Positions 1 to 64,000 of a DNA stretch of 64,000 nucleotides are shown here, in pieces. Position numbers and translations under genes: made by a program. Every line of letters starts with the position of its first letter. The first letter of the stretch is position 1. Under the pieces are notes generated by a model. It did not search any database. It saw only the letters and a list, made by a program, of their open reading frames with translations, and was not told the origin of the DNA. The stretch is from an uncultured Acidimicrobiaceae bacterium (lineage in GTDB: Bacteria; Actinomycetota; Acidimicrobiia; Spongiisociales; UBA5794). The stretch lies in the NCBI GenBank assembly GCA_964579415.1, contig CAZOGW010000002.1, positions 14,612 through 78,611 on the forward strand, read 5' to 3'.

Positions 1-135
1 TTCGTCCTGGGCGATCAGCGGGCCCGCTCCGCCGACGACAGCCGCCACCTCGGCCCCGTGCCCACAGCCGGCATGTGGCGCGGCGTGGCCCGCTACTGGC
101 CGCCAGGACGTGTGGGACTCCTCTGAAGAACGGGA

Positions 136-163
136 GTACTTGGTACTTGGTACTTGGTACTTG
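136..163. repeat. Tandem heptamer array (GTACTTG)x4, followed by GGGGTGG; left arm of an inverted pair whose partner is at 819-846
   Basis: Read directly: gtacttggtacttggtacttggtacttggggg. The reverse complement occurs at 819-846. Confidence 0.9.
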
Positions 164-174
164 GGGGTGGAGAC

Positions 175-828
175 TCAATGGGATGATGCGTCGAGAAGGA
201 CGTCGATGGCGTGATGGGTCTCGCCCTCGAGCTGCACAGGGCGGGCGACTCGTTCCAGGCGGTCGATGTGGAGAGAGGCGAAGTCGGTGCGGAGTTGCTC
301 CTCGTCGTAGAGCACCTCGGGGATCTGGGGACCCCCCACACCCTCGGTGAGGTTGTCGCGGTGGTGAGCGACGAGGAACAGCCGGCCGCCGGGCGCGACT
401 GCCGCGGCGGCGCCCCGGTGGACCGACTCGCGTTGCGCCGGGACGAGTTGCAGGTACGACAGCAGCACCAGGTCGAAGGCCGCCGGCTGGGGTACCCACT
501 CCAGCAGGTCGGCGGCGACGGCATCGACGCGGAGACCGTTCTCGGTGGCGAGCCCACGCAGTCGGTCGATGGCCACGTCGGACAGATCGACGGCCGTGAC
601 GTCGTGGCCCTGCGCCGCCAGCCACAGCGAATTCCGGCCCTGTCCGGCCCCCAGGTCGAGCACCCGCCGCGGCTCGAGTCCGGACAGGCTCCCGGCGACG
701 AAGCGGTTCGGTTCCATGCCGAAAACGCTCACATCTTCGGAGTACCGCTCGTTCCAGTAGGCCCGCCGCTCGCCCGGCGTAGGCATCGTCCAACTCACCA
801 ACGAAGTATCCCACCCACCAAGTACCAA
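175..828 (-). CDS. Class I SAM-dependent methyltransferase, small stand-alone; the true start is probably internal near 784 (MPTPGERRAYWNERY)
   Basis: Motif VLDLGAGQGRNSLWLAAQGHDVTAVDLS (SAM-binding motif I with acidic residue after beta2) and a GGRLFL post-II motif. The ORF is bracketed by the inverted heptamer arrays. Confidence 0.75.
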   Translation of the reverse strand: MVLGGWDTSLVSWTMPTPGERRAYWNERYSEDVSVFGMEPNRFVAGSLSGLEPRRVLDLGAGQGRNSLWLAAQGHDVTAVDLSDVAIDRLRGLATENGLRVDAVAADLLEWVPQPAAFDLVLLSYLQLVPAQRESVHRGAAAAVAPGGRLFLVAHHRDNLTEGVGGPQIPEVLYDEEQLRTDFASLHIDRLERVARPVQLEGETHHAIDVLLDASSH

Positions 829-846
829 GTACCAAGTACCAAGTAC
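819..846. repeat. Tandem heptamer array (CAAGTAC)x4, the reverse complement of the 136-163 array; right arm of an inverted repeat flanking the methyltransferase gene
   Basis: Read directly: ccaccc-aagtaccaagtaccaagtaccaagtacc-tcc. Both arms carry a G/C-rich cap (GGGGTGG or CCACCC) on the inner side. Confidence 0.9.
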
Positions 847-966
847 CTCCCCATGTGACGATGCCTTGCCCTCCTGATGGAACCCACCCCCACCCCCATG
901 CGTCTCGCTTGTGGGTCTTCGCTACGAGTCCGGCGTCGTGAGCAACCACGGCACCACTAGCCTCCG

Positions 967-1521
967 GTGAAGCCCTTGGAAGGTGTAGGTGTGGACCGGG
1001 AAGTGACCGGTGCCCAGGCCACGGATAGTCGTGGCGGCCCGGCGGTGCAGAAGATCCGCGAGCTTTCGTTCGAGGACTACTACCGCAACCACCGGGACCG
1101 CATGTTCCGGGCGCTGGCGCTGACACTCGGTGACGTCGACCTCGCCGCCGACGCGGCGGACGAGGCGATGGTGCGGACGTACCAGCACTGGCGCAAGGTT
1201 CGGGACTACGGCAATCCGACGGGTTGGACTTACCGGGTGGGCCTCAACTGGGCACGTTCCCGGCTGAGGAAGGCGAAGAGGGAGCAGCTCGGCATCGTGC
1301 CGGAGACCGCCCGTCTCGATCCGGAAGGATCGGACCCGGTCCTGGTGGCGAAGGTGGCGGAGCTGCCGCTTCCCGCCCGCTCGGTGGTGGTCATGAGGTT
1401 TTACCTGCAGTGGTCCCATGAAGAGATCGCAGAGGCGTTGGACATACCGATCGGCACGGTGAAGAGCCGCCTTCACCGGGCCGTTGCCGACCTGCGGGGC
1501 AAGCTGGAGGTGGCGGAGTGA
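967..1521 (+). CDS. ECF-family RNA polymerase sigma-70 factor
   Basis: Region 2 (FEDYYRNHRDRMFRAL...YQHWRK) and region 4 HTH (VVVMRFYLQWSHEEIAEALDIPIGTVKSRLHRA). A 4-nt GTGA overlap joins it to the next gene. Confidence 0.85.
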   Translation: MKPLEGVGVDREVTGAQATDSRGGPAVQKIRELSFEDYYRNHRDRMFRALALTLGDVDLAADAADEAMVRTYQHWRKVRDYGNPTGWTYRVGLNWARSRLRKAKREQLGIVPETARLDPEGSDPVLVAKVAELPLPARSVVVMRFYLQWSHEEIAEALDIPIGTVKSRLHRAVADLRGKLEVAE

Positions 1522-3182
1522 GCATCGAGGAACTGCTCCAGAGCGAGCTGGAGCACGCCGCCGCCCGCATCGACGCGCCGTCGAGCAGGCTGGAGGACGT
1601 GATGGCACGCGGCGGGCGCCGCCGAGCCGGTCGCCTCGTCGCTCTCGCCGGGACCGGTGTGGCGTGCCTCGCCGTCGCCGTGGGCGTCACCGCCCTGGTC
1701 GCCGGCTCCCGGGCACCGGTCACACCGGTGGCGACACCCACGCCGACCACGATCCAACCGACGGCCGCTCGAGGTGTGGTGGAGACCGTCGAGGGCGACA
1801 TCGTCGTCGACGGCCACGGCCTGGCGGTGCGTCCCGCCGCCGGCGGAGCTCCCCAGCCCATCATGGAGGCACACACCCTGCAACTGGGCGGGCGCCCCAG
1901 CTTCGGGCCGGCGCTGTCGGACGGTGCCGGAGGGTTCGTCTACTCGGTGGCGGAGGTCACCAGGTCCGCCACCGGCGTCTCCGGCCATGTGTTGTGGGTG
2001 CCTGCCGGTGAGACCACACCCCGCATCGTGGCGGTAGAACCACTGGTCGGCGTCGGAGAGGTGATCGGCGTCGTCGACGGGCCCGACGCCCGCGAGGTCG
2101 TGTATACGACCGCGGCGGGGCGCACCGCAGTGGTGCGCATGGCCCCCCTCAAGCGCGGCGCGGCACGCACCGTTGCCGAGGGAGTCCACGCCGTGGGGGC
2201 CTCGGGACGCCACATCATCGCCACCAGCCACGCCGGGGGCTGCACCCAGCTCAGGATCTTCACCACCCAAGCGACGGAGAGGCCCCTCTCCGAACTGCCG
2301 GGGACCACGTGCAAGGACATCCGCGGCACGGTGCTGTCACCGGACGGTACCGGCGCCGCCTTCCTGGATTTCACCGGTGGCGAGGCCACCCTCACCGTGA
2401 TCGACGCCACCAGCGGAAGGCCCGTCGCCGAGTGGACGGTGGGCGAGGGCCGGCTCGTCGACTTCGACGGGGAGTACGCCTACCTGGACGGCCGCCGCCG
2501 CGTCGCCATCGCCACCGGGGTGGTCGAATCGAACAGCTCCGCTCCCGGCGACGTGTTCCAGATCAACGACCGCCTCGTGCTGCAGGCGCCGGGGAACGCC
2601 AGCGTCTCCTACGAGGAGGCGGCCGGGGCTGCGCCCCAGCGAACCAGCGAGGACACCACCTCGACGGGAGGCACCGGGGGCGACTGGCGGGTGCTGGTTC
2701 GCTCGCAGTCGGTCGATCCCCCGGTCGATCTCGACGTGTTCGGCGTCACCACCACCGGGCTGGGGCCCTACGTCCTCGGTGCCCGCGTCCAGGCCGTCGC
2801 CGACGCTTCGGGACACGACCTGCTCGCCCCGGAGGGAGGGATCGGGTACTGCGGAACCGTGGCCCCGGGCCGTGCCGCCGCCGTGAGCCGCGGCGACCTC
2901 ACCGTCACCGTCGTCAACGATCGGGTGGTCCGCTTCGACTTCTCCACCCCCCGGTTCACCTTCGACGGGCTCGGTGTCGGCTCCAGTATCGACGACATCA
3001 TCCGGCGCTACCCGGCGGCCGAGGTCGTCCCGGTCGACACCGTCTTCGACCGGGAGCGGGTGACATTGTCGCCGGTGGACGACGACGGCATCGAGGTGGT
3101 GTTCGAGGTGGCAGGCGACATGGTGACCCGCTACCGCGTCGGCATCCCCCGCCATCTCGAACCGCCGGTGCCCTGCCGATGA
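1518..3182 (+). CDS. Putative anti-sigma factor-like membrane protein: short cytoplasmic N-terminus, one transmembrane helix, large extracytoplasmic domain
   Basis: Translationally coupled to the ECF sigma gene. One hydrophobic helix (LVALAGTGVACLAVAVGVTALVAG) after about 40 residues. No recognisable catalytic motif. Confidence 0.55.
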   Translation: MSIEELLQSELEHAAARIDAPSSRLEDVMARGGRRRAGRLVALAGTGVACLAVAVGVTALVAGSRAPVTPVATPTPTTIQPTAARGVVETVEGDIVVDGHGLAVRPAAGGAPQPIMEAHTLQLGGRPSFGPALSDGAGGFVYSVAEVTRSATGVSGHVLWVPAGETTPRIVAVEPLVGVGEVIGVVDGPDAREVVYTTAAGRTAVVRMAPLKRGAARTVAEGVHAVGASGRHIIATSHAGGCTQLRIFTTQATERPLSELPGTTCKDIRGTVLSPDGTGAAFLDFTGGEATLTVIDATSGRPVAEWTVGEGRLVDFDGEYAYLDGRRRVAIATGVVESNSSAPGDVFQINDRLVLQAPGNASVSYEEAAGAAPQRTSEDTTSTGGTGGDWRVLVRSQSVDPPVDLDVFGVTTTGLGPYVLGARVQAVADASGHDLLAPEGGIGYCGTVAPGRAAAVSRGDLTVTVVNDRVVRFDFSTPRFTFDGLGVGSSIDDIIRRYPAAEVVPVDTVFDRERVTLSPVDDDGIEVVFEVAGDMVTRYRVGIPRHLEPPVPCR

Positions 3183-3221
3183 TCACCGGTTAGACACCGG
3201 CCCCTCCTACACTCCGCCGCC

Positions 3222-4370
3222 GTGAACGCCTTCAACAAACTCATCGCCGCGCTCAAAGAGCTCCCGCCCGCCCGCCGCAACCTCCTCATCGGGCTCGGTG
3301 CCCTGGTGGTCGTGGTGCTCTTCGCCATCGTCTTCGCCCTCTGCAGCGGAGGGGACGACGCTCCCCCGACCACGACCACCACCACCGGTGCTCCCGTCAC
3401 CACGACGACCGCGGCCCCCACCACCACCGCAGAGAGCACGACATCCACCTCCACCACGGTCGCCGCCGGACCGGTGTCACAGCTCAACGGCCTCCCCACC
3501 GGGGAGGACACCGACCTGGATCGCAGGGTTGTTGCGGTGAAGGTCGACAACCACCCCGATGCCCGCCCCCAGTCCGGGCTGCAGGAGGCCGACGCCGTCA
3601 TGGAGCTCATCGTCGAAGGCGGGTTGTCACGGTTCATCGCCCTCTTCCACGAATCCGACAGCGAGTACGTCGGTCCGGTGCGGTCGGTGCGGCCCACCGA
3701 CCCCACGCTGGTACGCCCCCTCGACGCCGTCCTCCAGATCTCGGGCGGCCAGCCGTGGGTCCAGAACATCGTCAGCGGCGCCGGCGTCAACTTCCTCAGC
3801 GAGTCGGCCTCGAGCACCTTCCGCATCTCCGGCCGCAGCGCCCCCCACAACCTCTACGCCAGCACCCCCGCCATCCGCGAGCTGGCCGACGAGCGGGGTT
3901 GGCCCGACGAGCCGCCCGCCGACGGGGCATGGTTCACCTTCGGGACCCCGCCACCGGCCGACGCCACCGCCGAGACCGTGACCCTCGACTGGTCGTCGCA
4001 GCAGCCGGTGCCCGTGGTATGGCGCTGGGACGGCGAGCAGTACCTGCGCTCCTACGGCGAGACGCCTCACGAATGGGTCGATGCCGAGGGAGAGCGGGGC
4101 CAGATCGCCACCGACACCCTGGTGGTGCTCACCACCCCCCTCTACACCGCCTCCGGTAGCTCGGGCTCCTCGGTCCCGGCCCTGGAGACCACCGGCACCG
4201 GCACCGCCTACGTGTTCGTCGACGGGTCGGTCATCGAGGGCACCTGGCAGCGTGACGAGATCACCGAGGCGTTCTCGCTGACCACAGCCGACGGCGCCAC
4301 CATCGAGCTTCCCGCCGGCCGCCTCTGGGTCAGCGTGTTCCCCGACAGCCGGCCCGTCACCTGGGAATGA
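3222..4370 (+). CDS. DUF3048-family (YerB-like) membrane-anchored or lipoprotein with Thr/Pro-rich linker
   Basis: N-terminal TM or signal anchor with Cys (ALCSGG), a poly-Thr/Pro linker, then VVAVKVDNHPDARPQSGLQEADAVMELIVEGGLSRFIALFH, typical of DUF3048. Confidence 0.7.
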   Translation: MNAFNKLIAALKELPPARRNLLIGLGALVVVVLFAIVFALCSGGDDAPPTTTTTTGAPVTTTTAAPTTTAESTTSTSTTVAAGPVSQLNGLPTGEDTDLDRRVVAVKVDNHPDARPQSGLQEADAVMELIVEGGLSRFIALFHESDSEYVGPVRSVRPTDPTLVRPLDAVLQISGGQPWVQNIVSGAGVNFLSESASSTFRISGRSAPHNLYASTPAIRELADERGWPDEPPADGAWFTFGTPPPADATAETVTLDWSSQQPVPVVWRWDGEQYLRSYGETPHEWVDAEGERGQIATDTLVVLTTPLYTASGSSGSSVPALETTGTGTAYVFVDGSVIEGTWQRDEITEAFSLTTADGATIELPAGRLWVSVFPDSRPVTWE

Positions 4371-5773
4371 CCGCAGGCCGTCCCCGACCGGATGGCCTCG
4401 CCGCGCTGGCGGCAGCCGTCCGCCGCGGGGAGCGCTCCGCCGCCGACATCGCCGCCACCTACCTGGGACGGATCGAGAGCGCCGGGGCCTCGATCAACGC
4501 CTTCACCGCCCCACCGGACGGCACCGCCCTCACCGCCGCTGCCGCCGTCGACGCCGCGGTGGCAGCCGGAGCGGATCCGGGCCCGCTCGCCGGAATCCCG
4601 GTCGCCATCAAGGACATCATCGACGAGGCCGGTGTCCCCAACACTCGGGGCACGTCCTTCGCTCCCCCGGTGCCCGAGACGTCGGCGCCGGTCGTCGACC
4701 GCCTCGACGCCGCCGGGGCGGTGCGTTTCGGCCGCACCGTGCTGCACGAGTTCGCCTTCGGCTACAGCTCGGAGAACCACTGGTTCGGCCCGGTGCGCAA
4801 CCCGTGGGACACCGCCACCTCCTGCGGAGGCTCGTCCGGCGGTTCGGCGGCGGCTGTCGCCGCCGGATTCGCCCCCGCCGCCCTCGGCACCGACACCGGC
4901 GGTTCGGTGCGGGTCCCCGCCGCCATGTGCGGCATCGTCGGTCTCAAGGTGACCCACGGCCGCATCCCCATCACCGGGGTCTACCCGCTGGGACCGTCGC
5001 TGGACACGGTGGGCCCGCTAACGCGCAGCGTCGACGACGCCGCCTCGCTGTACCTGGCACTGGCCGGCCACCACCCCGGCGACATCTGGTCACGGAACGT
5101 CCCCGTCACCGCGCCGGGCACGCCCCCGCCCGCCGGGGACATCCGCCTCGGCATCCCCCACCCGTGGGTCGAGACGCCGCTCGACGGCGCCGTGGCGGAG
5201 GGATGGGCGTGGTTCCATGACCGCTGCCGGAAGCTGGGGATCGAGGTGGTGTCACTGCACCTGCCCGAGATCGACTTCCCCGGACGGGTGCTGGAGTCGA
5301 TCTACCCGGAGGTGGCCGAGATCCACCGGGAGCGGTTCGCCGCCCACCCCGAGGGCTACGGCCCGGAGGTGCGCCGGCGCGTCGAGGCCGCCATGGGCTA
5401 CACCATGGCCCACTACCTCGAGGGTCTGGCGTGGCGGAACCGGATCGGTGACGCCCTCTCCAGGGCGTTGCGCGACTGCGACGCCGTGGTCACCCCCACG
5501 GTCCCCACGATCCGCAAGGTCATCGGCGAGGACAGCGTCGCCCTCGGCGGCGAGGACTTCCACTACCGGGCGGCACTGAGCCGCTTCGCGGCGCTGGTCA
5601 ACCACGCCGGGGTACCCGCCCTGTCGCTCCCGCTGGCGATCGACGGCGCCCCTCCCCCCAGCGTCCAGCTCATCGGGCCTATGTGGGGCGAGCATCGCCT
5701 CCTCGAGCTGGGCGGCCTCCTCGAAGCCGAGGGCGTGGCCGGGGCACGCCCGCCCGCCGGATTCGATTGGTAG
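4367..5773 (+). CDS. Amidase-signature family enzyme (GatA-like amidase)
   Basis: GIPVAIKDIID...NTRGTS and the amidase signature GGSSGGSAAAVAAGFAPAALGTDTGGSVRVPAAMCGIVGLKVTHGRI (Ser-cisSer-Lys triad). Confidence 0.85.
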   Translation: MTAGRPRPDGLAALAAAVRRGERSAADIAATYLGRIESAGASINAFTAPPDGTALTAAAAVDAAVAAGADPGPLAGIPVAIKDIIDEAGVPNTRGTSFAPPVPETSAPVVDRLDAAGAVRFGRTVLHEFAFGYSSENHWFGPVRNPWDTATSCGGSSGGSAAAVAAGFAPAALGTDTGGSVRVPAAMCGIVGLKVTHGRIPITGVYPLGPSLDTVGPLTRSVDDAASLYLALAGHHPGDIWSRNVPVTAPGTPPPAGDIRLGIPHPWVETPLDGAVAEGWAWFHDRCRKLGIEVVSLHLPEIDFPGRVLESIYPEVAEIHRERFAAHPEGYGPEVRRRVEAAMGYTMAHYLEGLAWRNRIGDALSRALRDCDAVVTPTVPTIRKVIGEDSVALGGEDFHYRAALSRFAALVNHAGVPALSLPLAIDGAPPPSVQLIGPMWGEHRLLELGGLLEAEGVAGARPPAGFDW

Positions 5774-5960
5774 CGGCGCCGCTCCGGGTTCCGGGGACAA
5801 AGGGACGAAAGTCCCACTCGGAAGGTTCCACCTCCGGATCACTCGCGCATAGACTGCAAGCTCGGGTGGGGGCGTTGCGACACCCTACCTGGTGCGCCCT
5901 GGCGGGCACATCAACCAGAACTAAGAGGCCGCTCCCACGCGGCCACCAAGGAAGGCCACC

Positions 5961-7831
5961 GTGGCGGAAGACACCCTTACCAAGCCCATCGATCGCGAGA
6001 AGCTCGACCGGGTCGTAATTCGATTCGCCGGCGACTCCGGTGACGGCATGCAGCTCGCCGGGACCCGCTTCACCGACGCGTCCGCCCTGTTCGGCAACGA
6101 CCTGGCGACTCTCCCCAACTTCCCCGCCGAGATCCGGGCCCCCGCCGGCACGCTACCCGGCGTGTCGTCGTTCCAGGTCCACATCGCCGACTGGGACATC
6201 CTCACCCCGGGCGACGAGCCCGACGTGCTGGTCGCCATGAACCCGGCGGCCCTCAAGGCGAACCTGGGCGATCTGCGCAAGGGCGGGCTGCTCCTGGTGA
6301 ACAGCGACGCCTTCGACGAGCGCAACCTCACCAAGGCCGGGTTCACCGGCAACCCCCTCGAGGACGGATCGCTGGAGGGCTACCACGTGCTCACCGCCCC
6401 GATGGAGGAGCTGACCAAGCTGGCGGTCGCCACCACCGGCCTCACCGGGCGGGGAGTGCTCCGCTCCAAGAACTTCTTCGCCCTCGGCCTGGTGTCGTGG
6501 ATGTTCAACCGCCCCACCGACACGGTGTTCGCCTGGCTCGACGAGAAGTTCGGTCCCGACGACGCGGTGGCCAAGGGCAACGCCGCCGCCTTCCGCGCCG
6601 GCTACAACTTCGGCATCACCACCGAGGAGTTCCACCACACCTACGAGGTGGAACCGGCCCGGCTCCCCGCCGGCGAGTACACCAACGTCACCGGCAACCA
6701 GGCGCTGGCGTGGGGCCTCATCGCCGCCGCCTCCTCGGTCCGGTTGCCGCTGTTCTATGGCTCGTACCCGATCACCCCGGCGTCGGGCATCCTCGAGGAA
6801 CTGGCCCGCCACAAGAACTTCGGGGTTCGCACCCTGCAGGTGGAGGACGAGATCGCCGCCGTCGGCGTCGCTCTGGGATCGTCGTTCGCCGGCCACCTCG
6901 GTGTCACCGGCACCAGCGGTCCCGGGGTCGCCCTCAAGTCGGAGACGATCAGCCTGGCGTTCCAGACCGAGCTGCCGCTCATCGTGGTCGACGTCCAGCG
7001 CGCCGGACCGTCGACCGGCATGCCCACCAAGGTGGAACAGGCCGACCTGCTGCTGGCGCTCTACGGCCGGCATGGCGAGGCGCCGCTCCCCGTGATCGCG
7101 GTATCGTCACCCAGCGACGCCTTCGAGACCGCCATCGAGGCGGTCCGCATCGCCGTCAACTTCATGACCCCGGTGATCCTGCTCTCCGACGGCTACATCG
7201 CCAACAGCTCGGAGCCGTGGAGCCTCCCCGACGTGGAGGCGATCCCCGACCACTCGGTGGCTTTCGCCGCAGCGGTCGAGGGCAGCGAGTTCCTCCCCTA
7301 CCGGCGTGACCCCGAGACGCTGGCCCGCCCCTGGGCCGTCCCGGGGACACCGGGCCTGGAGCACCGTGTCGGCGGTCTCGAGCACGAGGACGGCACCGGC
7401 AACGTGTCGTACGAGCCGCTGAACCACGAGGCGATGACCATCGTGCGCGAGAACAAGATGCGGGCGGTGGCCCGTTCCCTGCCGCCGCTCGAAGTATGGG
7501 ACCCAGACGGAGACGCCGACCTGCTGGTGGTGGGCTGGGGTTCGACCTTCGGCGCCATCCGCGCCGGCGTGCGTAACACCGCCAAGGCGGGCTACAGCGC
7601 CGCCCACCTGCACCTGCGCCACCTGTGCCCCCTGCCCGACGACCTGGGCGACGTCCTGGCCCGCTACGACCAGGTGCTGGTGCCCGAGCTGAATCGAGGT
7701 CAGCTGGTCAAAGTGCTGCGGGCGGAGTACCTGGTTCCCGCCATCGGCTACGGGAAGGTCCAGGGGCTGCCCTTCAAGGCGGCCGAGATCAGCCGCAAGA
7801 TCATGGAGCTCATCGACCACAAGGACGCACG

Positions 7832-7835
<4 letters not shown>
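5961..7835 (+). CDS. korA: 2-oxoglutarate/2-oxoacid:ferredoxin oxidoreductase subunit alpha (KorA-type fused alpha/gamma)
   Basis: Length (624 aa), N-terminus RFAGDSGDGMQLAG, the POR catalytic domain, and a 4-nt ATGA overlap with a TPP-binding beta subunit gene. Confidence 0.85.
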
Positions 7836-8839
<1,004 letters not shown>

Positions 8840-8861
8840 CCGGTCGCCGGAGACCGAGCCC

Positions 8862-9848
8862 GTGACGGCGGCGCCGCCGGTGTCGTGTGTCATCCCGGTG
8901 CGCAACGAGGCGCACAGCATCGCCGCCGCGGTGGAGAGCTGCCTGGATCAGACCTATCCCGGCCCCCTCGAGGTGGTGGTGGCGGACGCCATGAGCACCG
9001 ACGGCACCCGCGACGTGGTCACCCGGCTCGCCGGTGCCGACGCCCGGGTGCGCCTGGTGGACAACCCGACACGGGTCACCCCCGCCGGACTCAACGCCGC
9101 CATAGCCGTCGCCGGCGGTGAGGTGGTGGCCCGCTGCGACGCCCACGCCGTGCTGCCCTCCGACTACGTCGCCACTGCAGTGCGGCTCCTCGACGAGACC
9201 GGCGCCGCCTGCGTGGGAGGGGTGCAGCGGGCGGTGGGCGTGACGCCGGTACAGCGCGCCATCGCAGCCGCCATGTCGACGCCGATCGGCGTCGGTGACG
9301 CCCGCTTCCACTACGGCGGCGACCCGGGGCCGGTGGACACCGTGTACCTGGGAGTGTTCCGCCGGACCGCCCTCGACACCGTCGGCGGGTTCGACGAGCA
9401 CCTGCGACGCAACCAGGACTACGAGCTCAACCACAGGCTCCGCCTCGCCCAGGGGCCGGACGCGGTGTGGTTCGACCCCTCCCTCGGTGTCGAGTACCGG
9501 CCCCGTGCATCTCTGCGGGCACTGTGGAAGCAGTACTTCGACTACGGTATCGGCAAGCGGGTCATGCTGCGCCGCCATCCCCGCTCTCTGCGTTGGCGCC
9601 AGCTCGTCGCCCCTGCGTTCGTGGTGTCGCTGGCGGCGTCCGTCGTCGCCCTCGCCGTGGGCTGGACCGCACTGGGGCTGGTTGTCCCGCTGGCGTACGC
9701 CGCGGTGCTGGCGTTCGGCACCGTCGTAGAGCTGTGGCGCCGTCGCGACGCCGCCATGCTGGCGCTCCCCGCCGCCCTCGCCTCGATGCACACCGCCTGG
9801 GGCCTCGGCTTCTTGGGCGCCTCGCTCGATTCCCGATCCCGGCGGTGA
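8862..9848 (+). CDS. Family 2 glycosyltransferase (GT-A) with C-terminal transmembrane helices
   Basis: SCVIPVRNEAHSIAAAVESCLDQTY...EVVVADAMSTDGT (GT2 DxD context). Two or three hydrophobic helices at the C-terminus. Confidence 0.8.
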   Translation: MTAAPPVSCVIPVRNEAHSIAAAVESCLDQTYPGPLEVVVADAMSTDGTRDVVTRLAGADARVRLVDNPTRVTPAGLNAAIAVAGGEVVARCDAHAVLPSDYVATAVRLLDETGAACVGGVQRAVGVTPVQRAIAAAMSTPIGVGDARFHYGGDPGPVDTVYLGVFRRTALDTVGGFDEHLRRNQDYELNHRLRLAQGPDAVWFDPSLGVEYRPRASLRALWKQYFDYGIGKRVMLRRHPRSLRWRQLVAPAFVVSLAASVVALAVGWTALGLVVPLAYAAVLAFGTVVELWRRRDAAMLALPAALASMHTAWGLGFLGASLDSRSRR

Positions 9849-9972
9849 CCTCGGCCCCGAGCGGCCTCCTTGCCGAAACACCGGACAGCACGGATCCGTG
9901 TGCCGGATCAGGGTTGGGGTTGCTTTCCAGCACCGGTACGGTGTCCATACCGATCGGGAGGACGATCGAAGC

Positions 9973-11154
9973 ATGGATGTCCCCAAGGTGACAGCACGAA
10001 GCCGGACGCCGCGACACCTGCGGAGCCCCGTCGTGGCGGTGGGGCTGACGCTGGTCCTGGTGACGGCGATGTCGCTGGTGCGGGTGGCGCCGACGTTGGC
10101 GGCCGACTCGATCGCCACCCCGGACAGCGCCGGCGCATCCATCTCGCCGGCAGGCCGCGCTGCGCCGCCGCCGACCTGCAACGGCGTACCGGCAACGATC
10201 CTGGGCACGTCCGACAGCGAGTGGATCATCGGCACACCCGGCGACGATGTGATCCATGCCGGGGCAGGCGACGACTTCGTTTCCGGCGGAGGCGGCGACG
10301 ACATCATCTGCGGGGGCGCCGGCAACGACAACCTCCAGGGCGGCGAAGGTGAGGACGAGCTCCACGGTGGGGCCGGCAGCGACATCCTCCGAGGCGGCCC
10401 CGGCGCCGACAAACTGTGGGGCGGCGCCGGCGACGACAACATGTGGGGTCACCAGGACGACGACAGCATGTGGGGCGGCGCCGGCAACGACAACCTCCGA
10501 GGCGGGACCGGGGACAACCAGATCCACGGCGGTTCCGGCAACGACACCCTCAACAGTGGCTGGGGCAACGACGTGCTCTGGGGCGATTCCGGTAATGACC
10601 TCCTCAACGGCGGCGGCGGCAACGATTCCCTCCACGGCCAGGCGGGTGCCGACAGGCTCATCGGAGGCTCCGGCGACGACACACTCAGCGGAGGCGCCGG
10701 CGACGACAAGCTGTGGGGCCGCTCCGGAGACGACACCCTCAGCGGTGGCGCCGGTAACGACCTGCTCTACGGCGAGGAGGACACCGACACGCTCGACGGC
10801 GGGCGCGGTGACGACAAGCTGCGGGGCGGGCCAGGCAATGACGACCTCCGTGGCGGCATCGGCAACGACAAGCTGTGGGGTGATTCCGGCAACGACGAGC
10901 TCCGGGGCGGCAAGGGCAACGACATCCTCAGAGGCGGTACCGGGCACGACAAGCTGTGGGGCGGCGCCGGCAACGACACCCTCAACGGCTTCGCCGGCAA
11001 TGATCAGCTCTACGGAGAACCCGGCAACGACACCCTCAACGGCGGCGGCGACGACGACCGGCTTCGGGGAGGCCCGGGCAGGGACATCTGCAACGGCAAC
11101 CACGGCATCGACACCGCCGACAGCACCTGCGAGACGAAGACCGGCGTCCCCTGA
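9973..11154 (+). CDS. Secreted RTX (hemolysin-type Ca2+-binding nonapeptide) beta-roll repeat protein with no other recognised domain
   Basis: Good SD (gggagga) 13 nt upstream of the ATG and a Sec-type signal peptide (RHLRSPVVAVGLTLVLVTAMSLVRVAPTLAADS). About 30 GGxGxDxLx repeats, a CxxxxATIxGTxxDxxI N-cap and a C-terminal CNGNHGIDTADSTCETKTGVP cap. Confidence 0.85.
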   Translation: MDVPKVTARSRTPRHLRSPVVAVGLTLVLVTAMSLVRVAPTLAADSIATPDSAGASISPAGRAAPPPTCNGVPATILGTSDSEWIIGTPGDDVIHAGAGDDFVSGGGGDDIICGGAGNDNLQGGEGEDELHGGAGSDILRGGPGADKLWGGAGDDNMWGHQDDDSMWGGAGNDNLRGGTGDNQIHGGSGNDTLNSGWGNDVLWGDSGNDLLNGGGGNDSLHGQAGADRLIGGSGDDTLSGGAGDDKLWGRSGDDTLSGGAGNDLLYGEEDTDTLDGGRGDDKLRGGPGNDDLRGGIGNDKLWGDSGNDELRGGKGNDILRGGTGHDKLWGGAGNDTLNGFAGNDQLYGEPGNDTLNGGGDDDRLRGGPGRDICNGNHGIDTADSTCETKTGVP

Positions 11155-11156
11155 CG

Positions 11157-11180
11157 TGGAGACGCCATAGACGTCTCCGC
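11157..11180. terminator. Possible bidirectional hairpin terminator between convergent genes
   Basis: GGAGACG-ccataga-CGTCTCC stem-loop sits between the stop of the RTX gene (+) and the stop of the LicD gene (-). No clear U-tract, as is usual for high-GC genomes. Confidence 0.4.
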
Positions 11181-11188
11181 CGGCAGGC

Positions 11189-13249
11189 TCAGCGGGCACC
11201 GCCGTTGTGCATGGCGAACGAACCGATCTCGACGCCCTGGCGGCGGGCGACTTCGTTGGCCTCGAGAAGAAGCCGGGCCTCCGAGGGCGCCAGATACGTG
11301 CTCTTGAGCACGTTCATGATCTGTTTGGACCGGTAGTACCGGAAGCCCGGGTTGGGTGTCCGCCAGTCCGGCCCGTAGGTGCCGGCGAGCAGGAGATCGG
11401 GGTCTCTCGGGACCAGGATCTCGGTGCCCAGCATCTCCCGGCGCTGCACCGGTAGGTAATCGGCCGGGGTGGCAGGGATGGCGTCGTAACCCCAGGCGCG
11501 CCCGTCACGGAACCAGATCGGGTACACGTCGATGTCGATGTCGCCGATCCACACCTTGAACAGGCCGCCGCCGTGGCGGGTGGTCACGTCGAGCCCGGCC
11601 CGCAGCACCGTGTCCACCACCTGGAGAGCCTGCGCCTTGACCTGGACCGGGTCGGTGCAGGCGGTGAGGTATCCCACGTCGAGATCGTCGTCGCCGGGAA
11701 TGAACCGACCGTCCCGATGGCAACCCAGCAGTGTCCCGTACAGCACGAAGAGCTCGACCTCGAGCTCCGTCGCGAACACCTCGCGGACGGCCGTGTAGGC
11801 CCCGAGCAGCTCCTCGGGGGAACGGCCCACCGAGTCCGGCGACACCAGGGCGCCCTTCTTGGTGAACAGCTCACCACGGTCGAGCCGGTCGAACAGGAGA
11901 CCGTCGCCGTGGGGAACGGACACGGTGAGTTCGACCCCACCGAGATCGGCTGCCAGCGGTGCAGGCCCGGCCGTCACCGAGATACGAGAGGAGGCGGGGA
12001 AGGTGGCCAGCGCAGAGTGGCGCACGGTGAACGTGAAGGCGGGGTGCGAGAACTGCCGGTTGAGATCGACCTGCTTGATGGGCCGCCCGTCGACGGCCAC
12101 GGTGACGGTGGGCACCGATCGATCGGCGGCCCGGCCACGGATCCGGAGACCGAGGTGGGTGACGTCCACGGAGAACTCACCTGCGGGGTCGCGGTCGATG
12201 CCGACGCCCCCGGCGGCGGGCAGGACGTCCACGGCCAGAGACGGCTCGACTCGATCGGGGGAACCGATGCGGCACCGGCAGTAGGCGCGGCGGAACTCCC
12301 ACTCCAGGGAGGCGAAGTGCGTCCAAGGTTCGTCGATCGCCGCCAGAACGCCCAGCGCGGTGTCGTAGACCTCCACCGCCTCGGCGAAGCGCCCGAGATG
12401 CTCCAGGGCCTCCCCGTGATGGAACAGCCAGCTCGGCGGAGCCGGACGGCGTCGCAGGGTGATCGCAAGCGGCCAGCGCCGCACCGCCGCCCGCCAGTCG
12501 CGACGGTCGCTGGCGACCCGAGCCGATGCGGCGTGGATGACGCTGGAACGGGGATAGACCTCCCAGCCGGCCTGCACCGCCGCCTCGGCACCCTCCAGGT
12601 CACCCTGTTTGCGCAGGGCTTCGGCCAGGTCGGAATACGCACCCGAGGGACCCGTACCGAACGCCTGCAGGGCGGCGTCGAGCATCTCAGCCGCCTCGGG
12701 ATACGATCCGCCGGCGGCGAACGCCCTTCCCGCCCTCCACATGGTGGTGGGATGCGACGTGAGCCGGGCCCGGCGCCGGTACGCCTCGGCGGCGACGTCC
12801 CAGTCCCCGTGCACCGTCGCCGCGCCGCCGAGACGACGCAGCAGGGAAGGACTTCCGGCGAGGGCGAAGGCGCGGTCGATCTCCGCCGACGACGCCTCGA
12901 CCCGGGCGAGGTGGGCGTGGGCGCGGGCGAGCTCGTAGTGCCACACCGGGTCGCCGCGGCCGGTTCGCTCCAGTGACAGGCGCCACGCTTCAGCCGCCTC
13001 TTCCCACCTTCCGGAGGCCGCGGCCCATCGTGCCTCGCAGATCGAACCGAAGGCCGACGGGGCGGCGAAACGCCCCAACCGGTAGGACTGGGCTTCCGCC
13101 CTCCCGGTGACGGAGCGGAGCCGCCGGCCCGGGGCGGAGCGGCGGAAGACGTCACGGGCGACTGCGGTGAATCCGTGGCGGCGAGCCAGCATGGAGCGCA
13201 GGCGGCGGTCCAGCGGGATGCGAAGAATCTCTGGGTCGGCCATCGCCAT
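11189..13249 (-). CDS. TPR-repeat N-terminal domain fused to a LicD-family (LicD/fukutin-type) phosphotransferase domain
   Basis: The C-terminal half carries LFVLYGTLLGCHRDGRFIPGDDDLDVGY...GGLFKVWIGDIDIDVYP (LicD nucleotidyltransferase-fold DxD motifs). The N-terminal approximately 400 aa are Ala/Arg-rich helical repeats (TPR-like). Start chosen at MAMADPEIL; the ORF is open upstream to 13303. Confidence 0.75.
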   Translation of the reverse strand: MAMADPEILRIPLDRRLRSMLARRHGFTAVARDVFRRSAPGRRLRSVTGRAEAQSYRLGRFAAPSAFGSICEARWAAASGRWEEAAEAWRLSLERTGRGDPVWHYELARAHAHLARVEASSAEIDRAFALAGSPSLLRRLGGAATVHGDWDVAAEAYRRRARLTSHPTTMWRAGRAFAAGGSYPEAAEMLDAALQAFGTGPSGAYSDLAEALRKQGDLEGAEAAVQAGWEVYPRSSVIHAASARVASDRRDWRAAVRRWPLAITLRRRPAPPSWLFHHGEALEHLGRFAEAVEVYDTALGVLAAIDEPWTHFASLEWEFRRAYCRCRIGSPDRVEPSLAVDVLPAAGGVGIDRDPAGEFSVDVTHLGLRIRGRAADRSVPTVTVAVDGRPIKQVDLNRQFSHPAFTFTVRHSALATFPASSRISVTAGPAPLAADLGGVELTVSVPHGDGLLFDRLDRGELFTKKGALVSPDSVGRSPEELLGAYTAVREVFATELEVELFVLYGTLLGCHRDGRFIPGDDDLDVGYLTACTDPVQVKAQALQVVDTVLRAGLDVTTRHGGGLFKVWIGDIDIDVYPIWFRDGRAWGYDAIPATPADYLPVQRREMLGTEILVPRDPDLLLAGTYGPDWRTPNPGFRYYRSKQIMNVLKSTYLAPSEARLLLEANEVARRQGVEIGSFAMHNGGAR

Positions 13250-13410
13250 TTTCCGAATCCCCGTCCGTTCCCGGTAGGCCCCACCGCCCGTCGATGGCCG
13301 CATCCTATCGACGGGCCGTTCCGCGGTCGAGGCTCACACGCGCCACCGGCGAACCCGCTCATCCTCCGGCGACCCCGCCCGCAGGCAGGTGCCGGCGCCG
13401 ACCATGGCGC

Positions 13411-14472
13411 CTACCGGGGAAGGCGGCTCTGATAGAAGCGGCGGACCTCATCGGTGGGCCAGCGGAAGCGGCGCGCCACCTGCGGAGCCAGGGCGACGGC
13501 GGCGGCGGTGGGCGCGGCGTCGGCGAGGGCATGGCGGATGCCGGTTCCGAGAGCTTTGTGGTCGCCGGGCAGCACCCAGGTGACGGCGTCGCCGGCGTCG
13601 AGCATGACGCGGCTGCCGGGCAGGTCGCTGGCGACCACGGGGACACCCGCCGCCAGGTACTCGTAGAGCTTGGTGGGTTGGGAGTGGCGGTAGTTGGGAA
13701 GGTCCCGCAGCGGGACCACCGCCACCGCGTGGCGGGCCACCAGGGGCAGGGCCTGGTCGTGGGCGAGGAACCCGGTCATGTGCAGGTCCACACCGGAGTC
13801 CTGCGCCTGGGACTCGAGATGCAGGCGCAGGTCGGCCGAGCAACGGCCGATGAGGGTGAGGCGCGGGGGCGGCGACAGGTCGGCCACGGCGGCGACGAGG
13901 ACGTCGGCTCCGCGGTCGCGGGTGATGTCGCCCAGGTACACGACGCCATCTCGCTGGGCTGCGGGTACCACCGGGATCTGGGGGCCGGTGAGCAGGTTGG
14001 GGAACACCGGGTGGGGGCGGCGGAAGAACCGCCGGTATCCCTCCTCGGCCAGTGTCACCTCACCGGTGCGCTCGGCGAGGCGGAGCAGCCAGCGGGCCAC
14101 GGTGGCGGCGACCGGCCTGAGCGGGCGCGGGACGACCTGTTTGTGAGCCATCTGCGATGCCAGGTTCTCGTGGAGGTCGAACACCACCCGCCGCCTCAGC
14201 AGGCCCGCCAGGATCGTCGCCGGCAGCAGTTCCGGGTCGTGGACCGACGCCACGTCGTAGTCGCCGGCGAGTATCCGCCACGAAGCCCGCAGCGAGCGGG
14301 AGAGCCGCCCCCCGGGAAGCAGTTCCACGGTGATCCCCTGCGACGATTCCGGGCCCGGCGCCCGCACCGCGTAGCGGACGTCGGCGACGGTACGCAGCGA
14401 CTCGATCAGCTTGAGGCGGATGCGGGGGTCGTCGGGCGGGTGGACCGAGGTGACGACCAGGATGCGTTTCAC
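13411..14472 (-). CDS. GT4-family (GT-B) glycosyltransferase
   Basis: The C-terminal E-x7-E region (KLYEYLAAGVPVVASDLPGSRVML). A GTG start at 14472 avoids overlap with the dehydrogenase; a longer in-frame extension to 14589 is unlikely because it lies inside the upstream gene. Confidence 0.7.
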   Translation of the reverse strand: MKRILVVTSVHPPDDPRIRLKLIESLRTVADVRYAVRAPGPESSQGITVELLPGGRLSRSLRASWRILAGDYDVASVHDPELLPATILAGLLRRRVVFDLHENLASQMAHKQVVPRPLRPVAATVARWLLRLAERTGEVTLAEEGYRRFFRRPHPVFPNLLTGPQIPVVPAAQRDGVVYLGDITRDRGADVLVAAVADLSPPPRLTLIGRCSADLRLHLESQAQDSGVDLHMTGFLAHDQALPLVARHAVAVVPLRDLPNYRHSQPTKLYEYLAAGVPVVASDLPGSRVMLDAGDAVTWVLPGDHKALGTGIRHALADAAPTAAAVALAPQVARRFRWPTDEVRRFYQSRLPR

Positions 14473-14479
14473 CGGAGGC

Positions 14480-15772
14480 TCATAAGGCGAAGACGTTGTC
14501 CCGGTCGAGGCGGTTGCGTCGATAGGCGCCGCGGGTGTCGAGCACGGTGGGGACCGCATCGGCGATGGCCCCGAGATCGAGCGAGGCATGATCGGTGAGG
14601 ATCACCGCCAGCTGGTACCCGCCGAGGGCATCCCCGCCGGCGGGGGTGAAGCCGTGGGCGGCGATGCGCTCTTCACCCACCAGCGGATCGAGGACCCCGA
14701 TCTCGGCCCCGCGGTCCGCCAGCAGCCGCAGCACGTCGATCGACGCCGATTCGCGGTCGTCGGCGACGTTGGGTTTGTAGGCGATCCCGACGCCGAGTAT
14801 CCGGGTGCCGGCGATCGGTAGGCGACGCTCGTTGAGCAGCGCGGCGACGCGTTCGACGGTGTAGGTGGGCATCGCCTTGTTCACCTGCTCGGCGAGGTCG
14901 ATGAACCTGGTGGCGACGTTGGCCTCCTTGGCCCGCCATGCCAGGTACTGCGGGTCGAGCGGTATGCAGTGCCCGCCGACTCCGGGGCCCGGATAGAACG
15001 CCTGGAAGCCGAAAGGCTTGGTGGCGGCCGCGTCGACCACCTCCCAGATGTCGATGTCCAGCTCGTGGGCCAGTTGCGCCATCTCGTTGATCAGCGCGAT
15101 GTTGACGGAGCGGTAGGTGTTCTCCAGGAGCTTGGCCATCTCGGCGATGCGCGCCGACGACACCGGATGCACCGAGGACACGACGCGGCGATAGGCGGCT
15201 GCGGCCACCTCGGTGGAGACGGGAGAAACGCCGCCGACCACCTTGGGTATGTCCCCCGTAGAGATGTCCCGACCCGGGTCGACCCGCTCCGGCGAGAAGG
15301 CGACGAACACGTCCTCGTCAAGGACCAGCCCGCCGGAGGTGGCTGCCTCCACCATCACCTCCTCGGTGGTCCCCGGGTATGTCGTCGACTCGAGCGACAC
15401 CAGTGTTCCCGGCTTCACCACGGCGGCGACGGTCTCCGCGGCCGAGTGGATGTAGGAGAGGTCGGGTTCGCGGTGGCGGCCCAGCGGGCTGGGGACGCAG
15501 ACGAAGATCGCGTCCGCTGCAGTGAGCACGGCAGGGTGGGTGGACACGGTCAGCCCTGCGTCGAGGGCGTCGCGCAGCGTAGCCCCGGGCACGTCGCCGA
15601 TCGTCGAGCGCCCCGAGGCCAGCCGCTCCACATGCTCCTCGGACACGTCGAAACCGAGGACGCCCAACCCCTTCTGTGTCATGCCGACCGCCAGCGGCAA
15701 TCCGACATAGCCGAGACCGATCACCCCGGCTGTCCAGGGCTCCTCGGCGAAGAATCGGGCGCGATCGTGCAT
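14480..15772 (-). CDS. UDP-glucose/GDP-mannose dehydrogenase family nucleotide-sugar 6-dehydrogenase
   Basis: N-terminal Rossmann motif VIGLGYVGLPLAV and catalytic-Cys region GGHCIPLDP; 430 aa. Confidence 0.85.
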   Translation of the reverse strand: MHDRARFFAEEPWTAGVIGLGYVGLPLAVGMTQKGLGVLGFDVSEEHVERLASGRSTIGDVPGATLRDALDAGLTVSTHPAVLTAADAIFVCVPSPLGRHREPDLSYIHSAAETVAAVVKPGTLVSLESTTYPGTTEEVMVEAATSGGLVLDEDVFVAFSPERVDPGRDISTGDIPKVVGGVSPVSTEVAAAAYRRVVSSVHPVSSARIAEMAKLLENTYRSVNIALINEMAQLAHELDIDIWEVVDAAATKPFGFQAFYPGPGVGGHCIPLDPQYLAWRAKEANVATRFIDLAEQVNKAMPTYTVERVAALLNERRLPIAGTRILGVGIAYKPNVADDRESASIDVLRLLADRGAEIGVLDPLVGEERIAAHGFTPAGGDALGGYQLAVILTDHASLDLGAIADAVPTVLDTRGAYRRNRLDRDNVFAL

Positions 15773-15836
15773 TGAATATCCCTGGGTCGGGGTGCGGCGA
15801 TTCTAGGAGGAGCTTCCCGCCTACGACACGTCAGCC

Positions 15837-17963
15837 TCAGGGTCCGATGCGAGTGAGCGTTCGGTCACCGGGGTCGCCATCGACGAGGAGGATGTCGATC
15901 TGGTTGCTGCCACTCACCAGGCTGCTCGGAGGCAGGAGGACATCGAACAGCTCTGGGTCGTCCGCCGACTGGTGAGATCTCGTCACCGCCACCACGACCC
16001 CGTTGACGCCCACTGCGAGCAGCGCGGGATCCGACCCTACCTCTGGACGTTCCAGGGTGCCCCTGATCATGATGGGGAGGACCGCGGCGGAGATATCGAC
16101 GTCGGCGAGCGCCTGGGCGCCCTCCGCCGACGCCACCAGCGGAGAGGTTCCGGAGGGGAACTGGTCGACGGCGACACCGAGAAGGTCGGCGGTGCCGTCC
16201 GGGACCAGGTCGTACGGAGTGCCGCCACGGAAGATCTCCACCTTGCGAGCGGCGGCGGCCAGCTTCTCCTCGCCACCGGCCCCGAAGTCGACCGTCCCAC
16301 CGCCGACGATGGTGCTCCCGCTTCGCTCCGGCCGGTCTGTGGCGAGGAGGGATGTCCCCTCCACTTCCCAGGGGAGGGCGAGGCCGATGGCGTCCGCCAT
16401 GGTGGGAAGGATGTCGTGGATCTCGGCGCGGTAGTCGTCGATGCCGCCGGTTTCCTGACGAGGGGTCTTGATGAACAGCGGGATGGCGGCGATCTCGCCG
16501 ACGCTGTCCTCGGTGGCGGCGCGCCGGTTCTCCACGTCGGGGCGGAACACGATGCCGTGGTCGGCGGCGACTACGAGCAGGGTCTCGTCGTAGATACCGA
16601 GAGCCTCGAGCCGGGCGATGAGCCGCCCGATCAGGGTGTCGACGAACTGGACCTGGAGGAGGTGACGCTGGTACACCTGGTTCACCGGCCACGGGTCGCT
16701 GAGCCACGTGTTCCCGTCAGCGCCGAGTTGGGGTCGCGGCGGCACGAAACTCTGCCCGTCGGGCAGGTACTCCCAGCGGCCATGGGGGAGCATCACGTGG
16801 ATGAAGTCGAGCGTCGGACGCTCACCGCGCACATCGATGCCGTCGACGAACCCCTCGAACGTCGCCTTGCGACCGGCGCGGACCGCTTCGTTGAAGAGCG
16901 CCCGCACCGCGTCCGGATCCGAGAACCCGGCAACGGGTTCCGCCGGCACATCAGCGACCTCTGCGAACGCCCCCCATGCCTGGTCGATGGGGGGAAGGGA
17001 CCGGGTGAGGTCCTCGGGAAGGAGCATGTGGGCGGCCACAACCCGCAGATCCGCGGCCATGGCCCGCCATCTCTCCCGATTCGGGACAGGATCGAGCGGG
17101 GACTCCTCGCACACCAGCGGGGGGCACAAGGCGGTGATCGGCTCCATGGCGTCCACGTCGTAGACGCCGCCGAGAAGCGTGAACAGGTTGCGGGGATGGT
17201 CGAAGGCGGTGGGGGTCTCCTCCAGGTCGGGCGTATAGCCGGTCAGTGCCGCCGGGACAGCCCACTGCGTCAGCCGCGCCGTGGTGACGGCGTTGCGGTA
17301 CCAAGTGGCGTCGCCGGCAAGGCGGGCGAAGGCGGGATAGAGGTCGGACTGCAGCTCGCCCTCACCGTCGATGAGTGAGGCCACCGGGAACTCGTCGAAC
17401 ATCACCATCACGATGGGTGGGGGATCGGCGACGACTACGCCCGCCACGGCCACCGTGTCGGAGGCGGTGACGAGACGGGAGGCGGGAGAGAGAAAGAGAA
17501 AGAACGCCGGTACCGCCAGGACGGCCACCGACCCGAACACGAGCAGGGATCTCACCGGCTCGAACCTGAAGTAGGCCACCGCCGAGACCAGCCCGAGGAG
17601 GAACGCCAGCAACAGCTGCACCGGCCCCGGGAGCGAGCCCAGCGGAGTATGCCTCAGGATCACGGCGGCAAGCACCCCGGCGAGGACGGTGAGCACCGCT
17701 CCGTGAAACAGGCGGCCCGCCGTGCCGTTCAGCGAGTATGCACACAGGACGACGAGGCCCACCAGGATGGGCAGGAGGATCCCGGCGACAAGCGCCAGCA
17801 GGACCACCTCGGCTCGGGTGGCGTCAGCGGCCACGAAGAATTCGGGGTTGTCCCCCAGCAGGTTGAGGACGGGCTGCACAATGCCCAACACGAGCAAGGT
17901 GGCACAGGAGGTGATGATCTCGACAGGCCCGATGTCTCGCCCCGCCGGAGGGGCCTCAGCCAT
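15837..17963 (-). CDS. Polytopic membrane protein with an extracytoplasmic alkaline-phosphatase-superfamily (LtaS/sulfatase-like) domain
   Basis: Five or six N-terminal TM helices, then MVMFDEFPV...VVAADHGIVF, typical of LTA-synthase/phosphoethanolamine-transferase-like enzymes. Start taken at MAEAPPAG; an alternative ATG lies at 17990. Confidence 0.6.
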   Translation of the reverse strand: MAEAPPAGRDIGPVEIITSCATLLVLGIVQPVLNLLGDNPEFFVAADATRAEVVLLALVAGILLPILVGLVVLCAYSLNGTAGRLFHGAVLTVLAGVLAAVILRHTPLGSLPGPVQLLLAFLLGLVSAVAYFRFEPVRSLLVFGSVAVLAVPAFFLFLSPASRLVTASDTVAVAGVVVADPPPIVMVMFDEFPVASLIDGEGELQSDLYPAFARLAGDATWYRNAVTTARLTQWAVPAALTGYTPDLEETPTAFDHPRNLFTLLGGVYDVDAMEPITALCPPLVCEESPLDPVPNRERWRAMAADLRVVAAHMLLPEDLTRSLPPIDQAWGAFAEVADVPAEPVAGFSDPDAVRALFNEAVRAGRKATFEGFVDGIDVRGERPTLDFIHVMLPHGRWEYLPDGQSFVPPRPQLGADGNTWLSDPWPVNQVYQRHLLQVQFVDTLIGRLIARLEALGIYDETLLVVAADHGIVFRPDVENRRAATEDSVGEIAAIPLFIKTPRQETGGIDDYRAEIHDILPTMADAIGLALPWEVEGTSLLATDRPERSGSTIVGGGTVDFGAGGEEKLAAAARKVEIFRGGTPYDLVPDGTADLLGVAVDQFPSGTSPLVASAEGAQALADVDISAAVLPIMIRGTLERPEVGSDPALLAVGVNGVVVAVTRSHQSADDPELFDVLLPPSSLVSGSNQIDILLVDGDPGDRTLTRIGP

Positions 17964-20961
17964 ATGTGTTGCCGTCGCAGTCCATGGCACGACCAGCCAG
18001 CAGGGGGCGCAGCAGGTCGGAGATCTGCTGTGCCCGGTGAGCGAAGGTGTGGTGCCCGAGAACCAGATCGCGGCCCCGGCGGGCGCGTTCGGTCCGCGAC
18101 CAATCGTTGCCGAGGAGGTCGCCTACGAGGCCGGCGAGGTCGTCGGTGCCGGAGTAGGTGTCCACCACGCCGTCGAACAGAGCACCGAGACCCTCCACGA
18201 GGTCGGACACCACGACGGCGCCGCTGGCCAACGCGTCGAAGACCGCGGGGGCCACGATGCCGTGCTCCGCCAGCTCCGGCAAGTGACGGTGAACGACGAC
18301 GCCCGCCGAGGCGTACATCTCGGCGAGTCGGCCCTCCCAGGCCGGTGGCTCGACGTCCTCGACGGCGTCGCCGTCCTCGCTGGTGACCGGCTCTCCGGCG
18401 GCAGGCGCCTGCTCTGTGGATATCGAAGCCCCGGTGACGTAGACGACCTCTGCGGTAAGGCCCGGATCGGGCTCGGCGCTACCGAACTGCGTGCCGTCGG
18501 CGGCGAACGGCAGGTGGACGACAGGCACGCTCGCCTCCGCCGCCAGTCGCTCCGCGGCGCGTGCCGACGCGACACAGACAAGGTCGTACCTCTCACACTC
18601 CTGAGGGGTGACCTCGCCGGCGTGGCTGGTGATCCAGAGCACGTTGACCTGGGCGCTCTTGGGTGTGTACCGGACCGCTCCGCGGAGGTGGACGACCACG
18701 TCGACATCCTGCCGGTCTTCCCTGTCCCAGTCGGGGAGGAAGTGGATCTCACCGGCGAACCCCTGCGTTTCCATCGCCCGCAACAGACTGCGGGCGACGT
18801 GGTGGTCGTTCGAGCCGGCCGCCTCCTCAGCATCGATGGCGGCCACCTTGGCCGCCACGCGGGGCCGCTCCACCGTGGCCATGGCCAGCTCGGCGAACTC
18901 GCGGGCGCGCTGGCCGTAGGTGTGACGCTCGAGGACCGTGGCGCGCAGCTTGTCCGCCAGTTCGCGACGCGCCGCCTCGTCGCCGAGGTAGCGGTCGAGA
19001 AGTTCCCGCAGCTCCCGCCCGTCACGGTAGGTGGGTAACAGCCCTCCGAACAGCTCCGCGGATCCGATCGGGTTGTTGGACACGACGAGGGTGCCGCAGG
19101 CGAGGGCATCGAAGACCCTGCTGTTGACGAACCCGTGCGGGAGGGTGTGGTGGGCGGTGTCGTCGAGCAGAATGTCGACCGACCGGTACACGTCCGGCAG
19201 GAGTTCGTAGGGAAGGTGCCCTCGCCAGTAGCGGAGCGCCAGCGGTTCCTCCCGCCAGTTCTTGCCGAAGAGGAGGAATCGCTCCCCGGTACGGACGTCG
19301 AGGTCGCCCAGGACGCTCCGACCGAAGCCCCAGTTGTTGCCGGTGAACGCGTAGTCGGCACGAAACGTAACCGAAGCCGCTCCGGGCTGGAAACGCTCCG
19401 GGTTCGTGGCGAGGGGTAGCACCGGGGGCTCACGCAGGGCGAACCTTGCCAGTGCCTCGGCGGCGAGGTGGCTCGACGCGACCACCTGGTCGTAGGCGTC
19501 GAACCATGGGTGAGACATCCAGCGCTCCACCCAGTTACGCACCCAGGCGATGGTTACAGCTCCTGTCGGTGCTCGCCTTACGTCGAACGAGTCGAGCAAC
19601 CCGATGACGACGTCCACGTCGTCGGGCAACTCGTACCAGCGGTGCCCGCGCCGCTCGGCGTACACGACCTCCCAGCCCTGGGCGGCGAAAGCGTCGCCGA
19701 GTTCGTGGGCCGTGTACCAGTCGCCCCAGCCCTTGGTGACATCGTCCTCGGTGATTGTGATGGCGACCTTGGGGGGCGAGCCGCCGGCCCACACACCCTG
19801 CCCGCCGAGGCGGGCCCTCCTCACCGAGCGGGACACCAGGGGTCCCCACGTCTCGGCATACTGTCGCCAGTTGCCCATGTGGTTGATGCGGGCTACATCC
19901 CGGGCGAGGCCGCGCCTGGTAGAAGACTCGGCGTGGAACAGCACCGCCTCTCCGGCCAGGGCGATGCGGCCGTGGCGCCGCAGCTTGAGACAGAGGTCCA
20001 GGTCCTCGCACCCGTACACGTAGCCCGGAGTGAATCCTCCCACCGCCTCGAAGCCGCTCCGGGTCACCAGGAGTGCCGCCCCGGTGGCCGCCGCCACCTC
20101 GATCGTCTCAACGAGTGCCGGGTCGGTGGGGTCGGACCATTCGATGTTGGTGGCGTGAGGGGCTCCCTCGCGGAAACCGAAGCGGATCCCGCGGTGTTGA
20201 ACGGTGCAGGCGGTTCCTCCCTGGCCGGTTTCACGATGCACCATGAGCGCCCCCACGGCCACCCATCCCCCGCCGCCGCCGAGGGTGGCCACCATCGCTC
20301 CCAGCCAGTCGTCGGTGATCGGCTCGACGTCGTTGTTGAGGAACAGGAGCAGGTCCCCCCCTGCCAGTTCCGCCGCCTGGTTGTTGCCCTCGGAGAACGA
20401 AGCGTTCTCCTGGTTCCTCACCACTCGCAGCGGGAAACTCCAGTCGCTACCGAGGACATCGGCGGTGTCGTCACCGGACGCGTTGTCCACGACGACGACC
20501 TCAAAGGAGCGGTACCGGGTGGCATCGAGCGCCGGGAGCAGCCGTCGCAGGTGGTGGGCACCGTCGCGGGTGAGGATGATGATGGTCACCAGCGGGCCTG
20601 ACACCGGGTGGCGCGCCGGGCGCAACTCGGCGATCCGCCCGGCCACGTCCTCCCGGGACTTCCTGGCCGGGACCGCTCTTGTCATCGCGGGCGCGGGGAC
20701 CGGATCGGCGGCAACGGGCTTCTTCCGCCCTCGCGCCAGATCAAAGAGGGGACGGAGCGGGCGGGTCAGTGCGAGCGACAGCCGTACGATGCGCCGCCCG
20801 GCAAGACGCTCGTAGGAGCGCTGCGCCGCCTCGGCGACGCGCTCCGCCGACCGGGCCTGCGCCGCCAGGTCGGCGAGCTCCTCCTTCAGTCTGATGTTCT
20901 CGCGCTGCAGCGCCTCCGGGGGCGGCGTAGCACCGGTCGGCAGGGGGTGATCGTCGGGCAT
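17956..20961 (-). CDS. Giant multidomain glycosyltransferase: N-terminal coiled coil, a GT2 domain, then two GT-B (GT4-like) domains
   Basis: GT2 domain: IIILTRDGAHHLRRLLPAL...FEVVVVDNASGDDT...LLFLNNDVEP. GT4-like domain: HTLPHGFVNSRVFDALACGTLVVSNN...LLDRYL. The coiled coil ends in the RRIVRLSLALTRPLRPLFDLARG motif. Confidence 0.75.
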   Translation of the reverse strand: MPDDHPLPTGATPPPEALQRENIRLKEELADLAAQARSAERVAEAAQRSYERLAGRRIVRLSLALTRPLRPLFDLARGRKKPVAADPVPAPAMTRAVPARKSREDVAGRIAELRPARHPVSGPLVTIIILTRDGAHHLRRLLPALDATRYRSFEVVVVDNASGDDTADVLGSDWSFPLRVVRNQENASFSEGNNQAAELAGGDLLLFLNNDVEPITDDWLGAMVATLGGGGGWVAVGALMVHRETGQGGTACTVQHRGIRFGFREGAPHATNIEWSDPTDPALVETIEVAAATGAALLVTRSGFEAVGGFTPGYVYGCEDLDLCLKLRRHGRIALAGEAVLFHAESSTRRGLARDVARINHMGNWRQYAETWGPLVSRSVRRARLGGQGVWAGGSPPKVAITITEDDVTKGWGDWYTAHELGDAFAAQGWEVVYAERRGHRWYELPDDVDVVIGLLDSFDVRRAPTGAVTIAWVRNWVERWMSHPWFDAYDQVVASSHLAAEALARFALREPPVLPLATNPERFQPGAASVTFRADYAFTGNNWGFGRSVLGDLDVRTGERFLLFGKNWREEPLALRYWRGHLPYELLPDVYRSVDILLDDTAHHTLPHGFVNSRVFDALACGTLVVSNNPIGSAELFGGLLPTYRDGRELRELLDRYLGDEAARRELADKLRATVLERHTYGQRAREFAELAMATVERPRVAAKVAAIDAEEAAGSNDHHVARSLLRAMETQGFAGEIHFLPDWDREDRQDVDVVVHLRGAVRYTPKSAQVNVLWITSHAGEVTPQECERYDLVCVASARAAERLAAEASVPVVHLPFAADGTQFGSAEPDPGLTAEVVYVTGASISTEQAPAAGEPVTSEDGDAVEDVEPPAWEGRLAEMYASAGVVVHRHLPELAEHGIVAPAVFDALASGAVVVSDLVEGLGALFDGVVDTYSGTDDLAGLVGDLLGNDWSRTERARRGRDLVLGHHTFAHRAQQISDLLRPLLAGRAMDCDGNTYG

Positions 20962-21029
20962 GCCGGGGAGTCTAAGTGGGCCGGAGCGACCGGCCCATCG
21001 CCACGGTGTGCCGTGTCGGGCCGATCACA

Positions 21030-21100
21030 CCTACGGTCGAGCGCTCTTCGGCGAGGAATCGGGCGCCATCATGCGCGGGATATCTCCATGGGACAGGACA
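21030..21100. other. Degenerate duplicate of the 5' end and leader of the nucleotide-sugar dehydrogenase gene (gene-start remnant)
   Basis: 21041-21090 (gctcttcggcgaggaatcgggcgccatcatgcgcgggatatctccatggg) aligns at about 80% to 15729-15780, which holds the ATG and first 11 codons of the dehydrogenase plus the upstream ccc[a]ggatat motif. The remnant reading frame terminates after 13 codons. Confidence 0.6.
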
Positions 21101-21123
21101 CGAATGAAGGGGCCACCACCGTG

Positions 21124-23520
21124 TCAGGGGATGCTCACCTTCACCTCGCATCTCGTCGCCGTGTCCGTGCCGGAGCCGCCGTGGCAGGTGTCGGTGTTGC
21201 CGCCTCCGCGGAGGTCGTCGGCGCCGCTGCCGCCGTACAGGGCGTCGGCGCCGGCTCCACCCCGGATCAGATCGGGACCGGCGTTCCCGTAGAGCGTGTC
21301 GTTCCCTGCCCCGCCGTCGACGGTGTCGCTGCCGTCGCCACCGCGCAGTATGTCGCCCCCGGCCTCCCCGTGAAGGGTGTCGTTACCCTTGCCTCCGTAC
21401 AGAAGGTCGTCGCCGGTGCCGCCGAGGATCAAGTCGTTCCCGGTGTTTCCCCAGAGGCGGTCATGCCCTCCCCCGCCGTGCAGGTAGTCGCTGTCGCTGC
21501 CGCCGCGCAACCGGTCGTCCCCTCCGGCACCACGGAGCGTGTCGCGACCTGTGCCGCCCCCCAGCTTGTCGTTCCCGGGACCCCCGTAGAGCAGGTCGGC
21601 GTCGGAGCCGCCGCTGATCTCGTCGTCGCCCCGCTGGCCGTAGAGCCGGTCGACCCCGCCCTCACCGTAGAGGCGGTCCTTGCCGGTGCCGCCGAGGATC
21701 AGGTCGTCGCCGACCCCGCCATGGATCGTGTCGGCTCCGCTCCCCCCGAAGACCACGTCGTTGCCGGGACCGGCGTAGACGCGGTCGTTGCCGGAGCCTC
21801 CGCAGATCACGTCGTTACCGCCGCGGCCGTGGATCACATCGTGACCCCGCCCCGCCCAGATGATGTCATTCCCCTTGGTGCCGTAGATGACGTCGTTGCC
21901 CGAGGTGCCCAGGATGGTGGCCCGCTCTCTGGTACACCACCACGCCTCGTTGTCGGCGGTGGCCGTATCGCACTTCCACCCGGCGGGGACGAACCACGAT
22001 GTCGGCGAGGCGCCAGGGATCGCCGTGTTGCCCAGGTACACGTCGAGGACGCCGTTGGTGCGGAGCAGGAACAGGTCGTCACGGCCGTCGCCGTCGAAGT
22101 CGTTGGCGAGGACGTCCGCCCAGGCGCCGGAGGCGGGCAGCGTCCTCGTCTCGTTGACTGTGCCATAGCCGTTGAGCAGGATGCGAACCTTGGCCCGGTC
22201 GATCGCATACAGGTCGGGCAGGTCGTCGACGTTGCGGTCGCCGAGGGTGAACTGCCACGAGCGAGTGTCGCCGAGCGGGGTTGCGGTGTCGGCGAGCTTG
22301 GACTTGTAGCCTCCCTTGCCGTTCCACACCTCGACCCGGGTGGCGGTCGCCGAACGGCGGATGACGAACAGGTCCTGCACGCCGTCGCGGTTGTGGTCTC
22401 CCAGCAGGTAGGCGGCGCCGGCCGAAGGCTTGACCGCGGTCGACAACTTCACGGTCTTCTTGAACTCCTTGGAGCGTAGAGCCACCTCCATCGCCACCGT
22501 GGAGCCTTTGCTGTCGATGAACCAGATGTCGGTGCGGCCGTGGCGCTCGTAGTCGGCGTAGGCGACCAGGCGACCACGCCGCGTCACCGCCGGCACCACG
22601 AACGACGAGGCGGCGCAGGCCCGGTGCAGTTGGTGGGTGCGGGAGAACTCCACCAGGAGGGAGGTGCCGGCGTCGCCCACCTCTACGACATCGGCGAGGC
22701 CGTTGCCGGTGAAGTCGGCCAACGCCTGCGGCTTGCCCGCCTCCGTGGGACCGATGGCGGCGACGTCGTAGGTGGCGGCGAGGGTGGTGAAGTTGGCCGG
22801 GCTGGTGGTGGGCGGGTACGGCTTGGGGACGGTGCCGTAACCCGGGGTGGCGTTGGGGCCCATCCAACTGAAGTGCATGGTGTCCTTGATGTCCATCCAG
22901 TCGCCGCCCCAGCAGAACCCGGCGTCGCGCCACGCCTGGACGAACCAGTCCGGCATGTCGGTGATCTTCGTGTTGTCGGAGCGGTAGGGGTTGGTGGTCC
23001 AGTTGATGTCGATGGTGGCGCCGAAGGTGTGGTTGGAGATGCTGAAGGAGCCACCCACCGTGCGCGGCACGTAGGTGGCGGTATCGCCGCTGCGGATGCG
23101 GTAAGGCTTACCGGGATTGGCGGCGGCAGCGGCGACGAGGTTGGCGCCTGCCTTCTGGAACGCCGGGAGCGCCCGCTCGTGGACCCTCACCACCTTGCCG
23201 CCGCTCAGCGGCACGGTCCAGTTGACCAGTTCGCTCGAGAGCTGGCCGATGGTGCGCCCGAAGAAGTCGCCGCGGTACCCGCGTATCCGGTCCGGCGACG
23301 ACAGCGGGCCGGAGCGGGTATGGAGCGGGTTCGACGTCGACGGGGGGCCGCAGCCCGCCGACTCGTTGAAGGAGGGGAACCCGCCACCTTCCCCGGCGAG
23401 TCCTTCCCCCAGCCCGTCGCCATGCGCCGGGTGATAACCCTCATGCTCGGGGGGGATCGGGTCGTCCGCAGGCTGGGACCAGGCCGGAGGCGCCGTCATC
23501 GTCACCAGGCCGAGCGCCAT
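21124..23520 (-). CDS. Secreted three-part protein: LAS/M15-like (VanY-type) D,D-peptidase domain, FG-GAP/VCBS repeats, then C-terminal RTX beta-roll
   Basis: Signal-peptide-like MALGLVTMTAPPAWSQP; the ORF is open further upstream, so the start is uncertain. Peptidase-like region SGDTATYVP...HTFGATIDINW...DTMHFSW. FG-GAP motifs (DFTGNGLADVV, GDHNRDGVQDLFVI, NDFDGDGRDDLFLL). About 25 GGxGxD repeats and a terminal CHGGSGTDTATRCEVKVSIP cap. Confidence 0.7.
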   Translation of the reverse strand: MALGLVTMTAPPAWSQPADDPIPPEHEGYHPAHGDGLGEGLAGEGGGFPSFNESAGCGPPSTSNPLHTRSGPLSSPDRIRGYRGDFFGRTIGQLSSELVNWTVPLSGGKVVRVHERALPAFQKAGANLVAAAAANPGKPYRIRSGDTATYVPRTVGGSFSISNHTFGATIDINWTTNPYRSDNTKITDMPDWFVQAWRDAGFCWGGDWMDIKDTMHFSWMGPNATPGYGTVPKPYPPTTSPANFTTLAATYDVAAIGPTEAGKPQALADFTGNGLADVVEVGDAGTSLLVEFSRTHQLHRACAASSFVVPAVTRRGRLVAYADYERHGRTDIWFIDSKGSTVAMEVALRSKEFKKTVKLSTAVKPSAGAAYLLGDHNRDGVQDLFVIRRSATATRVEVWNGKGGYKSKLADTATPLGDTRSWQFTLGDRNVDDLPDLYAIDRAKVRILLNGYGTVNETRTLPASGAWADVLANDFDGDGRDDLFLLRTNGVLDVYLGNTAIPGASPTSWFVPAGWKCDTATADNEAWWCTRERATILGTSGNDVIYGTKGNDIIWAGRGHDVIHGRGGNDVICGGSGNDRVYAGPGNDVVFGGSGADTIHGGVGDDLILGGTGKDRLYGEGGVDRLYGQRGDDEISGGSDADLLYGGPGNDKLGGGTGRDTLRGAGGDDRLRGGSDSDYLHGGGGHDRLWGNTGNDLILGGTGDDLLYGGKGNDTLHGEAGGDILRGGDGSDTVDGGAGNDTLYGNAGPDLIRGGAGADALYGGSGADDLRGGGNTDTCHGGSGTDTATRCEVKVSIP

Positions 23521-23720
23521 GGCAATCCCCACTACCCGCCGGCCACCACGGCGCAGTCCTTGATGAAGCTGTCGGCTCGTCACCCAGGCGAGGCTAACCC
23601 AGGTGGCGATATAGGCGACTTCCTCGCGGGCAGGCCCGTGCCCGGAAGCGGTTACTCCACGATGCCCTCCCCTGCCACTACAATCCACCCGCCGCCGCCG
23701 GGCCATCCCCCGGGAGAACG

Positions 23721-26700
23721 ATGCACCGTTTCTTCAAACCTGCCATCCGCCCACTTCTGGAGGCGACGAAGCCTTCTCTGGTGGTGGAGATCGGCAGCGA
23801 CTGGGGCCACGGCACCGAACTGCTCGCCACCTGGTGCCACGCCAACGGGGCTGCCCTGCACATCGTGGACCCGCTCCCCAAGTACGACGTGGACGAGTGG
23901 GCGCAGCGATGGCCGGGATCCGTCACCTTCCACCTGGACTTGTCGCTCAACGCACTGGTCGATCTCGACGCCCCCGACATGGTGTGCATCGACGGAGACC
24001 ACAACTGGTACACGGTGTACCACGAGTTGGAGCTCCTGGCACGCTCGGCCAGCGAGGCGGGGCGCCCCTTCCCGCTGACGCTGTTCCACGACGTGGCATG
24101 GCCCTACGGCCGCCGCGACCTCTACTACGACCCGGCCACGATCCCCGAGGCTCACCGCCATCCCTACCGCAAGGGAGGGCTGGTCCCCGGCCAGCGAGCG
24201 CTGACGGAGAGCGGCTTCAACGACCATCTCGACAACGCCCTCCACGAGGGGACGCTCCGCAACGGGGTTCGCACCGCCGTCGAGGACTTCGTCGCCGACC
24301 GCCCGCACCTGGCGCTCCACGTCGTTCCCGGCCTGCATGGACTCGGCATCGTCGTCGACGACGCCGCCGATGCGGCCGTGCACGAGGCCATCGCCGACGT
24401 CACCGGCCCAAGCGGGCTGATGCGGGTGATCGAAGCCGTCGAGGAGGACCGGCTGGCACGGCTGCAGAGGCTGTCCGAGATGCAGAAGGAACTCGTGCAG
24501 GAACGGGAGCGCGCCGGGCGGACCCGGGCCGAGGCTGCGCACCACGCCGAGCGGGCAGAGGCGCTGGCGGCACAGGTGAGTGCGCTCGGCGAGAACCTCG
24601 CCGAGGCGCGGGCACAGGCCGCGGAACTGGAGACCCTCCTCACACGGACCCGGCTCCGGGTCAGGAAGGAGAAGCGGCTGGCGGCGAGACGGCAGCGAGC
24701 ACTCGACAAGAAGGTCCGGGCGCTCGACAGGTCCCAGCGGTCGCTCGCCACCGTCCGCAGCAGGCTCGATGCCGCCGAGGCGGAGTCACGTGCCCTCAAG
24801 CGTCGGCTCGGGGCTGCCGAGGCCGACTACTCGCGGCTCCGCAACCGGCGCTCGGTGCGCCTCACGTTGCGGATGGCCTCCCTGTTCCGCCCGCTCTTCC
24901 GGCTTCGCCGCGGCCAGGGGTCCCGCAAGACGTCGACGCCGGCGACGTCGGCACGGGACGACGGCGCCAAGGAGGGCAAGCCAGGTAGCCGACCGCCCGC
25001 CGGGGCGACCGCGCCCGCCGACCCGGCGCCCGTAAGGCTGACGCCGTCGACCGCCGCAGCAGCACAGCCATCGCCGGAGGCCGCCGGCCGGCGCCGTCCA
25101 CGACGGATCAGGTCGCCCCGGGCAGCCCGCGCCGGCCGGGCTCTCTGGGCGGGCTTCGGCGGCATCGCCTCCGCCGAACTGGACAAGCTGGTGCAGGCAC
25201 GGCACGACTCCCCCGCCGAGGCTTCCCGTGCCGCCCTGGAACTGGCCAGGTGGTGGCGCTACCACGGCGACCTCGACAGGGCGCTGGACCTGGCTCGCCT
25301 GAGCCGGGCGGCACGGCCTGACGCCCCCTGGTCACGGGACGGGCAGTTCCTCGAAGCAGACGTCCTCCACGAATTGGGGCTTGCCGAAGAGGGCCGGTAC
25401 CTGCTCGACCACATGCTGGAGGGGGCACCCGACGACCCGCACCTGTTGTTGCGCCTTGCCAACACCTTCGCCTCACCGGCGGGGCCTGCCGGCGATCGGG
25501 ACGACCTGACCCGGCTCGCCATCATCAATCAGGTCCTCGCCAACGCCGGGCTGTCTTCCCTCCGTCTCGCCGACGCCGGCAGGGGTTTGCGCATCGACAA
25601 CCTCGCCGGGACCGGCCCCGAGCCGGTGCCGCACCAGGGCCCGGAGCCGCTGGTGTCGGTGGTCGTCCCGGCGTTCAACGCCTCCGACTGGTTGGCGACC
25701 TCGGTCGGTTCCATCCTGGCTCAGACTTGGCCGCGGATCGAGGTCGTCATCGTCGACGACGCCAGCAGCGACGGGACCGTCGAGGTGGCGCAGGAACTGG
25801 CAGCCCGGGATCGGCGGGTCCGGGTGCTCCGGCAATCGACCAACCGGGGCGCCTACGCGGCACGCAACCGGGGGGTGGCGTCGGCAACAGGCGACTTCGT
25901 CACCGTCAACGACTCCGACGACTGGTCCCACCCGGAGCGCATCGCCCGCGAGGTGCGGGCCCTGGTGGACGATCCCGACATCGTGGGTGTGATGCCCCAC
26001 CGCAGCCGCGTCACCGCCGATCTGGTGTTCATCGAGCCCACGGTGCGGTCCCGCCCCGAACGGGTCATCCCCGACATCTCGTCGCTGATGGTGCGCCGCG
26101 CCACCCTCGAAGAGGTGGGGCCGTGGGACGAGGTCCGCGCCGCCGGCGACCACGAGTTCGGCAAGCGGCTCGAGGCGTACTACGGCCCGGAGGCGGTGTT
26201 ACGTATCCATCCCGAGGCGCCGATGTCGCTCTCCCTGCGCCTCCCCGAGTCGATCTCGGCGGCGGGAGCGACCTCCATCCTCTCCCGGCATCACGTCATC
26301 GGGGCTCGGCGTCTCTACCACCAGGCGCTGGCACACTGGCACGACTCGCCGTCGTTCCGGGAGTCGCTGCCGTTCCGACCGGGAGAACCGCGACCCTTCC
26401 CCGCGCCGCGACCGATCACCGACGGGGATCCGGGCGGCACCCGAACCCGTCCCGACCTGGTGTTCCTCTCCGACTTCACCCCGTCCGGGGCCACCGCCGC
26501 CGCCGTCGAGGAGCTGGCGGCACAGTCGTCGGCCGGGCTTACGACGGCGCTCGTCCACAACCCGTCCTACCACGGGCGCTTCCTCGACCCCATCAGCGCC
26601 CGGGTCTGGGACGCCGCCGGCAGCACCGCCCTGCTGCTCGGCAAGGACGAGCGGATCGACACCGATCTCCTCGTCATCCGGGATCCCTGGATCGCCGAGC

Positions 26701-27482
26701 ACTTCGTCGACGGCCTTCCCACCGTCACCGCCGCCCGCACCATCGTGGTCATCAACCGCCCACCGCACCGGTCGTCCGGGCGACCGGTCCCCGACCTGGA
26801 CACGGTGATACGCAACGTGCGAGCTCGCTACGGTGACCAGGTCGTGTGGTACCCCGGCGATCCGTCGCTACGGCGGTCCCTGGAGGAGCTACGAACCGGC
26901 GCCGCGGGCGGCATCCGCCTCGCCGCCGAGGATTGGGCCGACGTCATCGACGTCGACGCGTGGCGGGGACCGCTGCGCCGGGTCGACGGCCCCACGGTCC
27001 GGGTCGGCCTGAGCCGCCGAGGCGCCCAACCGGAAAGGCAGGTCGGCCTCCCGGATCTCTCGGCCCATCTGCACCACGGCGACGTCACCATCCACACTCT
27101 CGGAGAAGCCGAGTTCGGTGGCGGATCCCTGCCGGGTGCCGGGCCCGTCGATGACGCGGACCCGGTGAGGGACTTCCTCGACGGTCTCGACATCTACGTC
27201 CACCTCGACGCCTCCACCGGGACAACCGATCGGACCTTGCTCGCCGCCCTCGCCGTGGGTATCCCGATCGTGACCGGCACCGGCCTCGCTCCGCTGCTGG
27301 GCCCGGCGGCCGTCTACGCCGCGCCCGAGGATGTGCTCGACGCCATCTTCGACCTCCGTGACGACCCGCGACGGTACGAAGCGCAGGTCCGCAGCGGCTG
27401 GCGCCTCGTCGAGGAACGATTCAGCCACCAGGCCCACATCGAGCGCCTCGGCGAGCTACGCGCCGGAATCACCCTGCTCTGA
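23721..27482 (+). CDS. 1253-aa multidomain protein: class I SAM-methyltransferase-like N-domain, long coiled coil, GT2 glycosyltransferase domain, and a C-terminal GT-B-like domain
   Basis: N-domain: LVVEIGSDWGHGT...IDGDHNWYTVY (Methyltransf_24-like DGDH). Coiled coil: 260-400, ending in RSVRLTLRMASLFRPLFRLRRGQG. GT2 domain: LVSVVVPAFNASDWLATSVGSILAQTWPRIEVVIVDDASSDGT...DSDD. C-terminus: LDIYVHLDAS...LAALAVGIPIVTG. Confidence 0.7.
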   Translation: MHRFFKPAIRPLLEATKPSLVVEIGSDWGHGTELLATWCHANGAALHIVDPLPKYDVDEWAQRWPGSVTFHLDLSLNALVDLDAPDMVCIDGDHNWYTVYHELELLARSASEAGRPFPLTLFHDVAWPYGRRDLYYDPATIPEAHRHPYRKGGLVPGQRALTESGFNDHLDNALHEGTLRNGVRTAVEDFVADRPHLALHVVPGLHGLGIVVDDAADAAVHEAIADVTGPSGLMRVIEAVEEDRLARLQRLSEMQKELVQERERAGRTRAEAAHHAERAEALAAQVSALGENLAEARAQAAELETLLTRTRLRVRKEKRLAARRQRALDKKVRALDRSQRSLATVRSRLDAAEAESRALKRRLGAAEADYSRLRNRRSVRLTLRMASLFRPLFRLRRGQGSRKTSTPATSARDDGAKEGKPGSRPPAGATAPADPAPVRLTPSTAAAAQPSPEAAGRRRPRRIRSPRAARAGRALWAGFGGIASAELDKLVQARHDSPAEASRAALELARWWRYHGDLDRALDLARLSRAARPDAPWSRDGQFLEADVLHELGLAEEGRYLLDHMLEGAPDDPHLLLRLANTFASPAGPAGDRDDLTRLAIINQVLANAGLSSLRLADAGRGLRIDNLAGTGPEPVPHQGPEPLVSVVVPAFNASDWLATSVGSILAQTWPRIEVVIVDDASSDGTVEVAQELAARDRRVRVLRQSTNRGAYAARNRGVASATGDFVTVNDSDDWSHPERIAREVRALVDDPDIVGVMPHRSRVTADLVFIEPTVRSRPERVIPDISSLMVRRATLEEVGPWDEVRAAGDHEFGKRLEAYYGPEAVLRIHPEAPMSLSLRLPESISAAGATSILSRHHVIGARRLYHQALAHWHDSPSFRESLPFRPGEPRPFPAPRPITDGDPGGTRTRPDLVFLSDFTPSGATAAAVEELAAQSSAGLTTALVHNPSYHGRFLDPISARVWDAAGSTALLLGKDERIDTDLLVIRDPWIAEHFVDGLPTVTAARTIVVINRPPHRSSGRPVPDLDTVIRNVRARYGDQVVWYPGDPSLRRSLEELRTGAAGGIRLAAEDWADVIDVDAWRGPLRRVDGPTVRVGLSRRGAQPERQVGLPDLSAHLHHGDVTIHTLGEAEFGGGSLPGAGPVDDADPVRDFLDGLDIYVHLDASTGTTDRTLLAALAVGIPIVTGTGLAPLLGPAAVYAAPEDVLDAIFDLRDDPRRYEAQVRSGWRLVEERFSHQAHIERLGELRAGITLL

Positions 27483-27529
27483 CCGGTCCGTTCAGATCCG
27501 GACGCCCATGCACGCACGGCTCTACCGGC

Positions 27530-27553
27530 CACTGGCTACTGGCTACTGGCTAC
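27530..27553. repeat. Tandem heptamer array (ACTGGCT / GGCTACT)x3 in a convergent intergenic region
   Basis: Read directly: ccactggctactggctactggctacgcc. Confidence 0.85.
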
Positions 27554-27597
27554 GCCGCCGGCCACCAGGAACGTCGCCGAAATTGACGCGGCGGCCC

Positions 27598-29208
27598 TCA
27601 GGCGCCCTCGTCCCCGGCCACAAGAGACACTTCCTCCGCGGTGAGCGTCGAGCGCCACACATCCAGGGCACGGCCCATCCCCGCCCACATCGGATCGACC
27701 AGCGTGACGTCGCCGGATCCCCACTCCGGCAGTGGACCGTCGAGCACGTAACGTGACCGGAAGTCGTGCCCGTCGACGATGAACTCGTCGAACAACCTCA
27801 CGTTGTCTGCCCGGACCGCGCCCATCAAGGCGCGGCGGCCGTCCTCGGTGAGGAGCCGCGGTCGACCGGTACGGAGCGTGCCCTGTGACTTCTGCAGGTT
27901 GCGTCGTACCGCCTCCCGCTCCTCGACTTCGAGCAGCGGTGCCAGCACCAGGGCGACGAGCAGCTCGCGTTCGGAGAAGCTCACATTGTGGACCGGGGGT
28001 TTGTCGACCCTCAGTTCGACGCCGAGTCTGGAGGTCATGGCGTCGATGACCCCGGTGGGACCGCGGGCGGCGAGATGCTCGTAGGGGACGACGGTGAGGG
28101 AGCGGTCGAGGCGATCTCGGAGCAACTCGAGCACCGGCGTCCAGGTGAGCTGCGACGCGTCGACCCTGTCGAGGAAGGCATCGAAGGTCTTGGAGCCCCC
28201 CGCCTGCACCGACTGCACGTAGTAGGACTCGAGGAAGTCGGCCTGGTTGCGTACCGCGAACACAACGGACACGTCGGTGCCCGCCAGCGCCTCGGCGAGG
28301 ATGTCGACTCGCCGCGGTGCGTTCTGATAGAGAGGTCCGTCGAGCCGTGGCGAGGGGGCGCCGATGAGGGACTCGTCCGACACGAACACCGCGGCCGACT
28401 CCCGGACACTGCCCAGGTCGGCTGCCAGCGCCCGCGCCGCTTCCGCCCGGGCGCCCTCGTCTCCTTTCGAAGCCGTCCTCACCAGCTTGAGGGCTTCGGT
28501 GAGCGGGCCACTGCTGCGAATCTGGCACACCCACCCCTGCAGCGCCAGCTCGTCGCCGTGCCTGCGGAAGAACCGCTGTAGCGAGGTGGTGCCCGTCTTC
28601 GAGGCGCCCAGGTGAAGCACGACCCGGCGGCGATGATTCCCGTCACCTGCGTCGGATTCTCGACGGGTCCGGACCCAGACCGACGTCAGGGCGGCCCGGC
28701 TCTCCGCATCGACCCCGGAGCCGGGGTGGAAGTCCTGGCGGTGGTAGTCCCCGGCATCGAGCTGCCCGACGAGGGCCGTCACCGCGTCGGCCGGCGAACC
28801 GACGTGGTGCACCAGCACGACCTTCGGCTGGTGGCGGGCGACGGCGGCGGCAACCTGGGCGCCTCCATCCGGGTGGGAGACGGCGTCGAAGAACACCGCG
28901 TCGACACGCTCGGCAAGGTGGAACGGCTCGTGTTCCGCACCGACGACATGGAGGCGCCAGCGGTCCATCAGCTCGGGACTGCGGCGCATCGCGTCGAGGA
29001 CGACCAGGGCCCAGCCGGGATCGGATTCGACGGTATGGAGAACGGCTACCTTGTCACACCAGTACGGGGTCGCGGCACCGCCGCCCCATTCCAATCCGGT
29101 CATCCCGGGATCCAGCTGGGAAGCGGCGAACCCGGCCGCCCCCCCGGCGAGTTGCGGCGAGGCGTCACGGAACCGGCGCGCCTCGGCCGCCTCCAACGGT
29201 GACACCAT
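27598..29208 (-). CDS. PAPS-dependent sulfotransferase-domain protein with an N-terminal Rossmann-like extension
   Basis: 5'-PSB P-loop RRVVLHLGASKTGTTSLQRFF and 3'-PB motif VVFAVRNQADFLESYY. Start assigned to ATG 29208; in-frame GTG codons up to about 29340 are alternatives. The annotated 1041-aa ORF (to 30723) is rejected upstream of about 29340 as the shadow of the opposite-strand gene. Confidence 0.65.
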   Translation of the reverse strand: MVSPLEAAEARRFRDASPQLAGGAAGFAASQLDPGMTGLEWGGGAATPYWCDKVAVLHTVESDPGWALVVLDAMRRSPELMDRWRLHVVGAEHEPFHLAERVDAVFFDAVSHPDGGAQVAAAVARHQPKVVLVHHVGSPADAVTALVGQLDAGDYHRQDFHPGSGVDAESRAALTSVWVRTRRESDAGDGNHRRRVVLHLGASKTGTTSLQRFFRRHGDELALQGWVCQIRSSGPLTEALKLVRTASKGDEGARAEAARALAADLGSVRESAAVFVSDESLIGAPSPRLDGPLYQNAPRRVDILAEALAGTDVSVVFAVRNQADFLESYYVQSVQAGGSKTFDAFLDRVDASQLTWTPVLELLRDRLDRSLTVVPYEHLAARGPTGVIDAMTSRLGVELRVDKPPVHNVSFSERELLVALVLAPLLEVEEREAVRRNLQKSQGTLRTGRPRLLTEDGRRALMGAVRADNVRLFDEFIVDGHDFRSRYVLDGPLPEWGSGDVTLVDPMWAGMGRALDVWRSTLTAEEVSLVAGDEGA

Positions 29209-29466
29209 CGCCTGGCGAGCCGTGACCTCGGTCTCGAGCCGGTCGATGCGACCGAGGACGTCCGCGGTGGACTGCTTCACCACCGCGTCGCCCCTGAGAC
29301 GCTTCCATAGCTCGCTCACGTTACGCGCCTTCCCGTCACACACCGCGATCCGGTACCCGGCCGAAACCCGGCCATCGGTGTAAGACGGCACCTTAGGACG
29401 TACGCGGATCGCGGTGACCCTAAAATGCCGGTCGCTCTTCTTCCCCCACCAGCGAGGTGCCGGTTC

Positions 29467-32400
29467 ATGACCGTCGGGTTTGTCGTCTGGAACCCGTTCC
29501 AGGTGTTCCACATGGGACCCATCGCCGAACACCTCGACGACGTCGTGTTCCTGGTCGTCAACCGGTGGGGCCTGGAAGAGTTGCGCGCCGGTTTCGGGGG
29601 CAGCGTCGGCGCCTTCATCGACCGTCCCCACCAGATCGTCACCACGCGTCAGCTCACGGCGCTCGACGGGAAGCTGGACGCCCTGGTCTGCCCGAACCCG
29701 TTTCCCGGGATGAACGCCCTGGCGGCGACCCGCCGCGTCGGGATCCAGTACTCGATGACCAAGGAGAGCTACCAGTACGGCACCTGGCGGTCGCAGTTCG
29801 ACGTGAACCTGGCCTACGGCGACTACACCGTGGGCAAGCTGCTCCGCTACGGCCCCGCCGTCGCCGTGGGGAACCCCCGGTTCGCTCCCTGGTTCAAGGG
29901 CGCTGACGAGCCGGCGCCGCCTTCGCCGCGCAAGACGGTCATCTACCTCCCCACCTGGGGCGAGTTCTCGTCGGTGCCCCGGTTCCTCCCCGCCATCGAG
30001 GCGCTGCAGGCCGACTACGAGGTCATCGTCAAGCTCCACCACAAGATCCACCTCACCGAACCGGACAAGACGGCGCAGCTGCAGTCGTCGGGCATCAAGA
30101 GCTCCTTCCTCCCCCACGACGATCTGCTGCCGCAGCTGCGCCGCGCCGACCTCGTCATCAGCGACTACAGCGGAGCGATCTTCGACGCCATCTACGTGCG
30201 GAAGCCGGTGCTGCTTCTCCAGGAGGACCCGGCGAGCCTCATCGGTGACAAGTTCACCTTCGACAGCATCGAGTACTCCCGGCGCGACGACATCGGCCCC
30301 GTGGTGGCGTCTCCCGCGCAACTGGCCGACACCGTCGCCGCCGTCCTGAATGGCTCGATCGACTACCGGGACGCCAACGAACGGCTCCGGGCCGAATGCT
30401 TCGCCGAAGACGTGCACGCCGCCGAACGGTGCGCCGAGGTGATCGACACCGTGGCGCACCAGCGCACGAACCCCCTCTCCCCCCGGTCCCACAGCAACAG
30501 ACCTGTGGTGGCGCCGGAGCGACCAGTGGAGCAACGCATCCTCCGCCTCGAGCAACAGCGCGCCGCCGGCGCCGGAACCTCGACCCCGGCCGGGGATGCA
30601 CAGGAGCACCTGCGGGCCCGGATGCGCCAGTCGGTCAGGGCGGCAGCGGGCGCCGCCGGCGCCGGCACGTTGCTGCCCGCCCTGGCGGCGGCACCCGGCC
30701 CTCACGGGAAAACGACCCGCCACCTGGCGGTCCGCACCGCACTGCGCGTCTCCGCCGACCCGTCCGTGGCCATCCGATCACTGGAGGCGTTGCAGCGTCG
30801 GGACCGGCTCGATACCGGGCAGCGGCTGTGGCTCGCCGACCTACTGTTCGTCACCGGCCGCGGCGACGAGGCGGCGCGGCTGGTCGAGGGGACAACCGGC
30901 ACCTCCGCCCCCGATCTCCTCAAGACGCTGGCCCGGGCCTACGAAACCCTGTCCGGCCCGGCGGCGAGTTGGAACACCCTCACCGGGTTGGTCTCGCCGG
31001 CGCCGGTTCCCGCCTCCAACAACGGGCTGCTGGCATCGACTCCCCTCTCCGTGGACGACATCCTGCGACGGGTGACTACCAACGCGGCGTCGATCGCCAC
31101 CGACTGCACCGAGTTCGAAACGGCGGCCGAGCTGTACGCCGAGTTGCTCAAGCTGGACGACGACGTGGCCGACCTCCACCACGGGTACGGAAAGGCGCTG
31201 GGCGGCGCCTTCCGGCTCGACGAGGCACGGCAGGCCTACGCCGAGGCGTTGCGGCGTGGCCCCTTCGTGGACACCTACCAGCGTTCCTACGCTTCCTCGT
31301 GCTCCAAGGCGGAGGACTGGGAGGGTGCACACCACGCCTGGCTGCGACCGCGCCGCGATCAGGTGCTGGACGCCAGCGCCGCCCTCGGCGCCGTGCGCCG
31401 GGAACGCACCGCCTTCGACACCCTCGATGCCGCCTTCACCGACCCTGTCGTGGTCTCCTCGCCGGCGTTCCGTGATGCTCTGGAGGACAGCGCCGCAGTG
31501 GCGCCGCTGCGCCCCGCCGAACAGTGGATGGCGCTGCACTGGCGGCTGATCCGGCTCGGAGCCTTCTCCGCCGCCTACCGGGTCAAGGACCTGGCGGCGT
31601 GGAGTCTCCTCGGCGACCTGTCACGCAGCAACGGCAACGATCCCCGCAGCACGGTGCGCCTGTCGCGGGCGCTCGTCACCGTGGGAGAGCACGACGAGGC
31701 GCGCCGGCTGCTCTCGTTGTGGCTCGCCGCCTCCACCGATGAGCCGGAAGGGCGCGCCGCCGTCACCAAGGCGCTGGCGGACCTCGACCTCCTCCAGGGG
31801 GAGACGTCGTCGATCGTGCGCTGGTTCGCCGCAGCCGCGGTCGATCGCTTCCCCCAGGACGAGGGCCGCCGCATCGCCCGGGACGTCTTCGAGGGGCGCC
31901 GCGTCGCCATCGTGGGCCCGGGTCGGCCGCCCGAGGGAGCCTCCCCCGACCGATTCGACGCCTACGACGTGGTGGTCCGACCCAACCTGTTCCTCGACGC
32001 CGCAACCGCCGCCGCCACCGGCTCGGAGCGCACCGACGTCGCCTACTTCAACAGCGGCATCACCCGGCTCGGACTGGACGACCTGCTCGACGTCGCTGCC
32101 GGCCAGGGGGTACGTCAGGTGGTGCTGAGGCGACCCCGCGACCTGGGCCTGCTCGCTCCCCGCCTGCGCTCGGGCAAGGTCCGTTTCGTCGACATCGAGC
32201 CGTCGTGCCACCTGTTCGCCTCCTCCTTCGGCATCCAGCGGATGTTGTACGACATCAACCTCTACCGGCCCCGCACCATCGACGTGTTCAACGTCGATTT
32301 CTTCGCCGGGGCGGTCGAGTACGTCGACGGCTACAAGATCGACAACGCCGACATCAGCTTCCGCGGGTACACCCATGACTTCCGTGGCGACTTCATCCTC

Positions 32401-32514
32401 TCGCGGAACCTGCGCGCCAGCGGTGCCGTCGGGTTCGACCCGGTGGCCGACGCCATCCTCGACCTCGACGTCGCCGCCTACCTGGAACTCCTCGACGCCA
32501 AGCCGTCGGAGTGA
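29467..32514 (+). CDS. 1015-aa fusion: N-terminal TagF/TagB-like CDP-glycerol glycerophosphotransferase-family domain, a helical repeat (TPR-like) middle, and a C-terminal domain with a sialyltransferase motif-L-like signature
   Basis: RBS gaggtg upstream. TagF-family: RKTVIYLPTWGEFSS (compare YAPTWR) and ...ADLVISDYSGAIFDA. C-terminal domain: RRVAIVGPGRPPEGASPDRFDAYDVVVRPN, resembling sialylmotif L / Cst-type GNGPSL...DVxRxN. See findings. Confidence 0.65.
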   Translation: MTVGFVVWNPFQVFHMGPIAEHLDDVVFLVVNRWGLEELRAGFGGSVGAFIDRPHQIVTTRQLTALDGKLDALVCPNPFPGMNALAATRRVGIQYSMTKESYQYGTWRSQFDVNLAYGDYTVGKLLRYGPAVAVGNPRFAPWFKGADEPAPPSPRKTVIYLPTWGEFSSVPRFLPAIEALQADYEVIVKLHHKIHLTEPDKTAQLQSSGIKSSFLPHDDLLPQLRRADLVISDYSGAIFDAIYVRKPVLLLQEDPASLIGDKFTFDSIEYSRRDDIGPVVASPAQLADTVAAVLNGSIDYRDANERLRAECFAEDVHAAERCAEVIDTVAHQRTNPLSPRSHSNRPVVAPERPVEQRILRLEQQRAAGAGTSTPAGDAQEHLRARMRQSVRAAAGAAGAGTLLPALAAAPGPHGKTTRHLAVRTALRVSADPSVAIRSLEALQRRDRLDTGQRLWLADLLFVTGRGDEAARLVEGTTGTSAPDLLKTLARAYETLSGPAASWNTLTGLVSPAPVPASNNGLLASTPLSVDDILRRVTTNAASIATDCTEFETAAELYAELLKLDDDVADLHHGYGKALGGAFRLDEARQAYAEALRRGPFVDTYQRSYASSCSKAEDWEGAHHAWLRPRRDQVLDASAALGAVRRERTAFDTLDAAFTDPVVVSSPAFRDALEDSAAVAPLRPAEQWMALHWRLIRLGAFSAAYRVKDLAAWSLLGDLSRSNGNDPRSTVRLSRALVTVGEHDEARRLLSLWLAASTDEPEGRAAVTKALADLDLLQGETSSIVRWFAAAAVDRFPQDEGRRIARDVFEGRRVAIVGPGRPPEGASPDRFDAYDVVVRPNLFLDAATAAATGSERTDVAYFNSGITRLGLDDLLDVAAGQGVRQVVLRRPRDLGLLAPRLRSGKVRFVDIEPSCHLFASSFGIQRMLYDINLYRPRTIDVFNVDFFAGAVEYVDGYKIDNADISFRGYTHDFRGDFILSRNLRASGAVGFDPVADAILDLDVAAYLELLDAKPSE

Positions 32515-32519
32515 CCCAC

Positions 32520-33707
32520 ATGGCGGTGTTGTGCGTCATACCTGCCCGCGGCGGATCCAAAGGTATCCCCGGGAAGAACCTGCGCCGGGTCGGTGGGTTG
32601 ACGCTGGTGGAGCGAGCGGTCCGGTCGGCGCTGGCGGCCGAGCGGGTCGACAGGGTGGTGGTCAGCACCGACGACACCGAGATCGCCGCCGCGGCTCGGC
32701 GCAGCGGGGCCGGGGTGGTGCACCGACCTGCCGATCTGGCCGCGGATACCTCCACCAGCGAGTCCGCCCTGGTCCACGCCGTCGGATCGGTGCTCGGCGA
32801 GCCGGGTGACGGCGACGTGCTGGTCTTCTTGCAGTGCACCAGCCCCCTCATCGATCCGGCGGACATCGACCGGGCTGTCGCCATGGTCACCGAGGGGGGC
32901 TACGACTCCGTCTTCTCGGCGGTTCGGTCCCATGCCTTCGTGTGGCGAGAGGAGGATGGCGGCGCCGTCGGGGTGAACCACGACTGGCGGGTGCGCCTGC
33001 GCCGCCAGGATCTGCCTGCGGAGTACCGCGAGACCGGTGCGGTCTACGTGATGCGTATCGCCGGCTTCCTCGAGAGCGGGCACCGGTTCTTCGGGCGTGT
33101 CGGCATCTGCGTCGTGTCCGCCACCCACGGTATCGACATCGACGCCGCCGAGGACCTGGAGATGGCTCGCTTCGTAGCCCGGCGGGCGGACCCGGGCCCC
33201 CTCGCCGGCCTGGACCCGTCGCGGGTGACGGCGATGATCACCGACTTCGACGGGGTCCACACCGACGATCGCGCCTGGGTGGCCCAGGACGGGCAGGAGG
33301 CGGTCAGGGTGAGCCGGTCCGACGGTCTCGGGTTGGCTGCGCTGCGTGACTCCGGGCTGGCCCTGCTCATCCTCTCCAAGGAGCGGAACCCGGTGGTGCG
33401 GGCGCGGGCCGGCAAGCTCGGGATCGAATGTTTGCAGGGGATCGACGATAAACTGGCGGCTCTCCGCCGGTGGGCCGAGGGCAGGGGTATCGACCCGGCA
33501 GGGATCGTGTTCGTCGGCAACGACAGCAACGACGTGCCGTGCCTCGAGTTCGTCGGATGGCCGGTGGTGGTCGCGGATGCCCACCACTCGGCCCACGCCA
33601 CCGGGGCGATGACGACGCGGCGGCGCGGCGGCGCCGGCGCGCTGCGGGAGATCGCAGACCGGCTGCTGGCCGGCCCGGGCCCCTACGGATGGCAGATCGA
33701 ACAGTGA
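32520..33707 (+). CDS. neuA: Acylneuraminate (nonulosonate) cytidylyltransferase fused to a C-terminal HAD-IIIA (KdsC-type) sugar-phosphate phosphatase
   Basis: N-terminal CMP-sugar synthetase motifs (VIPARGGSKGIPGKN...FLQCTSPL). C-terminal HAD motifs (DFDGVHTDD..., VGNDSNDVPCL). GTG 32511 is an alternative start overlapping the upstream stop. Confidence 0.8.
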   Translation: MAVLCVIPARGGSKGIPGKNLRRVGGLTLVERAVRSALAAERVDRVVVSTDDTEIAAAARRSGAGVVHRPADLAADTSTSESALVHAVGSVLGEPGDGDVLVFLQCTSPLIDPADIDRAVAMVTEGGYDSVFSAVRSHAFVWREEDGGAVGVNHDWRVRLRRQDLPAEYRETGAVYVMRIAGFLESGHRFFGRVGICVVSATHGIDIDAAEDLEMARFVARRADPGPLAGLDPSRVTAMITDFDGVHTDDRAWVAQDGQEAVRVSRSDGLGLAALRDSGLALLILSKERNPVVRARAGKLGIECLQGIDDKLAALRRWAEGRGIDPAGIVFVGNDSNDVPCLEFVGWPVVVADAHHSAHATGAMTTRRRGGAGALREIADRLLAGPGPYGWQIEQ

Positions 33708-33709
33708 GG

Positions 33710-34582
33710 ATGCAGATGAGCGTGATCGATGTCGGAGGACGCCCGGTCGGCGACGGTGAGCCTGTCTACGTCATCGCCGAGATCGGGATCAACCACAACG
33801 GCGACGTCGAGATCGCCAAGCAACTCATCGACGTCGCGGTGGAGGCCGGGTGCGACGCGGTGAAGTTCCAGAAGCGCACCCCCGAGATCTGCGTGCCGCT
33901 CGACCAGCGGGACAAGATGCGGGAGACGCCCTGGGGCGATATGACGTACCTGGCCTACAAGGAGCGCACCGAGTTCTGGGAGTCGGAGTACCGGCAGATC
34001 GACGAGCACGCCGCCGGCCTCGGTATCCAGTGGTTCGCCTCGCCGTGGGACGTGCCCTCGGTCGACTTCCTCGAAGGGTTCGGCGTACCCACCCACAAGG
34101 TGGCGTCGGCCAGCCTCACCGACGAGGCGCTACTCAAGGCGCTGGCGGCGACCGGCAAACCTCTCATCGTCTCCACCGGCATGTCGACGATCGACGAGAT
34201 CGACCGCGCCATGGAGTTGCTGGCGGGGTCGGATGTGGTCCTTCTCCACTCGACGTCGACGTACCCGTGCCCCCCCGAGGAATCCAACCTGAGGACCATC
34301 ACCACCCTCCGGGAGCGTTACCGCGTCCCGGTCGGCTACTCGGGCCACGAACGCGGGTTGCAGGTCACCCTGGGAGCGGTGGCGCTGGGAGCCGTCGCCG
34401 TCGAGCGCCACATCACCCTCGACCGGACCATGTGGGGATCGGACCATGCGGCCAGCGTCGAACCGCAGGGTTTGCGCCATCTGGTCCGCGACATCCGCAT
34501 CATCGAGACGGCGTTGGGTGACGGGGTCAAGCGGGTCTTCCCCGGCGAGGAGGAGCCGCGGCGGCGCCTCCGCTCGGCGTGA
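33710..34582 (+). CDS. neuB: NeuB-family nonulosonic acid synthase (TIM-barrel only, short form lacking the C-terminal SAF domain)
   Basis: VYVIAEIGINHNGD...AKxAG.DAVKFQKRT...LxSTGMSTIDEIDRAM...HSTSTYPCP. Start ATG 33710 is preceded by the gagga RBS, and its TGA overlaps the neuA stop. Confidence 0.85.
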   Translation: MQMSVIDVGGRPVGDGEPVYVIAEIGINHNGDVEIAKQLIDVAVEAGCDAVKFQKRTPEICVPLDQRDKMRETPWGDMTYLAYKERTEFWESEYRQIDEHAAGLGIQWFASPWDVPSVDFLEGFGVPTHKVASASLTDEALLKALAATGKPLIVSTGMSTIDEIDRAMELLAGSDVVLLHSTSTYPCPPEESNLRTITTLRERYRVPVGYSGHERGLQVTLGAVALGAVAVERHITLDRTMWGSDHAASVEPQGLRHLVRDIRIIETALGDGVKRVFPGEEEPRRRLRSA

Positions 34583-34592
34583 CGGTCGGCGC

Positions 34593-35327
34593 TCAGGAGA
34601 CCCGACGGAACATGAAGCTGGCGTAGTTGACGTCGGGGCGGATGTTGCGCACCTGCAACGGCTCGAACCCGGCCTCCCCGAGAAGCTGCCAGAACTCGTC
34701 GATGGCGTACGACGTGGCCGTGATGTAGTGAGATGCGTAGTCCCCGCTCTTGGGCAGGAACCGGGGATTGCCGTTGTCGTACCTGATCTGGATCAGGCCG
34801 AGCCCACCCGGCTTGGCGGCGCCGGAGAGGGCGTGCAGCACGGCCACGCCGTATTCCTTGCTGGGGAAGTGCTGGAAGACGGCGGTGCTCAACACGATGT
34901 CGAAGCTCTCCCGGTAGGGGGCCATGGCGTCGGCGGGAGCGCCGGTGAGGTGCACCCCGGTGAAGTCCCCGAAGCCGGCCTGCTCCGCCTGGGTGCGGCA
35001 CTCGTCGAGGTTCGGTCCCGAGATGTCGACGCCGACGTAGCGACGGGAGACGGGTGCCAGCGCCACCACGTTGCTACCCCCGCCGGGGCCCCACTCCAGG
35101 ACGGCCAGTCCCGCACCGGGAGCCAGGGGCGGTTGGGCGAGGCTGCGGCGGAACACGTCGAGTTCCCGCCTGACCCGGGTCCCGATGGCCAGCCAGGCGC
35201 GGTCGTCGGCGTAGCGCCCGAAGCCGCGCCAGTGGGAATGCTCCCGCTTCTTGTCGTCATGGGAGCTGCAGGCCCACACGTCGGCGGCGAGGCGCTGTTG
35301 TGCGATGAGGTCCGATTCCGATGTCAT
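34593..35327 (-). CDS. Class I SAM-dependent methyltransferase
   Basis: Motif I LAVLEWGPGGGSN and the later GGLGLIQI. About 244 aa; sits at the end of a minus-strand operon. Confidence 0.7.
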   Translation of the reverse strand: MTSESDLIAQQRLAADVWACSSHDDKKREHSHWRGFGRYADDRAWLAIGTRVRRELDVFRRSLAQPPLAPGAGLAVLEWGPGGGSNVVALAPVSRRYVGVDISGPNLDECRTQAEQAGFGDFTGVHLTGAPADAMAPYRESFDIVLSTAVFQHFPSKEYGVAVLHALSGAAKPGGLGLIQIRYDNGNPRFLPKSGDYASHYITATSYAIDEFWQLLGEAGFEPLQVRNIRPDVNYASFMFRRVS

Positions 35328-35346
35328 GCGCGCTGCTCCACCTCGA

Positions 35347-36210
35347 TCAGGTCGGGGGTACCGCCGACGAGAACCTGTTGGCGACCAGGGCCGCCATCTG
35401 CTCGTCGGGGAGATACCGCCGCGCCGCCTGGTGCCACAGCCCCTCCACCTTGGTGAGACGCCTGTCGTTGGCGGTGCGGGGGCGGGTCCACGGCTTCGAT
35501 CCGACGTAGTGGAGGAACCGGACGTCCCATCGCTCGATCTCCCCCTCCACCGATTCGAGCCTGTCGGGGAACATGCGCTTGGTGCTGTTGTAGCGGATCG
35601 GCAGCCAACGCACCCGGTAGGGGTAGAAGTAGAGGTTGAGTACCGCCTGGTCGGCCTTGCCGGTGTGGGGCCGGGCGTCGGCGAGCCGGGTCCGCGCCGT
35701 CAGGTCGTGGTAGGTGGCGCCGCCGAGGTAGCGCCGGCCCACCCGGAAGACGCCGGAGTTGAAGAACGGGAGCGGCTGCTGACCGCGGCGGGAAGCGGCC
35801 CGCACCGCGGCGAAACCGTCGTGGCCATCCGCCGGGTGCAGCAGCTCGGAGATGTCGCCCAGACACAACATGTCGGCGTCGAGGCACAACACCCGGTCGA
35901 ACTCGGTGAACCGGAACGCCTCAAGAATGAGGAACGCCGCCACCAGGTGTTGTGGCGTATCGAGGGCGGCGCGGCCCTGGGCCTGGAGGTGGGCCAGCGA
36001 CGGCGGCGATCCCTCGACGATGCGGAGTGACGGGTACCGGCGTCGCAGCAGGTCGGCGTTGGCCGCGGAGAGCCCGTTGTCGGGCGTGAGAACCAGCCAG
36101 GGTTCCTCGAGCCACGGGTTGTGCTCCAGCACCGTGGAGAGGAAGACGACGAAAGCGGGAACGAAATCGTCGGTGACCACGGTGACGATCGCCGCGCCCG
36201 GCGCCGTCAT
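35347..36210 (-). CDS. GT8-family (LgtC/glycogenin-like) retaining glycosyltransferase
   Basis: VTVVTDDFVPAFVVF... DxD context VLCLDADMLCLGDISELL; FNSGVFR; and the HYVGSKPW tail. Start at MTAPGAAIV with a 4-nt overlap with the upstream gene. Confidence 0.75.
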   Translation of the reverse strand: MTAPGAAIVTVVTDDFVPAFVVFLSTVLEHNPWLEEPWLVLTPDNGLSAANADLLRRRYPSLRIVEGSPPSLAHLQAQGRAALDTPQHLVAAFLILEAFRFTEFDRVLCLDADMLCLGDISELLHPADGHDGFAAVRAASRRGQQPLPFFNSGVFRVGRRYLGGATYHDLTARTRLADARPHTGKADQAVLNLYFYPYRVRWLPIRYNSTKRMFPDRLESVEGEIERWDVRFLHYVGSKPWTRPRTANDRRLTKVEGLWHQAARRYLPDEQMAALVANRFSSAVPPT

Positions 36211-36971
36211 GCGACCAGCTCTTCGAACACGGCCCGCTCGAACACCCCAGGGCCGCCTCCGGCAGTGGCGTCGAGCAGCCGGATCCCCTCGGTCTCCATC
36301 TCGGACTTCACCACCCGGTAGCTCTGCAGCAGCGGCGCATCGTCGCCGGCGCCATCGCACCCGAGGAGCACGATCTCACCGAAGCCCATCAGGCGGGCCA
36401 GCACCAGGGCGAAGGTCGTCACGGTGTCGTGGGCGTCATCGAGCGGCTGTGCCGGGTCGAGGTTCATCGTCCCCCGCTCCTCGACCCGGAGTCTGGGATC
36501 GTCGAAGAGAAGGAAACGCACCTCGGAGAGGGGGAAGAGACTCTCGGCGTGCAGCAGCGAACGGAACCGGAAGGGAAAGAACTTGGTCACGCCGCCGGTC
36601 CGCTCCCCCAACAGCGTCGCCAGCTCGGCATCGAGTCGGGGTTCGGGGTTCCCCCAGCCCCCGAACAGCTCGTGGCCGGCGCCGCAGTAATAGGTGGGCT
36701 TCCATCGATCGAGTGCCGGGTGGCGGACCACCCAATCGGTGCCGAAGGCGGGCGTGTCCCCGATGAGCGACAGGTCCTGGGTCAGCAGCGACGGCCCGCC
36801 GGCGATGACGAAACACCGCTCACCGGCATGGCTGTTGCGGAGCTGCTCGATGCGGTCCAGCTCACCGCTCTCCCCGTAGGCGCGGCTGAGCCGGCGGCGC
36901 TGCAGCATCTGGCGATCCGACAGGCCCTGGAGGGAGTCTGCGAGCGCGGGCATGCCGGAGGGTGAGGTCAC
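36207..36971 (-). CDS. DUF115 / MptE-like (Maf, motility-accessory-factor-like) protein; candidate nonulosonic-acid transferase
   Basis: CFVIAGGPSL motif (compare Cst-II VIIAGNGPSL) followed by LLGCDGAGDD. Translationally coupled to the GT8 gene. Confidence 0.55.
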   Translation of the reverse strand: MTSPSGMPALADSLQGLSDRQMLQRRRLSRAYGESGELDRIEQLRNSHAGERCFVIAGGPSLLTQDLSLIGDTPAFGTDWVVRHPALDRWKPTYYCGAGHELFGGWGNPEPRLDAELATLLGERTGGVTKFFPFRFRSLLHAESLFPLSEVRFLLFDDPRLRVEERGTMNLDPAQPLDDAHDTVTTFALVLARLMGFGEIVLLGCDGAGDDAPLLQSYRVVKSEMETEGIRLLDATAGGGPGVFERAVFEELVA

Positions 36972-37495
36972 CGCCGTCCCCGGGCGCCACCCCTGCGGAG
37001 GCGCCGGGGGACGTCGAGGATGCGCGCCATCCGCCGGCCGAGCCGGTAGCTCCGGGAGGCACGGATGGCGTCGAGCTCGGACTGACGTAGTCGCGCCTGC
37101 TCCCGGGCCTGGCGCAGGCGGCGGCGTGAGCGGGCGAGTTGCTGCGTCAGCTCCTCGGTCTGGATGCGTGCCTCGTCTTCGATCTCGTCGATGCGCGCCC
37201 AGAAGAGGTCGACGTGCCCTTCCAGTCGCAAGACTTCGCCTTCGACGGCGCCCAGCGTCCGTGCCGAGGCCTCCAGCTTCGCCTCGAGCTCCGCATTGGC
37301 GGCGGTCAGCTCAGTCACCCGCCGCGCAGCGGCTTCGCCGGCCTCGATGAGTTCAGCGATCTGCCGACGCAGGTCCCGGATCTCCCGTTCCGCCTCGGCA
37401 GCTGCGGCGACGTCCGCCGCCGTCGCCACGTGGACCCTCTCTTCGGGACCGTCGTCATGAGCCATCGCAGCCGTTCTGTCGTGTGGTAGCGCCAC
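36968..37495 (-). CDS. Small coiled-coil protein (hypothetical)
   Basis: Continuous heptad-like Ala/Glu/Arg-rich helix (EREIRDLRRQIAELIEAGEAAARRVTELTAANAELEAKLE...); no enzymatic motifs. A 4-nt overlap with the downstream gene supports expression. Confidence 0.45.
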   Translation of the reverse strand: MALPHDRTAAMAHDDGPEERVHVATAADVAAAAEAEREIRDLRRQIAELIEAGEAAARRVTELTAANAELEAKLEASARTLGAVEGEVLRLEGHVDLFWARIDEIEDEARIQTEELTQQLARSRRRLRQAREQARLRQSELDAIRASRSYRLGRRMARILDVPRRLRRGGARGRR

Positions 37496-37512
37496 ATCGG
37501 GGAGGATACAGG

Positions 37513-37542
37513 GTTGGGATCGTTGGGATCGTTGAGATCGGC
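37513..37542. repeat. Short tandem 9-mer repeat (GGGATCGTT x2 plus a GAGATCGG variant) in a divergent promoter region
   Basis: Read directly: ggttgggatcgttgggatcgttgagatcgg, between 37495 (start of a minus-strand gene) and 37664 (start of a plus-strand gene). Candidate operator. Confidence 0.6.
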
Positions 37543-37663
37543 TTCCCGGTGCCAGCCACGGGACTCACCGACGTCACGGCAGGAGGATCGGTTGCCGAGG
37601 CGACGCGTGATACCGTCGCTCTGTGACATCCGGTACCGGCCACGACCAGGACATCCGCCGAGC

Positions 37664-38599
37664 ATGATGCGGTGCCCGGTATGTGGCCGGTTGACCCGCT
37701 CGCGGAGCTATCCCTTCCTCAACGTGGGCCGGCACCGGCATCCGACCTTCGACGGCCGGCACCTGTCGGCCTGCTCCCGGTGCGACTCGATGTGGTGCAC
37801 CGACGCGCCCACCAACGGCGAGCTGGGCGACTACTACGCCACCAGCTACGTCCCGGCGAGAATGGGCGAGGCCGACAAGGACACCTGGCCCATCTGGGAT
37901 ACCCGGGCGTACTCGCAGATCATGCTGGCTCGCCTCTTCGTCGACTGGGCACCGGGAGACCTGTTCGTCGACGTGGGCCCGGGCAACGGTGCCGCCCTCT
38001 CCGTGGCGCCGCTGCTGCTGCGGGACGCCCACCTCGGATGTGTCGAGTTCAATCCCCACGCCATCGAGTTCTTCCGCCGCCACGTTCCCGACATCACGGT
38101 CACCGAGTCGATCGAGGAGTTCGCCCCGGGTTCGGCCAAGATGGTCTACAGCGCCCACAGCCTCGAGCACTACCGCCCCGGCGACGCCTTCGACGGTCTG
38201 CGCGGCATCGCCCGGGCCCTGGCGCCGGGCGGTGTCCTGGCGCTGGAGGTGCCGTGGGCCCCATCGGCCCGTACCATCGCCGCCGGACGCCACACCCCCC
38301 ATCTGTTGTTCTTCTCGCCCCAGGGCCTGCAGCGCCTGCTCACACGTGCCGGTTTCGAGGTGGTGTTGTGGTTCACCTCGCGGGGACGGCGCGGCAACCG
38401 TGACGCGGTGGCGGACCACCCGGTTCCCCCGGACCTCGGTCGTGGCCTCGCCGCCCGCCTCTCCACCTTTGTCACCGGCGACCTGATGGCCTCGGTCCCC
38501 CGCGACGGCCAGCCCATCAAAGGTGTCATCAAGGTCGTGGCCGTCAACGGCGGGCGCCGCCTGATCGGCGGTCAGGCAGATGCCAGCAGGATGCGGTAG
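37664..38599 (+). CDS. Class I SAM-dependent methyltransferase with an N-terminal Cys4 zinc-ribbon
   Basis: CPVCG...CSRCDSMWC zinc ribbon; motif I LFVDVGPGNGAAL; post-II GGVLALEVP. Its 3' end overlaps the convergent ADH gene by 28 nt. Confidence 0.7.
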   Translation: MMRCPVCGRLTRSRSYPFLNVGRHRHPTFDGRHLSACSRCDSMWCTDAPTNGELGDYYATSYVPARMGEADKDTWPIWDTRAYSQIMLARLFVDWAPGDLFVDVGPGNGAALSVAPLLLRDAHLGCVEFNPHAIEFFRRHVPDITVTESIEEFAPGSAKMVYSAHSLEHYRPGDAFDGLRGIARALAPGGVLALEVPWAPSARTIAAGRHTPHLLFFSPQGLQRLLTRAGFEVVLWFTSRGRRGNRDAVADHPVPPDLGRGLAARLSTFVTGDLMASVPRDGQPIKGVIKVVAVNGGRRLIGGQADASRMR

Positions 38600-39726
38600 A
38601 GGGCATCGTCCCCGTAGCGGACAGGGTTGTTGCCGAGGCGCTCGACGTTGACCGACTCCGCCAGCCTGCGCAGGCCGGGCTCGTCGCCGATACCCACCTC
38701 TCCCAGCGACGCCGGAAGGTCGATCTCCCGCAGCAGGGCGTTGAATCGTTCCCGGGCGGTGCCTTCCGCAGCGGCTCCAAGCCGGGACCTGATCTCCTCC
38801 ATCACGGAGAGGTGGGTGGCCCGATCGACGGTGGCCTGGAGATCGGCGGGGTCGGCAGCGGAGTGGGCGTCGATGAAGGCGCCCAGCGTCAGTGCCACCG
38901 CGCTGCCATGGTTGACGCCGTAGCCCTTGGTGATGGCGTACGACAGGGCGTGGGCCGCCGTGGTCCTCGACACGTCGATGGCCTTGCCGGCGAGGTGGCT
39001 GCCGATGCTCATGGCGCGCGCCGAGTCGATGTCGGGTCGGTTAACAAAGGTCTCGATGGCGGGGAGGAGCAGGTCGAGGGCACGCCGGGCGCGGCGGCGG
39101 CTCCACGGCGAAGCGGCCGCCGCCCACAGGCTCTCGACCGCCTGGCACACTGCGTCGATGCCGGAGGTGGCCCGCTGGTGCGCCGAGCCGCTCATGGCGA
39201 GCCGGGGGTCGAGGACGATGTGGTCGGCGTACATCCCCGGCCCGGCGATGGAGAACTTCTCCTCACCGGAGTAGACGACGGCGAAGTGGGTGGCCTCGCT
39301 CCCCGAGCCGCTCGTGGTCGGCACCAGCACCAGCGAGCGGTCGCGGGAGGCGATCGTGCCACCTTCCCGGATGGTCGCTTCGAGCCGGTGCGTCGCCGTG
39401 GATCCGTAACCACACAGCAGCTTGGCCATGTCCATGGCGCTGCCTCCGCCGACACCCAGCACCAGGTCCGGCTCCCACTCGGCGGCCAGGGCCAGCCCCA
39501 CTGCCAGGTCGGCGGCGTCGGTGTTGGGGGCGAAGTCGCTCCAGCGGTGCACCTCGGCGACCGCCTCCAGCCCGGGCAACATGGCGGCGGCGCCGCTGGC
39601 CTCGAACGAGCGTCGCCCGCACACCAGCATGATCCGCCGTGCCTGCAGCGCCCGGGCGATCCCGGGAACATCGCCGGCGGCGCCGTCGCCGTAACTGGTT
39701 GGCACCTTGCGGGCCGGTTCCTTCAC
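38572..39726 (-). CDS. Iron-containing (group III) alcohol dehydrogenase; predicted phosphonoacetaldehyde reductase (PhpC/FomC-like)
   Basis: Fe-ADH family motifs (GGGSAMDMAK, GxxHxxxH-type metal region AHALSYAITKGYGVNHG). Translationally coupled (ATGA-type overlap) to the phosphonopyruvate decarboxylase gene. Confidence 0.7.
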   Translation of the reverse strand: MKEPARKVPTSYGDGAAGDVPGIARALQARRIMLVCGRRSFEASGAAAMLPGLEAVAEVHRWSDFAPNTDAADLAVGLALAAEWEPDLVLGVGGGSAMDMAKLLCGYGSTATHRLEATIREGGTIASRDRSLVLVPTTSGSGSEATHFAVVYSGEEKFSIAGPGMYADHIVLDPRLAMSGSAHQRATSGIDAVCQAVESLWAAAASPWSRRRARRALDLLLPAIETFVNRPDIDSARAMSIGSHLAGKAIDVSRTTAAHALSYAITKGYGVNHGSAVALTLGAFIDAHSAADPADLQATVDRATHLSVMEEIRSRLGAAAEGTARERFNALLREIDLPASLGEVGIGDEPGLRRLAESVNVERLGNNPVRYGDDALYRILLASA

Positions 39727-40859
39727 GGCGCCGGCTCGGCGAGCGCCTTCATGAAGGCTGCCTTGGAGTCGGCGGGTGAGCGGGTGGGGCGGCCCAGGTC
39801 GGAACGATGCCCGGGGCGGACCACCAGTTCCAGGAGGCTCGGCCCGCCACCGCGGCGCATCTCCGCCACGTTGCGTTCCAGGTCCGTCACCCCGGTCAGC
39901 GACCGCGCCCAGCGGTACCCGGCGGCGATGCCGAGCGCGGGCACGTCCACGACGTCGATCGACGTCGGCTGGCCGCCGACGCTGTCATGGACCCCGTTGT
40001 TGAACACGACGTGGAAGTAGTTGGCCGGGGCGTGATCTGCGATGACGGCGAGGCTGCCCATGTGCATGAGCAGCGCACCATCGCCGTCGAGGCACCACAC
40101 CTCGCGGTCCGGTTCGTCGAGGGCGACGCCGAGGGCGATCGAGGAGGCGTGGCCCATGCCGCCGACGGTGAGGAAGTCGAGAGCGCGGTCCTCCCCGGCG
40201 CCGCTGCGCAGCTCGAACAGCTCCCGGCTCAGCATCCCGGTGGTGGACACGATGACGGCATCGTCGCCCAACAACCCGACCAGAGCGCCCAGCGCCTCCT
40301 CCCGGGTGGGTACCGCGGCGTCGGGCGACGGGTCGACGGGCACGACCGGTGCGAAGGTCCCCTTCTCCACCAGGAGGACGAAGGGCCCGCTGCGCTCCTC
40401 GGCGAGCCGGACCGCTTCGGCCACGACCTGGGCCGCATCCTCCGGCTCCCGGGGCAGCACCGACCACGGCAGGTCCATGCCGTCCAGCATCGACGTCATG
40501 ACCCGTCCCTGCTTGACGTGCTGCGGCTCGTCCTTGACGCCGGGCTGGCCCCGCCAGCCGATCACCAGGAGCATGGGGACGCCGTAGACGTCGGGGTCGG
40601 CCAGCGACAGCAGCGGGTTCACCGTGTTCCCGGTCCCCGAGTTCTGCAGGTAGACGGCGGCAGGGCGGCCGGTGCGCAGGTAGTGGCCGATGGCGATGCC
40701 GACCGAGCCGCCCTCGTTGGCGGCGATGACGTGTCGCGAGCGGGGTAGCTCCGCCATGACGTGCCGCCCCAGTTCCTTGAGCAGGCTGTCGGGCACCCCG
40801 GTGAAGAACGTGATCCCCTGCGCTTCGAGCCAGGCGACGAAGTCCTCCGCTCGGATCAT
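39723..40859 (-). CDS. ppd: Phosphonopyruvate decarboxylase (TPP-dependent)
   Basis: 378 aa with a TPP pyrimidine-binding N-domain and a C-domain carrying the GDG(X)n NN-like motif ([17 protein letters not shown]...FNNG). Start [12 protein letters not shown] at 40859 overlaps the ppm stop by 4 nt. The annotated upstream extension to 41825 is a shadow frame. Confidence 0.8.
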
Positions 40860-42166
40860 GTGGCGTTCTCCGGGACGATGGTGAGCACCTCGGAGATGGG
40901 GGCGATCATCTGGTCGGCTTCGAGGGAGCGGCCGTGGGTGAGAACGCTCTCGGCGACGCGTCGCATCTGCGGGTAGGCGGCACGGAGCATGTGGTTGGCG
41001 TAGATCACGATGCGCACGCCGGCATCGGCCAGCTCGGCCTCGGTGACCTGGTTGTACGACGTGGGCACGGCGACGATGGGGACCTGCTTGGCGAACTTGG
41101 CGGCATGGGCGCAGAACTCGAACACCTCTTCGGGATCCCTGCGCCGGCTGTGGATCATGATCCCGTCGGCGCCGGCATCGACGTAGGCTTCGGCCCGCTC
41201 GACGGCGTCGTCGACTCCCTTGTCGAGGATCAGGCTCTCGATACGGGCGATCACCATGAAGTCGGAGGTGATCTGCGACTGCTTGCCGATGGCGATGCGG
41301 CCGCAGAAGTCCTCGATGGAGGACTGGGTCTGGGTGACGTCGGTACCGAAGAGCGAGTTGCGCTTGAGGCCTTCCTTGTCCTCGATGATCACCGCCGACA
41401 CTCCGAGGCGCTCCAGGGAGCGCACCGTGAAGGCGAAGTGCTCCGGCTTGCCGCCGGTGTCGCCGTCGAAGATGAGGGGCTTGGTGGTGACCTCGAACAA
41501 TTCGTTCACCATCTGCAGCCGGGAGCTGATGTCCACCGCCTCGATGTCGGGTTTGCCCCGGGAGGTGGAATCGGTCAGCGAGCTGGACCACATCCCGTCG
41601 AATTCGACGGTCCTCCCGTCGCGCTCCACCTGGGCGTTCTCGACGATGAGCCCGGACAGCCCGCTGTGGGCCTCCATGATGCGCACCACCGGCTTGTTGG
41701 CCAGCAGGCGCCCCAGGCGCGCCAGGCGGACGTTGGGTGTGGTCCCCACCTGTTTGATGGCGGCGTTGAGCTGGGTCGAGGAGATGCCCTCCGTGTAGGG
41801 GACCTCCACCAACTCCCCTCCCCACTCCGCCAGGGCGTCGATGACCCGCTGGCGGGTGTCCCGCTGCACGCCGCTGCGCCAGTCGTCTCCGTGCACCACG
41901 AAGTCGGGGCGGAGGCGCTGCAGGTTGGGGACGTAGTCCAGAGTCTCCTGGGCCACCACCACGGTCACGCCCTTGAGGTTCTCCACCACCGCCCGGCGCT
42001 GCTCGTAGGTCATGTGCGGCAGCCGCTTGTAGCCGGAGATGGCCCGGTCGGTGAGCAGGCCGACGGTGACGTCGCCGATCTCGGCGGCGCGTCGGAGGAT
42101 GTTGATGTGGCCGGGGTGGATGAGGTCGGCGCTCATGCCCACGTACACGCTGGGGCGGGTTGACAT
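40856..42166 (-). CDS. ppm: Bifunctional phosphonate cytidylyltransferase (PntC-like HxGH nucleotidyltransferase) fused to phosphoenolpyruvate phosphomutase (Ppm)
   Basis: N-terminal approximately 140 aa: [15 protein letters not shown] (HxGH) plus an RISSTQ-like region [10 protein letters not shown], i.e. the GlpT/TagD-type cytidylyltransferase fold. C-terminal PEP mutase: [16 protein letters not shown]...VIIEDK...IARIES. Start at ATG 42166 ([10 protein letters not shown]); the 746-aa annotated ORF upstream of this is a shadow frame. Confidence 0.85.
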
Positions 42167-42195
42167 GTCGGGTGCTCCGTTTCGGGGTTGGGTAT

Positions 42196-44964
42196 TCAGG
42201 TGATCTCGAACGGGGAGGGGATCGGGTAGAGGGAATCGAGGAGCGAACGAACCACCGCCGCCTGGCGGGCGTGGTCGATGTCGGTGTGGAGGGTGGCGTT
42301 GAGGCAGAAGTACGTCGGCCGCCGCGACACGATGTCGTGGACTCGCCGCGCCATGTCGGCCCGACCGGTGTCGAGATACACGTAGGCGCCGGACGGCTGC
42401 GGCCACTCCACCGCGGCGCCGGTGGCGACGCCGTAGAAGTGGGCGAACATGCTGGGGATGGCCAGGTCGGTGGCCGACCTGAACCGGGCGGCCCTGGTGC
42501 GGGTGTACTCCTCCGGGTAGCGGCGTTCCATCTCCTCCAGCACGGAGCGGCGCAGGGCGTGGGGGATGTGCTGGACCTTGCGGTCGAAGCGGATGCCGAA
42601 GTCCCGGGCGATGATGTCGGAGGCGTTGTAGGCGGCCCAGTCGGTGGGGATCGCGTCGGGACCCGGTCGCCCCTCGTAGATGTACTGGGTGGGGGCGAAC
42701 CGCACCTTGCTCAACCCGGCACGGGTGAAGAAGTCGTCGACGGTCACCTCCCGGCCCAGGAACACGTCGTCGTTGAAGTAGAGGAAGTGCTCTGCGACGC
42801 CGGGTACCCGGTGCAGGTTGGCCTCGATGGCCTGCGAGTTGAAGGTGGGCAGCACCGACGGGTCGGGGAAGACGTCCCGGTGGGATACCACCGAGATGCG
42901 CTCGTCGGAGGTGTCCAGCCAGGCCGGCACCTGGTCGGCGGTCACCAGGTGGATGTGGCGGACGAACGGGGCGTACATCCACACCGACCGCAGCGAGTAG
43001 CGCAGCTCGTCGCGGTCGATGAAACGCTCGGCGTTGTCGGCGCTGGTGAGCGAGGTTCCACCCGCACCGCTGTGGGCGGCATGGGCGCGGCGCCATTCCG
43101 GGTCGGCCGGGTCGACCCAGGTGTAGACGACGTCGACCTCGCCGACGGTGTGGTGGCGGCCGACGGAGCTCACCGGCCGGGTCGGGGGCGGTGCCCCCTC
43201 CAGCAGCTCGGGGAACTCTGCCGTCCAGTCGACTCGGGCGGCGCGTGGCTCCACTGTGATGACCCGCTGCTTGGCGGGAACCGGCGCCACGAACATCACC
43301 CCGAGGCCCTGCACGCGGGCGGCGCCCTGCGGGAGACCGCCCGGGGCCGGCCCGACGGCGATCGATCGGGCCGGGAAGAGGTCCTCGAAGGTGACGGTGC
43401 CCATACCGACCATGCGGGACCTGCGGTCGCCCCCCGCCAGGTGAACCACCAGCCCCGGGTAGTCCCGGCCCACCGCCACCAACACGTCACCGAGCATGCG
43501 CTTGTCCCGCTCGGCCACGGCGCACAGCGGCCTGCCGTCGACCTCGGCGACGGCAAAGGCGAGCCCGGCCTCTTTGGCCGCCGTGGCGAGGACGGCGGCC
43601 AGCGCACGGCGTTGCCGGTCCGGGGTGGCGCCGAGGGCCTTCACCACGGGAGGCACGGCGGGCGGCCTCGGAGAGGCGGCGCCGTCCGCCGCGGTGCCGG
43701 CTGCGGGCGTGCCGTCCGCCAGCTCGTCGACCTCCCGCTTGCGGGCCACCTGCAGGATGTCGTGCCACGTCTTGAGCAGCCGCGCCTCGATGCGGGGGTA
43801 GCGAGTCATGGTAAGGCGGGCGCGCTGCTTGGCGCGAAGGGTGACGTCGCCGATGCCTTTGGGCCGGCCGGCACGGAGGCGGCTGTTCTGCCGGGAGAGG
43901 TGGCGATTCTCCGTCTCGAGGCGGCGGTTGCGCCCCATCAGCTCCCTGGTGCGTGCCCGCACCTGCCAGCGGGCGAAGTCGTAGGGTTCGCCGTTGTCGA
44001 TCAGATCGACGATGGCGTCGGCGCACGCTCTCCCTGCCGTCCCGTGGTTGACGAAGAAGCGGTCGACGAAGCCGCGGTAGGCGGCGTCATCGGCGAGCCG
44101 GCTGCGGGCCTCGGCGACGGCATCGTCGAGGGGGCGGCCCGACTCCCACACCACGCCGAGGCCGGCCAGGTGGGAACGGTCGATGTCGGCGGCGGAGAGC
44201 CGGTGGTAGTCCTCCGCCTCGGGATCGGCGTCGCCCACCAGGACCAGCGGCCGCCGGGCGTAGAGGGCATCGAAGGCGGCGCCGGAGAAGTCGGTGATGA
44301 CGAAGTCGGCGGCGCCGATCAGTTCGGCGGGCGAACGGTCGGCGCCGACCAGGCTGCAGTTGGGGGGAAGGATTCCGGCGGCGCGGGGGTCTTCGGCGTG
44401 GTGGAGTTTCACGCTGATCTCGACGGGGAGGCCGGAGAGGCGGCGGCCCACCGCCTCCAGCGAGGACAGCGACCCGTAGGTGGGCAGGTAGAGGCCCTTC
44501 GCCGATCCGCCCTGTGGCGCAGGCGGCAGTCCCCCGGCGAGAAGCTCGTCGAACAGGGGGTTGCCCACGGCCCGGGCGTGGGCGAACCCGGCAACCCGGT
44601 CCACCGAGTACGGCCCGTACATGAGATTGGCGTTGGCCAGGGAGCGCCACACGCCGTACTGGTAGGTCTCCTTGCCCAGGCTGTACTGCTGCGCAACCAC
44701 CAGCGACCGCTCCAGGAGGGCGTTGGGGAGGACCGGCGTCTGGCACACGATCACATCGAAACGGCCGTCGAGGGTCCGCAGATGCTGCTTGGGGACCCAT
44801 TCCACGGTGGCGGCGGGCAGGTGTGCCCGGATGAAGGCCTCATCGACCTCGAAGTCACGGTCGCGCGTCTCAATGACGAACGTCGACGCCCCCAGCGCGG
44901 CCGCGATGGGTCGGTAATGGTGGACCTGATACCGGTTGGTGATGAGGAATGCGATACGTGTCAT
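42196..44964 (-). CDS. Fusion of a TagF-like glycerophosphotransferase-family domain, a coiled-coil linker, and a C-terminal Stealth (CR1-CR4) hexose-1-phosphotransferase domain
   Basis: TagF-like: [13 protein letters not shown]...[14 protein letters not shown]. Stealth CR1-CR4: [46 protein letters not shown]...[32 protein letters not shown]. Confidence 0.8.
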
Positions 44965-45075
44965 CGTCCGCTGCGCGAGTCGAACCGGCGGCCAGACCAG
45001 GGGGATCCACCGGGGGAAACCCCGAGTTTACCTCAGCGTCATTTCCAAGGCATCATCATGCGGCGTCCGCTCACG

Positions 45076-46785
45076 TCAACGCTCCCAGGGCGACGCCACC
45101 GGGAAGTACTCGCCGAGGAAAGCTCCGAGCCGGGCCGCCGCCGCGGGCGGATCGGTCTCCCATCGTTCGGTGGCGTTGATGCACACGACGTCGAGGTCCC
45201 GGCCCAGCGAAACCCGGCGCAGGAAGGTGCCGAGGCGGCGGCTCCCCAGGTTCTGGTAGGCGATGCGCAGCTCGCCGGGCACGGCGCGCCCCGTGCTGAA
45301 TGCGTAGTGGTGGGCAAAGGCCGAGGCCACCGACAGGTCGTCGCTGCTGCGGAAGCGGTGGCGCGCCGTGGCCTCCATGGCCTCGGGGAAGCGCTCCTCG
45401 ATCTCGAAGAGGACGCTGCGCAGCAGCGGGTACGGGGCATGGTGCAGCTTGCGTCCCACCACCGAGCCGAACTCGCCCTCGATGAGTCGGCGCCCGGTGC
45501 GTGCCGCCGCGTCGGCGGCGAGCGCCTCGCCTGCGCCCCCGGCGGGAAGTGGGATGCGGGCCTCGCTCTCGAAGAACCGGCTCAGGCCGTTGGCGGTGAA
45601 GAAGGCCTCGGGGGTGAGCGGGCGACCCAGCAGCATGTCGTCGTTGAAGTACACGAAGTGCTCGGCGAGCCCCTCGATGTGGTGGAGCCGGGCCTCGATG
45701 GCGTGCGAGTTGAACGTGGGCAGCCAGTCGCCGGGGAAGATGTCGCGATGTGACACCACGGTGAGCCCGTCGTCGGGCGCCAGCCAGGCGGGGACCTGGT
45801 CGGCGGTGACCAGGTAGATGTGGCGCACCCACCCGGCGTTGAGCCACAGCGACCTCAACGAGTAGCGCAGCTCGTCGAAGGAGGCGAACCGGGAAGGATC
45901 CACGGCGTCGGCGGCGCGTGCGCTCCCCTGGGCCGGGGACCAGCGGTCGAACCGGTCCCGCCAGGTGGGATCGGAGCTGTCGACCCAGGTGTAGACCACG
46001 TCGATCGGGTCGCGGAACTGCAGCAGGCCGCGCCCCACCGGGAATGCCGTCAGGCCCGGGTAGTCGTTCCCCGCCACCGACTCGGTGGTGGGCTCGGCGG
46101 ACCGCTCGAAGCGGTTGAGGCCGCGGTGGCCGAGTCGCTCCATCCGGTCACCCGAAGCCGTCCAGAAGCTGATCAGGATTCCGTCGTCCGGGCCCACCAC
46201 CGCGTCGGGACCGATGCTCAGGCAGCGAAAGAGCACCCAGGACTCGGCGCGCCGGGCACGGCGGCGGGTGCCCCGCGCCCGCAGCAGCCCGGTGTGGTGG
46301 CGACCGCCCCGCCGCCACCGGAGGTACCAGGCCTCGGTGGGATCGGCCCCGCTCAGGGCGCCCAGGGCGGCAGCGCGGTCGCCGGCAGGGAGCCCGAAGT
46401 GGAGTCGGCCGCCGTCGGTGTCGACGAGGAAGGGATGCAGGCCGGCCCGCTCCAGGCGGGGCAGCAACGATCCTGCGAACCCGTGGGGCAACTCGGACCG
46501 GGGTCGGTCGATGGTGCCGGTTGCCACCCAGCGCCGCCACTCGCCGGTGGCGGCAACGGTGCGACCACGCCATGCCCGCGGCCCGCCGTTAGGTGGCAGC
46601 AGGCGGGCCGTCACCCGCTGCAGCGCGGCCCTCAGCTCGAGCCGCCACCTCTCGCCCAGCAGTCCCACCACCGGCTCGGGGAAGCGCCCGTCGAGGCGGC
46701 GCAACGCCAGCGCCCGGCGCAGCCGGCCGGCGACGGTGCGGAGCCGTGCGGTGAAGACGCCGGCTCCCTCACTCTTGGGAGTCAT
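45076..46785 (-). CDS. Stealth-family hexose-1-phosphotransferase (second paralog, no TagF domain)
   Basis: [46 protein letters not shown]...PTFNSHAIEARLHHIEGLAEHFVYFNDDMLLG. Confidence 0.8.
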   Translation of the reverse strand: MTPKSEGAGVFTARLRTVAGRLRRALALRRLDGRFPEPVVGLLGERWRLELRAALQRVTARLLPPNGGPRAWRGRTVAATGEWRRWVATGTIDRPRSELPHGFAGSLLPRLERAGLHPFLVDTDGGRLHFGLPAGDRAAALGALSGADPTEAWYLRWRRGGRHHTGLLRARGTRRRARRAESWVLFRCLSIGPDAVVGPDDGILISFWTASGDRMERLGHRGLNRFERSAEPTTESVAGNDYPGLTAFPVGRGLLQFRDPIDVVYTWVDSSDPTWRDRFDRWSPAQGSARAADAVDPSRFASFDELRYSLRSLWLNAGWVRHIYLVTADQVPAWLAPDDGLTVVSHRDIFPGDWLPTFNSHAIEARLHHIEGLAEHFVYFNDDMLLGRPLTPEAFFTANGLSRFFESEARIPLPAGGAGEALAADAAARTGRRLIEGEFGSVVGRKLHHAPYPLLRSVLFEIEERFPEAMEATARHRFRSSDDLSVASAFAHHYAFSTGRAVPGELRIAYQNLGSRRLGTFLRRVSLGRDLDVVCINATERWETDPPAAAARLGAFLGEYFPVASPWER

Positions 46786-47539
46786 ACGCTGCGAGCACCT
46801 CGTCCACCGTCCCGTCGAGATGGATCTTCCCCTGCTCGAGCCACATGGCGCGGCTGCACGTGGCCCGAATCTCGTTCATGTTGTGCGTCACCATGACGAT
46901 GGAGCCGGCGTTGGCCTGCAGGTCCCGGATCCGAGCCATGCTCTTGCGTTTGAAGGTACGGTCACCCACCGCCAGCGCCTCGTCGATGAACAGCAGCTCG
47001 GGTTGCTGCAGCGTGGCGATGGCGAACGCCAGCCGCGCCCTCATCCCCGACGAGTAGGTGCGCAGCGGCCGCCTCAGGGCCTCGCCCAGCTCGGTGAAAT
47101 CGGCGACTTCCTCGATGCTCTCGCGGATCTCGCTCATCGGCATTCCCATGGCGAGGCAGCCGATTGTGATGTTGCGGTAGCCGGACAGCTCCGGCTTGAG
47201 GGCTGCCCGCACCGTGAGCAGCACCGGCTCGGAGCGGACCAGGACCGACCCCGATGTCGGTTGCAACAGGCCGGCGAGGGCACGCAGCAGCGTGCTCTTG
47301 CCCGACCCGTTGGAGCCGACGATGCCGACCACCTCGCCGACGTCGATCTGGAACGTCACTCCCTTGACCGCGTGCACCTCGTCGGAGACGCGGCTGCGGA
47401 AGCCCCCGCTCATCATCCGGCGCAGGGTGAACGATTGCTCCTCGTAGACCTTGAACCGCACGTGGATGTCGTCCGCCACGATGGCCGGTGTCCCGGTGGC
47501 GATGCTCCGCTCGGTGACGACGGCGCGCTCAACTGCCAT
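46769..47539 (-). CDS. ABC transporter ATP-binding protein of the polysaccharide/teichoic-acid exporter type (TagH/KpsT/Wzt-like, no C-terminal carbohydrate-binding extension)
   Basis: Walker A GIVGSNGSGKST, signature YSSGMRARLAFA, Walker B LLFIDEA, and the H-loop. Overlaps the permease gene by 11 nt. Confidence 0.85.
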   Translation of the reverse strand: MAVERAVVTERSIATGTPAIVADDIHVRFKVYEEQSFTLRRMMSGGFRSRVSDEVHAVKGVTFQIDVGEVVGIVGSNGSGKSTLLRALAGLLQPTSGSVLVRSEPVLLTVRAALKPELSGYRNITIGCLAMGMPMSEIRESIEEVADFTELGEALRRPLRTYSSGMRARLAFAIATLQQPELLFIDEALAVGDRTFKRKSMARIRDLQANAGSIVMVTHNMNEIRATCSRAMWLEQGKIHLDGTVDEVLAAYDSQE

Positions 47540-48371
47540 ATCTGGCCTCCCCCCGGCGGAACCAGATGATGCCCCCCAGGCCCAGCACCAGCGTCCACAG
47601 CACCGCGGCGGCGGCTTCGACCCAGAGGACCTCCATTCCCAGCACCGCCCAGCGGTACAGCGCCAGGTAGTCGAACACAGGGTTGGCGATGAACAGCCAC
47701 CGCAGCGACTCGTGCTCGAGGTAGGCGTAGACGTAGAAGATCACACCCGAGCCGTAGAAGAGCAGCCGGAACAGGAACGGCAACAGGTTCTCGATGTCCC
47801 GGTAGGCATGGTTGGCCCGAGCCGCGATCAGGGCGCAGCCGGTGTTGAATACCACCTGGAAGGCGATGAGCGGGATCAACACCAGCCAGGTGAGGCGTAC
47901 CGGCTCGTCGGTGAGCACGGCGACGGCGAGGAACACCAGGACGCCGGGCAGGAACGCCATCGCCTCGGTGACGACGGCCGTTATCGGGACCATGGCGCGA
48001 GGGAAGCTGATCGACCGCATCAACCCCTGGTTCTGGATCAGGCTCTTCGCCCCTGCCATGGTGCTCTTCTGTGTGAAGCGGAAGACGAACACACCGACCG
48101 CCAGGAAAGCGATGAAGTTGTCCACGCCGCGGGTGACCTCGAGGAGCACGCCGAAGACCAGGTAGTAGACGGCGACGCCGAGGATGGGGTTGAGCAGGTG
48201 CCACAGATTGCCCAGCACCGTGTTCATGTTCTGGGAGCGCAGCTCGTTGCGCGGCACATGGAACATGTACTCCCGGCAGGCCCACAGGCGTTGGAGGTAC
48301 GCTCTCCAAGACGAGTAGGTGCCAGGAGGATGGAGCTGACTCGACGCAGCCCGCGTCGTCATGACTGACAC
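47529..48371 (-). CDS. ABC-2-type exporter permease (TagG/KpsM/Wzm-like)
   Basis: Six TM helices. The N-terminal ELRSQNMNTVLGNLWHLLNPI is typical of Wzm/TagG. Confidence 0.8.
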   Translation of the reverse strand: MSVMTTRAASSQLHPPGTYSSWRAYLQRLWACREYMFHVPRNELRSQNMNTVLGNLWHLLNPILGVAVYYLVFGVLLEVTRGVDNFIAFLAVGVFVFRFTQKSTMAGAKSLIQNQGLMRSISFPRAMVPITAVVTEAMAFLPGVLVFLAVAVLTDEPVRLTWLVLIPLIAFQVVFNTGCALIAARANHAYRDIENLLPFLFRLLFYGSGVIFYVYAYLEHESLRWLFIANPVFDYLALYRWAVLGMEVLWVEAAAAVLWTLVLGLGGIIWFRRGEARYGS

Positions 48372-48633
48372 GCGAACAGCTTAGCGAGAGCCGATCTGTA
48401 GCCCTGATCTCCTGCGGGGAGGTGGCTGGGACGGTGGAGGTCTCTGTGGGTATCGGGCGGTGGACATCCGGCGTGTCGCCGGGGCCGTGGGCGGTACACC
48501 GCCCGCCCCCCAGGGCCCGAGGGACACGACCATGATCGTAGTGAAGGGAGATCGGAGGAGATGGTGACGGCATACGGTTGCCCGGTCCGCGGTCGCATCC
48601 ACCACGGACGAGCTATGCACCCGTGGGCGTGAC

Positions 48634-49929
48634 ATGAGGCTCCTGGCGATTGCCCTTTCGGTGCTGGTGGCGCTGACAGGGCTCGGCGGCTCCGTCGCGT
48701 CCGCCGCACAGGGGGACGACGAGCGTCGGCGCATCGGATATCTGGCGGGTGACGAGGGGAAGGATTGGCACCTGAAGCACTTCCCGGTGCCGCACCGCAA
48801 GGTGGTCGGCTCGGAGTCGTACTACCTCACCTTCGACGACGCCCAGACCGAGAACACGGTCGCGCTTCTCGATGGGCTGAAGGCATGGCCGGACGTCAAG
48901 ATCACGTTCTTCGTCAACTGCTACGAGATGAGCCCCGGCGTCTACCAGCGCATCCTCGACGAGGGCCATGCGATCGGGAATCACACCTGCAACCACGTCC
49001 CTCTCACCGAGCTCGGCAAGCAGGGACGCACCGAACAGTTCGACAAGCTGCGTCGCTTCGTGATGGCGCGTGTGGATCCCGACAAGGCCATTGGCTGTTA
49101 TCGGCCCCCGTTCGGGCTCACCAGCGACTCGGTGCGCGATCACGCCTGGAACTCGCTGGATCTTTACGAATGGGGATGGAACGTCAATACCGAGGACTAC
49201 GAGTACCCCGGGACCGCAGCCATCCAGCATGACCTCGACACCATGCGCGCCGGCGATATCGCTCTCATGCACACGTCGAGAGGCAAGTCGGCGACGGTGC
49301 AGGCGACGTTGAGCCACCTGGCCCGGTATGCCGGGATGCGGTCGTACGAGGTCCTTCCCGGGTGCGCCACGTATGCGCCGCCTCTCTGCCAGGGCAGGCC
49401 TGCCACCATCGTGGGGACGCCGAAAGGGGACCGGATCAAAGGCACGTCCGGCGACGATGTGATCTGGGCCGGTCCCGGCGACGACGTCGTCCATGCCCTG
49501 GCCGGTGATGACATCGTCTGCGGCGGCGGGGGTTCCGACGTCATCCACGGCGGGCCCGGAGACGACGTGCTGTCGGGGGAGAAGGGGAAGGACGTTCTGC
49601 GGGGCGGTCCCGGTAGCGACCTGTTGGATGGTGACACCGGCGCCGACCGGCTCTACGGAGGAAGGGGCAGCGACACGCTGCGCGGCCGTACCGGCTCCGA
49701 CCGGCTCTGGGGCGGTCCCGGAGCGGACCACCTGTACGGCGGCAAGGGAGCCGACCACCTGCGCGGCAACGCCGGCGACGACCGGCTGGTGGGAGGACCC
49801 GGAAGCGACCACCTCCGCGGCGGCAAGGGAGCCGACATATTGCGCGGTGGCGCAGGCACCGACATCTGTATCGGTGGACCGGGAGCGGATGCCGGACATC
49901 TCTGCGAGACGACGGTATCCATCCTCTGA
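48634..49929 (+). CDS. Secreted CE4 (NodB-homology) polysaccharide deacetylase fused to a C-terminal RTX beta-roll
   Basis: Signal peptide MRLLAIALSVLVALTGLGGSVASA; CE4 motifs TFDDA and GNHTCNH; N-cap CQGRPATIVGTPKGD; about 18 GGxGxD repeats; terminal CIGGPGADAGHLCETTVSIL. Confidence 0.8.
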   Translation: MRLLAIALSVLVALTGLGGSVASAAQGDDERRRIGYLAGDEGKDWHLKHFPVPHRKVVGSESYYLTFDDAQTENTVALLDGLKAWPDVKITFFVNCYEMSPGVYQRILDEGHAIGNHTCNHVPLTELGKQGRTEQFDKLRRFVMARVDPDKAIGCYRPPFGLTSDSVRDHAWNSLDLYEWGWNVNTEDYEYPGTAAIQHDLDTMRAGDIALMHTSRGKSATVQATLSHLARYAGMRSYEVLPGCATYAPPLCQGRPATIVGTPKGDRIKGTSGDDVIWAGPGDDVVHALAGDDIVCGGGGSDVIHGGPGDDVLSGEKGKDVLRGGPGSDLLDGDTGADRLYGGRGSDTLRGRTGSDRLWGGPGADHLYGGKGADHLRGNAGDDRLVGGPGSDHLRGGKGADILRGGAGTDICIGGPGADAGHLCETTVSIL

Positions 49930-50067
49930 GCGCCGCAGCGCCGAGGCACTGCGGACCTAGGTGACTGCTCAAAGACGAGTACGGCAGCTCGATGGCATGG
50001 GAGTTGCCGACAACTTACGGCATCGTAAGTAGCTGCCCGAGCTACCTGCCGACCTTTCAGCAGCCTC

Positions 50068-51270
50068 CTAGAGCATCGCCACCTCGGGGTGGCGACCGTC
50101 GGCCACCCTGTGGAGGCCTTCGAGATAGTCGGCTCCCGGGTTCCAGGTGTGCTCGCCGTTGCGGACCTGGACATAGTTGAAGCGGTCGGCTGCAAACGAC
50201 AGGTGGCCGGCGCGTTCGCAGCGGCGGATGAAGAGGCGGTCCTCGCCGAGGGTGCGGTCGGGGAACCGGATCGAGCCGGTGCGGTGGCGGTCGATAACCA
50301 GGGTTCCCCCGGCGAGGTAAGACGTGTATTCGAACTCACGGCCGGGGAAGCGCACCGCGGTGACGTCCTCGGCGGCGACGGTCACGAAATGGCTGTGTTT
50401 GCCCACGACGGCGGCGTCGGCGTACGAATGCGCCAGCAGGAGGTCGGAGAGAAAGTGTTCCCCGTACTCGTCGTCGTCGTCGAACTTGGCCATGTAGCGG
50501 GTTCCCACCCGCTCCAGGGCGACGTTGAGGCAGGCGCCCAGCGTGAGGCTCTCGTCGGTCTCCACCACCGCGGCACCGGGGACAGCGCCGAGGCGGTCCC
50601 GCACCGCGGCGATGTCGAAGCCGGACGAGTTGGTCACCACCAGGAGTGCCTGGGCGCTGTCACCCTGCTTGGCGTAGTTGGCGATCAGATGCTCGAGCCG
50701 GTGAGGGCGGTTGGTGACACAGACCACGGTGCAGCCGCCGGCGGCTGTGTGTTCCCGTCCCACCCGGCCCAGGGCAGCCGCCAGCTCATGGCGGCTGGTG
50801 TACCCCAGAGCCGTCCGGTAGGGGCCATGGGCCGCCGCGGTCGCCGCCAGCCACCGATCCACCTCCGCCCCGCCGGCGGAGCGGGAGAGGACAGGTACGC
50901 CGCGGCGTGCTGCAGCGGCGGCCAGGGAGCGCCACTCCTCAGGGAGGCCGGCGGAATGGTGCAGCGGCCGGGTCGGGTCAGCCTGCGCCGCCGCTACGAA
51001 AGGCCGCCCCGACCAGGCGACGACGCCGCTCCCCTCCGATACGGCGGCCTCCGCCCCGGGACCGGCGAGGATGACTTCGGGCCTGGCGGTGGTGGCGACG
51101 ATCCGCGCCTCGCCCTCGAACAGGGCGGCGAACCACGCCGGGCCGATCACAGCCAGGCGTGGGGCGTGGCGGCGGCGGGAGGCCCGGCGCATCGCCGTCG
51201 AGAGGCGAGCCCAGCCGCGCAGCACCCGGTTGGCGGAGCCTCGCAGGAACCTACCGGCGGCGCCGCTCAC
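50068..51270 (-). CDS. Putative glycosyltransferase (GT-A-like C-terminal domain) with an N-terminal domain of unknown function
   Basis: TVVCVTNRPHRLEHLIANYAKQ...VTNSSGFD...MAKFDDDDEY, a GT2-like DxD arrangement. Weaker than the other calls. Confidence 0.45.
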   Translation of the reverse strand: MSGAAGRFLRGSANRVLRGWARLSTAMRRASRRRHAPRLAVIGPAWFAALFEGEARIVATTARPEVILAGPGAEAAVSEGSGVVAWSGRPFVAAAQADPTRPLHHSAGLPEEWRSLAAAAARRGVPVLSRSAGGAEVDRWLAATAAAHGPYRTALGYTSRHELAAALGRVGREHTAAGGCTVVCVTNRPHRLEHLIANYAKQGDSAQALLVVTNSSGFDIAAVRDRLGAVPGAAVVETDESLTLGACLNVALERVGTRYMAKFDDDDEYGEHFLSDLLLAHSYADAAVVGKHSHFVTVAAEDVTAVRFPGREFEYTSYLAGGTLVIDRHRTGSIRFPDRTLGEDRLFIRRCERAGHLSFAADRFNYVQVRNGEHTWNPGADYLEGLHRVADGRHPEVAML

Positions 51271-51307
51271 CCCGGACGCCCCGCACAGACCGGCGCCGCG
51301 GCTGCCG

Positions 51308-52600
51308 TCACTTGGCTCCGAACCCCGAGACCATCGTCCACACCGATCGCCCCAGGATCTCCAGATCGAGCCATGGCGACATGTGCTTGACGTAGTACAG
51401 GTCGTAGGTGAGCTTGTCGAAGGTCTGCGCCTCGTCGTCGGCGTACCCGTAGTTCACCTGGGCCCAACCGGTGAGGCCGGGGCGAACCACGTGGCGGTAC
51501 CCGTAGAAGGGTATGGAACGCTCGAACTGCTCGGTGAACACCGGGCGCTCCGGGCGGGGTCCCACCAGACTGACGTCGCCGCGCAGCACATTCCACAGTT
51601 GCGGGACCTCGTCGAGGCGGGTGCGGCGCAGCCAGCGGCCCGACCGGGTGAACCGGACATCGTCGGACCGGGCGAACTGCGGACCGTCGGTCTCGGCGTC
51701 GACCACCATGCTGCGGAACTTGTAGAGCGTGAAGGGACGGCCGTTCCATCCCACCCGCTCCTGGCGGTAGATGACGCCGCGGCCGGCATCGAGGAGCACC
51801 GTCACCGCGATGACGGCGCCGAGCACCAGCCACAGCGGCAGCGTCACCAGGATGAGAGCGGTGTCGCCGGCGCGCTTGAAGCCGGCGTAGCGGTTGCGGT
51901 CGAGCGGGGCGGAGAGCTCCCAGCCCTCATCGAGGTGCACCAGAGGGAAGCGGCCGGTGTGCTGCTCGTAGATCGTCGACAGCGGCACCACGGAGCGCCC
52001 GGCGAGGTGCCAGGAGAACACGAACTTGGCCATCTCCTCCGACAGCACCGGGCGCAGGTCGAGGACGAGGAGCAGGCCGTCGTCGAGACCGTTGTCCGGG
52101 GCGGCCCCGGCAGGGTCGTGGACGGCGACCACGTCGGCGTGGCCCGAGGTACGCAGGTCGTCCACCAACCCCTTCTCGTAGGTGATGACGATCATCCGCT
52201 CCGACCACGGCATCCGGCGCCGGACCCCGCGGTGGATCAGCGCCCCGGCCAGCCACACGGCGATGGTGCCGGCGAACACCGCGTTGGAGTAGTAGGGCCG
52301 ACCCACGGCGACACCGAGGGCGGTGACCATCACCATGATCCCGGCGATGGCGAAGGCGCGCCCGTAGGACGGCCGGGGCGTCGCGGTCCCCCGCGCACGG
52401 AAGGTGACGAAGGTACCGATGAGCAACCCGGCGGTGAGCAGGCCGGCGAAGGGCCACACGGTGGCTCCGGCCGCCGCGCCGCGCAGCTCCACCCTCCAGG
52501 GGAGGGGGGAACCGAGGACCACCCACGCCGAGAACGCGAAAGCCAGTCCGAGAATGGCCAGGTCGCCGGCGAGAACGGAGAGAACGAACCGCCTACGCAT
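51308..52600 (-). CDS. Polyprenyl-phosphate glycosyl-1-phosphate transferase (WbaP/CpsE-like 'bacterial sugar transferase'); candidate priming enzyme
   Basis: Four N-terminal TM helices. C-terminal catalytic domain VIYRQERVGWNGRPFTLYKFRSM...LDEVPQLWNVLRGDVSLVGPRP. Start at ATG 52600; the upstream annotated extension to 52981 is a shadow frame. Confidence 0.8.
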   Translation of the reverse strand: MRRRFVLSVLAGDLAILGLAFAFSAWVVLGSPLPWRVELRGAAAGATVWPFAGLLTAGLLIGTFVTFRARGTATPRPSYGRAFAIAGIMVMVTALGVAVGRPYYSNAVFAGTIAVWLAGALIHRGVRRRMPWSERMIVITYEKGLVDDLRTSGHADVVAVHDPAGAAPDNGLDDGLLLVLDLRPVLSEEMAKFVFSWHLAGRSVVPLSTIYEQHTGRFPLVHLDEGWELSAPLDRNRYAGFKRAGDTALILVTLPLWLVLGAVIAVTVLLDAGRGVIYRQERVGWNGRPFTLYKFRSMVVDAETDGPQFARSDDVRFTRSGRWLRRTRLDEVPQLWNVLRGDVSLVGPRPERPVFTEQFERSIPFYGYRHVVRPGLTGWAQVNYGYADDEAQTFDKLTYDLYYVKHMSPWLDLEILGRSVWTMVSGFGAK

Positions 52601-52653
52601 CCTCACGATTCTACCGGGGGCTGCGCGAAGCCCGAGCTTTGTGCAACGCGGGG

Positions 52654-52716
52654 AGGTACTTGGTACTTGGTACTTGGTAAGGCACGGATACCAAGTACCA
52701 AGTACCAAGTACCTCC
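52654..52716. repeat. Perfect palindrome: (GTACTTG)x3-containing 27-bp stem, 9-nt loop (aggcacgga), then reverse-complement arm
   Basis: Read directly: gaggtacttggtacttggtacttggta-aggcacgga-taccaagtaccaagtaccaagtacctc. It lies between the rmlD stop (52758, minus) and the PGT start (52600, minus). Confidence 0.9.
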
Positions 52717-52757
52717 GCGCGACAAGACAAGATTGCTGGACCTCAAACACCCCTGGC

Positions 52758-53594
52758 TCAACCTCGGGCGATCTGCGACGCCACCACTTCGGGGAGGGAG
52801 TCCTTCCAGTGGGGGAGGTCGGGGAGGCCCAGCGGGGCGCGGCGCTCCGAGGCGAGGACGGAGTAGGCGGGGCGGGGAGCGGGACGGGGGAACTCCTCTG
52901 TGGCGCAGGGGACCACCAGGGTCGGGTCGAGGCCGGCCAACCGGACCGACTCGGCGGCGAGCCCGTGCCAGGTGGTGACACCTTGGTTGGTCAGGTGCAG
53001 GATCCCGGAGACGCCGGCGTCCAGCGCCGCCAGGGTGGTGGCGGCGAGGTCGTCGGCGACGGTGGGGCACCCGTGCTGGTCGTCGACAACCCGCAGCCCG
53101 CCCGATCGCGCCAAGCGGAGCATGGTGGCGACGAAGTTGGGGTGGGTTCCTGAGATCACCCACGAGCTGCGCACCACCAGTGCCCCCGGGTGTGCCGCCA
53201 GGGCACGCCGCTCCCCATCCCGCTTGGTGCGGCCGTAAGCGTTCAGCGGCGCGGTGACGTCGCCCTCGACGTAGGGCCCACCCTTGGTGCCGTCGAACAC
53301 GTAGTCGGTGGAGAAGGTGACCAGCGGAATGCCGAGGCGGGCGCACACCTGTGCCATCTCCTCGACGGCCTCGGCGTTGACCAGGTGGGCGGTCTCCTCG
53401 TCGGTCTCGGCGGCGTCCACCGCGGTGTAGGCGGCGCAGTTGATCACGGCCTCGGCGCCGGAGTCCTCCACCCAGGGACCGATGGCGGCCGTGTCGACGA
53501 GATCGAGCTCGGAACGGTTGGGGAAGCGGGCCCCGGGGAGCAGGCCCCGAAAGGCGGTGCCGAGCTGGCCGCTGCCCCCGGTGACGACGATCAA
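52758..53594 (-). CDS. rmlD: dTDP-4-dehydrorhamnose reductase
   Basis: [12 protein letters not shown]...YxxxK (YGRTK) short-chain reductase of the RmlD type. A 4-nt overlap with rmlA. Confidence 0.85.
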
Positions 53595-54466
53595 AGCCCC
53601 TCCCGCTCCTCGGCGACGATCTCCTCGAGGTAGGCGCGGTAGGCCGACCCGGGCATGGCGTCCACCAACTCGCCCAGATCGTCGAGGCTCACATAGCCGC
53701 AGCGGAAGGCGATCTCCTCCAGGCAGGCGATCTTGCTGCCCTGCCGGTGCTCGACGGTGGCGATGAAGTTGGCGGCGTCGAGGAGGCTGTCATGGGTACC
53801 GCTGTCGAGCCAGGCGATGCCGCGGCCGAGGCGCTGCACCCGCAGGGCTCCACGTTCCAGGTAGTGCCGGTTGAGGTCGGTGATCTCCAGTTCCCCGCGG
53901 CCCGACGGCTCCAGGCTGCGGGTCGTCTCCACCACTTCGGCGTCGTAGAGGTACAGGCCGGGGACGGCGTAGCGGGATCGGGGCTGGCGGGGTTTCTCCT
54001 CGAGCGATATGGCCCGCCCCTCGGCGTCGAACTCGACGACTCCGTAGCGCTCGGGGTCCCGCACCGGGTAGGCGAAGACCAGCGCCCCGCTGGTGAAGGT
54101 GCGCGCCGCCTCGGCGAGCCCCATGGTGCCGTAGAAGATGTTGTCCCCGAGGATGAGGGTGACCGGCTCCCCGCCGATGAAGTCGGCGCCGATGAGGAAC
54201 GCCTCGGCGATGCCGGCGGGCCGGTCCTGGGTGGCGTACGAGAAGGTGACGCCCCACTGCGACCCGTCGCCCAGCAGCGATCGGAACCGCGCCTGGTCGA
54301 CCGGTGTCGTGATCATGAGGATGTCGGTGATCCCGGCCAGCATCAGCGTCGACAGCGGGTAGTAGATCATCGGCTTGTCGTACACCGGCTGGAGTTGCTT
54401 GGAGGCGACCCGCGTCATCGGGTCGAGCCGGCTCCCGGCGCCTCCGGCGAGGACGATGCCCTTCAT
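53591..54466 (-). CDS. rmlA: Glucose-1-phosphate thymidylyltransferase
   Basis: [18 protein letters not shown]...[17 protein letters not shown]...ILGDNIFYG. Confidence 0.9.
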
Positions 54467-54526
54467 CGCCGAACCGTCCCTTCAAGTTGCGATCCCATGT
54501 GCGGGTCCTCCCGGAGCGCGATGCGG

Positions 54527-55075
54527 TTAGTCGAAGATCACGGCGTCGGCCAGCGCCGGAGCGGCGCCGTCCTTCGCCGACAGGACGGGGTCGATGCCTT
54601 CGAGCGGCCAGGTCACGCCGATTGCGGGATCGTCCCAGCGGATGGAGCGGTCGGCCTCGGCGTCGTAATAGTCGGTGACCTTGTAGAGCACCTCGCTGCC
54701 GTCTTCGAGGGCGACGAAGCCGTGGGCGAAGCCGGGCGGCACCCAGAGCTGACGCTTGTTCGTCGCACTCAGCTCGAGGCCCACCCACCGGGTGAAGGTC
54801 GGCGAGGAAGCACGGATGTCCACCGCGACGTCCCATACCGCCCCGGCAACCACCCGCACCAGCTTCCCCTGGGGGCGGGGTAGCTGGTAGTGCAACCCAC
54901 GCAGCACCCCACGCGCCGAGCGGGAATGGTTGTCCTGAACGAACTCGGCGGAGATCCCCGCTATCTCGGCCACCTTGGCCCGGTGGTACGCCTCGAAGAA
55001 GAACCCGCGTTCGTCGCCGAACACGGCCGGCTCGATGACCAGCACCTCGGGTATCTCGGTTTCGGTCACCTTCAT
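54527..55075 (-). CDS. rmlC: dTDP-4-dehydrorhamnose 3,5-epimerase
   Basis: FGDERGFFFEAY...RGLHYQ...QGKLVRVVAGAVWDVAVDIR...VPPGFAHGF. Confidence 0.9.
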   Translation of the reverse strand: MKVTETEIPEVLVIEPAVFGDERGFFFEAYHRAKVAEIAGISAEFVQDNHSRSARGVLRGLHYQLPRPQGKLVRVVAGAVWDVAVDIRASSPTFTRWVGLELSATNKRQLWVPPGFAHGFVALEDGSEVLYKVTDYYDAEADRSIRWDDPAIGVTWPLEGIDPVLSAKDGAAPALADAVIFD

Positions 55076-55241
55076 GGCGGTCGGTCTTCCTGGTTGAGAG
55101 CGGGGCCGCGGCGGGTGGGCACGGCAGCGAGGATGCGCCTGTCGGAGTCCGGGAGCGTGGCGATTCTAACGTTTCTGAGGGCCCTCTCCGGATGCCGGCC
55201 GCGGGCCCCATACCGCGGTACAGTGGCATCGGCGCAACAAG

Positions 55242-57191
55242 GTGTCTGGCGCAGTGGAACCTGCGTGTGTCACCGGGGTCGATGCTGGAGGCCGGATGCC
55301 TGAATCGAGAGTCAAGGCGTATCTGCCGCCGGGGATCGGCGACAATCGCCTCCTCATCGACGGCACCGATGGCAATCAGCGGCCGTTGGATCCCGACATC
55401 CCCGACGGATTGGCCATCATCGGTCCCTACTGGACCCGTGCCACGTGGTCCAACGGCAAGTACAACGACATCTCCTGGCTCGGCCATCGCATGAAGCAAC
55501 TCCCCGAGGACATCGTGATGCTCCAGGAGGTCTTCTGGGAGGTTCGCCCCCACGTCGTGGTCGAGACCGGCGTCGCCGATGGCGGCAGCTCGGTCTTCTG
55601 GGCATCGCTGCTCGCCGTGAGCGGTGGGCGGGAGGTCGTGGCGATTGACATCACCATCCCCGAGAGCGTGAGGGAAGCGATCGCGGCTCACCCGCTTGCG
55701 GGACTGATCCACCTCGTTGAGGGAGACTCGGTGGATACGAGCGTCATCCACGCCGCCCGCGCCCGCGTCCGGGCCGACGATCGGGTGATGGTGGTGCTGG
55801 ACAGCAACCACACCGAAGCCCACGTCCTGGGCGAACTCGACGCCTACGCCAGCCTGGTCACCGCCGGCTCGTACATCGTGGTCACCGACGGTGTGATGCA
55901 GGTACTCTCGGACGCCCCCAAGGGTCGGCCCGAGTGGGAAGGCGACAACCCGCTCACGGCCATAGAGCGGTGGCTGCCCCAGCACGCCGAGTTCGTCCGC
56001 GACCTGCACCGGGAACACCTCGGGGCCACCTACTTCCCGGGCGGGTGGCTGAGGAGAGTCGGCGACCCACCCGCGACCGAGGATCCGGCGACTCCGTGGG
56101 GCGAGCCATTGCAGCACCTCCATCAGGGACGCGAGGAATGGAGGGTGAACGCTTTCGAGACGGAACGGCGTCGCCAGCAGGCAGAAGCGGAGAGGGACGG
56201 TGCAATGGGAATAGCCTCTGCACTGCTCGACTCCACCTCGTGGAGGGTGGGCCATGCCTTGGTGGGACCGTTGGGCAAGGCCCTCCGCCGACTGCGAGGA
56301 CAGCCCGCCGCAGTCGACCCGAGAGATCGACTAATACGGGAGAATCCAGAGCGACTGGAGCTCACCAACCTTGCCCGACGACACCTCGATTTGCTCAAAC
56401 GGTCGCTCACCGACTCGTTGCGTGGAGATCCGTACCGTCCATACGCACCCGACCGCGGCACCGAGGCGGACGATGCCTGGGTCCGGCTGCGCGGCCTGCT
56501 GGACCGCGGCGACGTGGAACTGGTTCGCCGCGTCGGGTACGACCCGGAGCGACGCGCAGTGGGAGGCGATTGGCCGTTCCTCGGGGAGACGATGGTGGGC
56601 ATGGCGCGCCTCGACAACCTCCAGGATTGCGTCGAGGCGGTCCATCTCGCCGGCGTCCCCGGCGATCTCGTCGAAACCGGTGTATGGCGGGGCGGCGCCT
56701 GCATCCTGATGCGTGCGGTCCTCGCCGAACTAGGAGACAGGTCTCGCCAGGTGTGGGCCTGCGATAGTTTCGAGGGCCTACCCCCACCCGATGAGGCCAC
56801 CTATCCCGCCGACACTGGCGATCGGCATTGGAGGCGGGGTGAGCTGGCGGTTTCGTTGGCCGAGGTCAAGCAGAACTTCGCCCGGTATGGGCTCCTCGAC
56901 GACCAGGTTCGCTTCGCCAAAGGATGGTTCGAGGACACTCTCTCCCAGCTGCCCACCGAGACGATCGCCGTGCTCCGCCTCGACGGCGACATGTACGGGT
57001 CGACGATGGTGGCTCTCGAGTCCCTCGAGCCGAAAGTGCCGCCGGGCGGCTTCGTCGTCGTCGACGACTACGGCGCCATACCTGCCTGCCGTCTGGCAGT
57101 TGACGACTACCGACGGGACCAGGGGATCGATGATCCCATCGAGCCGGTGGACTGGACTGGTGTCTTCTGGCGCAAACGGCGAACCCGATAG
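55242..57191 (+). CDS. Didomain sugar O-methyltransferase: N-terminal CmcI/rhamnosyl-O-MT-like domain plus a C-terminal TylF/MycF (macrocin O-MT)-like domain
   Basis: N-domain: ISWLGHRMKQLPEDIVMLQEVFWEVRPHVVVETGVADGGSSVFWA (CmcI-family). C-domain: LVETGVWRGGACILM...WACDSFEGLPPP...AVLRLDGDMYGSTMVALESLEPKVPPGGFVVVDDYG (TylF-family). The start could be the downstream M at 55296. Confidence 0.75.
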   Translation: MSGAVEPACVTGVDAGGRMPESRVKAYLPPGIGDNRLLIDGTDGNQRPLDPDIPDGLAIIGPYWTRATWSNGKYNDISWLGHRMKQLPEDIVMLQEVFWEVRPHVVVETGVADGGSSVFWASLLAVSGGREVVAIDITIPESVREAIAAHPLAGLIHLVEGDSVDTSVIHAARARVRADDRVMVVLDSNHTEAHVLGELDAYASLVTAGSYIVVTDGVMQVLSDAPKGRPEWEGDNPLTAIERWLPQHAEFVRDLHREHLGATYFPGGWLRRVGDPPATEDPATPWGEPLQHLHQGREEWRVNAFETERRRQQAEAERDGAMGIASALLDSTSWRVGHALVGPLGKALRRLRGQPAAVDPRDRLIRENPERLELTNLARRHLDLLKRSLTDSLRGDPYRPYAPDRGTEADDAWVRLRGLLDRGDVELVRRVGYDPERRAVGGDWPFLGETMVGMARLDNLQDCVEAVHLAGVPGDLVETGVWRGGACILMRAVLAELGDRSRQVWACDSFEGLPPPDEATYPADTGDRHWRRGELAVSLAEVKQNFARYGLLDDQVRFAKGWFEDTLSQLPTETIAVLRLDGDMYGSTMVALESLEPKVPPGGFVVVDDYGAIPACRLAVDDYRRDQGIDDPIEPVDWTGVFWRKRRTR

Positions 57192-57210
57192 AGCCAGGGC
57201 CACCCAGATC

Positions 57211-58860
57211 TCAGGGGGCGCACACCACGGCACCGATGATCAGGTAGCCGGTGGCGGTGACCGCGTAGGGGTTGGCGGCGCGGACCTTCGGGTACTGCGA
57301 CGCCGGGAGCCCGAGGCGGACGGTCACCGACGCCCAGCCCTCCCCCTTCTTCACGCTGACGCAGGGTCGGTCGGTGACTCGCGCCTTCAACGTGAAGTAG
57401 GCCGACTTGAGGCCGAAGGTGGAGCGTACCCAGGCGCCGGAGCGCTCCACGGTGGCGGGCTTGCCGTCCTTGTAACCGGAGAACTCCACGGTCTTCGCCG
57501 AACCGCCGGCGGTGCGCGCCTTCACCTTCACCGACCCGACCTCGTCGAGACCGGTGGCCTTCTCCACGTCGGCGACTGCCACCGAAGCCCGCCACGAGGC
57601 GTTGGGGTTGGGGACGCTGCCGTCGACGGCCCAGACGTCGTTCACCGACTTGTAGTAGGGCACGGGCGGGGAGACCCGGACGTCCTGGATGCTTTCGGTG
57701 CGGCCGCCGGTCGACGAGCTGTAGTAGGCGCGCACTATCCCCTGCTGGGGAGCCTTCGGGTGGGTGACGACGACATCGGCGGTGGACGACACCGCCTCGG
57801 CCCAGTTCGCCTGGAGGTGACCGTAGCCGACGTAGCGCTGGTCCCAGGTGGTGTCACGCACGTGGCAGAAGGCGTCACAGACGTTGGTGGAGAGCTTTCC
57901 CCGGGTTAGCTGGAGCTCTCTGGCGTAGGACCGGGCGGCGACCGCCTGCGCCCGTAGCGCCGCCATCCCCTTCCCCGAGCCCCAGTGATAGGGCATCTCG
58001 GAGATGCCGAGCAGGTAGTCCTCGAGGCGCAGACGAACCGAGAGGTCCAGGCCGCCGGGACCGGACCTGAGATGGAGCTTGCCGTGGGCGTAGCGGCACC
58101 CGCGCGACACCGAGGGGATGACGTTCCAGTCGGTGTTGGTGCAGCCGATGACGGCGACGGCGGTCTTCGGCTTGGCGCCGGCTCGGTTCCACCGGTACCA
58201 GGAGAAGTCGAAGTTGCACGGCCCTGAGGAGATCTCGGTCTTCTTCCCGCTCGGCCCGGTGATGGTGAGGGCACATGTGCTCGACCCCCTGATGGTGATG
58301 GTGCTGCCCGGCGGCGCCGACCACTCGTCGTCGCCCCGGGTGATGACCACCGGCTTGCCTTCACCCGAGATGGCGTCGACGCGCAGCTTCTTCGACGTGA
58401 AGTCCTGCTCCAGGTTCACCACGATGGGCGAGGTGGCGTCGCGGCGGCCGGTCCCCAGCTTTCGCGTCTTCGATGCGGCGTAGTAGTGCCCCAGGATCAC
58501 CCGGTAGCTCTTGCCCTTGAGCGCCATGGCATAGGCGCCCCACTGCGACATGCCGAGGCCGTGGCCCCACCCCTTGCCGTCGAAGTCGAGGGCACGCATC
58601 ACCTTCCTCTCGACCGGCTGCCCGCCCGTTCCGTCGGGCTGTGCCACCACCCCGATTGCGGGCAGCAGCAGAGCCACCACGACCATCACGATCAGCACGG
58701 CACGGCGTCCCACCGCAGGCAACCTAGTGGTCCGTCGCCCATATGACGATCGGGCGCGGCATCCCGGGGACGGATCGGCACCCAGCCCGCGGGGTTCGGA
58801 CCTCCACGGCGCCCCGGCGAGGAATGGGTCGGCCGCACCGGTGTGCCCGGCGGTTCCCAT
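57211..58860 (-). CDS. SpoIID/LytB-domain protein (amidase enhancer-like) with one C-terminal Cys-framed LysM-like domain
   Basis: SpoIID core (GKGWGHGLGMSQWGAYAMA...RAYYSSSTGGRTE). C-terminal CVSVKKGEGWASVTVRLGLPASQYPKVRAANPYAVTATGYLIIGAVVCAP. One TM or signal anchor; the start may be the internal GTG near 58713. Confidence 0.7.
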   Translation of the reverse strand: MGTAGHTGAADPFLAGAPWRSEPRGLGADPSPGCRARSSYGRRTTRLPAVGRRAVLIVMVVVALLLPAIGVVAQPDGTGGQPVERKVMRALDFDGKGWGHGLGMSQWGAYAMALKGKSYRVILGHYYAASKTRKLGTGRRDATSPIVVNLEQDFTSKKLRVDAISGEGKPVVITRGDDEWSAPPGSTITIRGSSTCALTITGPSGKKTEISSGPCNFDFSWYRWNRAGAKPKTAVAVIGCTNTDWNVIPSVSRGCRYAHGKLHLRSGPGGLDLSVRLRLEDYLLGISEMPYHWGSGKGMAALRAQAVAARSYARELQLTRGKLSTNVCDAFCHVRDTTWDQRYVGYGHLQANWAEAVSSTADVVVTHPKAPQQGIVRAYYSSSTGGRTESIQDVRVSPPVPYYKSVNDVWAVDGSVPNPNASWRASVAVADVEKATGLDEVGSVKVKARTAGGSAKTVEFSGYKDGKPATVERSGAWVRSTFGLKSAYFTLKARVTDRPCVSVKKGEGWASVTVRLGLPASQYPKVRAANPYAVTATGYLIIGAVVCAP

Positions 58861-58919
58861 CGGTACTCTCCTCGACGACGCAGCGGGGAGGGGCTCGCTG
58901 CGACACGAAGGGGTCCCGC

Positions 58920-60371
58920 ATGTCTCGCATTGCCCAGACGACCGGCCGCGATACGCGGCGGCGTCGCAACCGTCGCGTCCTGATCGTCACCGTGGCGCTG
59001 TGGGCCTTGCTGCCGGTGCATGCCGGCGGCGCCTCCGCTGGTGGTCACCAGCCGGAGGACGCCACGGTGGGTTCGGCGGCCGAACCCGAGGATCTCACCC
59101 GACCGCTCGCCGCCCCACAATCGGGCCCGGCTTCCACCGGCGGCAGGGCCGTGGTGTACTTCGGCATCGACGACGGGCCTTCCTGCTCCGACAAGGTGAC
59201 CTGGGGAATGCTCGACCTCTTCGCCCGCCACGGCGCAAGGGCCACCTGGTTCGTCACCGGCAATGTCAACTGCAACTCTGACGCTCTCCGGGCCATCGTG
59301 ACCGGCGGTCACGCGGTGGGAAGTCACACCTACGGCCACGACAACCTGACACGGCTCTCCCACGGGGCTCGCCTGGCCACCTTCGACAAGCTGCAGTCGG
59401 CTGTCACCCGGCACGGCGGCCCCAAGATGACCTGCTACCGGCCGCCCTACGGAGCCACCAACAGCTCGGTGCGGGCCTCGGCGGCCCAGCGTGGGATGGT
59501 GGAATGGCTGTGGAACGTCGACCCGCGCGACTGGAGCGACCCGGGCGTCTCCAAGATCCTCGCCAGCTTCAACCGGCTCGAGGACGGTGACGTGGTGGTG
59601 ATCCACGACGGCAACAGCAACCAGCAGACTCTCGACGCCCTGCGCATCTGGCTGCCCGCCAACGCCTCCCGGTTCGCGCTGAGGCCGCTCCCGGGGTGTG
59701 CCGCCGCAGAACCGCTGCGGTGCCAAGGCGAGCCGGCGACCATCATCGGGACCGACGGCGACGACATCCTTCAGGGCACACCGGGTAGGGACGTGATCTG
59801 GGGTGGGGAAGGCGACGACACCATCCGTGCGGGAGCGGGCGACGACGTCGTCTGCGGCGGGCCCGGCGACGACAAGATCTACGGCGAAGCCGGCAAGGAC
59901 ATACTGGCGGGAGGGCCGGGGAAGGATGATCTCATCGGCGGGCAAAACGCCGACACCCTCAAGGGAGGGCCGGGAGCGGACCGGCTGTGGGGCGGGAAGG
60001 GCGCCGACACGCTCAGCGGTGGTCCGGGCGCAGATGAGCTCTACGGCGGTCCCGGACCCGACACCCTCCGCGGCGGGTCCGGTGCCGACCAGTTGCGAGG
60101 AGGCAGTGGCGCCGACAGGATGTGGGGAAGCACCGGGCAGGACCTCCTGTCGGGTGGCTCCGGCGCCGACAGGATATGGGGGAACGCCGGGCGGGACCTC
60201 CTGTCGGGGGGACCCGGCGCCGACGTCTTAGCCGGGGGGGACGGGCACGACACGCTGGTGGGGGGCCGCGGGCCTGACGTCCTCAGAGGCGGGCCGGGCC
60301 GTGACACCTGCCGCGGCGGGCCGGGCATCGACAAGGCCACATCGTGCTCGACGGTGAGCAGCGTGCCCTGA
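58920..60371 (+). CDS. Secreted CE4 polysaccharide deacetylase fused to a C-terminal RTX beta-roll (paralog of 48634-49929)
   Basis: Signal peptide RRRRNRRVLIVTVALWALLPVHAGGASA; CE4 motifs (GIDDGP, GSHTYGHDN); N-cap CQGEPATIIGTDGDD; about 22 GGxGxD repeats; terminal CRGGPGIDKATSCSTVSSVP. Confidence 0.8.
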   Translation: MSRIAQTTGRDTRRRRNRRVLIVTVALWALLPVHAGGASAGGHQPEDATVGSAAEPEDLTRPLAAPQSGPASTGGRAVVYFGIDDGPSCSDKVTWGMLDLFARHGARATWFVTGNVNCNSDALRAIVTGGHAVGSHTYGHDNLTRLSHGARLATFDKLQSAVTRHGGPKMTCYRPPYGATNSSVRASAAQRGMVEWLWNVDPRDWSDPGVSKILASFNRLEDGDVVVIHDGNSNQQTLDALRIWLPANASRFALRPLPGCAAAEPLRCQGEPATIIGTDGDDILQGTPGRDVIWGGEGDDTIRAGAGDDVVCGGPGDDKIYGEAGKDILAGGPGKDDLIGGQNADTLKGGPGADRLWGGKGADTLSGGPGADELYGGPGPDTLRGGSGADQLRGGSGADRMWGSTGQDLLSGGSGADRIWGNAGRDLLSGGPGADVLAGGDGHDTLVGGRGPDVLRGGPGRDTCRGGPGIDKATSCSTVSSVP

Positions 60372-60406
60372 CCGGGCCGCGGCCTGGCGCGCTACGCTGC
60401 GGGCCC

Positions 60407-60835
60407 ATGCCGTCCGCTCGCTTCGTCCACGCCGCTATGTCCCCGCGCTCTCCTCGCGAGGTGTGGGACGGGCTCCAGGATGCGTCCACCTGGGCCAACA
60501 TCGGCCCGGTGGAGCAGGTGTGGGAACCAGTCCACGCCTCGGAGGCGCTGGTGTCCTTCAAGTGGCGGACCACCGTAGGCCCCACCCGCTATGACGGTGT
60601 CGCCAAGGTCGTCACTTCCGACCCCCTCCAGGCGATGGAGCTGAGCCTCGACGCCGGTGAAGTGACCGGATCGCTGCGCACCGACCTTGCCCCGGAGGCC
60701 ACGGGCACCCTCATCACGGTGACGCTGGTGGTGGTGTCCCGGGGACTGCTGTCGACGATGTTCTTCCCGGTCATCTCCGAGGCGGTGGGGAAAGGTCTCG
60801 CCGCCCAGGTGGAGCACTTCGCCGCGACGCTTTGA
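60407..60835 (+). CDS. SRPBCC (START/Bet v1/polyketide-cyclase-like) small protein
   Basis: 142 aa. The N-terminal RFVHAAMSPRSPREVWDGLQD pattern matches the SRPBCC beta1-alpha1 signature; it has a helix-grip-length C-terminal helix. Confidence 0.5.
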   Translation: MPSARFVHAAMSPRSPREVWDGLQDASTWANIGPVEQVWEPVHASEALVSFKWRTTVGPTRYDGVAKVVTSDPLQAMELSLDAGEVTGSLRTDLAPEATGTLITVTLVVVSRGLLSTMFFPVISEAVGKGLAAQVEHFAATL

Positions 60836-60836
60836 G

Positions 60837-60865
60837 AGGTACTAGGTACTAGGTACTAGGTAGGT
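60837..60865. repeat. Tandem heptamer array (GTACTAG)x3, a one-base variant of the GTACTTG arrays
   Basis: Read directly: gaggtactaggtactaggtactaggtagg, between two convergent stops (60835 and 60856). Confidence 0.85.
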
Positions 60866-63012
60866 GGGCATACCTTGGCGCCGGGTTTGAGGTGGCCGGC
60901 GGTATTTACCGCCTTGGGGTTGGCTGCCCGCACGTCGGGGTAGCGGTCCCACTTCAGCCCGAGCCGGATGGTGACGGCGACCCAGCCCTCACCGCTCTCG
61001 ACGGTGAGACATCTGTCCTTCTTGGGTGGGTTCGTCGGCTTGTCGTCGGTGGACGATCCGGGGGCGCAGACCTTGGCGCCCAGTTTGAGGAAGCCGGCGG
61101 AGTTGGCAGCCTTGGGGTTGGCCGTCCGCACCTCGGGGTAGCGGTCCCACTTCAGCCCGAGGCGCATCGTCACCGCAACCCAGCCCTCACCCTTCTTGAC
61201 CTTGACGCACTTGGCGTTCTTCGGGGGATCCTTGGGCTTGTCATCGGTCTTGTCGTCGTCGGTCGACGACCCGGGGGCGCACACCTTGGCCCCGATCTTG
61301 AGGTAGCCGGCGGCGTTCACCGCCTTCGGGTTGGCCTCACGCACCGCAGGAAGGTCCGAAGCAGGCAACCCCAGCCGGGCAACCACCTTCGACCAACCCT
61401 CGCCCTTCTTCACCTTGACGCACTTCTTGGGCGGGTCCTTGGGTTTGTCGTCTGTCGACGATCCGGGGGCGCATACCTTGGCCCCGATCTTGAGATGGCC
61501 GGCGGGGTTCACCGCCTTCGGGTTGGCCGCCCGCACCGCGGCGATATCCGAAGCAGGCAAGCCGAGCCGGGCAACCACCTTCGACCAACCCTCGCCCTTC
61601 TTCACCTTGACGCACTTGGTCGGGTCGGTGCCGTCCCCGTCGGGTGAGCTGCCGTAGGACACCGAGAAGTGGGTCGACTTGAGGTCGAAGGCCGAACGAA
61701 CCCAGGTGCCCTGACGCTCCACGGTCACAACCGCCCCGCCGCGGGTGCCGGTGAAGGCCACTGTGTGGGCGGAACCGCCGGCGGTGCGCCGGGTCACCTG
61801 CACCCCGTCAAGCCTGTCGAGCCCTGCGAGCCGGGCCACGGTCGACGCCGACGGTGAGGCGGTCCACGACCTGTGCGGGTTGCCAACGGTGCCGTCGATA
61901 GCCCACGAGTCGTTGACCGACTGCAGGTAGGGGATCGACGACCCGCCCCGGATCTCGTGGTACGCCTCGGTACGCCCGCCGGACGATGAGCTGAAGTAGG
62001 CGCGGACCACGGTCTGGTGCGGGGCCTTGGGATGCGAGACCACCAGTCCGGCGGTCGAGCGCACCGCATCGGTCCACGAGTCCTGGCCGTGACCGTAGCC
62101 CACGTAGCGCTGGTCCCAGGTGCTGTCGCGGACGTGGCAGTAGGCGGCACAGGCGTTGTCGCCCGCCGGGCCCCGGTAGATCATCAACTCCCTGGCATAG
62201 GAGCGGGCGGCGACCGCCTGGGCCTGGAGGGCGGCCATGCCCTTGCCCTTGCCCCAGTAGTAGGGCATCTCCGAGATCCCCAGCAGGTAGTCCTCGAGGC
62301 TGAGCTGGACGGAGAGATCGAGGCCGCCGGGCCCGGAGCGGAGGTGCAGCATGCCACGGGCGTAGCGGCACTCACGGGCCTTGGTGGGGCTGACGTTCCA
62401 GTCGCTGTTGGTGCAGCCGGCGATAGCCACCGCCGACCTGGGGTTCGCCTTGGGACTCTTCCAGTCGTACCAGACCAGGTCGAAGGCACACTTGCCCGAC
62501 GGGATCGTGGTGCTCTTTCCCTTGGGAGGCTTGATGACCAGGGAACACTCGCTGCCGCCGTCGATGGTGATGGTGCTGCCCGGCGGCGCCTTCCACGTCT
62601 TGTCCCCGCGGACGATCTTGACGGTGTCGCCGCTCCCGGAGATGGGGTCGACTCGGAGTGTCCTGGATCGGAAGTCCTGTTCCAGGTTGACCACGATCGG
62701 GGGCGACGCCTTGCGGCTCCCGGTACCCAGGGCGGCCACGGTGGAGCCGGTGAAGTAGTGCTCGACGATCTTGCGGAAGTCGGACCCCTTCATCGCCATG
62801 GCGTAGGCACCCCATTGCGACAGGCCGATGCCGTGGCCCCACCCGCTGCCCTTGAAGGCGACGGAGGCGGACGCCTGGGAGGCGGTGTCGGAGGTCCCCC
62901 CTTCCTCGGCTCGGGCACCCGGCGAAGGCGCTAGCAACATGAGCATGGCGGCCACCACGGCAACGACGAACGGGCGCACCGACCAAGACTCTCCCAATCT
63001 CATGGGAGTCAC
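60856..63012 (-). CDS. SpoIID/LytB-domain protein with four C-terminal Cys-framed LysM-like repeats separated by SSTDDKPKDPPK linkers
   Basis: Signal peptide (VVAVVAAMLMLLAPSPGARA) and SpoIID core (GSGWGHGIGLSQWGAYAMA...RAYFSSSSGGRTE). Four copies of C[VL][KT]V[KE][KS]GEGW..V..RLGL.....[AV]R.ANPKA.N.AG.LK.GAKVC.P. Confidence 0.75.
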   Translation of the reverse strand: MTPMRLGESWSVRPFVVAVVAAMLMLLAPSPGARAEEGGTSDTASQASASVAFKGSGWGHGIGLSQWGAYAMAMKGSDFRKIVEHYFTGSTVAALGTGSRKASPPIVVNLEQDFRSRTLRVDPISGSGDTVKIVRGDKTWKAPPGSTITIDGGSECSLVIKPPKGKSTTIPSGKCAFDLVWYDWKSPKANPRSAVAIAGCTNSDWNVSPTKARECRYARGMLHLRSGPGGLDLSVQLSLEDYLLGISEMPYYWGKGKGMAALQAQAVAARSYARELMIYRGPAGDNACAAYCHVRDSTWDQRYVGYGHGQDSWTDAVRSTAGLVVSHPKAPHQTVVRAYFSSSSGGRTEAYHEIRGGSSIPYLQSVNDSWAIDGTVGNPHRSWTASPSASTVARLAGLDRLDGVQVTRRTAGGSAHTVAFTGTRGGAVVTVERQGTWVRSAFDLKSTHFSVSYGSSPDGDGTDPTKCVKVKKGEGWSKVVARLGLPASDIAAVRAANPKAVNPAGHLKIGAKVCAPGSSTDDKPKDPPKKCVKVKKGEGWSKVVARLGLPASDLPAVREANPKAVNAAGYLKIGAKVCAPGSSTDDDKTDDKPKDPPKNAKCVKVKKGEGWVAVTMRLGLKWDRYPEVRTANPKAANSAGFLKLGAKVCAPGSSTDDKPTNPPKKDRCLTVESGEGWVAVTIRLGLKWDRYPDVRAANPKAVNTAGHLKPGAKVCPPT
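60900..61650. repeat. Four near-identical coding tandem repeats (about 160-185 nt unit) inside the SpoIID gene, encoding the LysM-like modules
   Basis: Long identical runs (e.g. ggtagcggtcccacttcagcccgag...; ccttcttcaccttgacgcacttg... recur). Conservation at the nucleotide level is higher than amino-acid constraint would need. Confidence 0.8.
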
Positions 63013-63044
63013 ATCGGCAACTAGCCGTCCGACCTTGAGTCATT

Positions 63045-63630
63045 CCTGACCGCCGAAGCCGCGGGAGGGACGAAGCTTCTTCATCTCCCCCCGGGCTTTG
63101 ACGGGGGGAGTGGCCCGCCCGCAGGCTTTGCGGAGGGCGGGTCGAGGGGGGTCTTCATCGCTCACCCTCCCCCGGCTCGCAGCCAGCTCAACACGGACCT
63201 GGGACGAAGACCCCCTCCGTCCGATCGGATCGGAACGAGACTGCGGACGCGATGAGGTCTGATCGCGCCAGGTCAGCCGATCGGACACCTCCCCCGCCGA
63301 AGCGGCGGGGGAGGATGAAACCCGACCCCACGAAGCGGCGGGGGAGGACGAAGCTTCTTCATCTCCCCCCGGGCTTTGACGGGGGGAGTGGCCCGCCCGC
63401 AGGCTTTGCGGAGGGCGGGTCGAGGGGGGTCTTCATCGCTCACCCTCCCCCGGCTCGCAGCCAGCTCAACACGGACCTGGGACGAAGACCCCCTCCGTCC
63501 GATCGGCCTACGGCAAGACTGCACCACGCCATCAGGCGTCACTACGCCAGGCGAGCCGATCGGACACCTCCCCCGCCGAAGCGGCGGGGGAGGATGACAC
63601 CCGGCCCCACGAAGCGGCGGGGGAGGACGA
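63045..63630. repeat. About 280-bp direct repeat, roughly 2 copies, rich in nested perfect hairpins; non-coding, upstream of the SpoIID gene and downstream of atpC
   Basis: Unit 'gacgaagcttcttcatctccccccgggctttgacggggggagtggcccgcccgcaggctttgcggagggcgggtcgaggggggtc...ccgatcgg...tcggacacctcccccgccgaagcggcgggggaggatga' occurs at about 63066-63345 and 63346-63625. Hairpins: CCCCCCG/CGGGGGG, CCCGCCC/GGGCGGG, CCTCCCCCGCC-gaa-GCGGCGGGGGAGG (x4), and the GAAGCTTC palindrome. Confidence 0.85.
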
Positions 63631-63650
63631 AGACGACCGCAGCGCGCCTG

Positions 63651-63941
63651 TTATCGGTCAGTCGGTGGCGCGGTGCTGTCTTCGATGAGGGCGCGGTCGG
63701 TGATGAGGGTGACCTGATTGGCGAGGACCTGGAGGAAGCCGCCCTCGACGTCTACCTTGGTGCGGGCGCCGTCGGCGCCGTCGACGTGGACGATGCCGGG
63801 AACGAGAGCGGCCATCACCGGCTCGTGGTCGGCCATGATGCCGATCTCGCCGTCGGGGGTGCGCGCCACCACGAAGGTGGCATCACCGGACCATGCCAGG
63901 CCGTCGGGTGAGACGATGTCGACGCGGAACTCCTTCGCCAT
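63651..63941 (-). CDS. atpC: F0F1 ATP synthase subunit epsilon
   Basis: 96 aa. VDIVSPDGLAWSGDATFVVARTPDGEIGIMADHEPVMAAL...GGFLQV is the canonical epsilon beta-sandwich. Confidence 0.85.
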   Translation of the reverse strand: MAKEFRVDIVSPDGLAWSGDATFVVARTPDGEIGIMADHEPVMAALVPGIVHVDGADGARTKVDVEGGFLQVLANQVTLITDRALIEDSTAPPTDR

Positions 63942-63943
63942 CA

Positions 63944-64000
63944 GGCGGCGGCACCTTCCTTGGCCATCTCTCCGGCCTTGCGCTCGACGTCTTCGGCGCC
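63944..64000 (-). CDS. atpD: 3' end (C-terminus) of ATP synthase subunit beta, truncated by the window edge
   Basis: The reverse-complement frame reads ...GAEDVERKAGEMAKEGAAA-stop immediately upstream of atpC, the usual atpD-atpC order. Only 19 codons are visible. Confidence 0.5.

Follow-up and report, generated by a model that had tools for sequence, protein, structure and literature searches.

The stretch of DNA analyzed here, referred to as the window, is 64,000 nt long, has a G+C content of 69.8% and begins with three genes: the 3′ end of an S26 signal-peptidase gene, a gene for a small methyltransferase on the minus strand, and a gene for an ECF sigma factor. Two tandem arrays of a 7-base unit, termed a1 (left) and a2 (right), bracket the methyltransferase gene (Table 1). 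The gene content of the window includes core genes (DUF3048, amidase, 2-oxoacid:ferredoxin oxidoreductase), followed by a large cell-surface glycosylation cluster (Pfam, about 42 ORFs). Recombinase, transposase and integrase domains are absent from these approximately 42 ORFs according to Pfam. A tRNA/tmRNA scan of the window found no such gene, so there is no signature of an integration site in it, and an Rfam scan of the whole window at the gathering threshold gave no match. Scans of positions 1–1200 for the sigma-70 promoter consensus and for intrinsic terminators likewise gave no match.

Table 1. Coordinates of the genes, heptamer arrays and array flanks discussed in the text (positions in the window).
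Feature	Position	Strand	Basis or remark
S26 signal-peptidase gene, 3′ end, sodX-like; conserved left neighbor	1..126	+	Ni-SOD upstream in relatives
Outer flank of a1, GGGA	132..135	+	Matches GGGGA preceding a2 (minus strand) and the 52655 and 52713 arrays
a1, left array (GTACTTG)4.1	136..164	+	100% matches
Inner flank ("cap") of a1, GGGGTGGAGAC-like	165..174	+	Resembles a2 inner flank GGGTGGGATAC; missing here in L108
Class I SAM-dependent methyltransferase, TehB/TPMT-like	175..798	-	Pfam, homologues, start comparison, synteny
Methyltransferase 5′ leader with TGGGATACT; GATACT -10-like hexamer 6 nt before the start codon	799..816	-	Kept in array-less L108
a2, right array (GGTACTT)4.4, reverse complement of the a1 unit	817..847	-	100% matches
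ECF sigma factor, 176 aa as called in database; conserved right neighbor	991..1521	+	Pfam, database
(GGCTACT)3.3	27531..27553	+	Convergent neighbors: a plus-strand gene (stop codon, 27482) and a long ORF on the minus strand (end, 27598)
Two inverted (GGTACTT)3.6 arrays (52655-52679, 52689-52713), 9 nt apart	52655..52713		Perfect hairpin
(AGGTACT)3.7	60837..60862	+	Fills gap between two convergent genes

The enclosed gene had been described from the sequence as encoding a 217-aa class I methyltransferase. Its class is borne out by a match to Methyltransf_25 (1e-16) and by matches to TehB and TPMT, but its length is not. The 217-aa ORF is the maximal frame, the first codons of which extend into the array. 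The homologue start MSWTMPTP corresponds to a GTG codon at 798 (207 aa), and an identical database entry starts at ATG 786 (203 aa). The product is probably 203–207 aa long, with GTG 798 as the probable start. Upstream of this codon, the leader that contains the GATACT hexamer is conserved in L108, a relative that lacks the arrays, which identifies the leader as ancestral sequence and not as part of a terminal repeat. The hexamer may serve as the -10 element of a leaderless or near-leaderless mRNA; since it lies downstream of a2, the array would then be located outside the methyltransferase transcript.

Arrays a1 and a2 are each about 30 bp long, consist of the same 7-base unit (GGTACTT) and have opposite orientations around the methyltransferase gene. 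In a repeat search they appear as inverted arms of 32 nt (136–167 and 815–846) that are 97% complementary and separated by a spacing of 647 nt. The inverted heptamer arrays that the preliminary description placed at the ends of a unit of about 710 bp are therefore present as exact matches, and the G/C caps that it placed on the inner side of both arms are real (GGGGTGG after the left array, CCCACCC before the right array). On the outer side, the arms match over 4 nt (GGGA and TCCC). The window contains the 14-mer (GTACTTG)2 10 times, whereas the expectation from 100 dinucleotide shuffles is 0.00. Array a1 begins 9 nt past the stop codon of the peptidase gene (TGA, 124–126), and the methyltransferase stop codon (TCA on the plus strand, 175–177) lies 10 nt beyond its other end, so that a1 is located between convergent gene ends. 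Array a2 occupies a divergent region, at a distance of 18 nt from the methyltransferase GTG and of 143 nt from the start of the sigma-factor gene, upstream of both.

Short repeats can be mis-assembled in metagenome bins, and the arrays might in principle be assembly or vector artefacts, a concern that the preliminary description had itself raised. No support for this was found. A contig of an independent Logan assembly of SRR16798009 (L157) starts inside the right array, where it breaks, and its first 200 nt, to which the comparison refers, match window positions 825–1010. Over this stretch L157 has a2 with the same flank, which indicates that the a2 array is no artefact of one assembler. In addition, L104, a relative described below, bears an array at the orthologous site, and arrays of the same type are known from more than 103 loci in many MAGs and isolates that are independent of one another. 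The likelihood that the arrays are artefacts is therefore next to negligible.

In total, five intergenic sites of the 64-kb window hold six exact arrays of period 7, situated in non-coding DNA or at gene ends, and six of the ten exact short-period arrays of the window have this period. The related arrays that had been noticed at three other junctions were recovered at 27531–27553, 52655–52713 (an inverted pair) and 60837–60862 (Table 1). The inverted pair separates the 3′ end of rmlD from the start of a gene for a Bac_transf sugar transferase, and the TAG stop codon of a minus-strand SpoIID-domain gene falls within the array at 60837–60862. The sequence GGGGA that precedes a2 is also found before the 52655 and 52713 arrays, which may reflect either copying or a preference for a sequence context. 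One family of units (GGTACTT, GGTACTA and GGCTACT) is dominant in the window, and slippage alone leaves this dominance unexplained.

Arrays of this type are not confined to the lineage of the window. In bacterial contigs sampled at one genome per species, (GTACTTG)3 is present in more than 103 loci from several Acidimicrobiia MAGs as well as from Acidobacteriota, Planctomycetota, Bacteroidota and others; the genome of the window is not among the 103 loci that were fetched. The window and these loci together (822 kb) contain 175 exact period-7 arrays, or 57 after removal of the selected unit, compared with 15 arrays of period 4 and six or fewer of every other period to 13. Period 7 exceeds all other periods from 4 to 13. 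A permuted control heptamer outnumbers GTACTTG in viral contigs (24 versus 6 arrays), which indicates that the general phenomenon is the heptamer array and not this particular unit; the same control weakens the idea that GGTACTT has a special status and has spread across phyla. Conserved flanks of GGTACTT arrays, which a mobile element would lead one to expect, were not seen across genomes beyond the window's own lineage. With respect to gene context, the array sites in high-GC loci comprise 12 convergent, 22 tandem and 6 divergent sites, against 57, 199 and 66 background gene pairs, respectively, counts that rest on crude GC3-based gene calls. The arrays are thus not limited to one type of junction, all three being used with a mild excess of convergent sites only. 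Taken as a class, a1 and a2 are lineage-specific intergenic heptanucleotide simple-sequence repeats of a kind already known in bacteria.

Such arrays could be selected cis-elements, either as binding sites for protein or RNA or as structures at transcript ends. In one variant of this explanation, a1 and a2 would both be transcribed and would form a 32-bp long-range RNA duplex that encloses the gene, for example as a target of RNase III; in another, the pair at 52655–52713 would function as a terminator or stabilizer hairpin. This pair folds with a free energy of about -61 kcal/mol (z = -11). Convergent contexts are somewhat enriched (12 of 40 sites versus 57 of 322 background pairs), the window is dominated by a single family of units, and ACT/AGT is found in 12 of the 21 independent arrays of the fetched loci. 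However, single arrays have no significant fold, no Rfam match was obtained in the window and no terminator-like site in the scan of 1–1200, and relatives keep the same genes without arrays. The use of every intergenic orientation class and the performance of the permuted control heptamer in viral contigs, where it forms as many arrays or more, also argue against selection of this element, and the -10-like motif downstream of a2 suggests that a2 is not part of the methyltransferase mRNA. A search for RmlD homologues in which conservation of the hairpin could be tested yielded none above 67% identity. A role as selected cis-elements is accordingly judged quite unlikely.

The methyltransferase gene has a conserved genomic setting. 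Its synteny is conserved in five related lineages, of which four lack the arrays, with the S26 peptidase gene on one side and an ECF sigma-factor or DUF3048 gene on the other; wherever the contig of a relative reaches far enough, Ni-SOD is located beyond the peptidase gene. The methyltransferase gene is convergent with the peptidase gene in the window, in L108, and in L105–107 (66% identity), L155 (61%) and L156 (66%). Five outgroup loci contain no heptamer arrays in about 41 kb. This conservation in array-less relatives indicates that the methyltransferase gene is a long-standing resident of the locus and not cargo.

L108 (78% identity) has the peptidase gene, the methyltransferase gene and the sigma-factor upstream region in the order and orientation of the window, and is empty at both array positions. 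At the a1 site, only 9 nt (gctagaaga) separate the convergent stop codons, without a proto-repeat. At the a2 site, 8 nt (tcggatgc) occupy the place of the array, so that the methyltransferase leader reads GGGGAtcggatgcTGGGATACT in L108 and GGGGA-(GGTACTT)4GGTGGG-TGGGATACT in the window. The flanks of a2, GGGGA and TGGGATACT, are therefore ancestral sequence, being present in a relative that has no array.

These comparisons bear directly on the proposal that positions 136–847 constitute a MITE- or cassette-like mobile element that carries the methyltransferase gene as cargo. Such an element would be expected to display what is seen here, a 32-nt inverted repeat around a compact unit of 712 bp that contains one gene. 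Empty sites in relatives were indeed found, as in L108, but they are sites without arrays only, at which the gene itself is still present. Target-site duplications beside the arrays were not found: outside the arms, the sequences ...aacGGGA and TCCCCatg... continue the inverted repeat and do not form a direct repeat, and the a2 flanks are ancestral. The unit has been seen once. No second copy of the 136–847 unit was detected, a protein search returned one identical entry (P0001, one contig), and a metagenome scan with the methyltransferase returned nothing above 45% identity, relatives too distant to inform on synteny. Among the 103 array loci, direct pairs and closely spaced hairpin pairs are represented, and inspection of their listed positions and strands revealed no other inverted pair that brackets a gene. 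Together with the conserved synteny in five lineages, four of them free of arrays, and the lack of a transposase or integrase in the window, this makes cargo on a mobile element barely plausible, and the MITE- or cassette-like architecture originally proposed is abandoned. The locus reveals no new mobile element or recombination system.

The arrays differ between relatives in their presence and in their units, being absent in L108 and the outgroups and having variant units in L104. In L104, whose methyltransferase is 77% identical, the gene is reversed between the same two neighbors. In BLAST alignments, window positions 1–101 match L104 positions 1541–1641 in the forward direction, positions 132–797 match 2330–1678 in the reverse direction, and positions 817–1106 match 2297–2585 in the forward direction. 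A single array, (GTACCTA)2(GTACCAA)2GTACC, is present on the sigma-factor side, at the site and in the orientation of a2 relative to the sigma-factor upstream region, and the TAG stop codon of the methyltransferase gene lies inside it. On the peptidase side, about 11 nt of the methyltransferase leader are kept before the peptidase stop codon (GGGGACACGCG in L104, GGGATACTTCGTTG in the window). The alignments and this leader remnant place both breakpoints within a few bases of the array positions of the window. The expectation that the inverted arrays form a substrate for inversion is consequently supported in that the gene of L104 is inverted with both breakpoints at these positions and with one array left. 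Because four other lineages share the orientation of the window, that of L104 is derived. The three close genomes are about equidistant (76–79% protein identity), for which reason the order of events cannot be rooted.

As the inverted gene of L104 begins 10 nt downstream of the peptidase stop codon on the same strand, and as the GATACT motif has decayed there, the inversion appears to have placed the methyltransferase gene in the transcription unit of the peptidase, and a regulatory consequence is plausible. Both features also fit a programmed invertible switch, driven by a site-specific or otherwise dedicated recombinase that is encoded elsewhere and acts on the heptamer arrays, by which the methyltransferase gene would be expressed alternately from its own promoter and together with the peptidase gene; the occurrence of both orientations among related genomes, with breakpoints at the arrays, is compatible with it as well. 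However, no recombinase was found within 64 kb (about 42 ORFs), and L104, the inverted relative, has lost one arm and is therefore no longer switchable. The genomes with opposite orientations are about 24% diverged in protein sequence, as would fit a rare fixed event, and the positions and strands listed for the 103 array loci show no further inverted pair that brackets a gene. A programmed switch is highly unlikely on these grounds. What the comparison documents is one evolutionary inversion, not a recombination system that shuffles modules.

The similarity of the two arrays extends beyond the repeats. When a1 is read on the plus strand and a2 on the minus strand, they share GGGA on the outer side and GGGTGG(-/G)A(G/T)ACT on the inner side. 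Since the a2 flanks are ancestral, and since L108 has only gctagaaga at the a1 site, the comparison of the flanks suggests that a1 is an inverted duplicate of a2 with about 15 nt of flank. The inner flank of a1 (165–174) is interpreted in the same way, as having been copied along with the array. The flank similarity is short (about 4 + 11 nt) and G-rich.

On this basis, the following history is proposed. Array a2 would have been born in place in the intergenic region between the methyltransferase and sigma-factor genes, as is suggested by its ancestral flanks and by a proto-repeat in L108 (GGATGCT GGGATACT), with slippage presumably making and resizing the arrays. It would then have been copied in inverted orientation to the other end of the gene as a1, and about 4 nt of its outer flank and about 11 nt of its inner flank would have been copied with it. 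Inversion by homologous recombination or by replication template switching could have used the 32-bp inverted repeat formed in this way, the arms of which are 647 bp apart, as its substrate. In the L104 lineage, the gene would have been inverted at the array positions and the peptidase-side array later lost, possibly via the GGGA...GGGA microhomology around it. Finally, the original stop codon would have decayed, so that the gene now ends at the TAG inside the remaining array. The sole inverted relative has no second array, and the loss step is an additional assumption of the scheme.

Several routes to the inverted pair can be considered. Fork template switching may have been the duplication mechanism. 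To judge from the hairpin at 52655–52713 and the many close inverted pairs of Xanthomonas, arrays may repeatedly undergo inverted duplication. Two breakpoint models were worked through by hand. One of them, a staggered-break inversion with subsequent re-inversion, is possible but needs two inversions with identical breakpoints. The other, the splitting of a hairpin pair by inversion, predicts direct and not inverted arrays, and was rejected.

The pair could also have no common origin, a1 and a2 having arisen independently by slippage so that they bracket the gene by chance, with the inversion in L104 being unrelated. Arrays are dense in the window (five sites in about 48 intergenic regions) and are found in all intergenic contexts, and by a rough calculation, two of three sites with the same unit would be neighbors with a probability of about 0.13. 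Coincidence accounts poorly, however, for the match of both L104 breakpoints to the array positions to within a few bases, for the identical unit, similar lengths and shared flanks of a1 and a2, and for the L108 a1 site, at which no proto-repeat exists. Independent origin is therefore regarded as unlikely. The account favored here, in which lineage-specific heptamer arrays that are not mobile ends were copied from a2 to a1 and the gene was inverted at the arrays in L104, is considered rather probable as a whole.

A broader reading would attribute these events not to passive slippage but to an unrecognized heptamer-specific DNA transaction that makes the arrays and copies them with a few flanking bases, often inverted, with inverted pairs flipping the genes that they bracket, possibly still reversibly within the population. 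Such a transaction seems doubtful; if it were real, it would amount to repeat-driven rewiring of gene orientation and operon membership, in line with what the preliminary description suspected. Heptamer repeats have been known for decades, and the reasons for the period of 7, for the dominance of a single unit and for their role, if any, are still puzzling. The arrays of the window are a new, Acidimicrobiia-like member of this known and unexplained class. What the locus contributes is a comparison of three states among relatives, namely no arrays, two inverted arrays around the gene, and an inverted gene with one array. This comparison indicates that arrays arise in intergenic DNA that is otherwise conserved, that inverted duplication of an array can take place, and that arrays mark the breakpoints of an inversion that apparently moved a gene into a neighboring transcription unit, a concrete structural consequence. 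The locus is thus a useful natural experiment on the birth and duplication of repeats and on gene rearrangement.

Among known systems, MITEs carry no complete conserved gene, generate target-site duplications, exist as many copies of the unit and leave empty sites that lack the whole unit. The 136–847 segment resembles them in having terminal inverted repeats that bound a sub-kilobase unit, and differs in that its arms are simple-sequence arrays, a complete conserved gene lies inside, no target-site duplication is present, the unit has a single copy and the empty sites keep the gene. An integron gene cassette has an attC recombination site and an integron integrase nearby; here, no integrase-family Pfam match was obtained in the approximately 42 window ORFs, and no Rfam match. 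Switches of the hin/gin/fimS type and shufflons are invertible segments driven by site-specific recombinases. As in hin/gin/fimS switches, inverted repeats flank a short segment here and both orientations exist among relatives with breakpoints in the repeats; unlike in those switches, no recombinase is adjacent, the arms are simple-sequence arrays and not defined crossover sites, and L104 has lost one arm.

Short inverted repeats in general can give rise to inversions by recombination or template switching, with inverted duplications at the breakpoints, as described by staggered-break and fork template-switch models. The present case is similar in that the breakpoints lie at inverted repeats and that one arm looks as if the other arm and its flanks had been duplicated in inverted orientation. 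It is different in that the arms are tandem heptamer arrays of only about 30 bp, and its mechanism is a presumed one.

The closest parallels are other heptamer repeats. Heterocystous cyanobacteria contain the STRR (short tandemly repeated repetitive) heptamers, reportedly described by Mazel and colleagues in 1990. STRRs are tandem non-coding heptamers with several unit families per genome, the function and origin of which are unexplained. The arrays of the window share with them the tandem heptamer structure and the location in non-coding DNA, and differ from them in taxon and in units; no gene inversion reported for STRRs was found in the literature searched. Direct repeats of TAACTGA are known from marine Beggiatoaceae, where 169 sets are present, and from some Cyanobacteria and Bacteroidetes (PMC4679880). 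These sets comprise 2–6 copies, are mostly located just upstream of start codons and have been proposed to have a translational role; the same unit occurs in distant phyla with no evident mechanism of transfer, and one indirect repeat has been reported (PMC4679880). Like TAACTGA, the unit of the window is an abundant intergenic heptamer that is also seen in distant phyla, whereas most of its arrays are located at the 3′ ends of genes or between convergent genes.

In Xanthomonas campestris, the heptamer GGGAATC forms 186 repeat sites, most with four units, which include 70–75 close inverted pairs and in which convergent-ORF sites exceed divergent-ORF sites (PMC4692102). Heptamer repeats of Nostoc, GGGGA(C/T)T, are described in the same paper, with mention of Calothrix PCC 7601 (PMC4692102). 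The over-representation of heptamers in bacteria, reported in 2007, and a polymerase-slippage hypothesis are cited there (PMC4692102). The arrays of the window resemble the Xanthomonas and Nostoc repeats in most respects: they are perfect head-to-tail series of 7-nt units, typically with about four copies; they are intergenic and scattered, with one dominant unit family per genome; close inverted pairs are frequent; convergent sites are more numerous than divergent sites; and presence and length vary between relatives. They differ in having a GGTACTT-like unit, in which the only G runs are GG so that stable G-quadruplexes are unlikely, and in belonging to an Acidimicrobiia-like high-GC host. 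They also differ in that the inverted pair spans a whole gene here, and that a relative has this very gene inverted.

In two genes the 3′ end lies within a heptamer array. The (AGGTACT) array of the window occupies the entire gap that separates two convergent genes, and the minus-strand SpoIID-domain gene, which also carries tandem coding repeats, has its TAG stop codon inside this array. Similarly, in L104, a relative in which the methyltransferase gene is inverted between the same neighbors, the methyltransferase reading frame enters the array and stops at a TAG there, with an altered C-terminus. The arrays therefore provide stop codons and remodel gene 3′ ends in both cases. In the array-less outgroup locus L155, the 163 nt intergenic region between the convergent methyltransferase and peptidase genes is taken up by a different type of repeat, with two to three copies of a motif of roughly 20 nt (gaaccttaggttggccgg) in place of heptamer arrays.

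The inverted pair of GGTACTT arrays next to rmlD separates the rmlD stop codon from a Bac_transf sugar-transferase gene that begins beyond the pair on the rmlD strand. Its stem has a folding energy of about −61 kcal/mol (z = −11), and the pair may act as a terminator or stabilizer hairpin, or form a cruciform.

Numerous RTX calcium-binding nonapeptide repeats occur in the products of four window genes. Two of these proteins are fused to polysaccharide-deacetylase domains and one to an M15 peptidase domain. All four genes lie inside a large glycosylation cluster.

Positions of array-associated and other features in the window and in the compared loci
Feature	Locus	Positions	Strand	Details
Region of (AGGTACT) array and TAG stop codon	window	60833-60862		
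Tandem coding repeats	window	60868-61617	-	192-198 nt, 79-91% matches; in SpoIID-domain gene ending in heptamer array
Array entered by methyltransferase frame	L104	2295-2327		
Region of methyltransferase-peptidase gap	L155	900-1090		
Region of inverted pair of (GGTACTT)3.6 arrays	window	52640-52728		spacer 9 nt; perfect stem of at least 28 bp
Outer array flanks	window	132-135, 848-852, 52650-52654, 52714-52718		
Array flank	L104	2328-2331		
GGTACTT arrays	L070	3221-3247, 7270-7296		direct orientation, 4049 bp apart
Abutting heptamer arrays (examples)	L020	1578-1631, 5348-5400		
	L101	1862-1913		
	L077	2791-2851		
	L079	3691-3759		
Contig break in a2	L157	1-23		
RTX-repeat genes	window	9730-11154, 21124-23733, 48568-49929, 58728-60371		
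Stealth-family genes (n = 2)	window	42196-46875		same glycosylation cluster as RTX-repeat genes
(GTTGGGATC)3.1	window	37513-37540		9-nt in-frame tandem repeat; 5′ end of another methyltransferase-domain ORF (37490-38599)

In L157, a Logan contig of run SRR16798009 assembled independently from a near-identical genome, the sequence breaks exactly within a2, the minus-strand one of the two arrays bracketing the methyltransferase gene, as is expected if array k-mers recur in the genome. The orientation of the bracketed gene therefore cannot be phased by short-read graphs.

Five GGTACTT arrays of this lineage were compared, four from the window plus the one adjoining the methyltransferase gene in L104. 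Each is preceded by GGGGA, GGGA, or GCGGA, and the flanks of GGTACTT arrays in other genomes are unrelated to these. This pattern suggests that the arrays may have been copied together with their flanks, or that they favor a G-rich context. The two arrays of L070, a Bacteroidetes MAG, share the same 25 nt of adjoining sequence on either side and look like parts of a duplicated segment of roughly 4 kb or of a repeated element carrying the array.

ACT or AGT is present in 12 of 21 period-7 arrays located >200 nt from any selected GGTACTT array in the window and fetched loci L001-L103 (e.g., TGGCACT, CGGCACT, GGCCACT, GGCTACT, CGCTACT, ACGGACT, AGGTACT), a small sample of non-independent arrays for which the chance level of about 20% is our own rough estimate. 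A permuted control heptamer lacking ACT is common in viral contigs. Different heptamer units are frequently found in adjoining arrays, tandem or inverted, in the fetched loci, for example with GGTATTT, GGCCACT, GAGGGGC, or GAGCCTT occurring beside GGTACTT. Such abutting arrays of differing units suggest either mutation and re-expansion in place or sites that are hot spots of array formation.

What the first reader, a model, noticed from the sequence alone, without database searches (positions are those of the whole stretch)
9973..11154. Family of four Sec-secreted RTX beta-roll proteins with conserved Cys N-cap and Cys-x(10)-Cys-x(6)-Pro C-terminal cap, three of them fused to envelope-acting enzymes
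Proteins at 9973-11154, 21124-23520, 48634-49929 and 58920-60371 all have an N-terminal Sec signal peptide and a block of GGxGxD nonapeptide repeats. The block is preceded by C-x-G-x-PATI-x-GT-x-GDD and ended by [C]-x-GG-x-G-x-D-x-A-x(2)-C-[ES]-x(5)-P/L at the extreme C-terminus. Examples: CNGNHGIDTADSTCETKTGVP, CHGGSGTDTATRCEVKVSIP, CIGGPGADAGHLCETTVSIL, CRGGPGIDKATSCSTVSSVP. In Gram-negative bacteria RTX repeats accompany a T1SS C-terminal signal. Here a Sec signal is present and no T1SS genes are nearby. So the beta-roll is more likely a Ca2+-dependent binding module. My hypothesis is that it docks two CE4 deacetylases, an M15-like D,D-peptidase/FG-GAP protein and one domain-less protein onto the anionic polymer (phosphonate, phosphate, sulfate, nonulosonate) made by the locus. 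That would be a polymer-specific anchoring system analogous to SLH/pyruvylated-SCWP anchoring. The conserved Cys pairs suggest disulfide-capped rolls.
Basis: seen in the sequence. Interest (0 to 1): 0.75.

Follow-up and report, generated by a model that had tools for sequence, protein, structure and literature searches.

The report
Signal-peptide-exported, cysteine-capped RTX beta-roll module
Four exported cell-wall proteins of an Acidimicrobiia bacterium each carry a calcium-binding RTX beta-roll closed at both ends by a conserved cysteine pair; I found no description of this signal-peptide-exported variant of the domain in the papers and family libraries searched, it is common in Actinomycetota, and nothing links it specifically to the wall polymer made by this locus.

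Summary
The window has exactly four RTX-repeat genes, each with an N-terminal signal peptide. Two carry a CE4 deacetylase, one an M15 peptidase plus FG-GAP, and one has no other domain. No type I secretion gene is in the window.

The N-cap contains a second cysteine exactly 44 residues after the first. A DNA pattern for the N-cap that leaves out that second cysteine found at least 119 loci in species genomes. All 123 ORFs had Cys at +44, and 85% of loci were Actinomycetota. The C-terminal pair is C-x11/12-C, not x10.

The same C-cap occurs inside proteins where the roll comes before the CE4 domain. So it is a structural cap, not a C-terminal secretion signal. AlphaFold2 models the whole module as one beta-roll (pLDDT 97.7).

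Polymer-specific anchoring is not supported. The module is fused to about 50 different Pfam families. Its genes elsewhere do not lie in wall-polymer loci. Two syntenic Acidimicrobiia relatives have a polysaccharide locus here without any RTX gene.

Most likely it is a general, calcium-folded, probably disulfide-stapled module adapted to N-to-C export. It is a new variant of a known kind. The disulfides, calcium binding and any ligand are untested.

The parts
9973..11154 (+). P1: 393-aa exported protein made only of a signal peptide, a short linker and a 36-row capped RTX module
   Evidence: ORF. Pfam finds HemolysinCabind only, E 8e-104. Nonapeptide register. The exact protein was found on only one Logan contig.
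9973..10104 (+). P1 signal peptide (approximate): n-region with 5 Arg/Lys, h-region PVVAVGLTLVLVTAMSLV, site TLA|A
   Evidence: Translation. Judged by eye; no SignalP-type tool was available.
10177..10311 (+). P1 N-cap, from C69 to C113 (C-x43-C)
11089..11151 (+). P1 C-cap: CNGNHGIDTADSTCETKTGVP (C-x12-C-E-x5-P, then stop)
21124..23583 (-). P2: exported LAS/M15 peptidase + FG-GAP + 30-row capped RTX module. The start is probably the GTG at 23583.
   Evidence: P2 heads a run of minus-strand genes reaching the LicD-TPR gene at 11189.
22867..23046 (-). P2 Peptidase_M15_4 domain, containing SNHTFGATID (SxHxxGxAxD) and a later His
   Evidence: Pfam 48.7 bits against a cut-off of 25. Sequence.
22069..22233 (-). 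P2 best-scoring FG-GAP_3 stretch
   Evidence: Pfam 31.4 bits against a cut-off of 26.9.
21802..21936 (-). P2 N-cap, from C591 to C635 (numbered from 23706): CTRERATILGT...GNDVIC
21127..21186 (-). P2 C-cap: CHGGSGTDTATRCEVKVSIP
48634..49929 (+). P3: exported CE4 deacetylase + 20-row capped RTX module (431 aa)
   Evidence: An identical protein (P0001) lies on a 79.5-kb NCBI contig.
48808..49143 (+). P3 CE4 domain, with TFDD, HTCNH, RPPF and LMH motifs
   Evidence: Pfam 61.6 bits against a cut-off of 23.1. Motifs.
49387..49521 (+). P3 N-cap, from C252 to C296
   Evidence: Confidently modelled by AlphaFold2.
49867..49926 (+). P3 C-cap: CIGGPGADAGHLCETTVSIL
58920..60371 (+). P4: exported CE4 deacetylase + 24-row capped RTX module (483 aa). 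It is a paralogue of P3 (44% identity over 84% of the query).
   Evidence: P0002.
59139..59498 (+). P4 CE4 domain, with IDD, HTYGH, RPPY, DPRDW and IHD motifs
   Evidence: Pfam 85 bits against a cut-off of 23.1. Motifs.
59721..59855 (+). P4 N-cap, from C268 to C312
60309..60368 (+). P4 C-cap: CRGGPGIDKATSCSTVSSVP

Best explanation
The four genes encode exported cell-envelope proteins of an Acidimicrobiia bacterium (Actinomycetota). There are two CE4 deacetylases, one LAS/M15 peptidase with FG-GAP repeats, and one protein that is only a roll. Each carries the same self-contained module, a variant of the RTX beta-roll adapted to export through an N-terminal signal peptide.

Anatomy (shown): about 45 residues of five degenerate rows, beginning C-x-G-x2-A-T-I-x-G-T and ending GxDx[IV]-C, with an invariant Cys-x43-Cys. 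Then come 13-30 canonical GGxGxDxLx rows. Then a terminal plug, C-x-GG-x-G-x-D-x-A-x2-C-E. Its first Cys sits at the core-facing position 8 of its row, and the next row has a small residue (Ala or Gly) at that position.

Mechanism (inferred): the chain leaves the translocon N-terminus first into a calcium-rich, oxidising wall zone. The N-cap folds first and is locked by a Cys1-Cys45 disulfide. It then serves as the template on which the calcium-binding rows stack. The C-terminal plug and its disulfide seal the open edge. This would mirror type I secretion substrates, whose folding starts from a C-terminal cap and runs C-to-N.

The product is a rigid rod, about 5 nm long in P3 and about 9 nm in P1. 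It probably stabilises the attached wall-modifying enzymes and perhaps spaces or retains them. The caps are structural, not secretion or sorting signals. The module is general-purpose, not a dedicated anchor for this locus's polymer.
For: RTX identity and register.

Module boundaries:
- The four Cys are invariant in 15 aligned modules, and gaps come only in multiples of nine.
- Among 42 N-capped proteins in the P3 hit list, the next Cys is at +44 in nearly all; one motif match has it at +41.
- A genome-wide DNA pattern that omits the second Cys gave 123 of 123 ORFs with Cys at +44.

The cap is not a C-terminal signal: 17 proteins have the same C-cap internally, followed by a linker and a CE4 domain.

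Link to signal peptides:
- 107 of 120 short N-cap hits have C-x43-C about 25-45 residues from the start, and 88 have a hydrophobic stretch before it.
- 66 of 78 genome ORFs with an N-proximal cap have such a stretch.

Cys content: median 7 in capped proteins against 0 in uncapped RTX hits. The RTX literature stresses the lack of Cys and disulfides, the need for a C-terminal cap, and C-to-N ratchet folding (PMC6891781).

Fold: AlphaFold2 gives pLDDT 97.7 and pTM 0.92, with strands every nine residues from residue 20 to 181 and confident caps. The best long structural match is the calcium-dependent beta-helix 3P4G (TM 0.66, rmsd 3.2 A). CyaA RTX blocks have the best E-values.

No T1SS: none in the window, and none of the NCBIfam hits is a T1SS C-terminal target model. 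RTX genes in Actinobacteria genomes lacking a T1SS were noted in 2010 (PMC3034196).

General-purpose module: 51 partner Pfam families, no linkage to polymer loci, and absence from syntenic relatives.

Lineage: the named korA hits are Acidimicrobiia, and 101 of 119 N-cap loci are Actinomycetota.
Against: - No disulfide has been shown. The tools return no coordinates, so Cys-Cys distances in the model could not be measured.
- Covariation could not be tested because motifs lacking one Cys are too rare: 97 had both, 6 only the second, 1 only the first, and 2 neither.
- The N-to-C nucleation idea is inference from conservation and topology only.
- P2 and P4 have twin-arginine-like n-regions. Tat export of a folded protein would fit this mechanism poorly.
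- Four such genes within 64 kb of one wall-polymer locus, one of them (P2) heading a minus-strand run of polymer genes, is a real local association. A purely general module does not explain it.
- The rest of the genome was not available, so enrichment could not be measured.
Confidence: 0.6

Rival explanations
1. The beta-roll is a calcium-dependent binding module that docks these four proteins onto the anionic wall polymer made by this locus, as SLH domains dock onto pyruvylated secondary cell-wall polymer.
For: - All four RTX genes lie within one glycopolymer locus (GTs, two Stealth genes, LicD-TPR, TagF-like, NeuB, CMP-transferase, ABC exporter, rml genes).
- P2 heads a minus-strand run of polymer genes.
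- If each row binds one calcium ion, the rolls would carry a net positive charge. That is my arithmetic on the residue counts.
- Position 9 of the window's rows is rich in Arg (26%) and Trp/Tyr (30%).
- From my own knowledge, not checked here: the RTX R-modules of the AlgE epimerases bind alginate. Those modules are sequence relatives (PDB 2ML2, 2AGM).
Against: - The module is fused to 51 unrelated families.
- There are no polymer-locus homologues in 886 kb around 119 N-capped genes.
- CE4-RTX homologues lie in unrelated contexts.
- Syntenic relatives have a polysaccharide locus but no RTX rows.
- The module occurs in archaea and diderms.
- Across the wider sets, surface positions 7 and 9 do not differ between capped and uncapped RTX proteins.
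Confidence: 0.15
2. They are classical type I secretion substrates. The C-terminal cap would be the secretion signal, and the N-terminal 'signal peptides' would be artefacts of start-codon choice.
For: RTX repeats are the hallmark of T1SS substrates (PMC3034196). The cap lies at the extreme C-terminus in all four window proteins.
Against: - No ABC_membrane/C39, HlyD or OEP family was found in any scanned window ORF.
- The same cap is internal in 17 homologues.
- Signal-like N-termini are the rule across the family.
- Four conserved Cys are atypical of T1SS substrates.
- The lineage is Actinomycetota. From my own knowledge, most of these have no outer membrane.
- None of the NCBIfam hits is a T1SS C-terminal target model.
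Confidence: 0.02
3. The rolls are self-assembling surface or matrix elements, like an S-layer or a calcium-gelled sheath. P1 would be the structural subunit, and the enzymes would be co-assembled through roll-roll contacts.
For: P1 is nothing but a 36-row roll. From my own knowledge, RTX-containing S-layer proteins exist (RsaA; listed in the table of PMC6891781). Uncapped beta-rolls aggregate edge to edge.
Against: Both edges are capped, which by the argument in PMC6891781 prevents edge-to-edge polymerisation. No P1 orthologue exists in the two syntenic relatives. Lateral assembly could not be tested.
Confidence: 0.1
4. They are secreted antagonistic enzymes aimed at competitors' walls, with the roll as a delivery or stability stalk.
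For: The partners are peptidoglycan- or glycan-active enzymes (CE4, M15) and, in other genomes, trypsin, nucleases, phosphodiesterases and CAP domains. RTX repeats also occur in polymorphic toxin systems (PMC3482391, listed but not read).
Against: No immunity-like small gene is evident beside P1-P4. The 163-aa ORF at 60344-60835 was never scanned. CE4 deacetylases usually modify the producer's own wall or polymer (own knowledge). The genes lie inside a biosynthetic locus.
Confidence: 0.08

Closest known systems
Classical RTX beta-roll domains of type I secretion substrates (CyaA, HlyA, serralysins, family I.3 lipases; Pfam PF00353)
   Same: The same GGxGxDxUx nonapeptide, with Gly1, Gly4 and Asp6 nearly invariant. 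The fold is predicted to be the same, a parallel beta-roll. Both need end caps (PMC6891781).
   Different: - An N-terminal signal peptide replaces the C-terminal T1SS signal.
- There are four invariant Cys in two local pairs, where classical RTX proteins have almost none.
- The most conserved cap is at the N-terminal end rather than the C-terminal end.
- The module can sit before or after the passenger domain.
- It forms one uninterrupted roll of 20-36 rows rather than short blocks joined by linkers.
- It is mostly found in Actinomycetota, Chloroflexota and Nitrososphaeria.
MpIBP region IV, the calcium-dependent beta-helical ice-binding domain (PDB 3P4G)
   Same: It is the best long structural superposition (TM 0.66, rmsd 3.2 A over 178 columns). 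Both are long, straight, calcium-stabilised solenoids.
   Different: Sequence identity is only 22-24%. From my own knowledge, MpIBP is part of a giant T1SS adhesin. No N-cap motif or Cys pairs were found in the solved RTX structures that match by sequence.
AlgE R-modules (RTX modules of the Azotobacter mannuronan C5-epimerases; PDB 2AGM, 2ML1-3)
   Same: They are RTX modules attached to polysaccharide-modifying enzymes and are sequence relatives (E 2e-7 to 1e-5).
   Different: From my own knowledge, they are T1SS-type proteins of a diderm with short rolls, and I know of no Cys caps in them. In the window, co-location is the only evidence linking the roll to a polymer.
SLH domains with pyruvylated secondary cell-wall polymer
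   Same: Both are modular, position-independent extracellular domains fused to many different exported enzymes in monoderm bacteria.
   Different: There is no sequence or fold relation. No SLH or pyruvyl-transferase family turned up in the window scans. Module genes and polymer genes do not co-occur across genomes.

Membership tests
RTX / HemolysinCabind beta-roll (PF00353) | Tandem GGxGxDxUx nonapeptides scoring above the Pfam gathering threshold | tested here: met
   199-339 bits against a cut-off of 23 for all four proteins. There are 20-36 rows in an unbroken 9-residue register; across 82 canonical rows, Asp6 is present in 81 and Gly1 in 80.
RTX / HemolysinCabind beta-roll (PF00353) | Parallel beta-roll fold | tested here: met
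   The AlphaFold2 model of the P3 module has pLDDT 97.7, with strands every 9 residues. Foldseek's top matches are CyaA RTX blocks and 3P4G. This is a prediction, not an experiment.
RTX / HemolysinCabind beta-roll (PF00353) | Calcium binding and calcium-dependent folding | not testable with these tools
   Inferred only from intact ligand positions.
Type I secretion substrates (classical RTX proteins) | No cleavable N-terminal signal peptide | tested here: not met
   All four have n-, h- and c-regions. Signal-like N-termini precede the cap across the family. These are heuristic judgements, not SignalP predictions.
Type I secretion substrates (classical RTX proteins) | Secretion signal at the extreme C-terminus after the repeats | tested here: not met
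   Only 7-8 residues follow the last Cys. The same cap is internal in 17 homologues. None of the NCBIfam hits is a T1SS C-terminal target model.
Type I secretion substrates (classical RTX proteins) | Dedicated ABC transporter, membrane-fusion protein and outer-membrane factor genes | tested here: not met
   None among the window ORFs scanned. The only ABC pair (46769-48371) has a 256-aa ATPase beside a separate 280-aa ORF with no Pfam hit, which is not a HlyB-like fused transporter. The rest of the genome was not available.
Type I secretion substrates (classical RTX proteins) | Near absence of cysteine | tested here: not met
   There are four invariant Cys per module. The median is 7 Cys in capped proteins against 0 in uncapped hits. 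The criterion comes from PMC6891781.
   Of 119 loci, none has homologues of Stealth, LicD, TagF-like, NeuB, Bac_transf, Rml or SpoIID, and 2 have a GT2. Three CE4-RTX contexts are unrelated. Syntenic relatives lack RTX rows.
   This needs the purified polymer and a recombinant roll.
CE4 carbohydrate esterases (P3, P4 passenger domains) | Polysacc_deac_1 domain with catalytic and metal motifs (DD, HxxxH, RxPY/F, LxH) | tested here: met
   61.6 and 85 bits against a cut-off of 23.1. The motifs are present in both, but P3's motif 4 is atypical. The substrate is unknown.
LAS / M15 zinc peptidases (P2 passenger domain) | Peptidase_M15_4 domain with SxHxxGxAxD and a distal His | tested here: met
   48.7 bits against a cut-off of 25. 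SNHTFGATID and DTMHFS are both present.

The most novel reading that the evidence does not exclude
The N-capped, doubly cysteine-stapled beta-roll may be a distinct, widespread lineage of RTX domains that evolved for N-to-C export through Sec. Its conserved 45-residue N-terminal nucleus would start calcium-driven folding at the exit of the translocon. It could act as a Brownian ratchet for export, the mirror image of the C-terminal cap and C-to-N ratchet of type I secretion. In Actinomycetota it would be a common portable folding and rigid-stalk module for exported enzymes.
Probability: 0.35. Interest if true: 0.7.

Novelty: new variant of a known kind. Interest (0 to 1): 0.55.

Why it matters
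[quoted passage not shown] They are described as cysteine-free, capped at the C-terminus, and folded from C to N as they leave the secretion duct.

This window points to a large, uncharacterised set of RTX modules with the opposite logic. They have an N-terminal signal peptide, a highly conserved N-terminal cap and two cysteine pairs. They are mostly found in Actinomycetota, with some in Chloroflexota and ammonia-oxidising archaea.

If the N-cap is a folding nucleus, it makes a general question testable: how does a repeat solenoid fold vectorially during Sec export? It would also give protein engineers a calcium-switchable, self-capped beta-roll that works with ordinary signal peptides.

For annotation, the N-cap motif with Cys at +44 separates these proteins from 'RTX toxin' or 'hemolysin' calls. 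None of the 42 N-capped proteins in the P3 hit list lacks it, and only 2 of 106 cap-like motifs lack both Cys.

For this locus, P3, P4 and P2 are best read as exported wall or polymer-modifying enzymes, not toxins.

Tried and rejected
1. The profile search of 1.84 billion representatives with the 62-column N-cap profile was swamped by giant multi-repeat RTX proteins. It returned 252,845 hits, and the top 150 are 2,700-7,700 aa. It gives no count of N-caps.

2. The word-indexed search with the same profile returned only fragments of 83-109 aa. It was useful for signal-peptide proximity but not for domain architecture.

I replaced it with a hand-made IUPAC DNA pattern.

4. I looked for a special ligand-binding surface. 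The composition of outward-facing positions 7 and 9 does not differ between capped and uncapped RTX proteins. The window's rolls are somewhat richer in Arg, but that decides nothing.

5. Cys1/Cys2 covariation could not be tested because there are too few motifs lacking one Cys.

6. Lipoprotein reading of the N-cap Cys: rejected. The residues before it (T, D, R, P) do not make a lipobox, an A-x-A site usually precedes it, and the cap is internal in 45 of 123 ORFs.

7. Sortase- or PEP-CTERM-like sorting signal at the C-terminus of P1-P4: rejected. Only 7-8 polar residues follow the last Cys, with no hydrophobic tail.

8. Exact look-up of P3 found nothing. P1 and P4 occur only on short Logan contigs from SRR16798009, so the rest of the genome could not be searched for other RTX genes or a T1SS.

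9. The L127 Amidase_2+FG-GAP protein is only an analogue of P2. It shows weak FG-GAP similarity (E 0.003) and is not an orthologue.

10. Literature searches found no description of cysteine-capped or Sec-type RTX modules in the held library. They found only the 2010 remark that six Actinobacteria genomes have RTX genes but no T1SS.
Full report
**What is in the window**

- P1: 9973-11154, plus strand.
- P2: 21124 to about 23583, minus strand.
- P3: 48634-49929, plus strand.
- P4: 58920-60371, plus strand.

Pfam confirms HemolysinCabind in all four, with E-values from 6e-60 to 8e-104. It finds Polysacc_deac_1 in P3 and P4, Peptidase_M15_4 plus FG-GAP_3 in P2, and nothing else in P1. NCBIfam gives only sub-threshold matches to RTX toxin, serralysin and deacetylase models, and none of those hits is a type I secretion C-terminal target model. 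P3 and P4 keep the CE4 motifs, and P2 keeps the LAS-peptidase SxHxxGxAxD motif.

All four have a charged n-region, a hydrophobic core and an A-x-A-like site. P2 and P4 have twin-arginine-like n-regions.

**Anatomy of the repeat block**

Written in a 9-residue register from the first cap cysteine, the blocks are unbroken arrays of 36, 30, 20 and 24 rows. Across 82 canonical rows, Gly1, Gly4 and Asp6 are almost invariant.

Two corrections to the finding follow.
- The C-terminal pair is C-x11-C (C-x12-C in P1), not x10. Its first Cys occupies the core-facing position 8 of its row, and the next row has a small residue at that position.
- The N-cap has a second cysteine exactly 44 residues after the first, at the end of the fifth row (GxDx[IV]C), in all four proteins.

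All four mature proteins have an even number of cysteines: 4, 8, 8 and 8.

**Is the cap conserved elsewhere?**

Among the 120 best relatives of P3, 42 proteins carry the N-cap. In nearly all of them the next Cys is at +44; one motif match has it at +41.

I then wrote a DNA pattern for C-x-G-x2-A-T-I-x-G-T-x7-G-T-x-G-x-D. It deliberately omits the second Cys. I scanned one genome per GTDB species with it. All 123 matching ORFs have Cys at +44.

By record title, the loci are:
- 101 Actinomycetota: 38 Acidimicrobiia, 16 Thermoleophilia-type, 23 Actinomycetes such as Nocardioides, Micropruina and Kineosporia, 1 Rubrobacter and 23 unclassified.
- 5 Chloroflexota.
- 3 Nitrososphaeria archaea.
- 10 others: Gammaproteobacteria, Verrucomicrobiales, Dadabacteria, Acidobacteriota, Peribacteria and one unclassified.

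An alignment of 15 complete modules has all four Cys invariant, and its gaps come only in multiples of nine.

**The C-cap is not a terminal signal**

In 17 homologues the module is N-terminal. The same cap, GxDxC-x-GG-x-G-x-D-x-A-x2-C-E, is followed by a conserved linker and a CE4 domain. Among 111 complete genome ORFs, 10 end with the long cap seen in the window and 44 end with a shorter Cys pair. The others continue into further domains. A cap that works in the middle of a protein cannot be a C-terminal secretion or sorting signal.

**Association with signal peptides and cysteine**

In 107 of 120 short hits to the N-cap profile, C-x43-C lies about 25-45 residues from the start, and 88 have a hydrophobic stretch before it. 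Of 78 genome ORFs with an N-proximal cap, 66 have such a stretch. Capped proteins have a median of 7 Cys. Uncapped RTX hits have a median of 0.

The RTX literature says RTX proteins conspicuously lack cysteines and disulfides. It also says a C-terminal cap is needed for folding, and that folding runs C-to-N as a ratchet through the type I duct (PMC6891781). A 2010 review noted RTX genes in six Actinobacteria genomes without type I secretion genes and left it there (PMC3034196). Five literature searches found no description of a cysteine-capped or Sec-type RTX module.

**Structure**

Solved structures that match by sequence are all type I substrates (CyaA, HlyA, lipases, serralysins, AlgE R-modules), and none covers the caps. 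AlphaFold2 on the P3 module, using the 15-sequence alignment, gives pLDDT 97.7 and pTM 0.92. Strands recur every nine residues from residue 20 to 181, and both caps are confident. Foldseek puts CyaA RTX blocks first by E-value. The calcium-dependent beta-helix 3P4G is the best long superposition (TM 0.66, rmsd 3.2 A).

In a straight roll the two ends are about 5-9 nm apart, so any disulfides must be local: Cys1-Cys45, and the C-terminal pair. I could not measure distances because no coordinates are returned.

**Testing the anchoring hypothesis**

The window is a large cell-wall glycopolymer locus. It contains:
- several glycosyltransferases;
- LicD-TPR and TagF-like-TPR genes;
- two Stealth genes;
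- NeuB, a cytidylyltransferase and an MptE-like gene;
- a sulfatase-like gene;
- an ABC exporter and a priming transferase;
- RmlA, RmlC and RmlD, and a TylF/CmcI methyltransferase;
- two SpoIID genes.

So the local association is real, and P2 heads a minus-strand run of polymer genes. But it does not generalise.
- 85 N-capped genome proteins carry 51 different partner families, including PD40, trypsin, PGA_cap, FG-GAP, phosphodiesterase, CAP, nuclease and M14.
- tblastn of the window's locus proteins against 886 kb around 119 N-capped genes finds no Stealth, LicD, TagF, NeuB, Bac_transf, Rml, CE4 or SpoIID homologues, and only two loci with a GT2.
- Three CE4-RTX homologues sit among unrelated genes.
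- The best named relatives of the window's korA are Acidimicrobiia. Two relatives, at 80% and 76% korA identity, keep the left flank (methyltransferase, DUF3048, amidase, korA, korB, GT2). A different polysaccharide locus follows, with no RTX rows in the 22 kb examined. One has an Amidase_2+FG-GAP protein roughly where the window has P1 and P2.
- Surface positions of capped and uncapped rolls do not differ in composition.

No type I secretion component is in the window.

**Interpretation**

*Shown:* there are four exported wall-enzyme-type proteins with a self-contained RTX module bounded by two invariant Cys pairs. The module is widespread, position-independent, linked to signal peptides, and mostly found in Actinomycetota.

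*Inferred:* the pairs are disulfides. From my own knowledge, Actinomycetota oxidise their exported proteins. The conserved N-cap nucleates calcium-driven folding in the N-to-C direction of Sec export, mirroring the C-terminal cap of type I substrates. The C-cap seals the open edge. The rod stabilises the enzymes and perhaps spaces or retains them.

*Unresolved:* why four such genes cluster here, whether the rolls have any affinity for anionic wall polymers, the substrates of the CE4 and M15 domains, and whether export of P2 and P4 is by Sec or Tat.

**Verdict**

This is a new variant of a known kind and of moderate interest.

Noticed in passing
window 57211-58860 (-) and 60856-63012 (-): Two SpoIID-domain genes flank P4. 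Parts of them share about 77-78% nucleotide identity, so they look like recent paralogues.
   Followed up: partly
window 175-9848; L126 6581-14409; L127 5262-14668: The left flank (methyltransferase, DUF3048, amidase, korA, korB, GT2) is syntenic in two Acidimicrobiia relatives. To its right each genome has a different polysaccharide locus, so this looks like a hypervariable wall-polymer site, as with O-antigen or capsule loci.
   Followed up: partly
window 42196-46785 (-), 32511-34582 (+), 36207-37310 (-), 55179-57191 (+): The locus has two tandem Stealth genes. It has NeuB, a cytidylyltransferase-HAD fusion and a weak MptE-like ORF. It also has a fused CmcI/TylF double methyltransferase next to rmlA, rmlC and rmlD. 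Together these suggest a phosphodiester-linked, O-methyl-rhamnose- and nonulosonate-containing polymer. I found no direct evidence for phosphonate: no PEP mutase turned up in the scans.
   Followed up: partly
L011 4384-6171, L039 1150-2901, L092 4982-6694: N-capped RTX proteins from Gammaproteobacteria and Chromatiaceae MAGs have a signal peptide. They end in a hydrophobic stretch followed by an Arg-rich tail (for example ...LLLAIRRRHFG), which looks like a PEP-CTERM sorting signal.
   Followed up: no
L010, L017, L082: Nitrososphaeria (ammonia-oxidising archaea) MAGs encode N-capped RTX proteins with the +44 Cys and a short C-terminal Cys pair (for example GTNTCLSDPDPEVNCEA).
   Followed up: no
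L007 (3 genes), L037 (2), L088 (2); MAGs CAKZVC01 (L062, L100, L105, L112) and CALBVK01 (L009, L088, L109): N-capped RTX genes occur in tandem arrays and several times per genome, even in a truncated scan. So four copies in one genome is not unusual in itself.
   Followed up: partly
window P3 aa 244, P4 aa 260 (nt 49363-49365 and 59697-59699); P0006: CE4-RTX proteins have a further conserved Cys 8-9 residues before the N-cap Cys (PGC...C-Q-G). It probably pairs with one of the three Cys in the CE4 domain and ties the enzyme to the start of the roll.
   Followed up: no
window 23520-23583 and 58920-59045: P2 (RRGGRRVVGIAMAL) and P4 (RRRRNRRVLIVTVAL) have twin-arginine-like n-regions. Tat export would be odd for a domain expected to fold only with extracellular calcium.
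   Followed up: no
window 1518-3182 (+), 27889-29202 (+), 39780-40748 (+), 41220-41798 (+), 47529-48371 (-), 63102-63911 (+): Several candidate ORFs chosen by third-position GC have no Pfam match. The 280-aa ORF next to the ABC ATPase is presumably the exporter's permease.
   Followed up: no

Follow-up and report, generated by a model that had tools for sequence, protein, structure and literature searches.

Genes of the locus and the predicted CMP-HEP pathway

Genes were called by third-position GC, and domains assigned by Pfam and NCBIfam models, throughout the window, by which we mean the whole stretch of 64 000 nucleotides analysed here. Four closely packed genes occupy positions 11189–17990 of the minus strand, encoding a protein with TPR and LicD domains, a GT4 glycosyltransferase, an NDP-sugar dehydrogenase and a five-helix membrane protein, and the run becomes one of five genes once the GT2 gene at 17956–20961 (minus strand), called by third-position GC, is counted in. 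The TPR-LicD gene corresponds to an open reading frame of 704 residues (11189–13303, minus strand; Pfam) and to an exact database protein, P0001, the start of which at 13249 (686 residues) is the probable one. Within it, a LicD catalytic domain (approximately residues 490–700; 11204–11836, minus strand) was delimited by invariant alignment columns and Foldseek matches to FKRP, and a TPR array (approximately residues 150–335; 12299–12856, minus strand) by the Pfam families TPR_2, TPR_16, TPR_14 and TPR_19 together with TPR matches in the PDB. Next on the same strand lie a GT4/GT1-family glycosyltransferase (13411–14589; Pfam; 353 residues in the database call), an NDP-sugar dehydrogenase of the UDP-ManNAc/UDP-Glc dehydrogenase family (14480–15772; Pfam, and NCBIfam TIGR03026 at 373 bits, above cut-off) and an LtaS-like membrane enzyme of the alkaline-phosphatase/sulfatase superfamily (15837–17990; 717 residues; Pfam). 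The probable start of this last gene is the database start at 17963, which is also where the interval treated in the initial annotation ended. The operon's first gene, which overlaps the start of the LtaS-like gene, encodes 1001 residues with a GT2 and two Glyco_trans_1_2 domains (Pfam).

Elsewhere in the window, a TagF-like (Glyphos_transf) plus TPR protein of 1029 residues is encoded on the plus strand (29425–32514; Pfam). The minus strand carries a PhpC-like Fe-dependent alcohol dehydrogenase (38572–39726; Pfam Fe-ADH, with Phn_Fe-ADH as best NCBIfam model, below cut-off), a phosphonopyruvate decarboxylase, Ppd (39723–40862; Pfam TPP domains; TIGR03297 at 436 bits against a cut-off of 312), a fusion of a Fom1-type cytidylyltransferase (PF01467) with a PEP mutase (CyT-Ppm; 40856–42166), a TagF-like N-terminal domain joined to a Stealth (CR1–4) hexose-1-phosphate transferase (42196–44964; Pfam), a second Stealth-family protein (45076–46785; Pfam), and the ATPase (46769–47539; Pfam) and permease (47529–48371; Pfam and hydropathy) of an ABC transporter. 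The LicD, LtaS-like and phosphonate genes all lie inside one large glycan-biosynthesis region (approximately 8.8–57 kb) and are not adjacent, with CyT-Ppm about 27 kb from the LicD gene and about 22 kb from the LtaS-like gene.

The CyT-Ppm fusion, identified by frame analysis and translation, scored 415 bits with TIGR02320 (cut-off 320) and contained a 10-residue motif, and its CyT domain matched the structure of the Fom1 CyTase (5x3d) with an E-value of 1.5e-67. A CMP-phosphonate-forming cytidylyltransferase had been noted in the initial annotation, and one is indeed encoded, although it is of the PF01467 (Fom1) type and not the PF12804 ‘PntC’ type. The Fom1 CyTase produces CMP-HEP (PMC6697681), and the window's CyT-Ppm is predicted to make phosphonopyruvate and CMP-HEP, with the Fe-ADH being, by homology, a phosphonoacetaldehyde reductase giving HEP, as assigned from the role of PhpC (PMC8942020). 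Encoded in the order CyT-Ppm, Ppd and Fe-ADH, the three enzymes would together make up a CMP-HEP pathway. Fom1 of fosfomycin synthesis is likewise a CyT-Ppm fusion; unlike that small-molecule antibiotic cluster, the window has its fusion in a glycan locus with Stealth genes, an ABC transporter and glycosyltransferases, and the Fom3-type radical SAM methylase is absent from the window.

The TPR-LicD protein and its homologues

The TPR-LicD protein consists of an N-terminal TPR array (Pfam E-values down to 1e-12), a beta-rich middle domain and a C-terminal LicD domain of nucleotidyltransferase fold. The LicD match was marginal when taken alone, with PF04991 giving 24.7 bits against a cut-off of 22.6 over just 29 residues. 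This weak call was upheld because 18 of the 24 proteins homologous to the C-terminal domain have PF04991, because the LicD motifs (LYGTLLGxxR..FIPGDDDxDxGY, a third invariant Asp and YGxxWxxP) were invariant in an alignment of 21 homologues, and because the model was FKRP-like. In the window protein the domain contains LYGTLLGCHRDGRFIPGDDDLDVGY, IDIDVYPIWF and TYGPDWRTPNP. The top 13 PDB matches of the AlphaFold model (pLDDT 88.8) in Foldseek were all FKRP, with Mg, CMP or CDP-ribitol, and the modelled catalytic domain matched FKRP with an E-value of 2e-7 over about 180 aligned residues at 20% identity, the TM-scores being about 0.4 over the query. Hydropathy revealed no transmembrane segment. 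Judged from sequence and model, the protein is a soluble, cytoplasmic LicD-family phosphotransferase, and the earlier view of a LicD-family enzyme fused to a TPR platform was borne out.

Bacterial LicD proteins (S. pneumoniae LicD1 and LicD2, H. influenzae LicD; PF04991) share with the window protein the motifs GTLLG..R..FIPxDDDxD, a third acidic residue and YG..W/M..P, and, as would apply here, rely on a dedicated cytidylyltransferase to activate their donor in cytidine-nucleotide form and decorate cell-surface glycans on the cytoplasmic side. Whereas they use CDP-choline, the predicted donor in the window is a phosphonate, CMP-HEP; the window protein also differs in its additional TPR array and beta-rich domain, in a Pfam-model similarity limited to the N-terminal motif, and in having a partner cytidylyltransferase of PF01467 (Fom1/TagD type) instead of LicC. 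The best structural match of the modelled LicD domain, FKRP/fukutin (ribitol-5-phosphate transferases using CDP-ribitol; PDB 6kak, 6kal and 6kam), takes a phospho-alcohol from its CDP donor, passes it to a glycan and releases CMP, as proposed for the window enzyme, but FKRP belongs to the eukaryotic Golgi, carries a stem domain, and works on another acceptor in another biological setting.

Scanning 185,579 species genomes for the LicD motifs turned up 69 loci, among which tblastn located a full CyT-Ppm (59–79% identity) within 10 kb of LicD in 18 and Ppd in 3 further loci. In the clade holding the window protein, as drawn from a rough neighbour-joining tree without support values, ppm/ppd was linked within 10 kb in 21 of 52 loci, or 11 of the 21 with full flanks, and a stand-alone cytidylyltransferase was found in 8 further loci; neither was found in 7 of the 21 full-flank loci, and the outgroup LicD clade had ppm/ppd in 0 of 16. 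As ppm is found in about 5% of genomes (PMC8942020), against 40–52% of these loci, the clade is linked to the HEP pathway far more often than chance would give; this is an association and not a proof. The ppm-linked organisms include Glycomyces sp. NRRL B-16210, G. paridis, Stackebrandtia albiflava, two Nonomuraea and Lipingzhangella, with the same linkage seen in Glycomyces albus and a JGI contig. Same-strand operons in the order LicD, CyT-Ppm, Ppd and Fe-ADH, with gaps of 90–240 bp, were found in five loci (L009, L010, L018, L022 and L023), the TPR region was retained in ppm-adjacent homologues (L010, L011 and L018), and the TPR-LicD gene came immediately after ABC transporter genes in L002, L008 and L018.

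Glycomyces sp. NRRL B-16210 and S. nassauensis are documented producers of HEP-phosphonoglycans, according to the accounts of Yu 2014 given in PMC8942020 and PMC13576164. Producers of this kind have CyT-Ppm, Ppd and Fe-ADH genes homologous to those of the window (CyT-Ppm 73% identity), and a LicD homologue lies 2–4 kb from the phosphonate genes in Glycomyces sp. NRRL B-16210 (L013), G. paridis (L015), G. albus (L003) and S. albiflava (L011). The window, in contrast, stems from a different and probably Acidimicrobiia-like organism, has its LicD gene at the much longer distance given above, and has no counterpart of the large GT2+Glyphos_transf gene seen in Glycomycetaceae loci. LicD-like phosphotransferases have also been described beside pntC-ppm in Atopobium rimae, Olsenella uli and Treponema denticola (Rice et al. 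2019; PMC6697681). Those loci resemble the window in combining a cytidylyl-activated phosphonate with a nearby LicD-like gene, the transferase step being inferred in both, but they make AEP and have a PF12804 (LicC-like) PntC, whereas the window's LicD clade has the HEP branch (Fe-ADH), a Fom1-type PF01467 cytidylyltransferase and TPR fusions.

Candidate transferases for CMP-HEP

Since this LicD lineage is recurrently found beside C–P biosynthesis genes, the TPR-LicD protein is a credible candidate for the missing step, in which HEP is attached to glycans. On balance we slightly favour it as a candidate CMP-HEP:glycan 2-hydroxyethylphosphonyl transferase, with the LtaS-like enzyme being unrelated to phosphonate installation. 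From the observed domains, motifs, fold and gene linkage we infer the reaction, donor, acceptor and direction as follows. Most likely, CMP-HEP from CyT-Ppm, Ppd and Fe-ADH (38572–42166) would be the donor used by TPR-LicD, which would move the hydroxyethylphosphonyl group onto a hydroxyl of a lipid-linked glycan or teichoic-acid-like polymer with release of CMP, prior to export of the polymer by the ABC transporter (46769–48371); such chemistry would parallel that of LicD with CDP-choline and of FKRP with CDP-ribitol. A role of the LicD enzyme as cytoplasmic CMP-phosphonate transferase had been proposed in the initial annotation, and the motifs, the FKRP-like fold, the lack of a transmembrane segment and the CyT-Ppm/Ppd/Fe-ADH linkage support that candidacy.

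Some observations stand against this assignment, among them the marginal Pfam match. Others would also suit an enzyme of an independent glycan operon, a reading we consider unlikely, in which the group moved would be phosphocholine, glycerol-phosphate or ribitol-phosphate and the CDP donor would come from elsewhere in the genome. These include the distance from ppm and the location in a separate operon (with GT2, GT4, sugar dehydrogenase and LtaS-like genes), as well as the context of the closest homologues, L008 from an Ilumatobacter MAG (48% identity over 638 residues) and L002, whose LicD genes are flanked by ABC-transporter and Stealth genes, with ppm and cytidylyltransferase both missing within 10 kb. 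Characterised LicD members, moreover, use CDP-choline or CDP-ribitol as donors (compare the FKRP structures), and the best NCBIfam motif match of the window protein is a CDP-choline enzyme, Mf1. Weighing the other way are the linkage of the clade to the HEP pathway far above chance, the TPR-LicD architecture common to ppm-adjacent homologues, and the failure to find another CDP-alcohol pathway in the window's called genes.

Another enzyme could also be the CMP-HEP user, because the TagF-like domain of the Stealth gene (42196–44964) abuts CyT-Ppm, lying 30 bp upstream of it; a second candidate is the TagF-like plus TPR protein at 29425–32514. The donors of TagF-type enzymes, CDP-glycerol or CDP-ribitol, closely resemble CMP-HEP, and the window's called genes include no separate synthase for either that could feed these domains. 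In Glycomyces albus and Stackebrandtia albiflava, orthologues of the TagF-Stealth gene are found next to ppm, Glyphos_transf was the commonest family around ppm+LicD genes, with 9 of 61 neighbour proteins, and a GT2+Glyphos_transf protein of about 1180 residues recurs in L004, L009, L011, L013 and L015. However, four loci (L010, L018, L022 and L067) have LicD with a CyT-Ppm-Ppd-FeADH operon and no detectable TagF-like gene in their flanks, the window's TagF-like domains match Pfam weakly (E-values of 0.0045 and 5.5e-7), and IspD-like cytidylyltransferases in two ppm+LicD loci could feed ordinary CDP-alditols to TagF-like enzymes. As users of CMP-HEP, the TagF-like domains and LicD are equally plausible; the full alternative, with a TagF-like domain as the true transferase or polymerase and LicD adding another phospho-alcohol or acting elsewhere, appears to us unlikely.

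The LtaS-like membrane enzyme

The LtaS-like protein is modelled with five N-terminal helices, a catalytic core and an extra C-terminal beta domain, and Sulfatase PF00884 matched the C-terminal half of the catalytic domain with an E-value of 1.4e-15, in agreement with the membrane enzyme of the alkaline-phosphatase superfamily described earlier. Alignment placed D199/E200, T241 as nucleophile, and D477/H478 in the core, and in the profile alignment T241 falls on the position of the FGly Cys; because the nucleophile is Thr, a sulfatase was ruled out. By its sequence the enzyme is assigned as a Thr-nucleophile member of the alkaline-phosphatase superfamily, from a family very common in actinobacteria (at least 581 clusters and at least 533 metagenome stretches).

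The proposal that it uses a lipid-linked phosphonate donor to install the phosphonate on the outer side draws on its sharing an operon with LicD and on its likeness to LtaS/LtaP and EptA/MCR-1, which have the same five-helix N-terminal bundle and superfamily domain, Thr nucleophile and Asp/Glu plus Asp-His metal ligands. LtaS and EptA, however, are without the extra C-terminal beta domain, the NCBIfam LtaS model gave 18.7 bits against a cut-off of 970, and in sequence and fold searches soluble S1 sulfatases and phosphonate monoester hydrolases ranked above LtaP (rank 27) and MCR-1 (rank 42). Ppm, ppd, Fe-ADH and LicD were found in 0 of 80 homologous LtaS-like metagenome loci (808 kb), no LtaS-like homologue occurred in the 69 LicD loci, and the Sulfatase family was not found among the neighbours of ppm+LicD loci. 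In abundance the family also exceeds the LicD clade more than 20-fold, and the window's called genes yielded neither a CDP-alcohol phosphatidyltransferase nor any other enzyme that could supply a phosphonolipid donor. Linkage to ppm, seen for the LicD clade, did not extend to the LtaS-like family, and of the two phosphonate transferases initially proposed the LicD half was supported and the LtaS-like half was not. No phosphonate link of the LtaS-like enzyme was detected, and outer-face installation by it is already disfavoured, to the point of being highly improbable.

Homologues in genomes lacking ppm/ppd had been named in the initial annotation as what would refute the proposal, and the result for the 80 loci, which covers 808 kb of metagenome stretches, comes near to this. 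By analogy with LtaS and EptA, the LtaS-like enzyme probably, if tentatively, works at the outer face, either using the head group of a membrane phospholipid or functioning as a phosphodiesterase. The usual neighbour of its family is a methyltransferase-like protein of about 450 residues, and the pairing with the GT2 gene is kept in L083, where a GT2 homologue (52% identity over 699 residues) lies beside an LtaS-like homologue.

The TPR-LicD protein and its genetic setting

At the ~70% G+C of the window, genes were called by third-position GC bias, and the interval singled out in the initial annotation was found to hold all but the first gene of a minus-strand run of five, with domains assigned by Pfam. 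The run encodes a protein with a GT2 and two Glyco_trans_1_2 domains (17956–20961), a membrane protein of the sulfatase superfamily (15837–17990; its database start, 17963, is the end of that interval), an NDP-sugar dehydrogenase (14480–15772), a GT4 protein (13411–14589) and a 704-residue protein with TPR and LicD parts (11189–13303), here called TPR-LicD. Gene order and calls were identical in an independent assembly of the same organism (L001). Because these genes overlap or are separated by gaps of 7–160 nt, they likely form one operon. A promoter and terminator scan of 10900–21300 gave nothing above chance, and neither Rfam nor tRNA scans of the window gave any match. Glycan biosynthesis occupies nearly all of ~8.8–57 kb, with genes for a phosphoglycosyl transferase, glycosyltransferases, RmlA/C/D, methyltransferases, a sulfotransferase, NeuA/NeuB-like proteins, two Stealth proteins (hexose-1-phosphate transferase family) and an ABC transporter, and the nearest relatives of the window proteins were found in Ilumatobacter and other Acidimicrobiia MAGs.

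The Pfam LicD match (PF04991) on the 704-residue protein itself was marginal, with 24.7 bits against a gathering cut-off of 22.6 and residues 515–543 alone (29 residues) being covered, and a PDB sequence search with the same protein matched solely its TPR part. Using the full-length protein as query gave two matches, with TPR words dominating the candidates; the C-terminal 299 residues, used instead, gave 24 homologues, 18 of them with a precomputed PF04991 annotation. In a 21-sequence alignment, residues Y117, G118, L120, L121, G122, R125, I130 and G132 of the LicD motif LYGTLLGCHRDGRFIPGDDDLDVGY were invariant, as were D133, D134, D135 and D137, together with D187 and Y238/G239/W242/P245, the signature being LYGTLLGxxR..FIPGDDDxDxGY, an extra Asp in an lDvxPvW strand and YGxxWxxP. 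When an AlphaFold model of the LicD domain (pLDDT 88.8) was compared with the PDB using Foldseek, the top 13 matches were all FKRP (6kak/6kal/6kam; E 2e-7 to 6e-6, probability 1.00), at a TM-score of only ~0.4; these structures bear Mg, CMP or CDP-ribitol, and the next matches were other nucleotidyltransferase-fold enzymes. The features of the PF04991 family, i.e. a score above the gathering threshold, the catalytic motifs and a fold like that of a solved LicD-family domain, were thereby all found. Hydropathy analysis revealed no hydrophobic segment in the protein, which has a TPR array at ~residues 150–335 and a beta-rich middle domain. From the motifs, the FKRP-like fold and this lack of a hydrophobic segment, we conclude that it is a soluble phosphotransferase of the LicD family, bearing out the initial annotation of a LicD-family enzyme joined to a TPR platform.

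Probable CMP-HEP genes and their linkage to the LicD clade

Frame analysis of 39.7–42.2 kb resolved three minus-strand genes, encoding a Fom1-type cytidylyltransferase–PEP mutase fusion (CyT-Ppm, 40856–42166; HxGH and EDKxxxxxNS motifs in the translation, TIGR02320 at 415 bits against a cut-off of 320), a phosphonopyruvate decarboxylase (Ppd, 39723–40862; TIGR03297 at 436 bits against 312) and, from the frame analysis, an Fe-ADH (38572–39726). A phosphonate biosynthetic core (Ppm–Ppd) was hence recognized by the motif, by equivalog-level model matches and by the presence of Ppd. The cytidylyltransferase domain matched the solved Fom1 CyTase 5x3d at E 1.5e-67, and as that enzyme forms CMP-2-hydroxyethylphosphonate (CMP-HEP) according to Rice et al. 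2019 (PMC6697681), the locus, judged by this similarity, very probably makes CMP-HEP. The CMP-phosphonate-forming cytidylyltransferase that the locus had been said to encode is thus present, as CyT-Ppm. Its cytidylyltransferase domain is of the PF01467/TIGR00125 type and lacks the PF12804 (MobA-like NTP_transf_3) domain by which PntC is recognized, so that it belongs to another family than the LicC-like PntC, to which it is functionally analogous as a predicted CMP-phosphonate former. A 2-oxoacid:ferredoxin oxidoreductase at 5961–8839 (+) was also considered as Ppd and rejected, having POR/POR_N/TPP_enzyme_C domains and the true Ppd lying elsewhere; these TPP-enzyme genes at the left edge probably fall outside the phosphonate pathway.

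The distance between the LicD gene and the CyT-Ppm/Ppd/Fe-ADH operon is ~27 kb in the window. A context look-up placed the LicD homologue of Glycomyces albus ~2 kb from CyT-Ppm/Ppd/Fe-ADH/Stealth genes, and a JGI contig carries the CyT-Ppm/Ppd/Fe-ADH pathway 5 kb from its LicD. Linkage was surveyed by scanning one genome from each of 185,579 species with two LicD motifs alone, which yielded 69 loci, and by tblastn of window proteins against these. A full CyT-Ppm (59–79% identity) lay within 10 kb of LicD in 18 of the 69 loci, and Ppd in three further. Linked loci were found, among others, in Glycomyces sp. NRRL B-16210, G. paridis, Stackebrandtia albiflava, two Nonomuraea and Lipingzhangella, as well as in Nitriliruptoria, Micromonosporaceae and several Proteobacteria and Spirochaetes. 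In five homologous loci (L009, L010, L018, L022 and L023) the genes follow one another on a single strand as LicD>CyT-Ppm>Ppd>Fe-ADH, spaced 90–240 bp apart; in L018 they are preceded by ABC permease and ATPase genes.

A rough neighbor-joining tree grouped the window LicD with those of L002 and of L008, an Ilumatobacter MAG, as sister to an actinobacterial ppm-linked group. Ppm or Ppd was linked in 21 of the 52 loci of the clade that includes the window LicD (11/21 when loci with full flanks were counted), another eight having solely a stand-alone PF01467 cytidylyltransferase; the outgroup LicD clade showed no such linkage in its 16 loci (0/13 with full flanks) and no stand-alone PF01467 cytidylyltransferase. 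The co-occurrence with ppm by which the initial annotation proposed to check its LicD enzyme was accordingly found, and, with ppm present in only ~5% of bacterial genomes (PMC8942020), it is far beyond chance. This linkage to cytidylyltransferase genes gives indirect support to a putative transfer of a phosphonyl-alcohol from a CDP/CMP donor to a glycan by the LicD clade. According to passages in PMC8942020 and PMC13576164 that cite Yu 2014, HEP-phosphonoglycans have been purified from two actinomycetes, Glycomyces sp. NRRL B-16210 and S. nassauensis.

Two features of other LicD loci were seen in passing. In the G. albus locus L003 (GCA_054775695.1, 268400–288945), ppm, TPR-LicD and several sugar-modifying genes are each broken into at least two ORFs, probably reflecting frameshift sequencing errors and not pseudogenisation. 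More distant LicD homologues in Rhodobacteraceae (L006/L058, 10001–21000; L007, 228–12017) adjoin a conserved set of Cyclase, Lyase_1/ADSL-like, Ldh_2, ATP-grasp and MmgE/PrpD genes, in L007 additionally with a stand-alone CTP_transf_like gene, and this set may represent a different, uncharacterised CMP-activated head-group pathway.

Candidate transferases for CMP-HEP

The closest LicD homologue, with 48% identity over 638 residues, is that of L008, the operon of which is syntenic with the ABC/Stealth segment of the window (PGT-GT2-...-ABC permease-ABC ATPase-TPR/LicD-Stealth-GT2-like-TagF/Stealth; the ABC–LicD adjacency is found also in L002), and both ppm and a cytidylyltransferase were absent within 10 kb of it. 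This would fit a LicD enzyme without relation to phosphonate, which, set against the ppm linkage of the clade, we regard as unlikely.

TagF-type enzymes have CDP-alditols as substrates, and TagF-like (Glyphos_transf) domains are therefore a genuine rival as users of CMP-HEP. They were the commonest family around 13 ppm+LicD loci, making up nine of 61 neighbour proteins, with a GT2+Glyphos_transf protein of ~1180 residues recurring in five of the 13, and in the window a TagF-like domain is fused to the Stealth gene ending 30 bp from CyT-Ppm; however, no TagF-like gene was detected in several LicD–ppm operons (L010, L018, L022 and the further locus L067), and we find use of CMP-HEP by a TagF-like enzyme rather unlikely. 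As to the arrangement, two Stealth genes lie directly upstream of CyT-Ppm (42196–46785, −), one with the TagF-like N-terminal domain, and the TagF–Stealth fusion is kept in G. albus, S. albiflava, Ca. Stackebrandtia excrementipullorum and an Ilumatobacter MAG.

On balance we lean towards TPR-LicD as catalyst of a CMP-HEP-dependent phosphonate transfer to a cytoplasmic lipid-linked glycan before export, given the Fom1-type CyT-Ppm, Ppd and Fe-ADH, the soluble LicD-fold enzyme, the clade–pathway linkage and an ABC-transporter-dependent assembly locus in the window. HEP would be activated to CMP-HEP, whereupon TPR-LicD would use a glycan hydroxyl to attack the phosphonate phosphorus with release of CMP, leaving a phosphonate monoester, glycan-O-P(O)(O-)-CH2CH2OH, on the lipid-linked polymer that would subsequently be exported. 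Through its TPR array the enzyme may be anchored to the assembly machinery, as suggested by the position of its gene directly 3′ of ABC genes in L002, L008 and L018. A bolder proposal, which we consider quite improbable, is that the TPR-LicD clade would be the phosphonyl transferase of bacterial phosphonoglycans together with TagF-like and Stealth enzymes beside ppm that build a teichoic-acid-like ‘phosphono-teichoic acid’, with HEP in-chain or chain-terminating and not only a pendant cap; the free hydroxyl of HEP would then be extended further, or elongation stopped, before ABC export.

The step that joins phosphonates to glycans of the cell surface is a recognized gap in knowledge, with the post-Ppm steps said to ‘remain enigmatic’ by Rice et al. 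2019 (PMC6697681), and we found no characterised CMP-phosphonate:glycan transferase in the searchable literature. As the same paper mentions, in a single sentence, LicD-like phosphotransferases in pntC-ppm neighbourhoods, the idea of LicD as phosphonate transferase is not new in kind; what is new is the delimitation of a TPR-LicD clade that is linked to the HEP branch and to a Fom1-type cytidylyltransferase and occurs in culturable HEP-glycan producers. Roughly half of bacterial phosphonate pathways are attributed to HEP- and AEP-bearing glycans, which also make up a large part of the dissolved organic phosphorus of the sea (PMC8942020, PMC8931226). The LicD clade, operonic in several loci with the CMP-HEP pathway, extends to culturable producers whose HEP-glycans are chemically proven (Glycomyces sp. 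NRRL B-16210, L013), which makes its role directly testable, and the clade could become a genetic marker for phosphonoglycan producers.

The LtaS-like membrane protein and other genes of the locus

The 717-residue protein encoded at 15837–17990 (−), with Pfam Sulfatase and Phosphodiest matches, belongs to the alkaline-phosphatase superfamily, its PDB sequence matches being phosphonate monoester hydrolases (PMH), sulfatases and, weakly, LtaP/LtaS. As in LtaS, its model (pLDDT 87) joins five long N-terminal helices (22–47, 59–87, 89–112, 122–142 and 144–167, in agreement with hydropathy) to the superfamily domain, an alpha/beta core with a C-terminal beta domain, and the catalytic domain would lie outside. 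Among 30 homologues D199, E200, D477 and H478 were invariant and T241 was kept in at least 90%, so that the nucleophile and metal ligands of LtaS were found. In profile alignments T241 aligns to the PMH nucleophile (FGly Cys), and because it sits at this formylglycine position, the protein has Thr as its nucleophile, as do LtaS, EptA and NPP, and is not a sulfatase; its catalytic residues point to a putative transferase or phosphodiesterase. A sulfatase function was rejected since the FGly motif (C/S-x-P-x-R) is absent, the window having L-T-Q-W-A-V-P-A-A-L-T-G versus C-x-P-S-R-x-x-x-L-T-G in sulfatases and PMH. A PMH role, considered because PMH is the best PDB sequence match, was unsupported, as the nucleophile of PMH is FGly and ppm never adjoins the family in its best 80 loci. 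The LtaS assignment of the initial annotation consequently held with regard to the five helices and the T241 nucleophile, but the relationship to LtaS is not a close one: the NCBIfam model LptchSynLtaSGpos gave 18.7 bits, its cut-off being 970, PMH and sulfatases outranked LtaS in sequence-profile comparison, and Foldseek placed S1 sulfatases and PMH first, LtaP 27th and MCR-1 42nd.

The family is very common, with at least 581 clusters at E<=1e-3 and at least 533 metagenome stretches, the best 120 clusters showing 35–47% full-length identity, with MAGs of Acidimicrobiia and other Actinomycetota as the main sources. In none of the best 80 metagenome loci (808 kb) did we find ppm, ppd, Fe-ADH, LicD, Stealth or the dehydrogenase and GT4 of the window, and none of the LicD loci had an LtaS-like homologue. 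The usual neighbour, directly upstream on the same strand in 31–36 of the 80 loci (the set L077–L156, e.g. L122 2704–4164), encodes a ~450-residue protein with a C-terminal SAM-methyltransferase-like domain, which is absent from the window. Nor was any maker of a lipid-linked phosphonate donor found among the called genes of the window, and, with this and the missing link to phosphonate genes, the outer-face transfer formerly proposed for this protein is unsupported and in our judgement extremely improbable. The LtaS-like protein should therefore be dropped as a candidate, sparing wasted effort.

Other genes of the glycan locus deserve mention. A sulfotransferase-domain gene at 27598–29202 (−; PF00685, E 8.6e-6) escapes simple ORF/GC3 filtering, its ORF running on antisense into the next gene; sulfotransferases recur at ppm+LicD loci elsewhere (Sulfotransfer_3 in 3/61 and Sulfotransfer_1 in 2/61 neighbour proteins), a hint that some phosphonoglycans may be sulfated. 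The segment 29425–34582 (+) encodes a TagF-like+TPR protein (1029 residues), then a fusion of a PseF/NeuA-like cytidylyltransferase with a KdsC-like HAD phosphatase and lastly a NeuB-family synthase, a second pathway with CMP activation (of nonulosonic acid) within the same locus. RTX (HemolysinCabind) repeat proteins are dispersed at 9898–11154, 21124–23706, 48634–49929 and 58743–60371, two with fused polysaccharide deacetylase domains and one with M15 peptidase and FG-GAP repeats. Finally, a fused CmcI-type/TylF-type double O-methyltransferase adjoins the RmlA/C/D genes (55242–57191, +; 52758–55075, −), which suggests O-methylated deoxyhexoses in the polymer.
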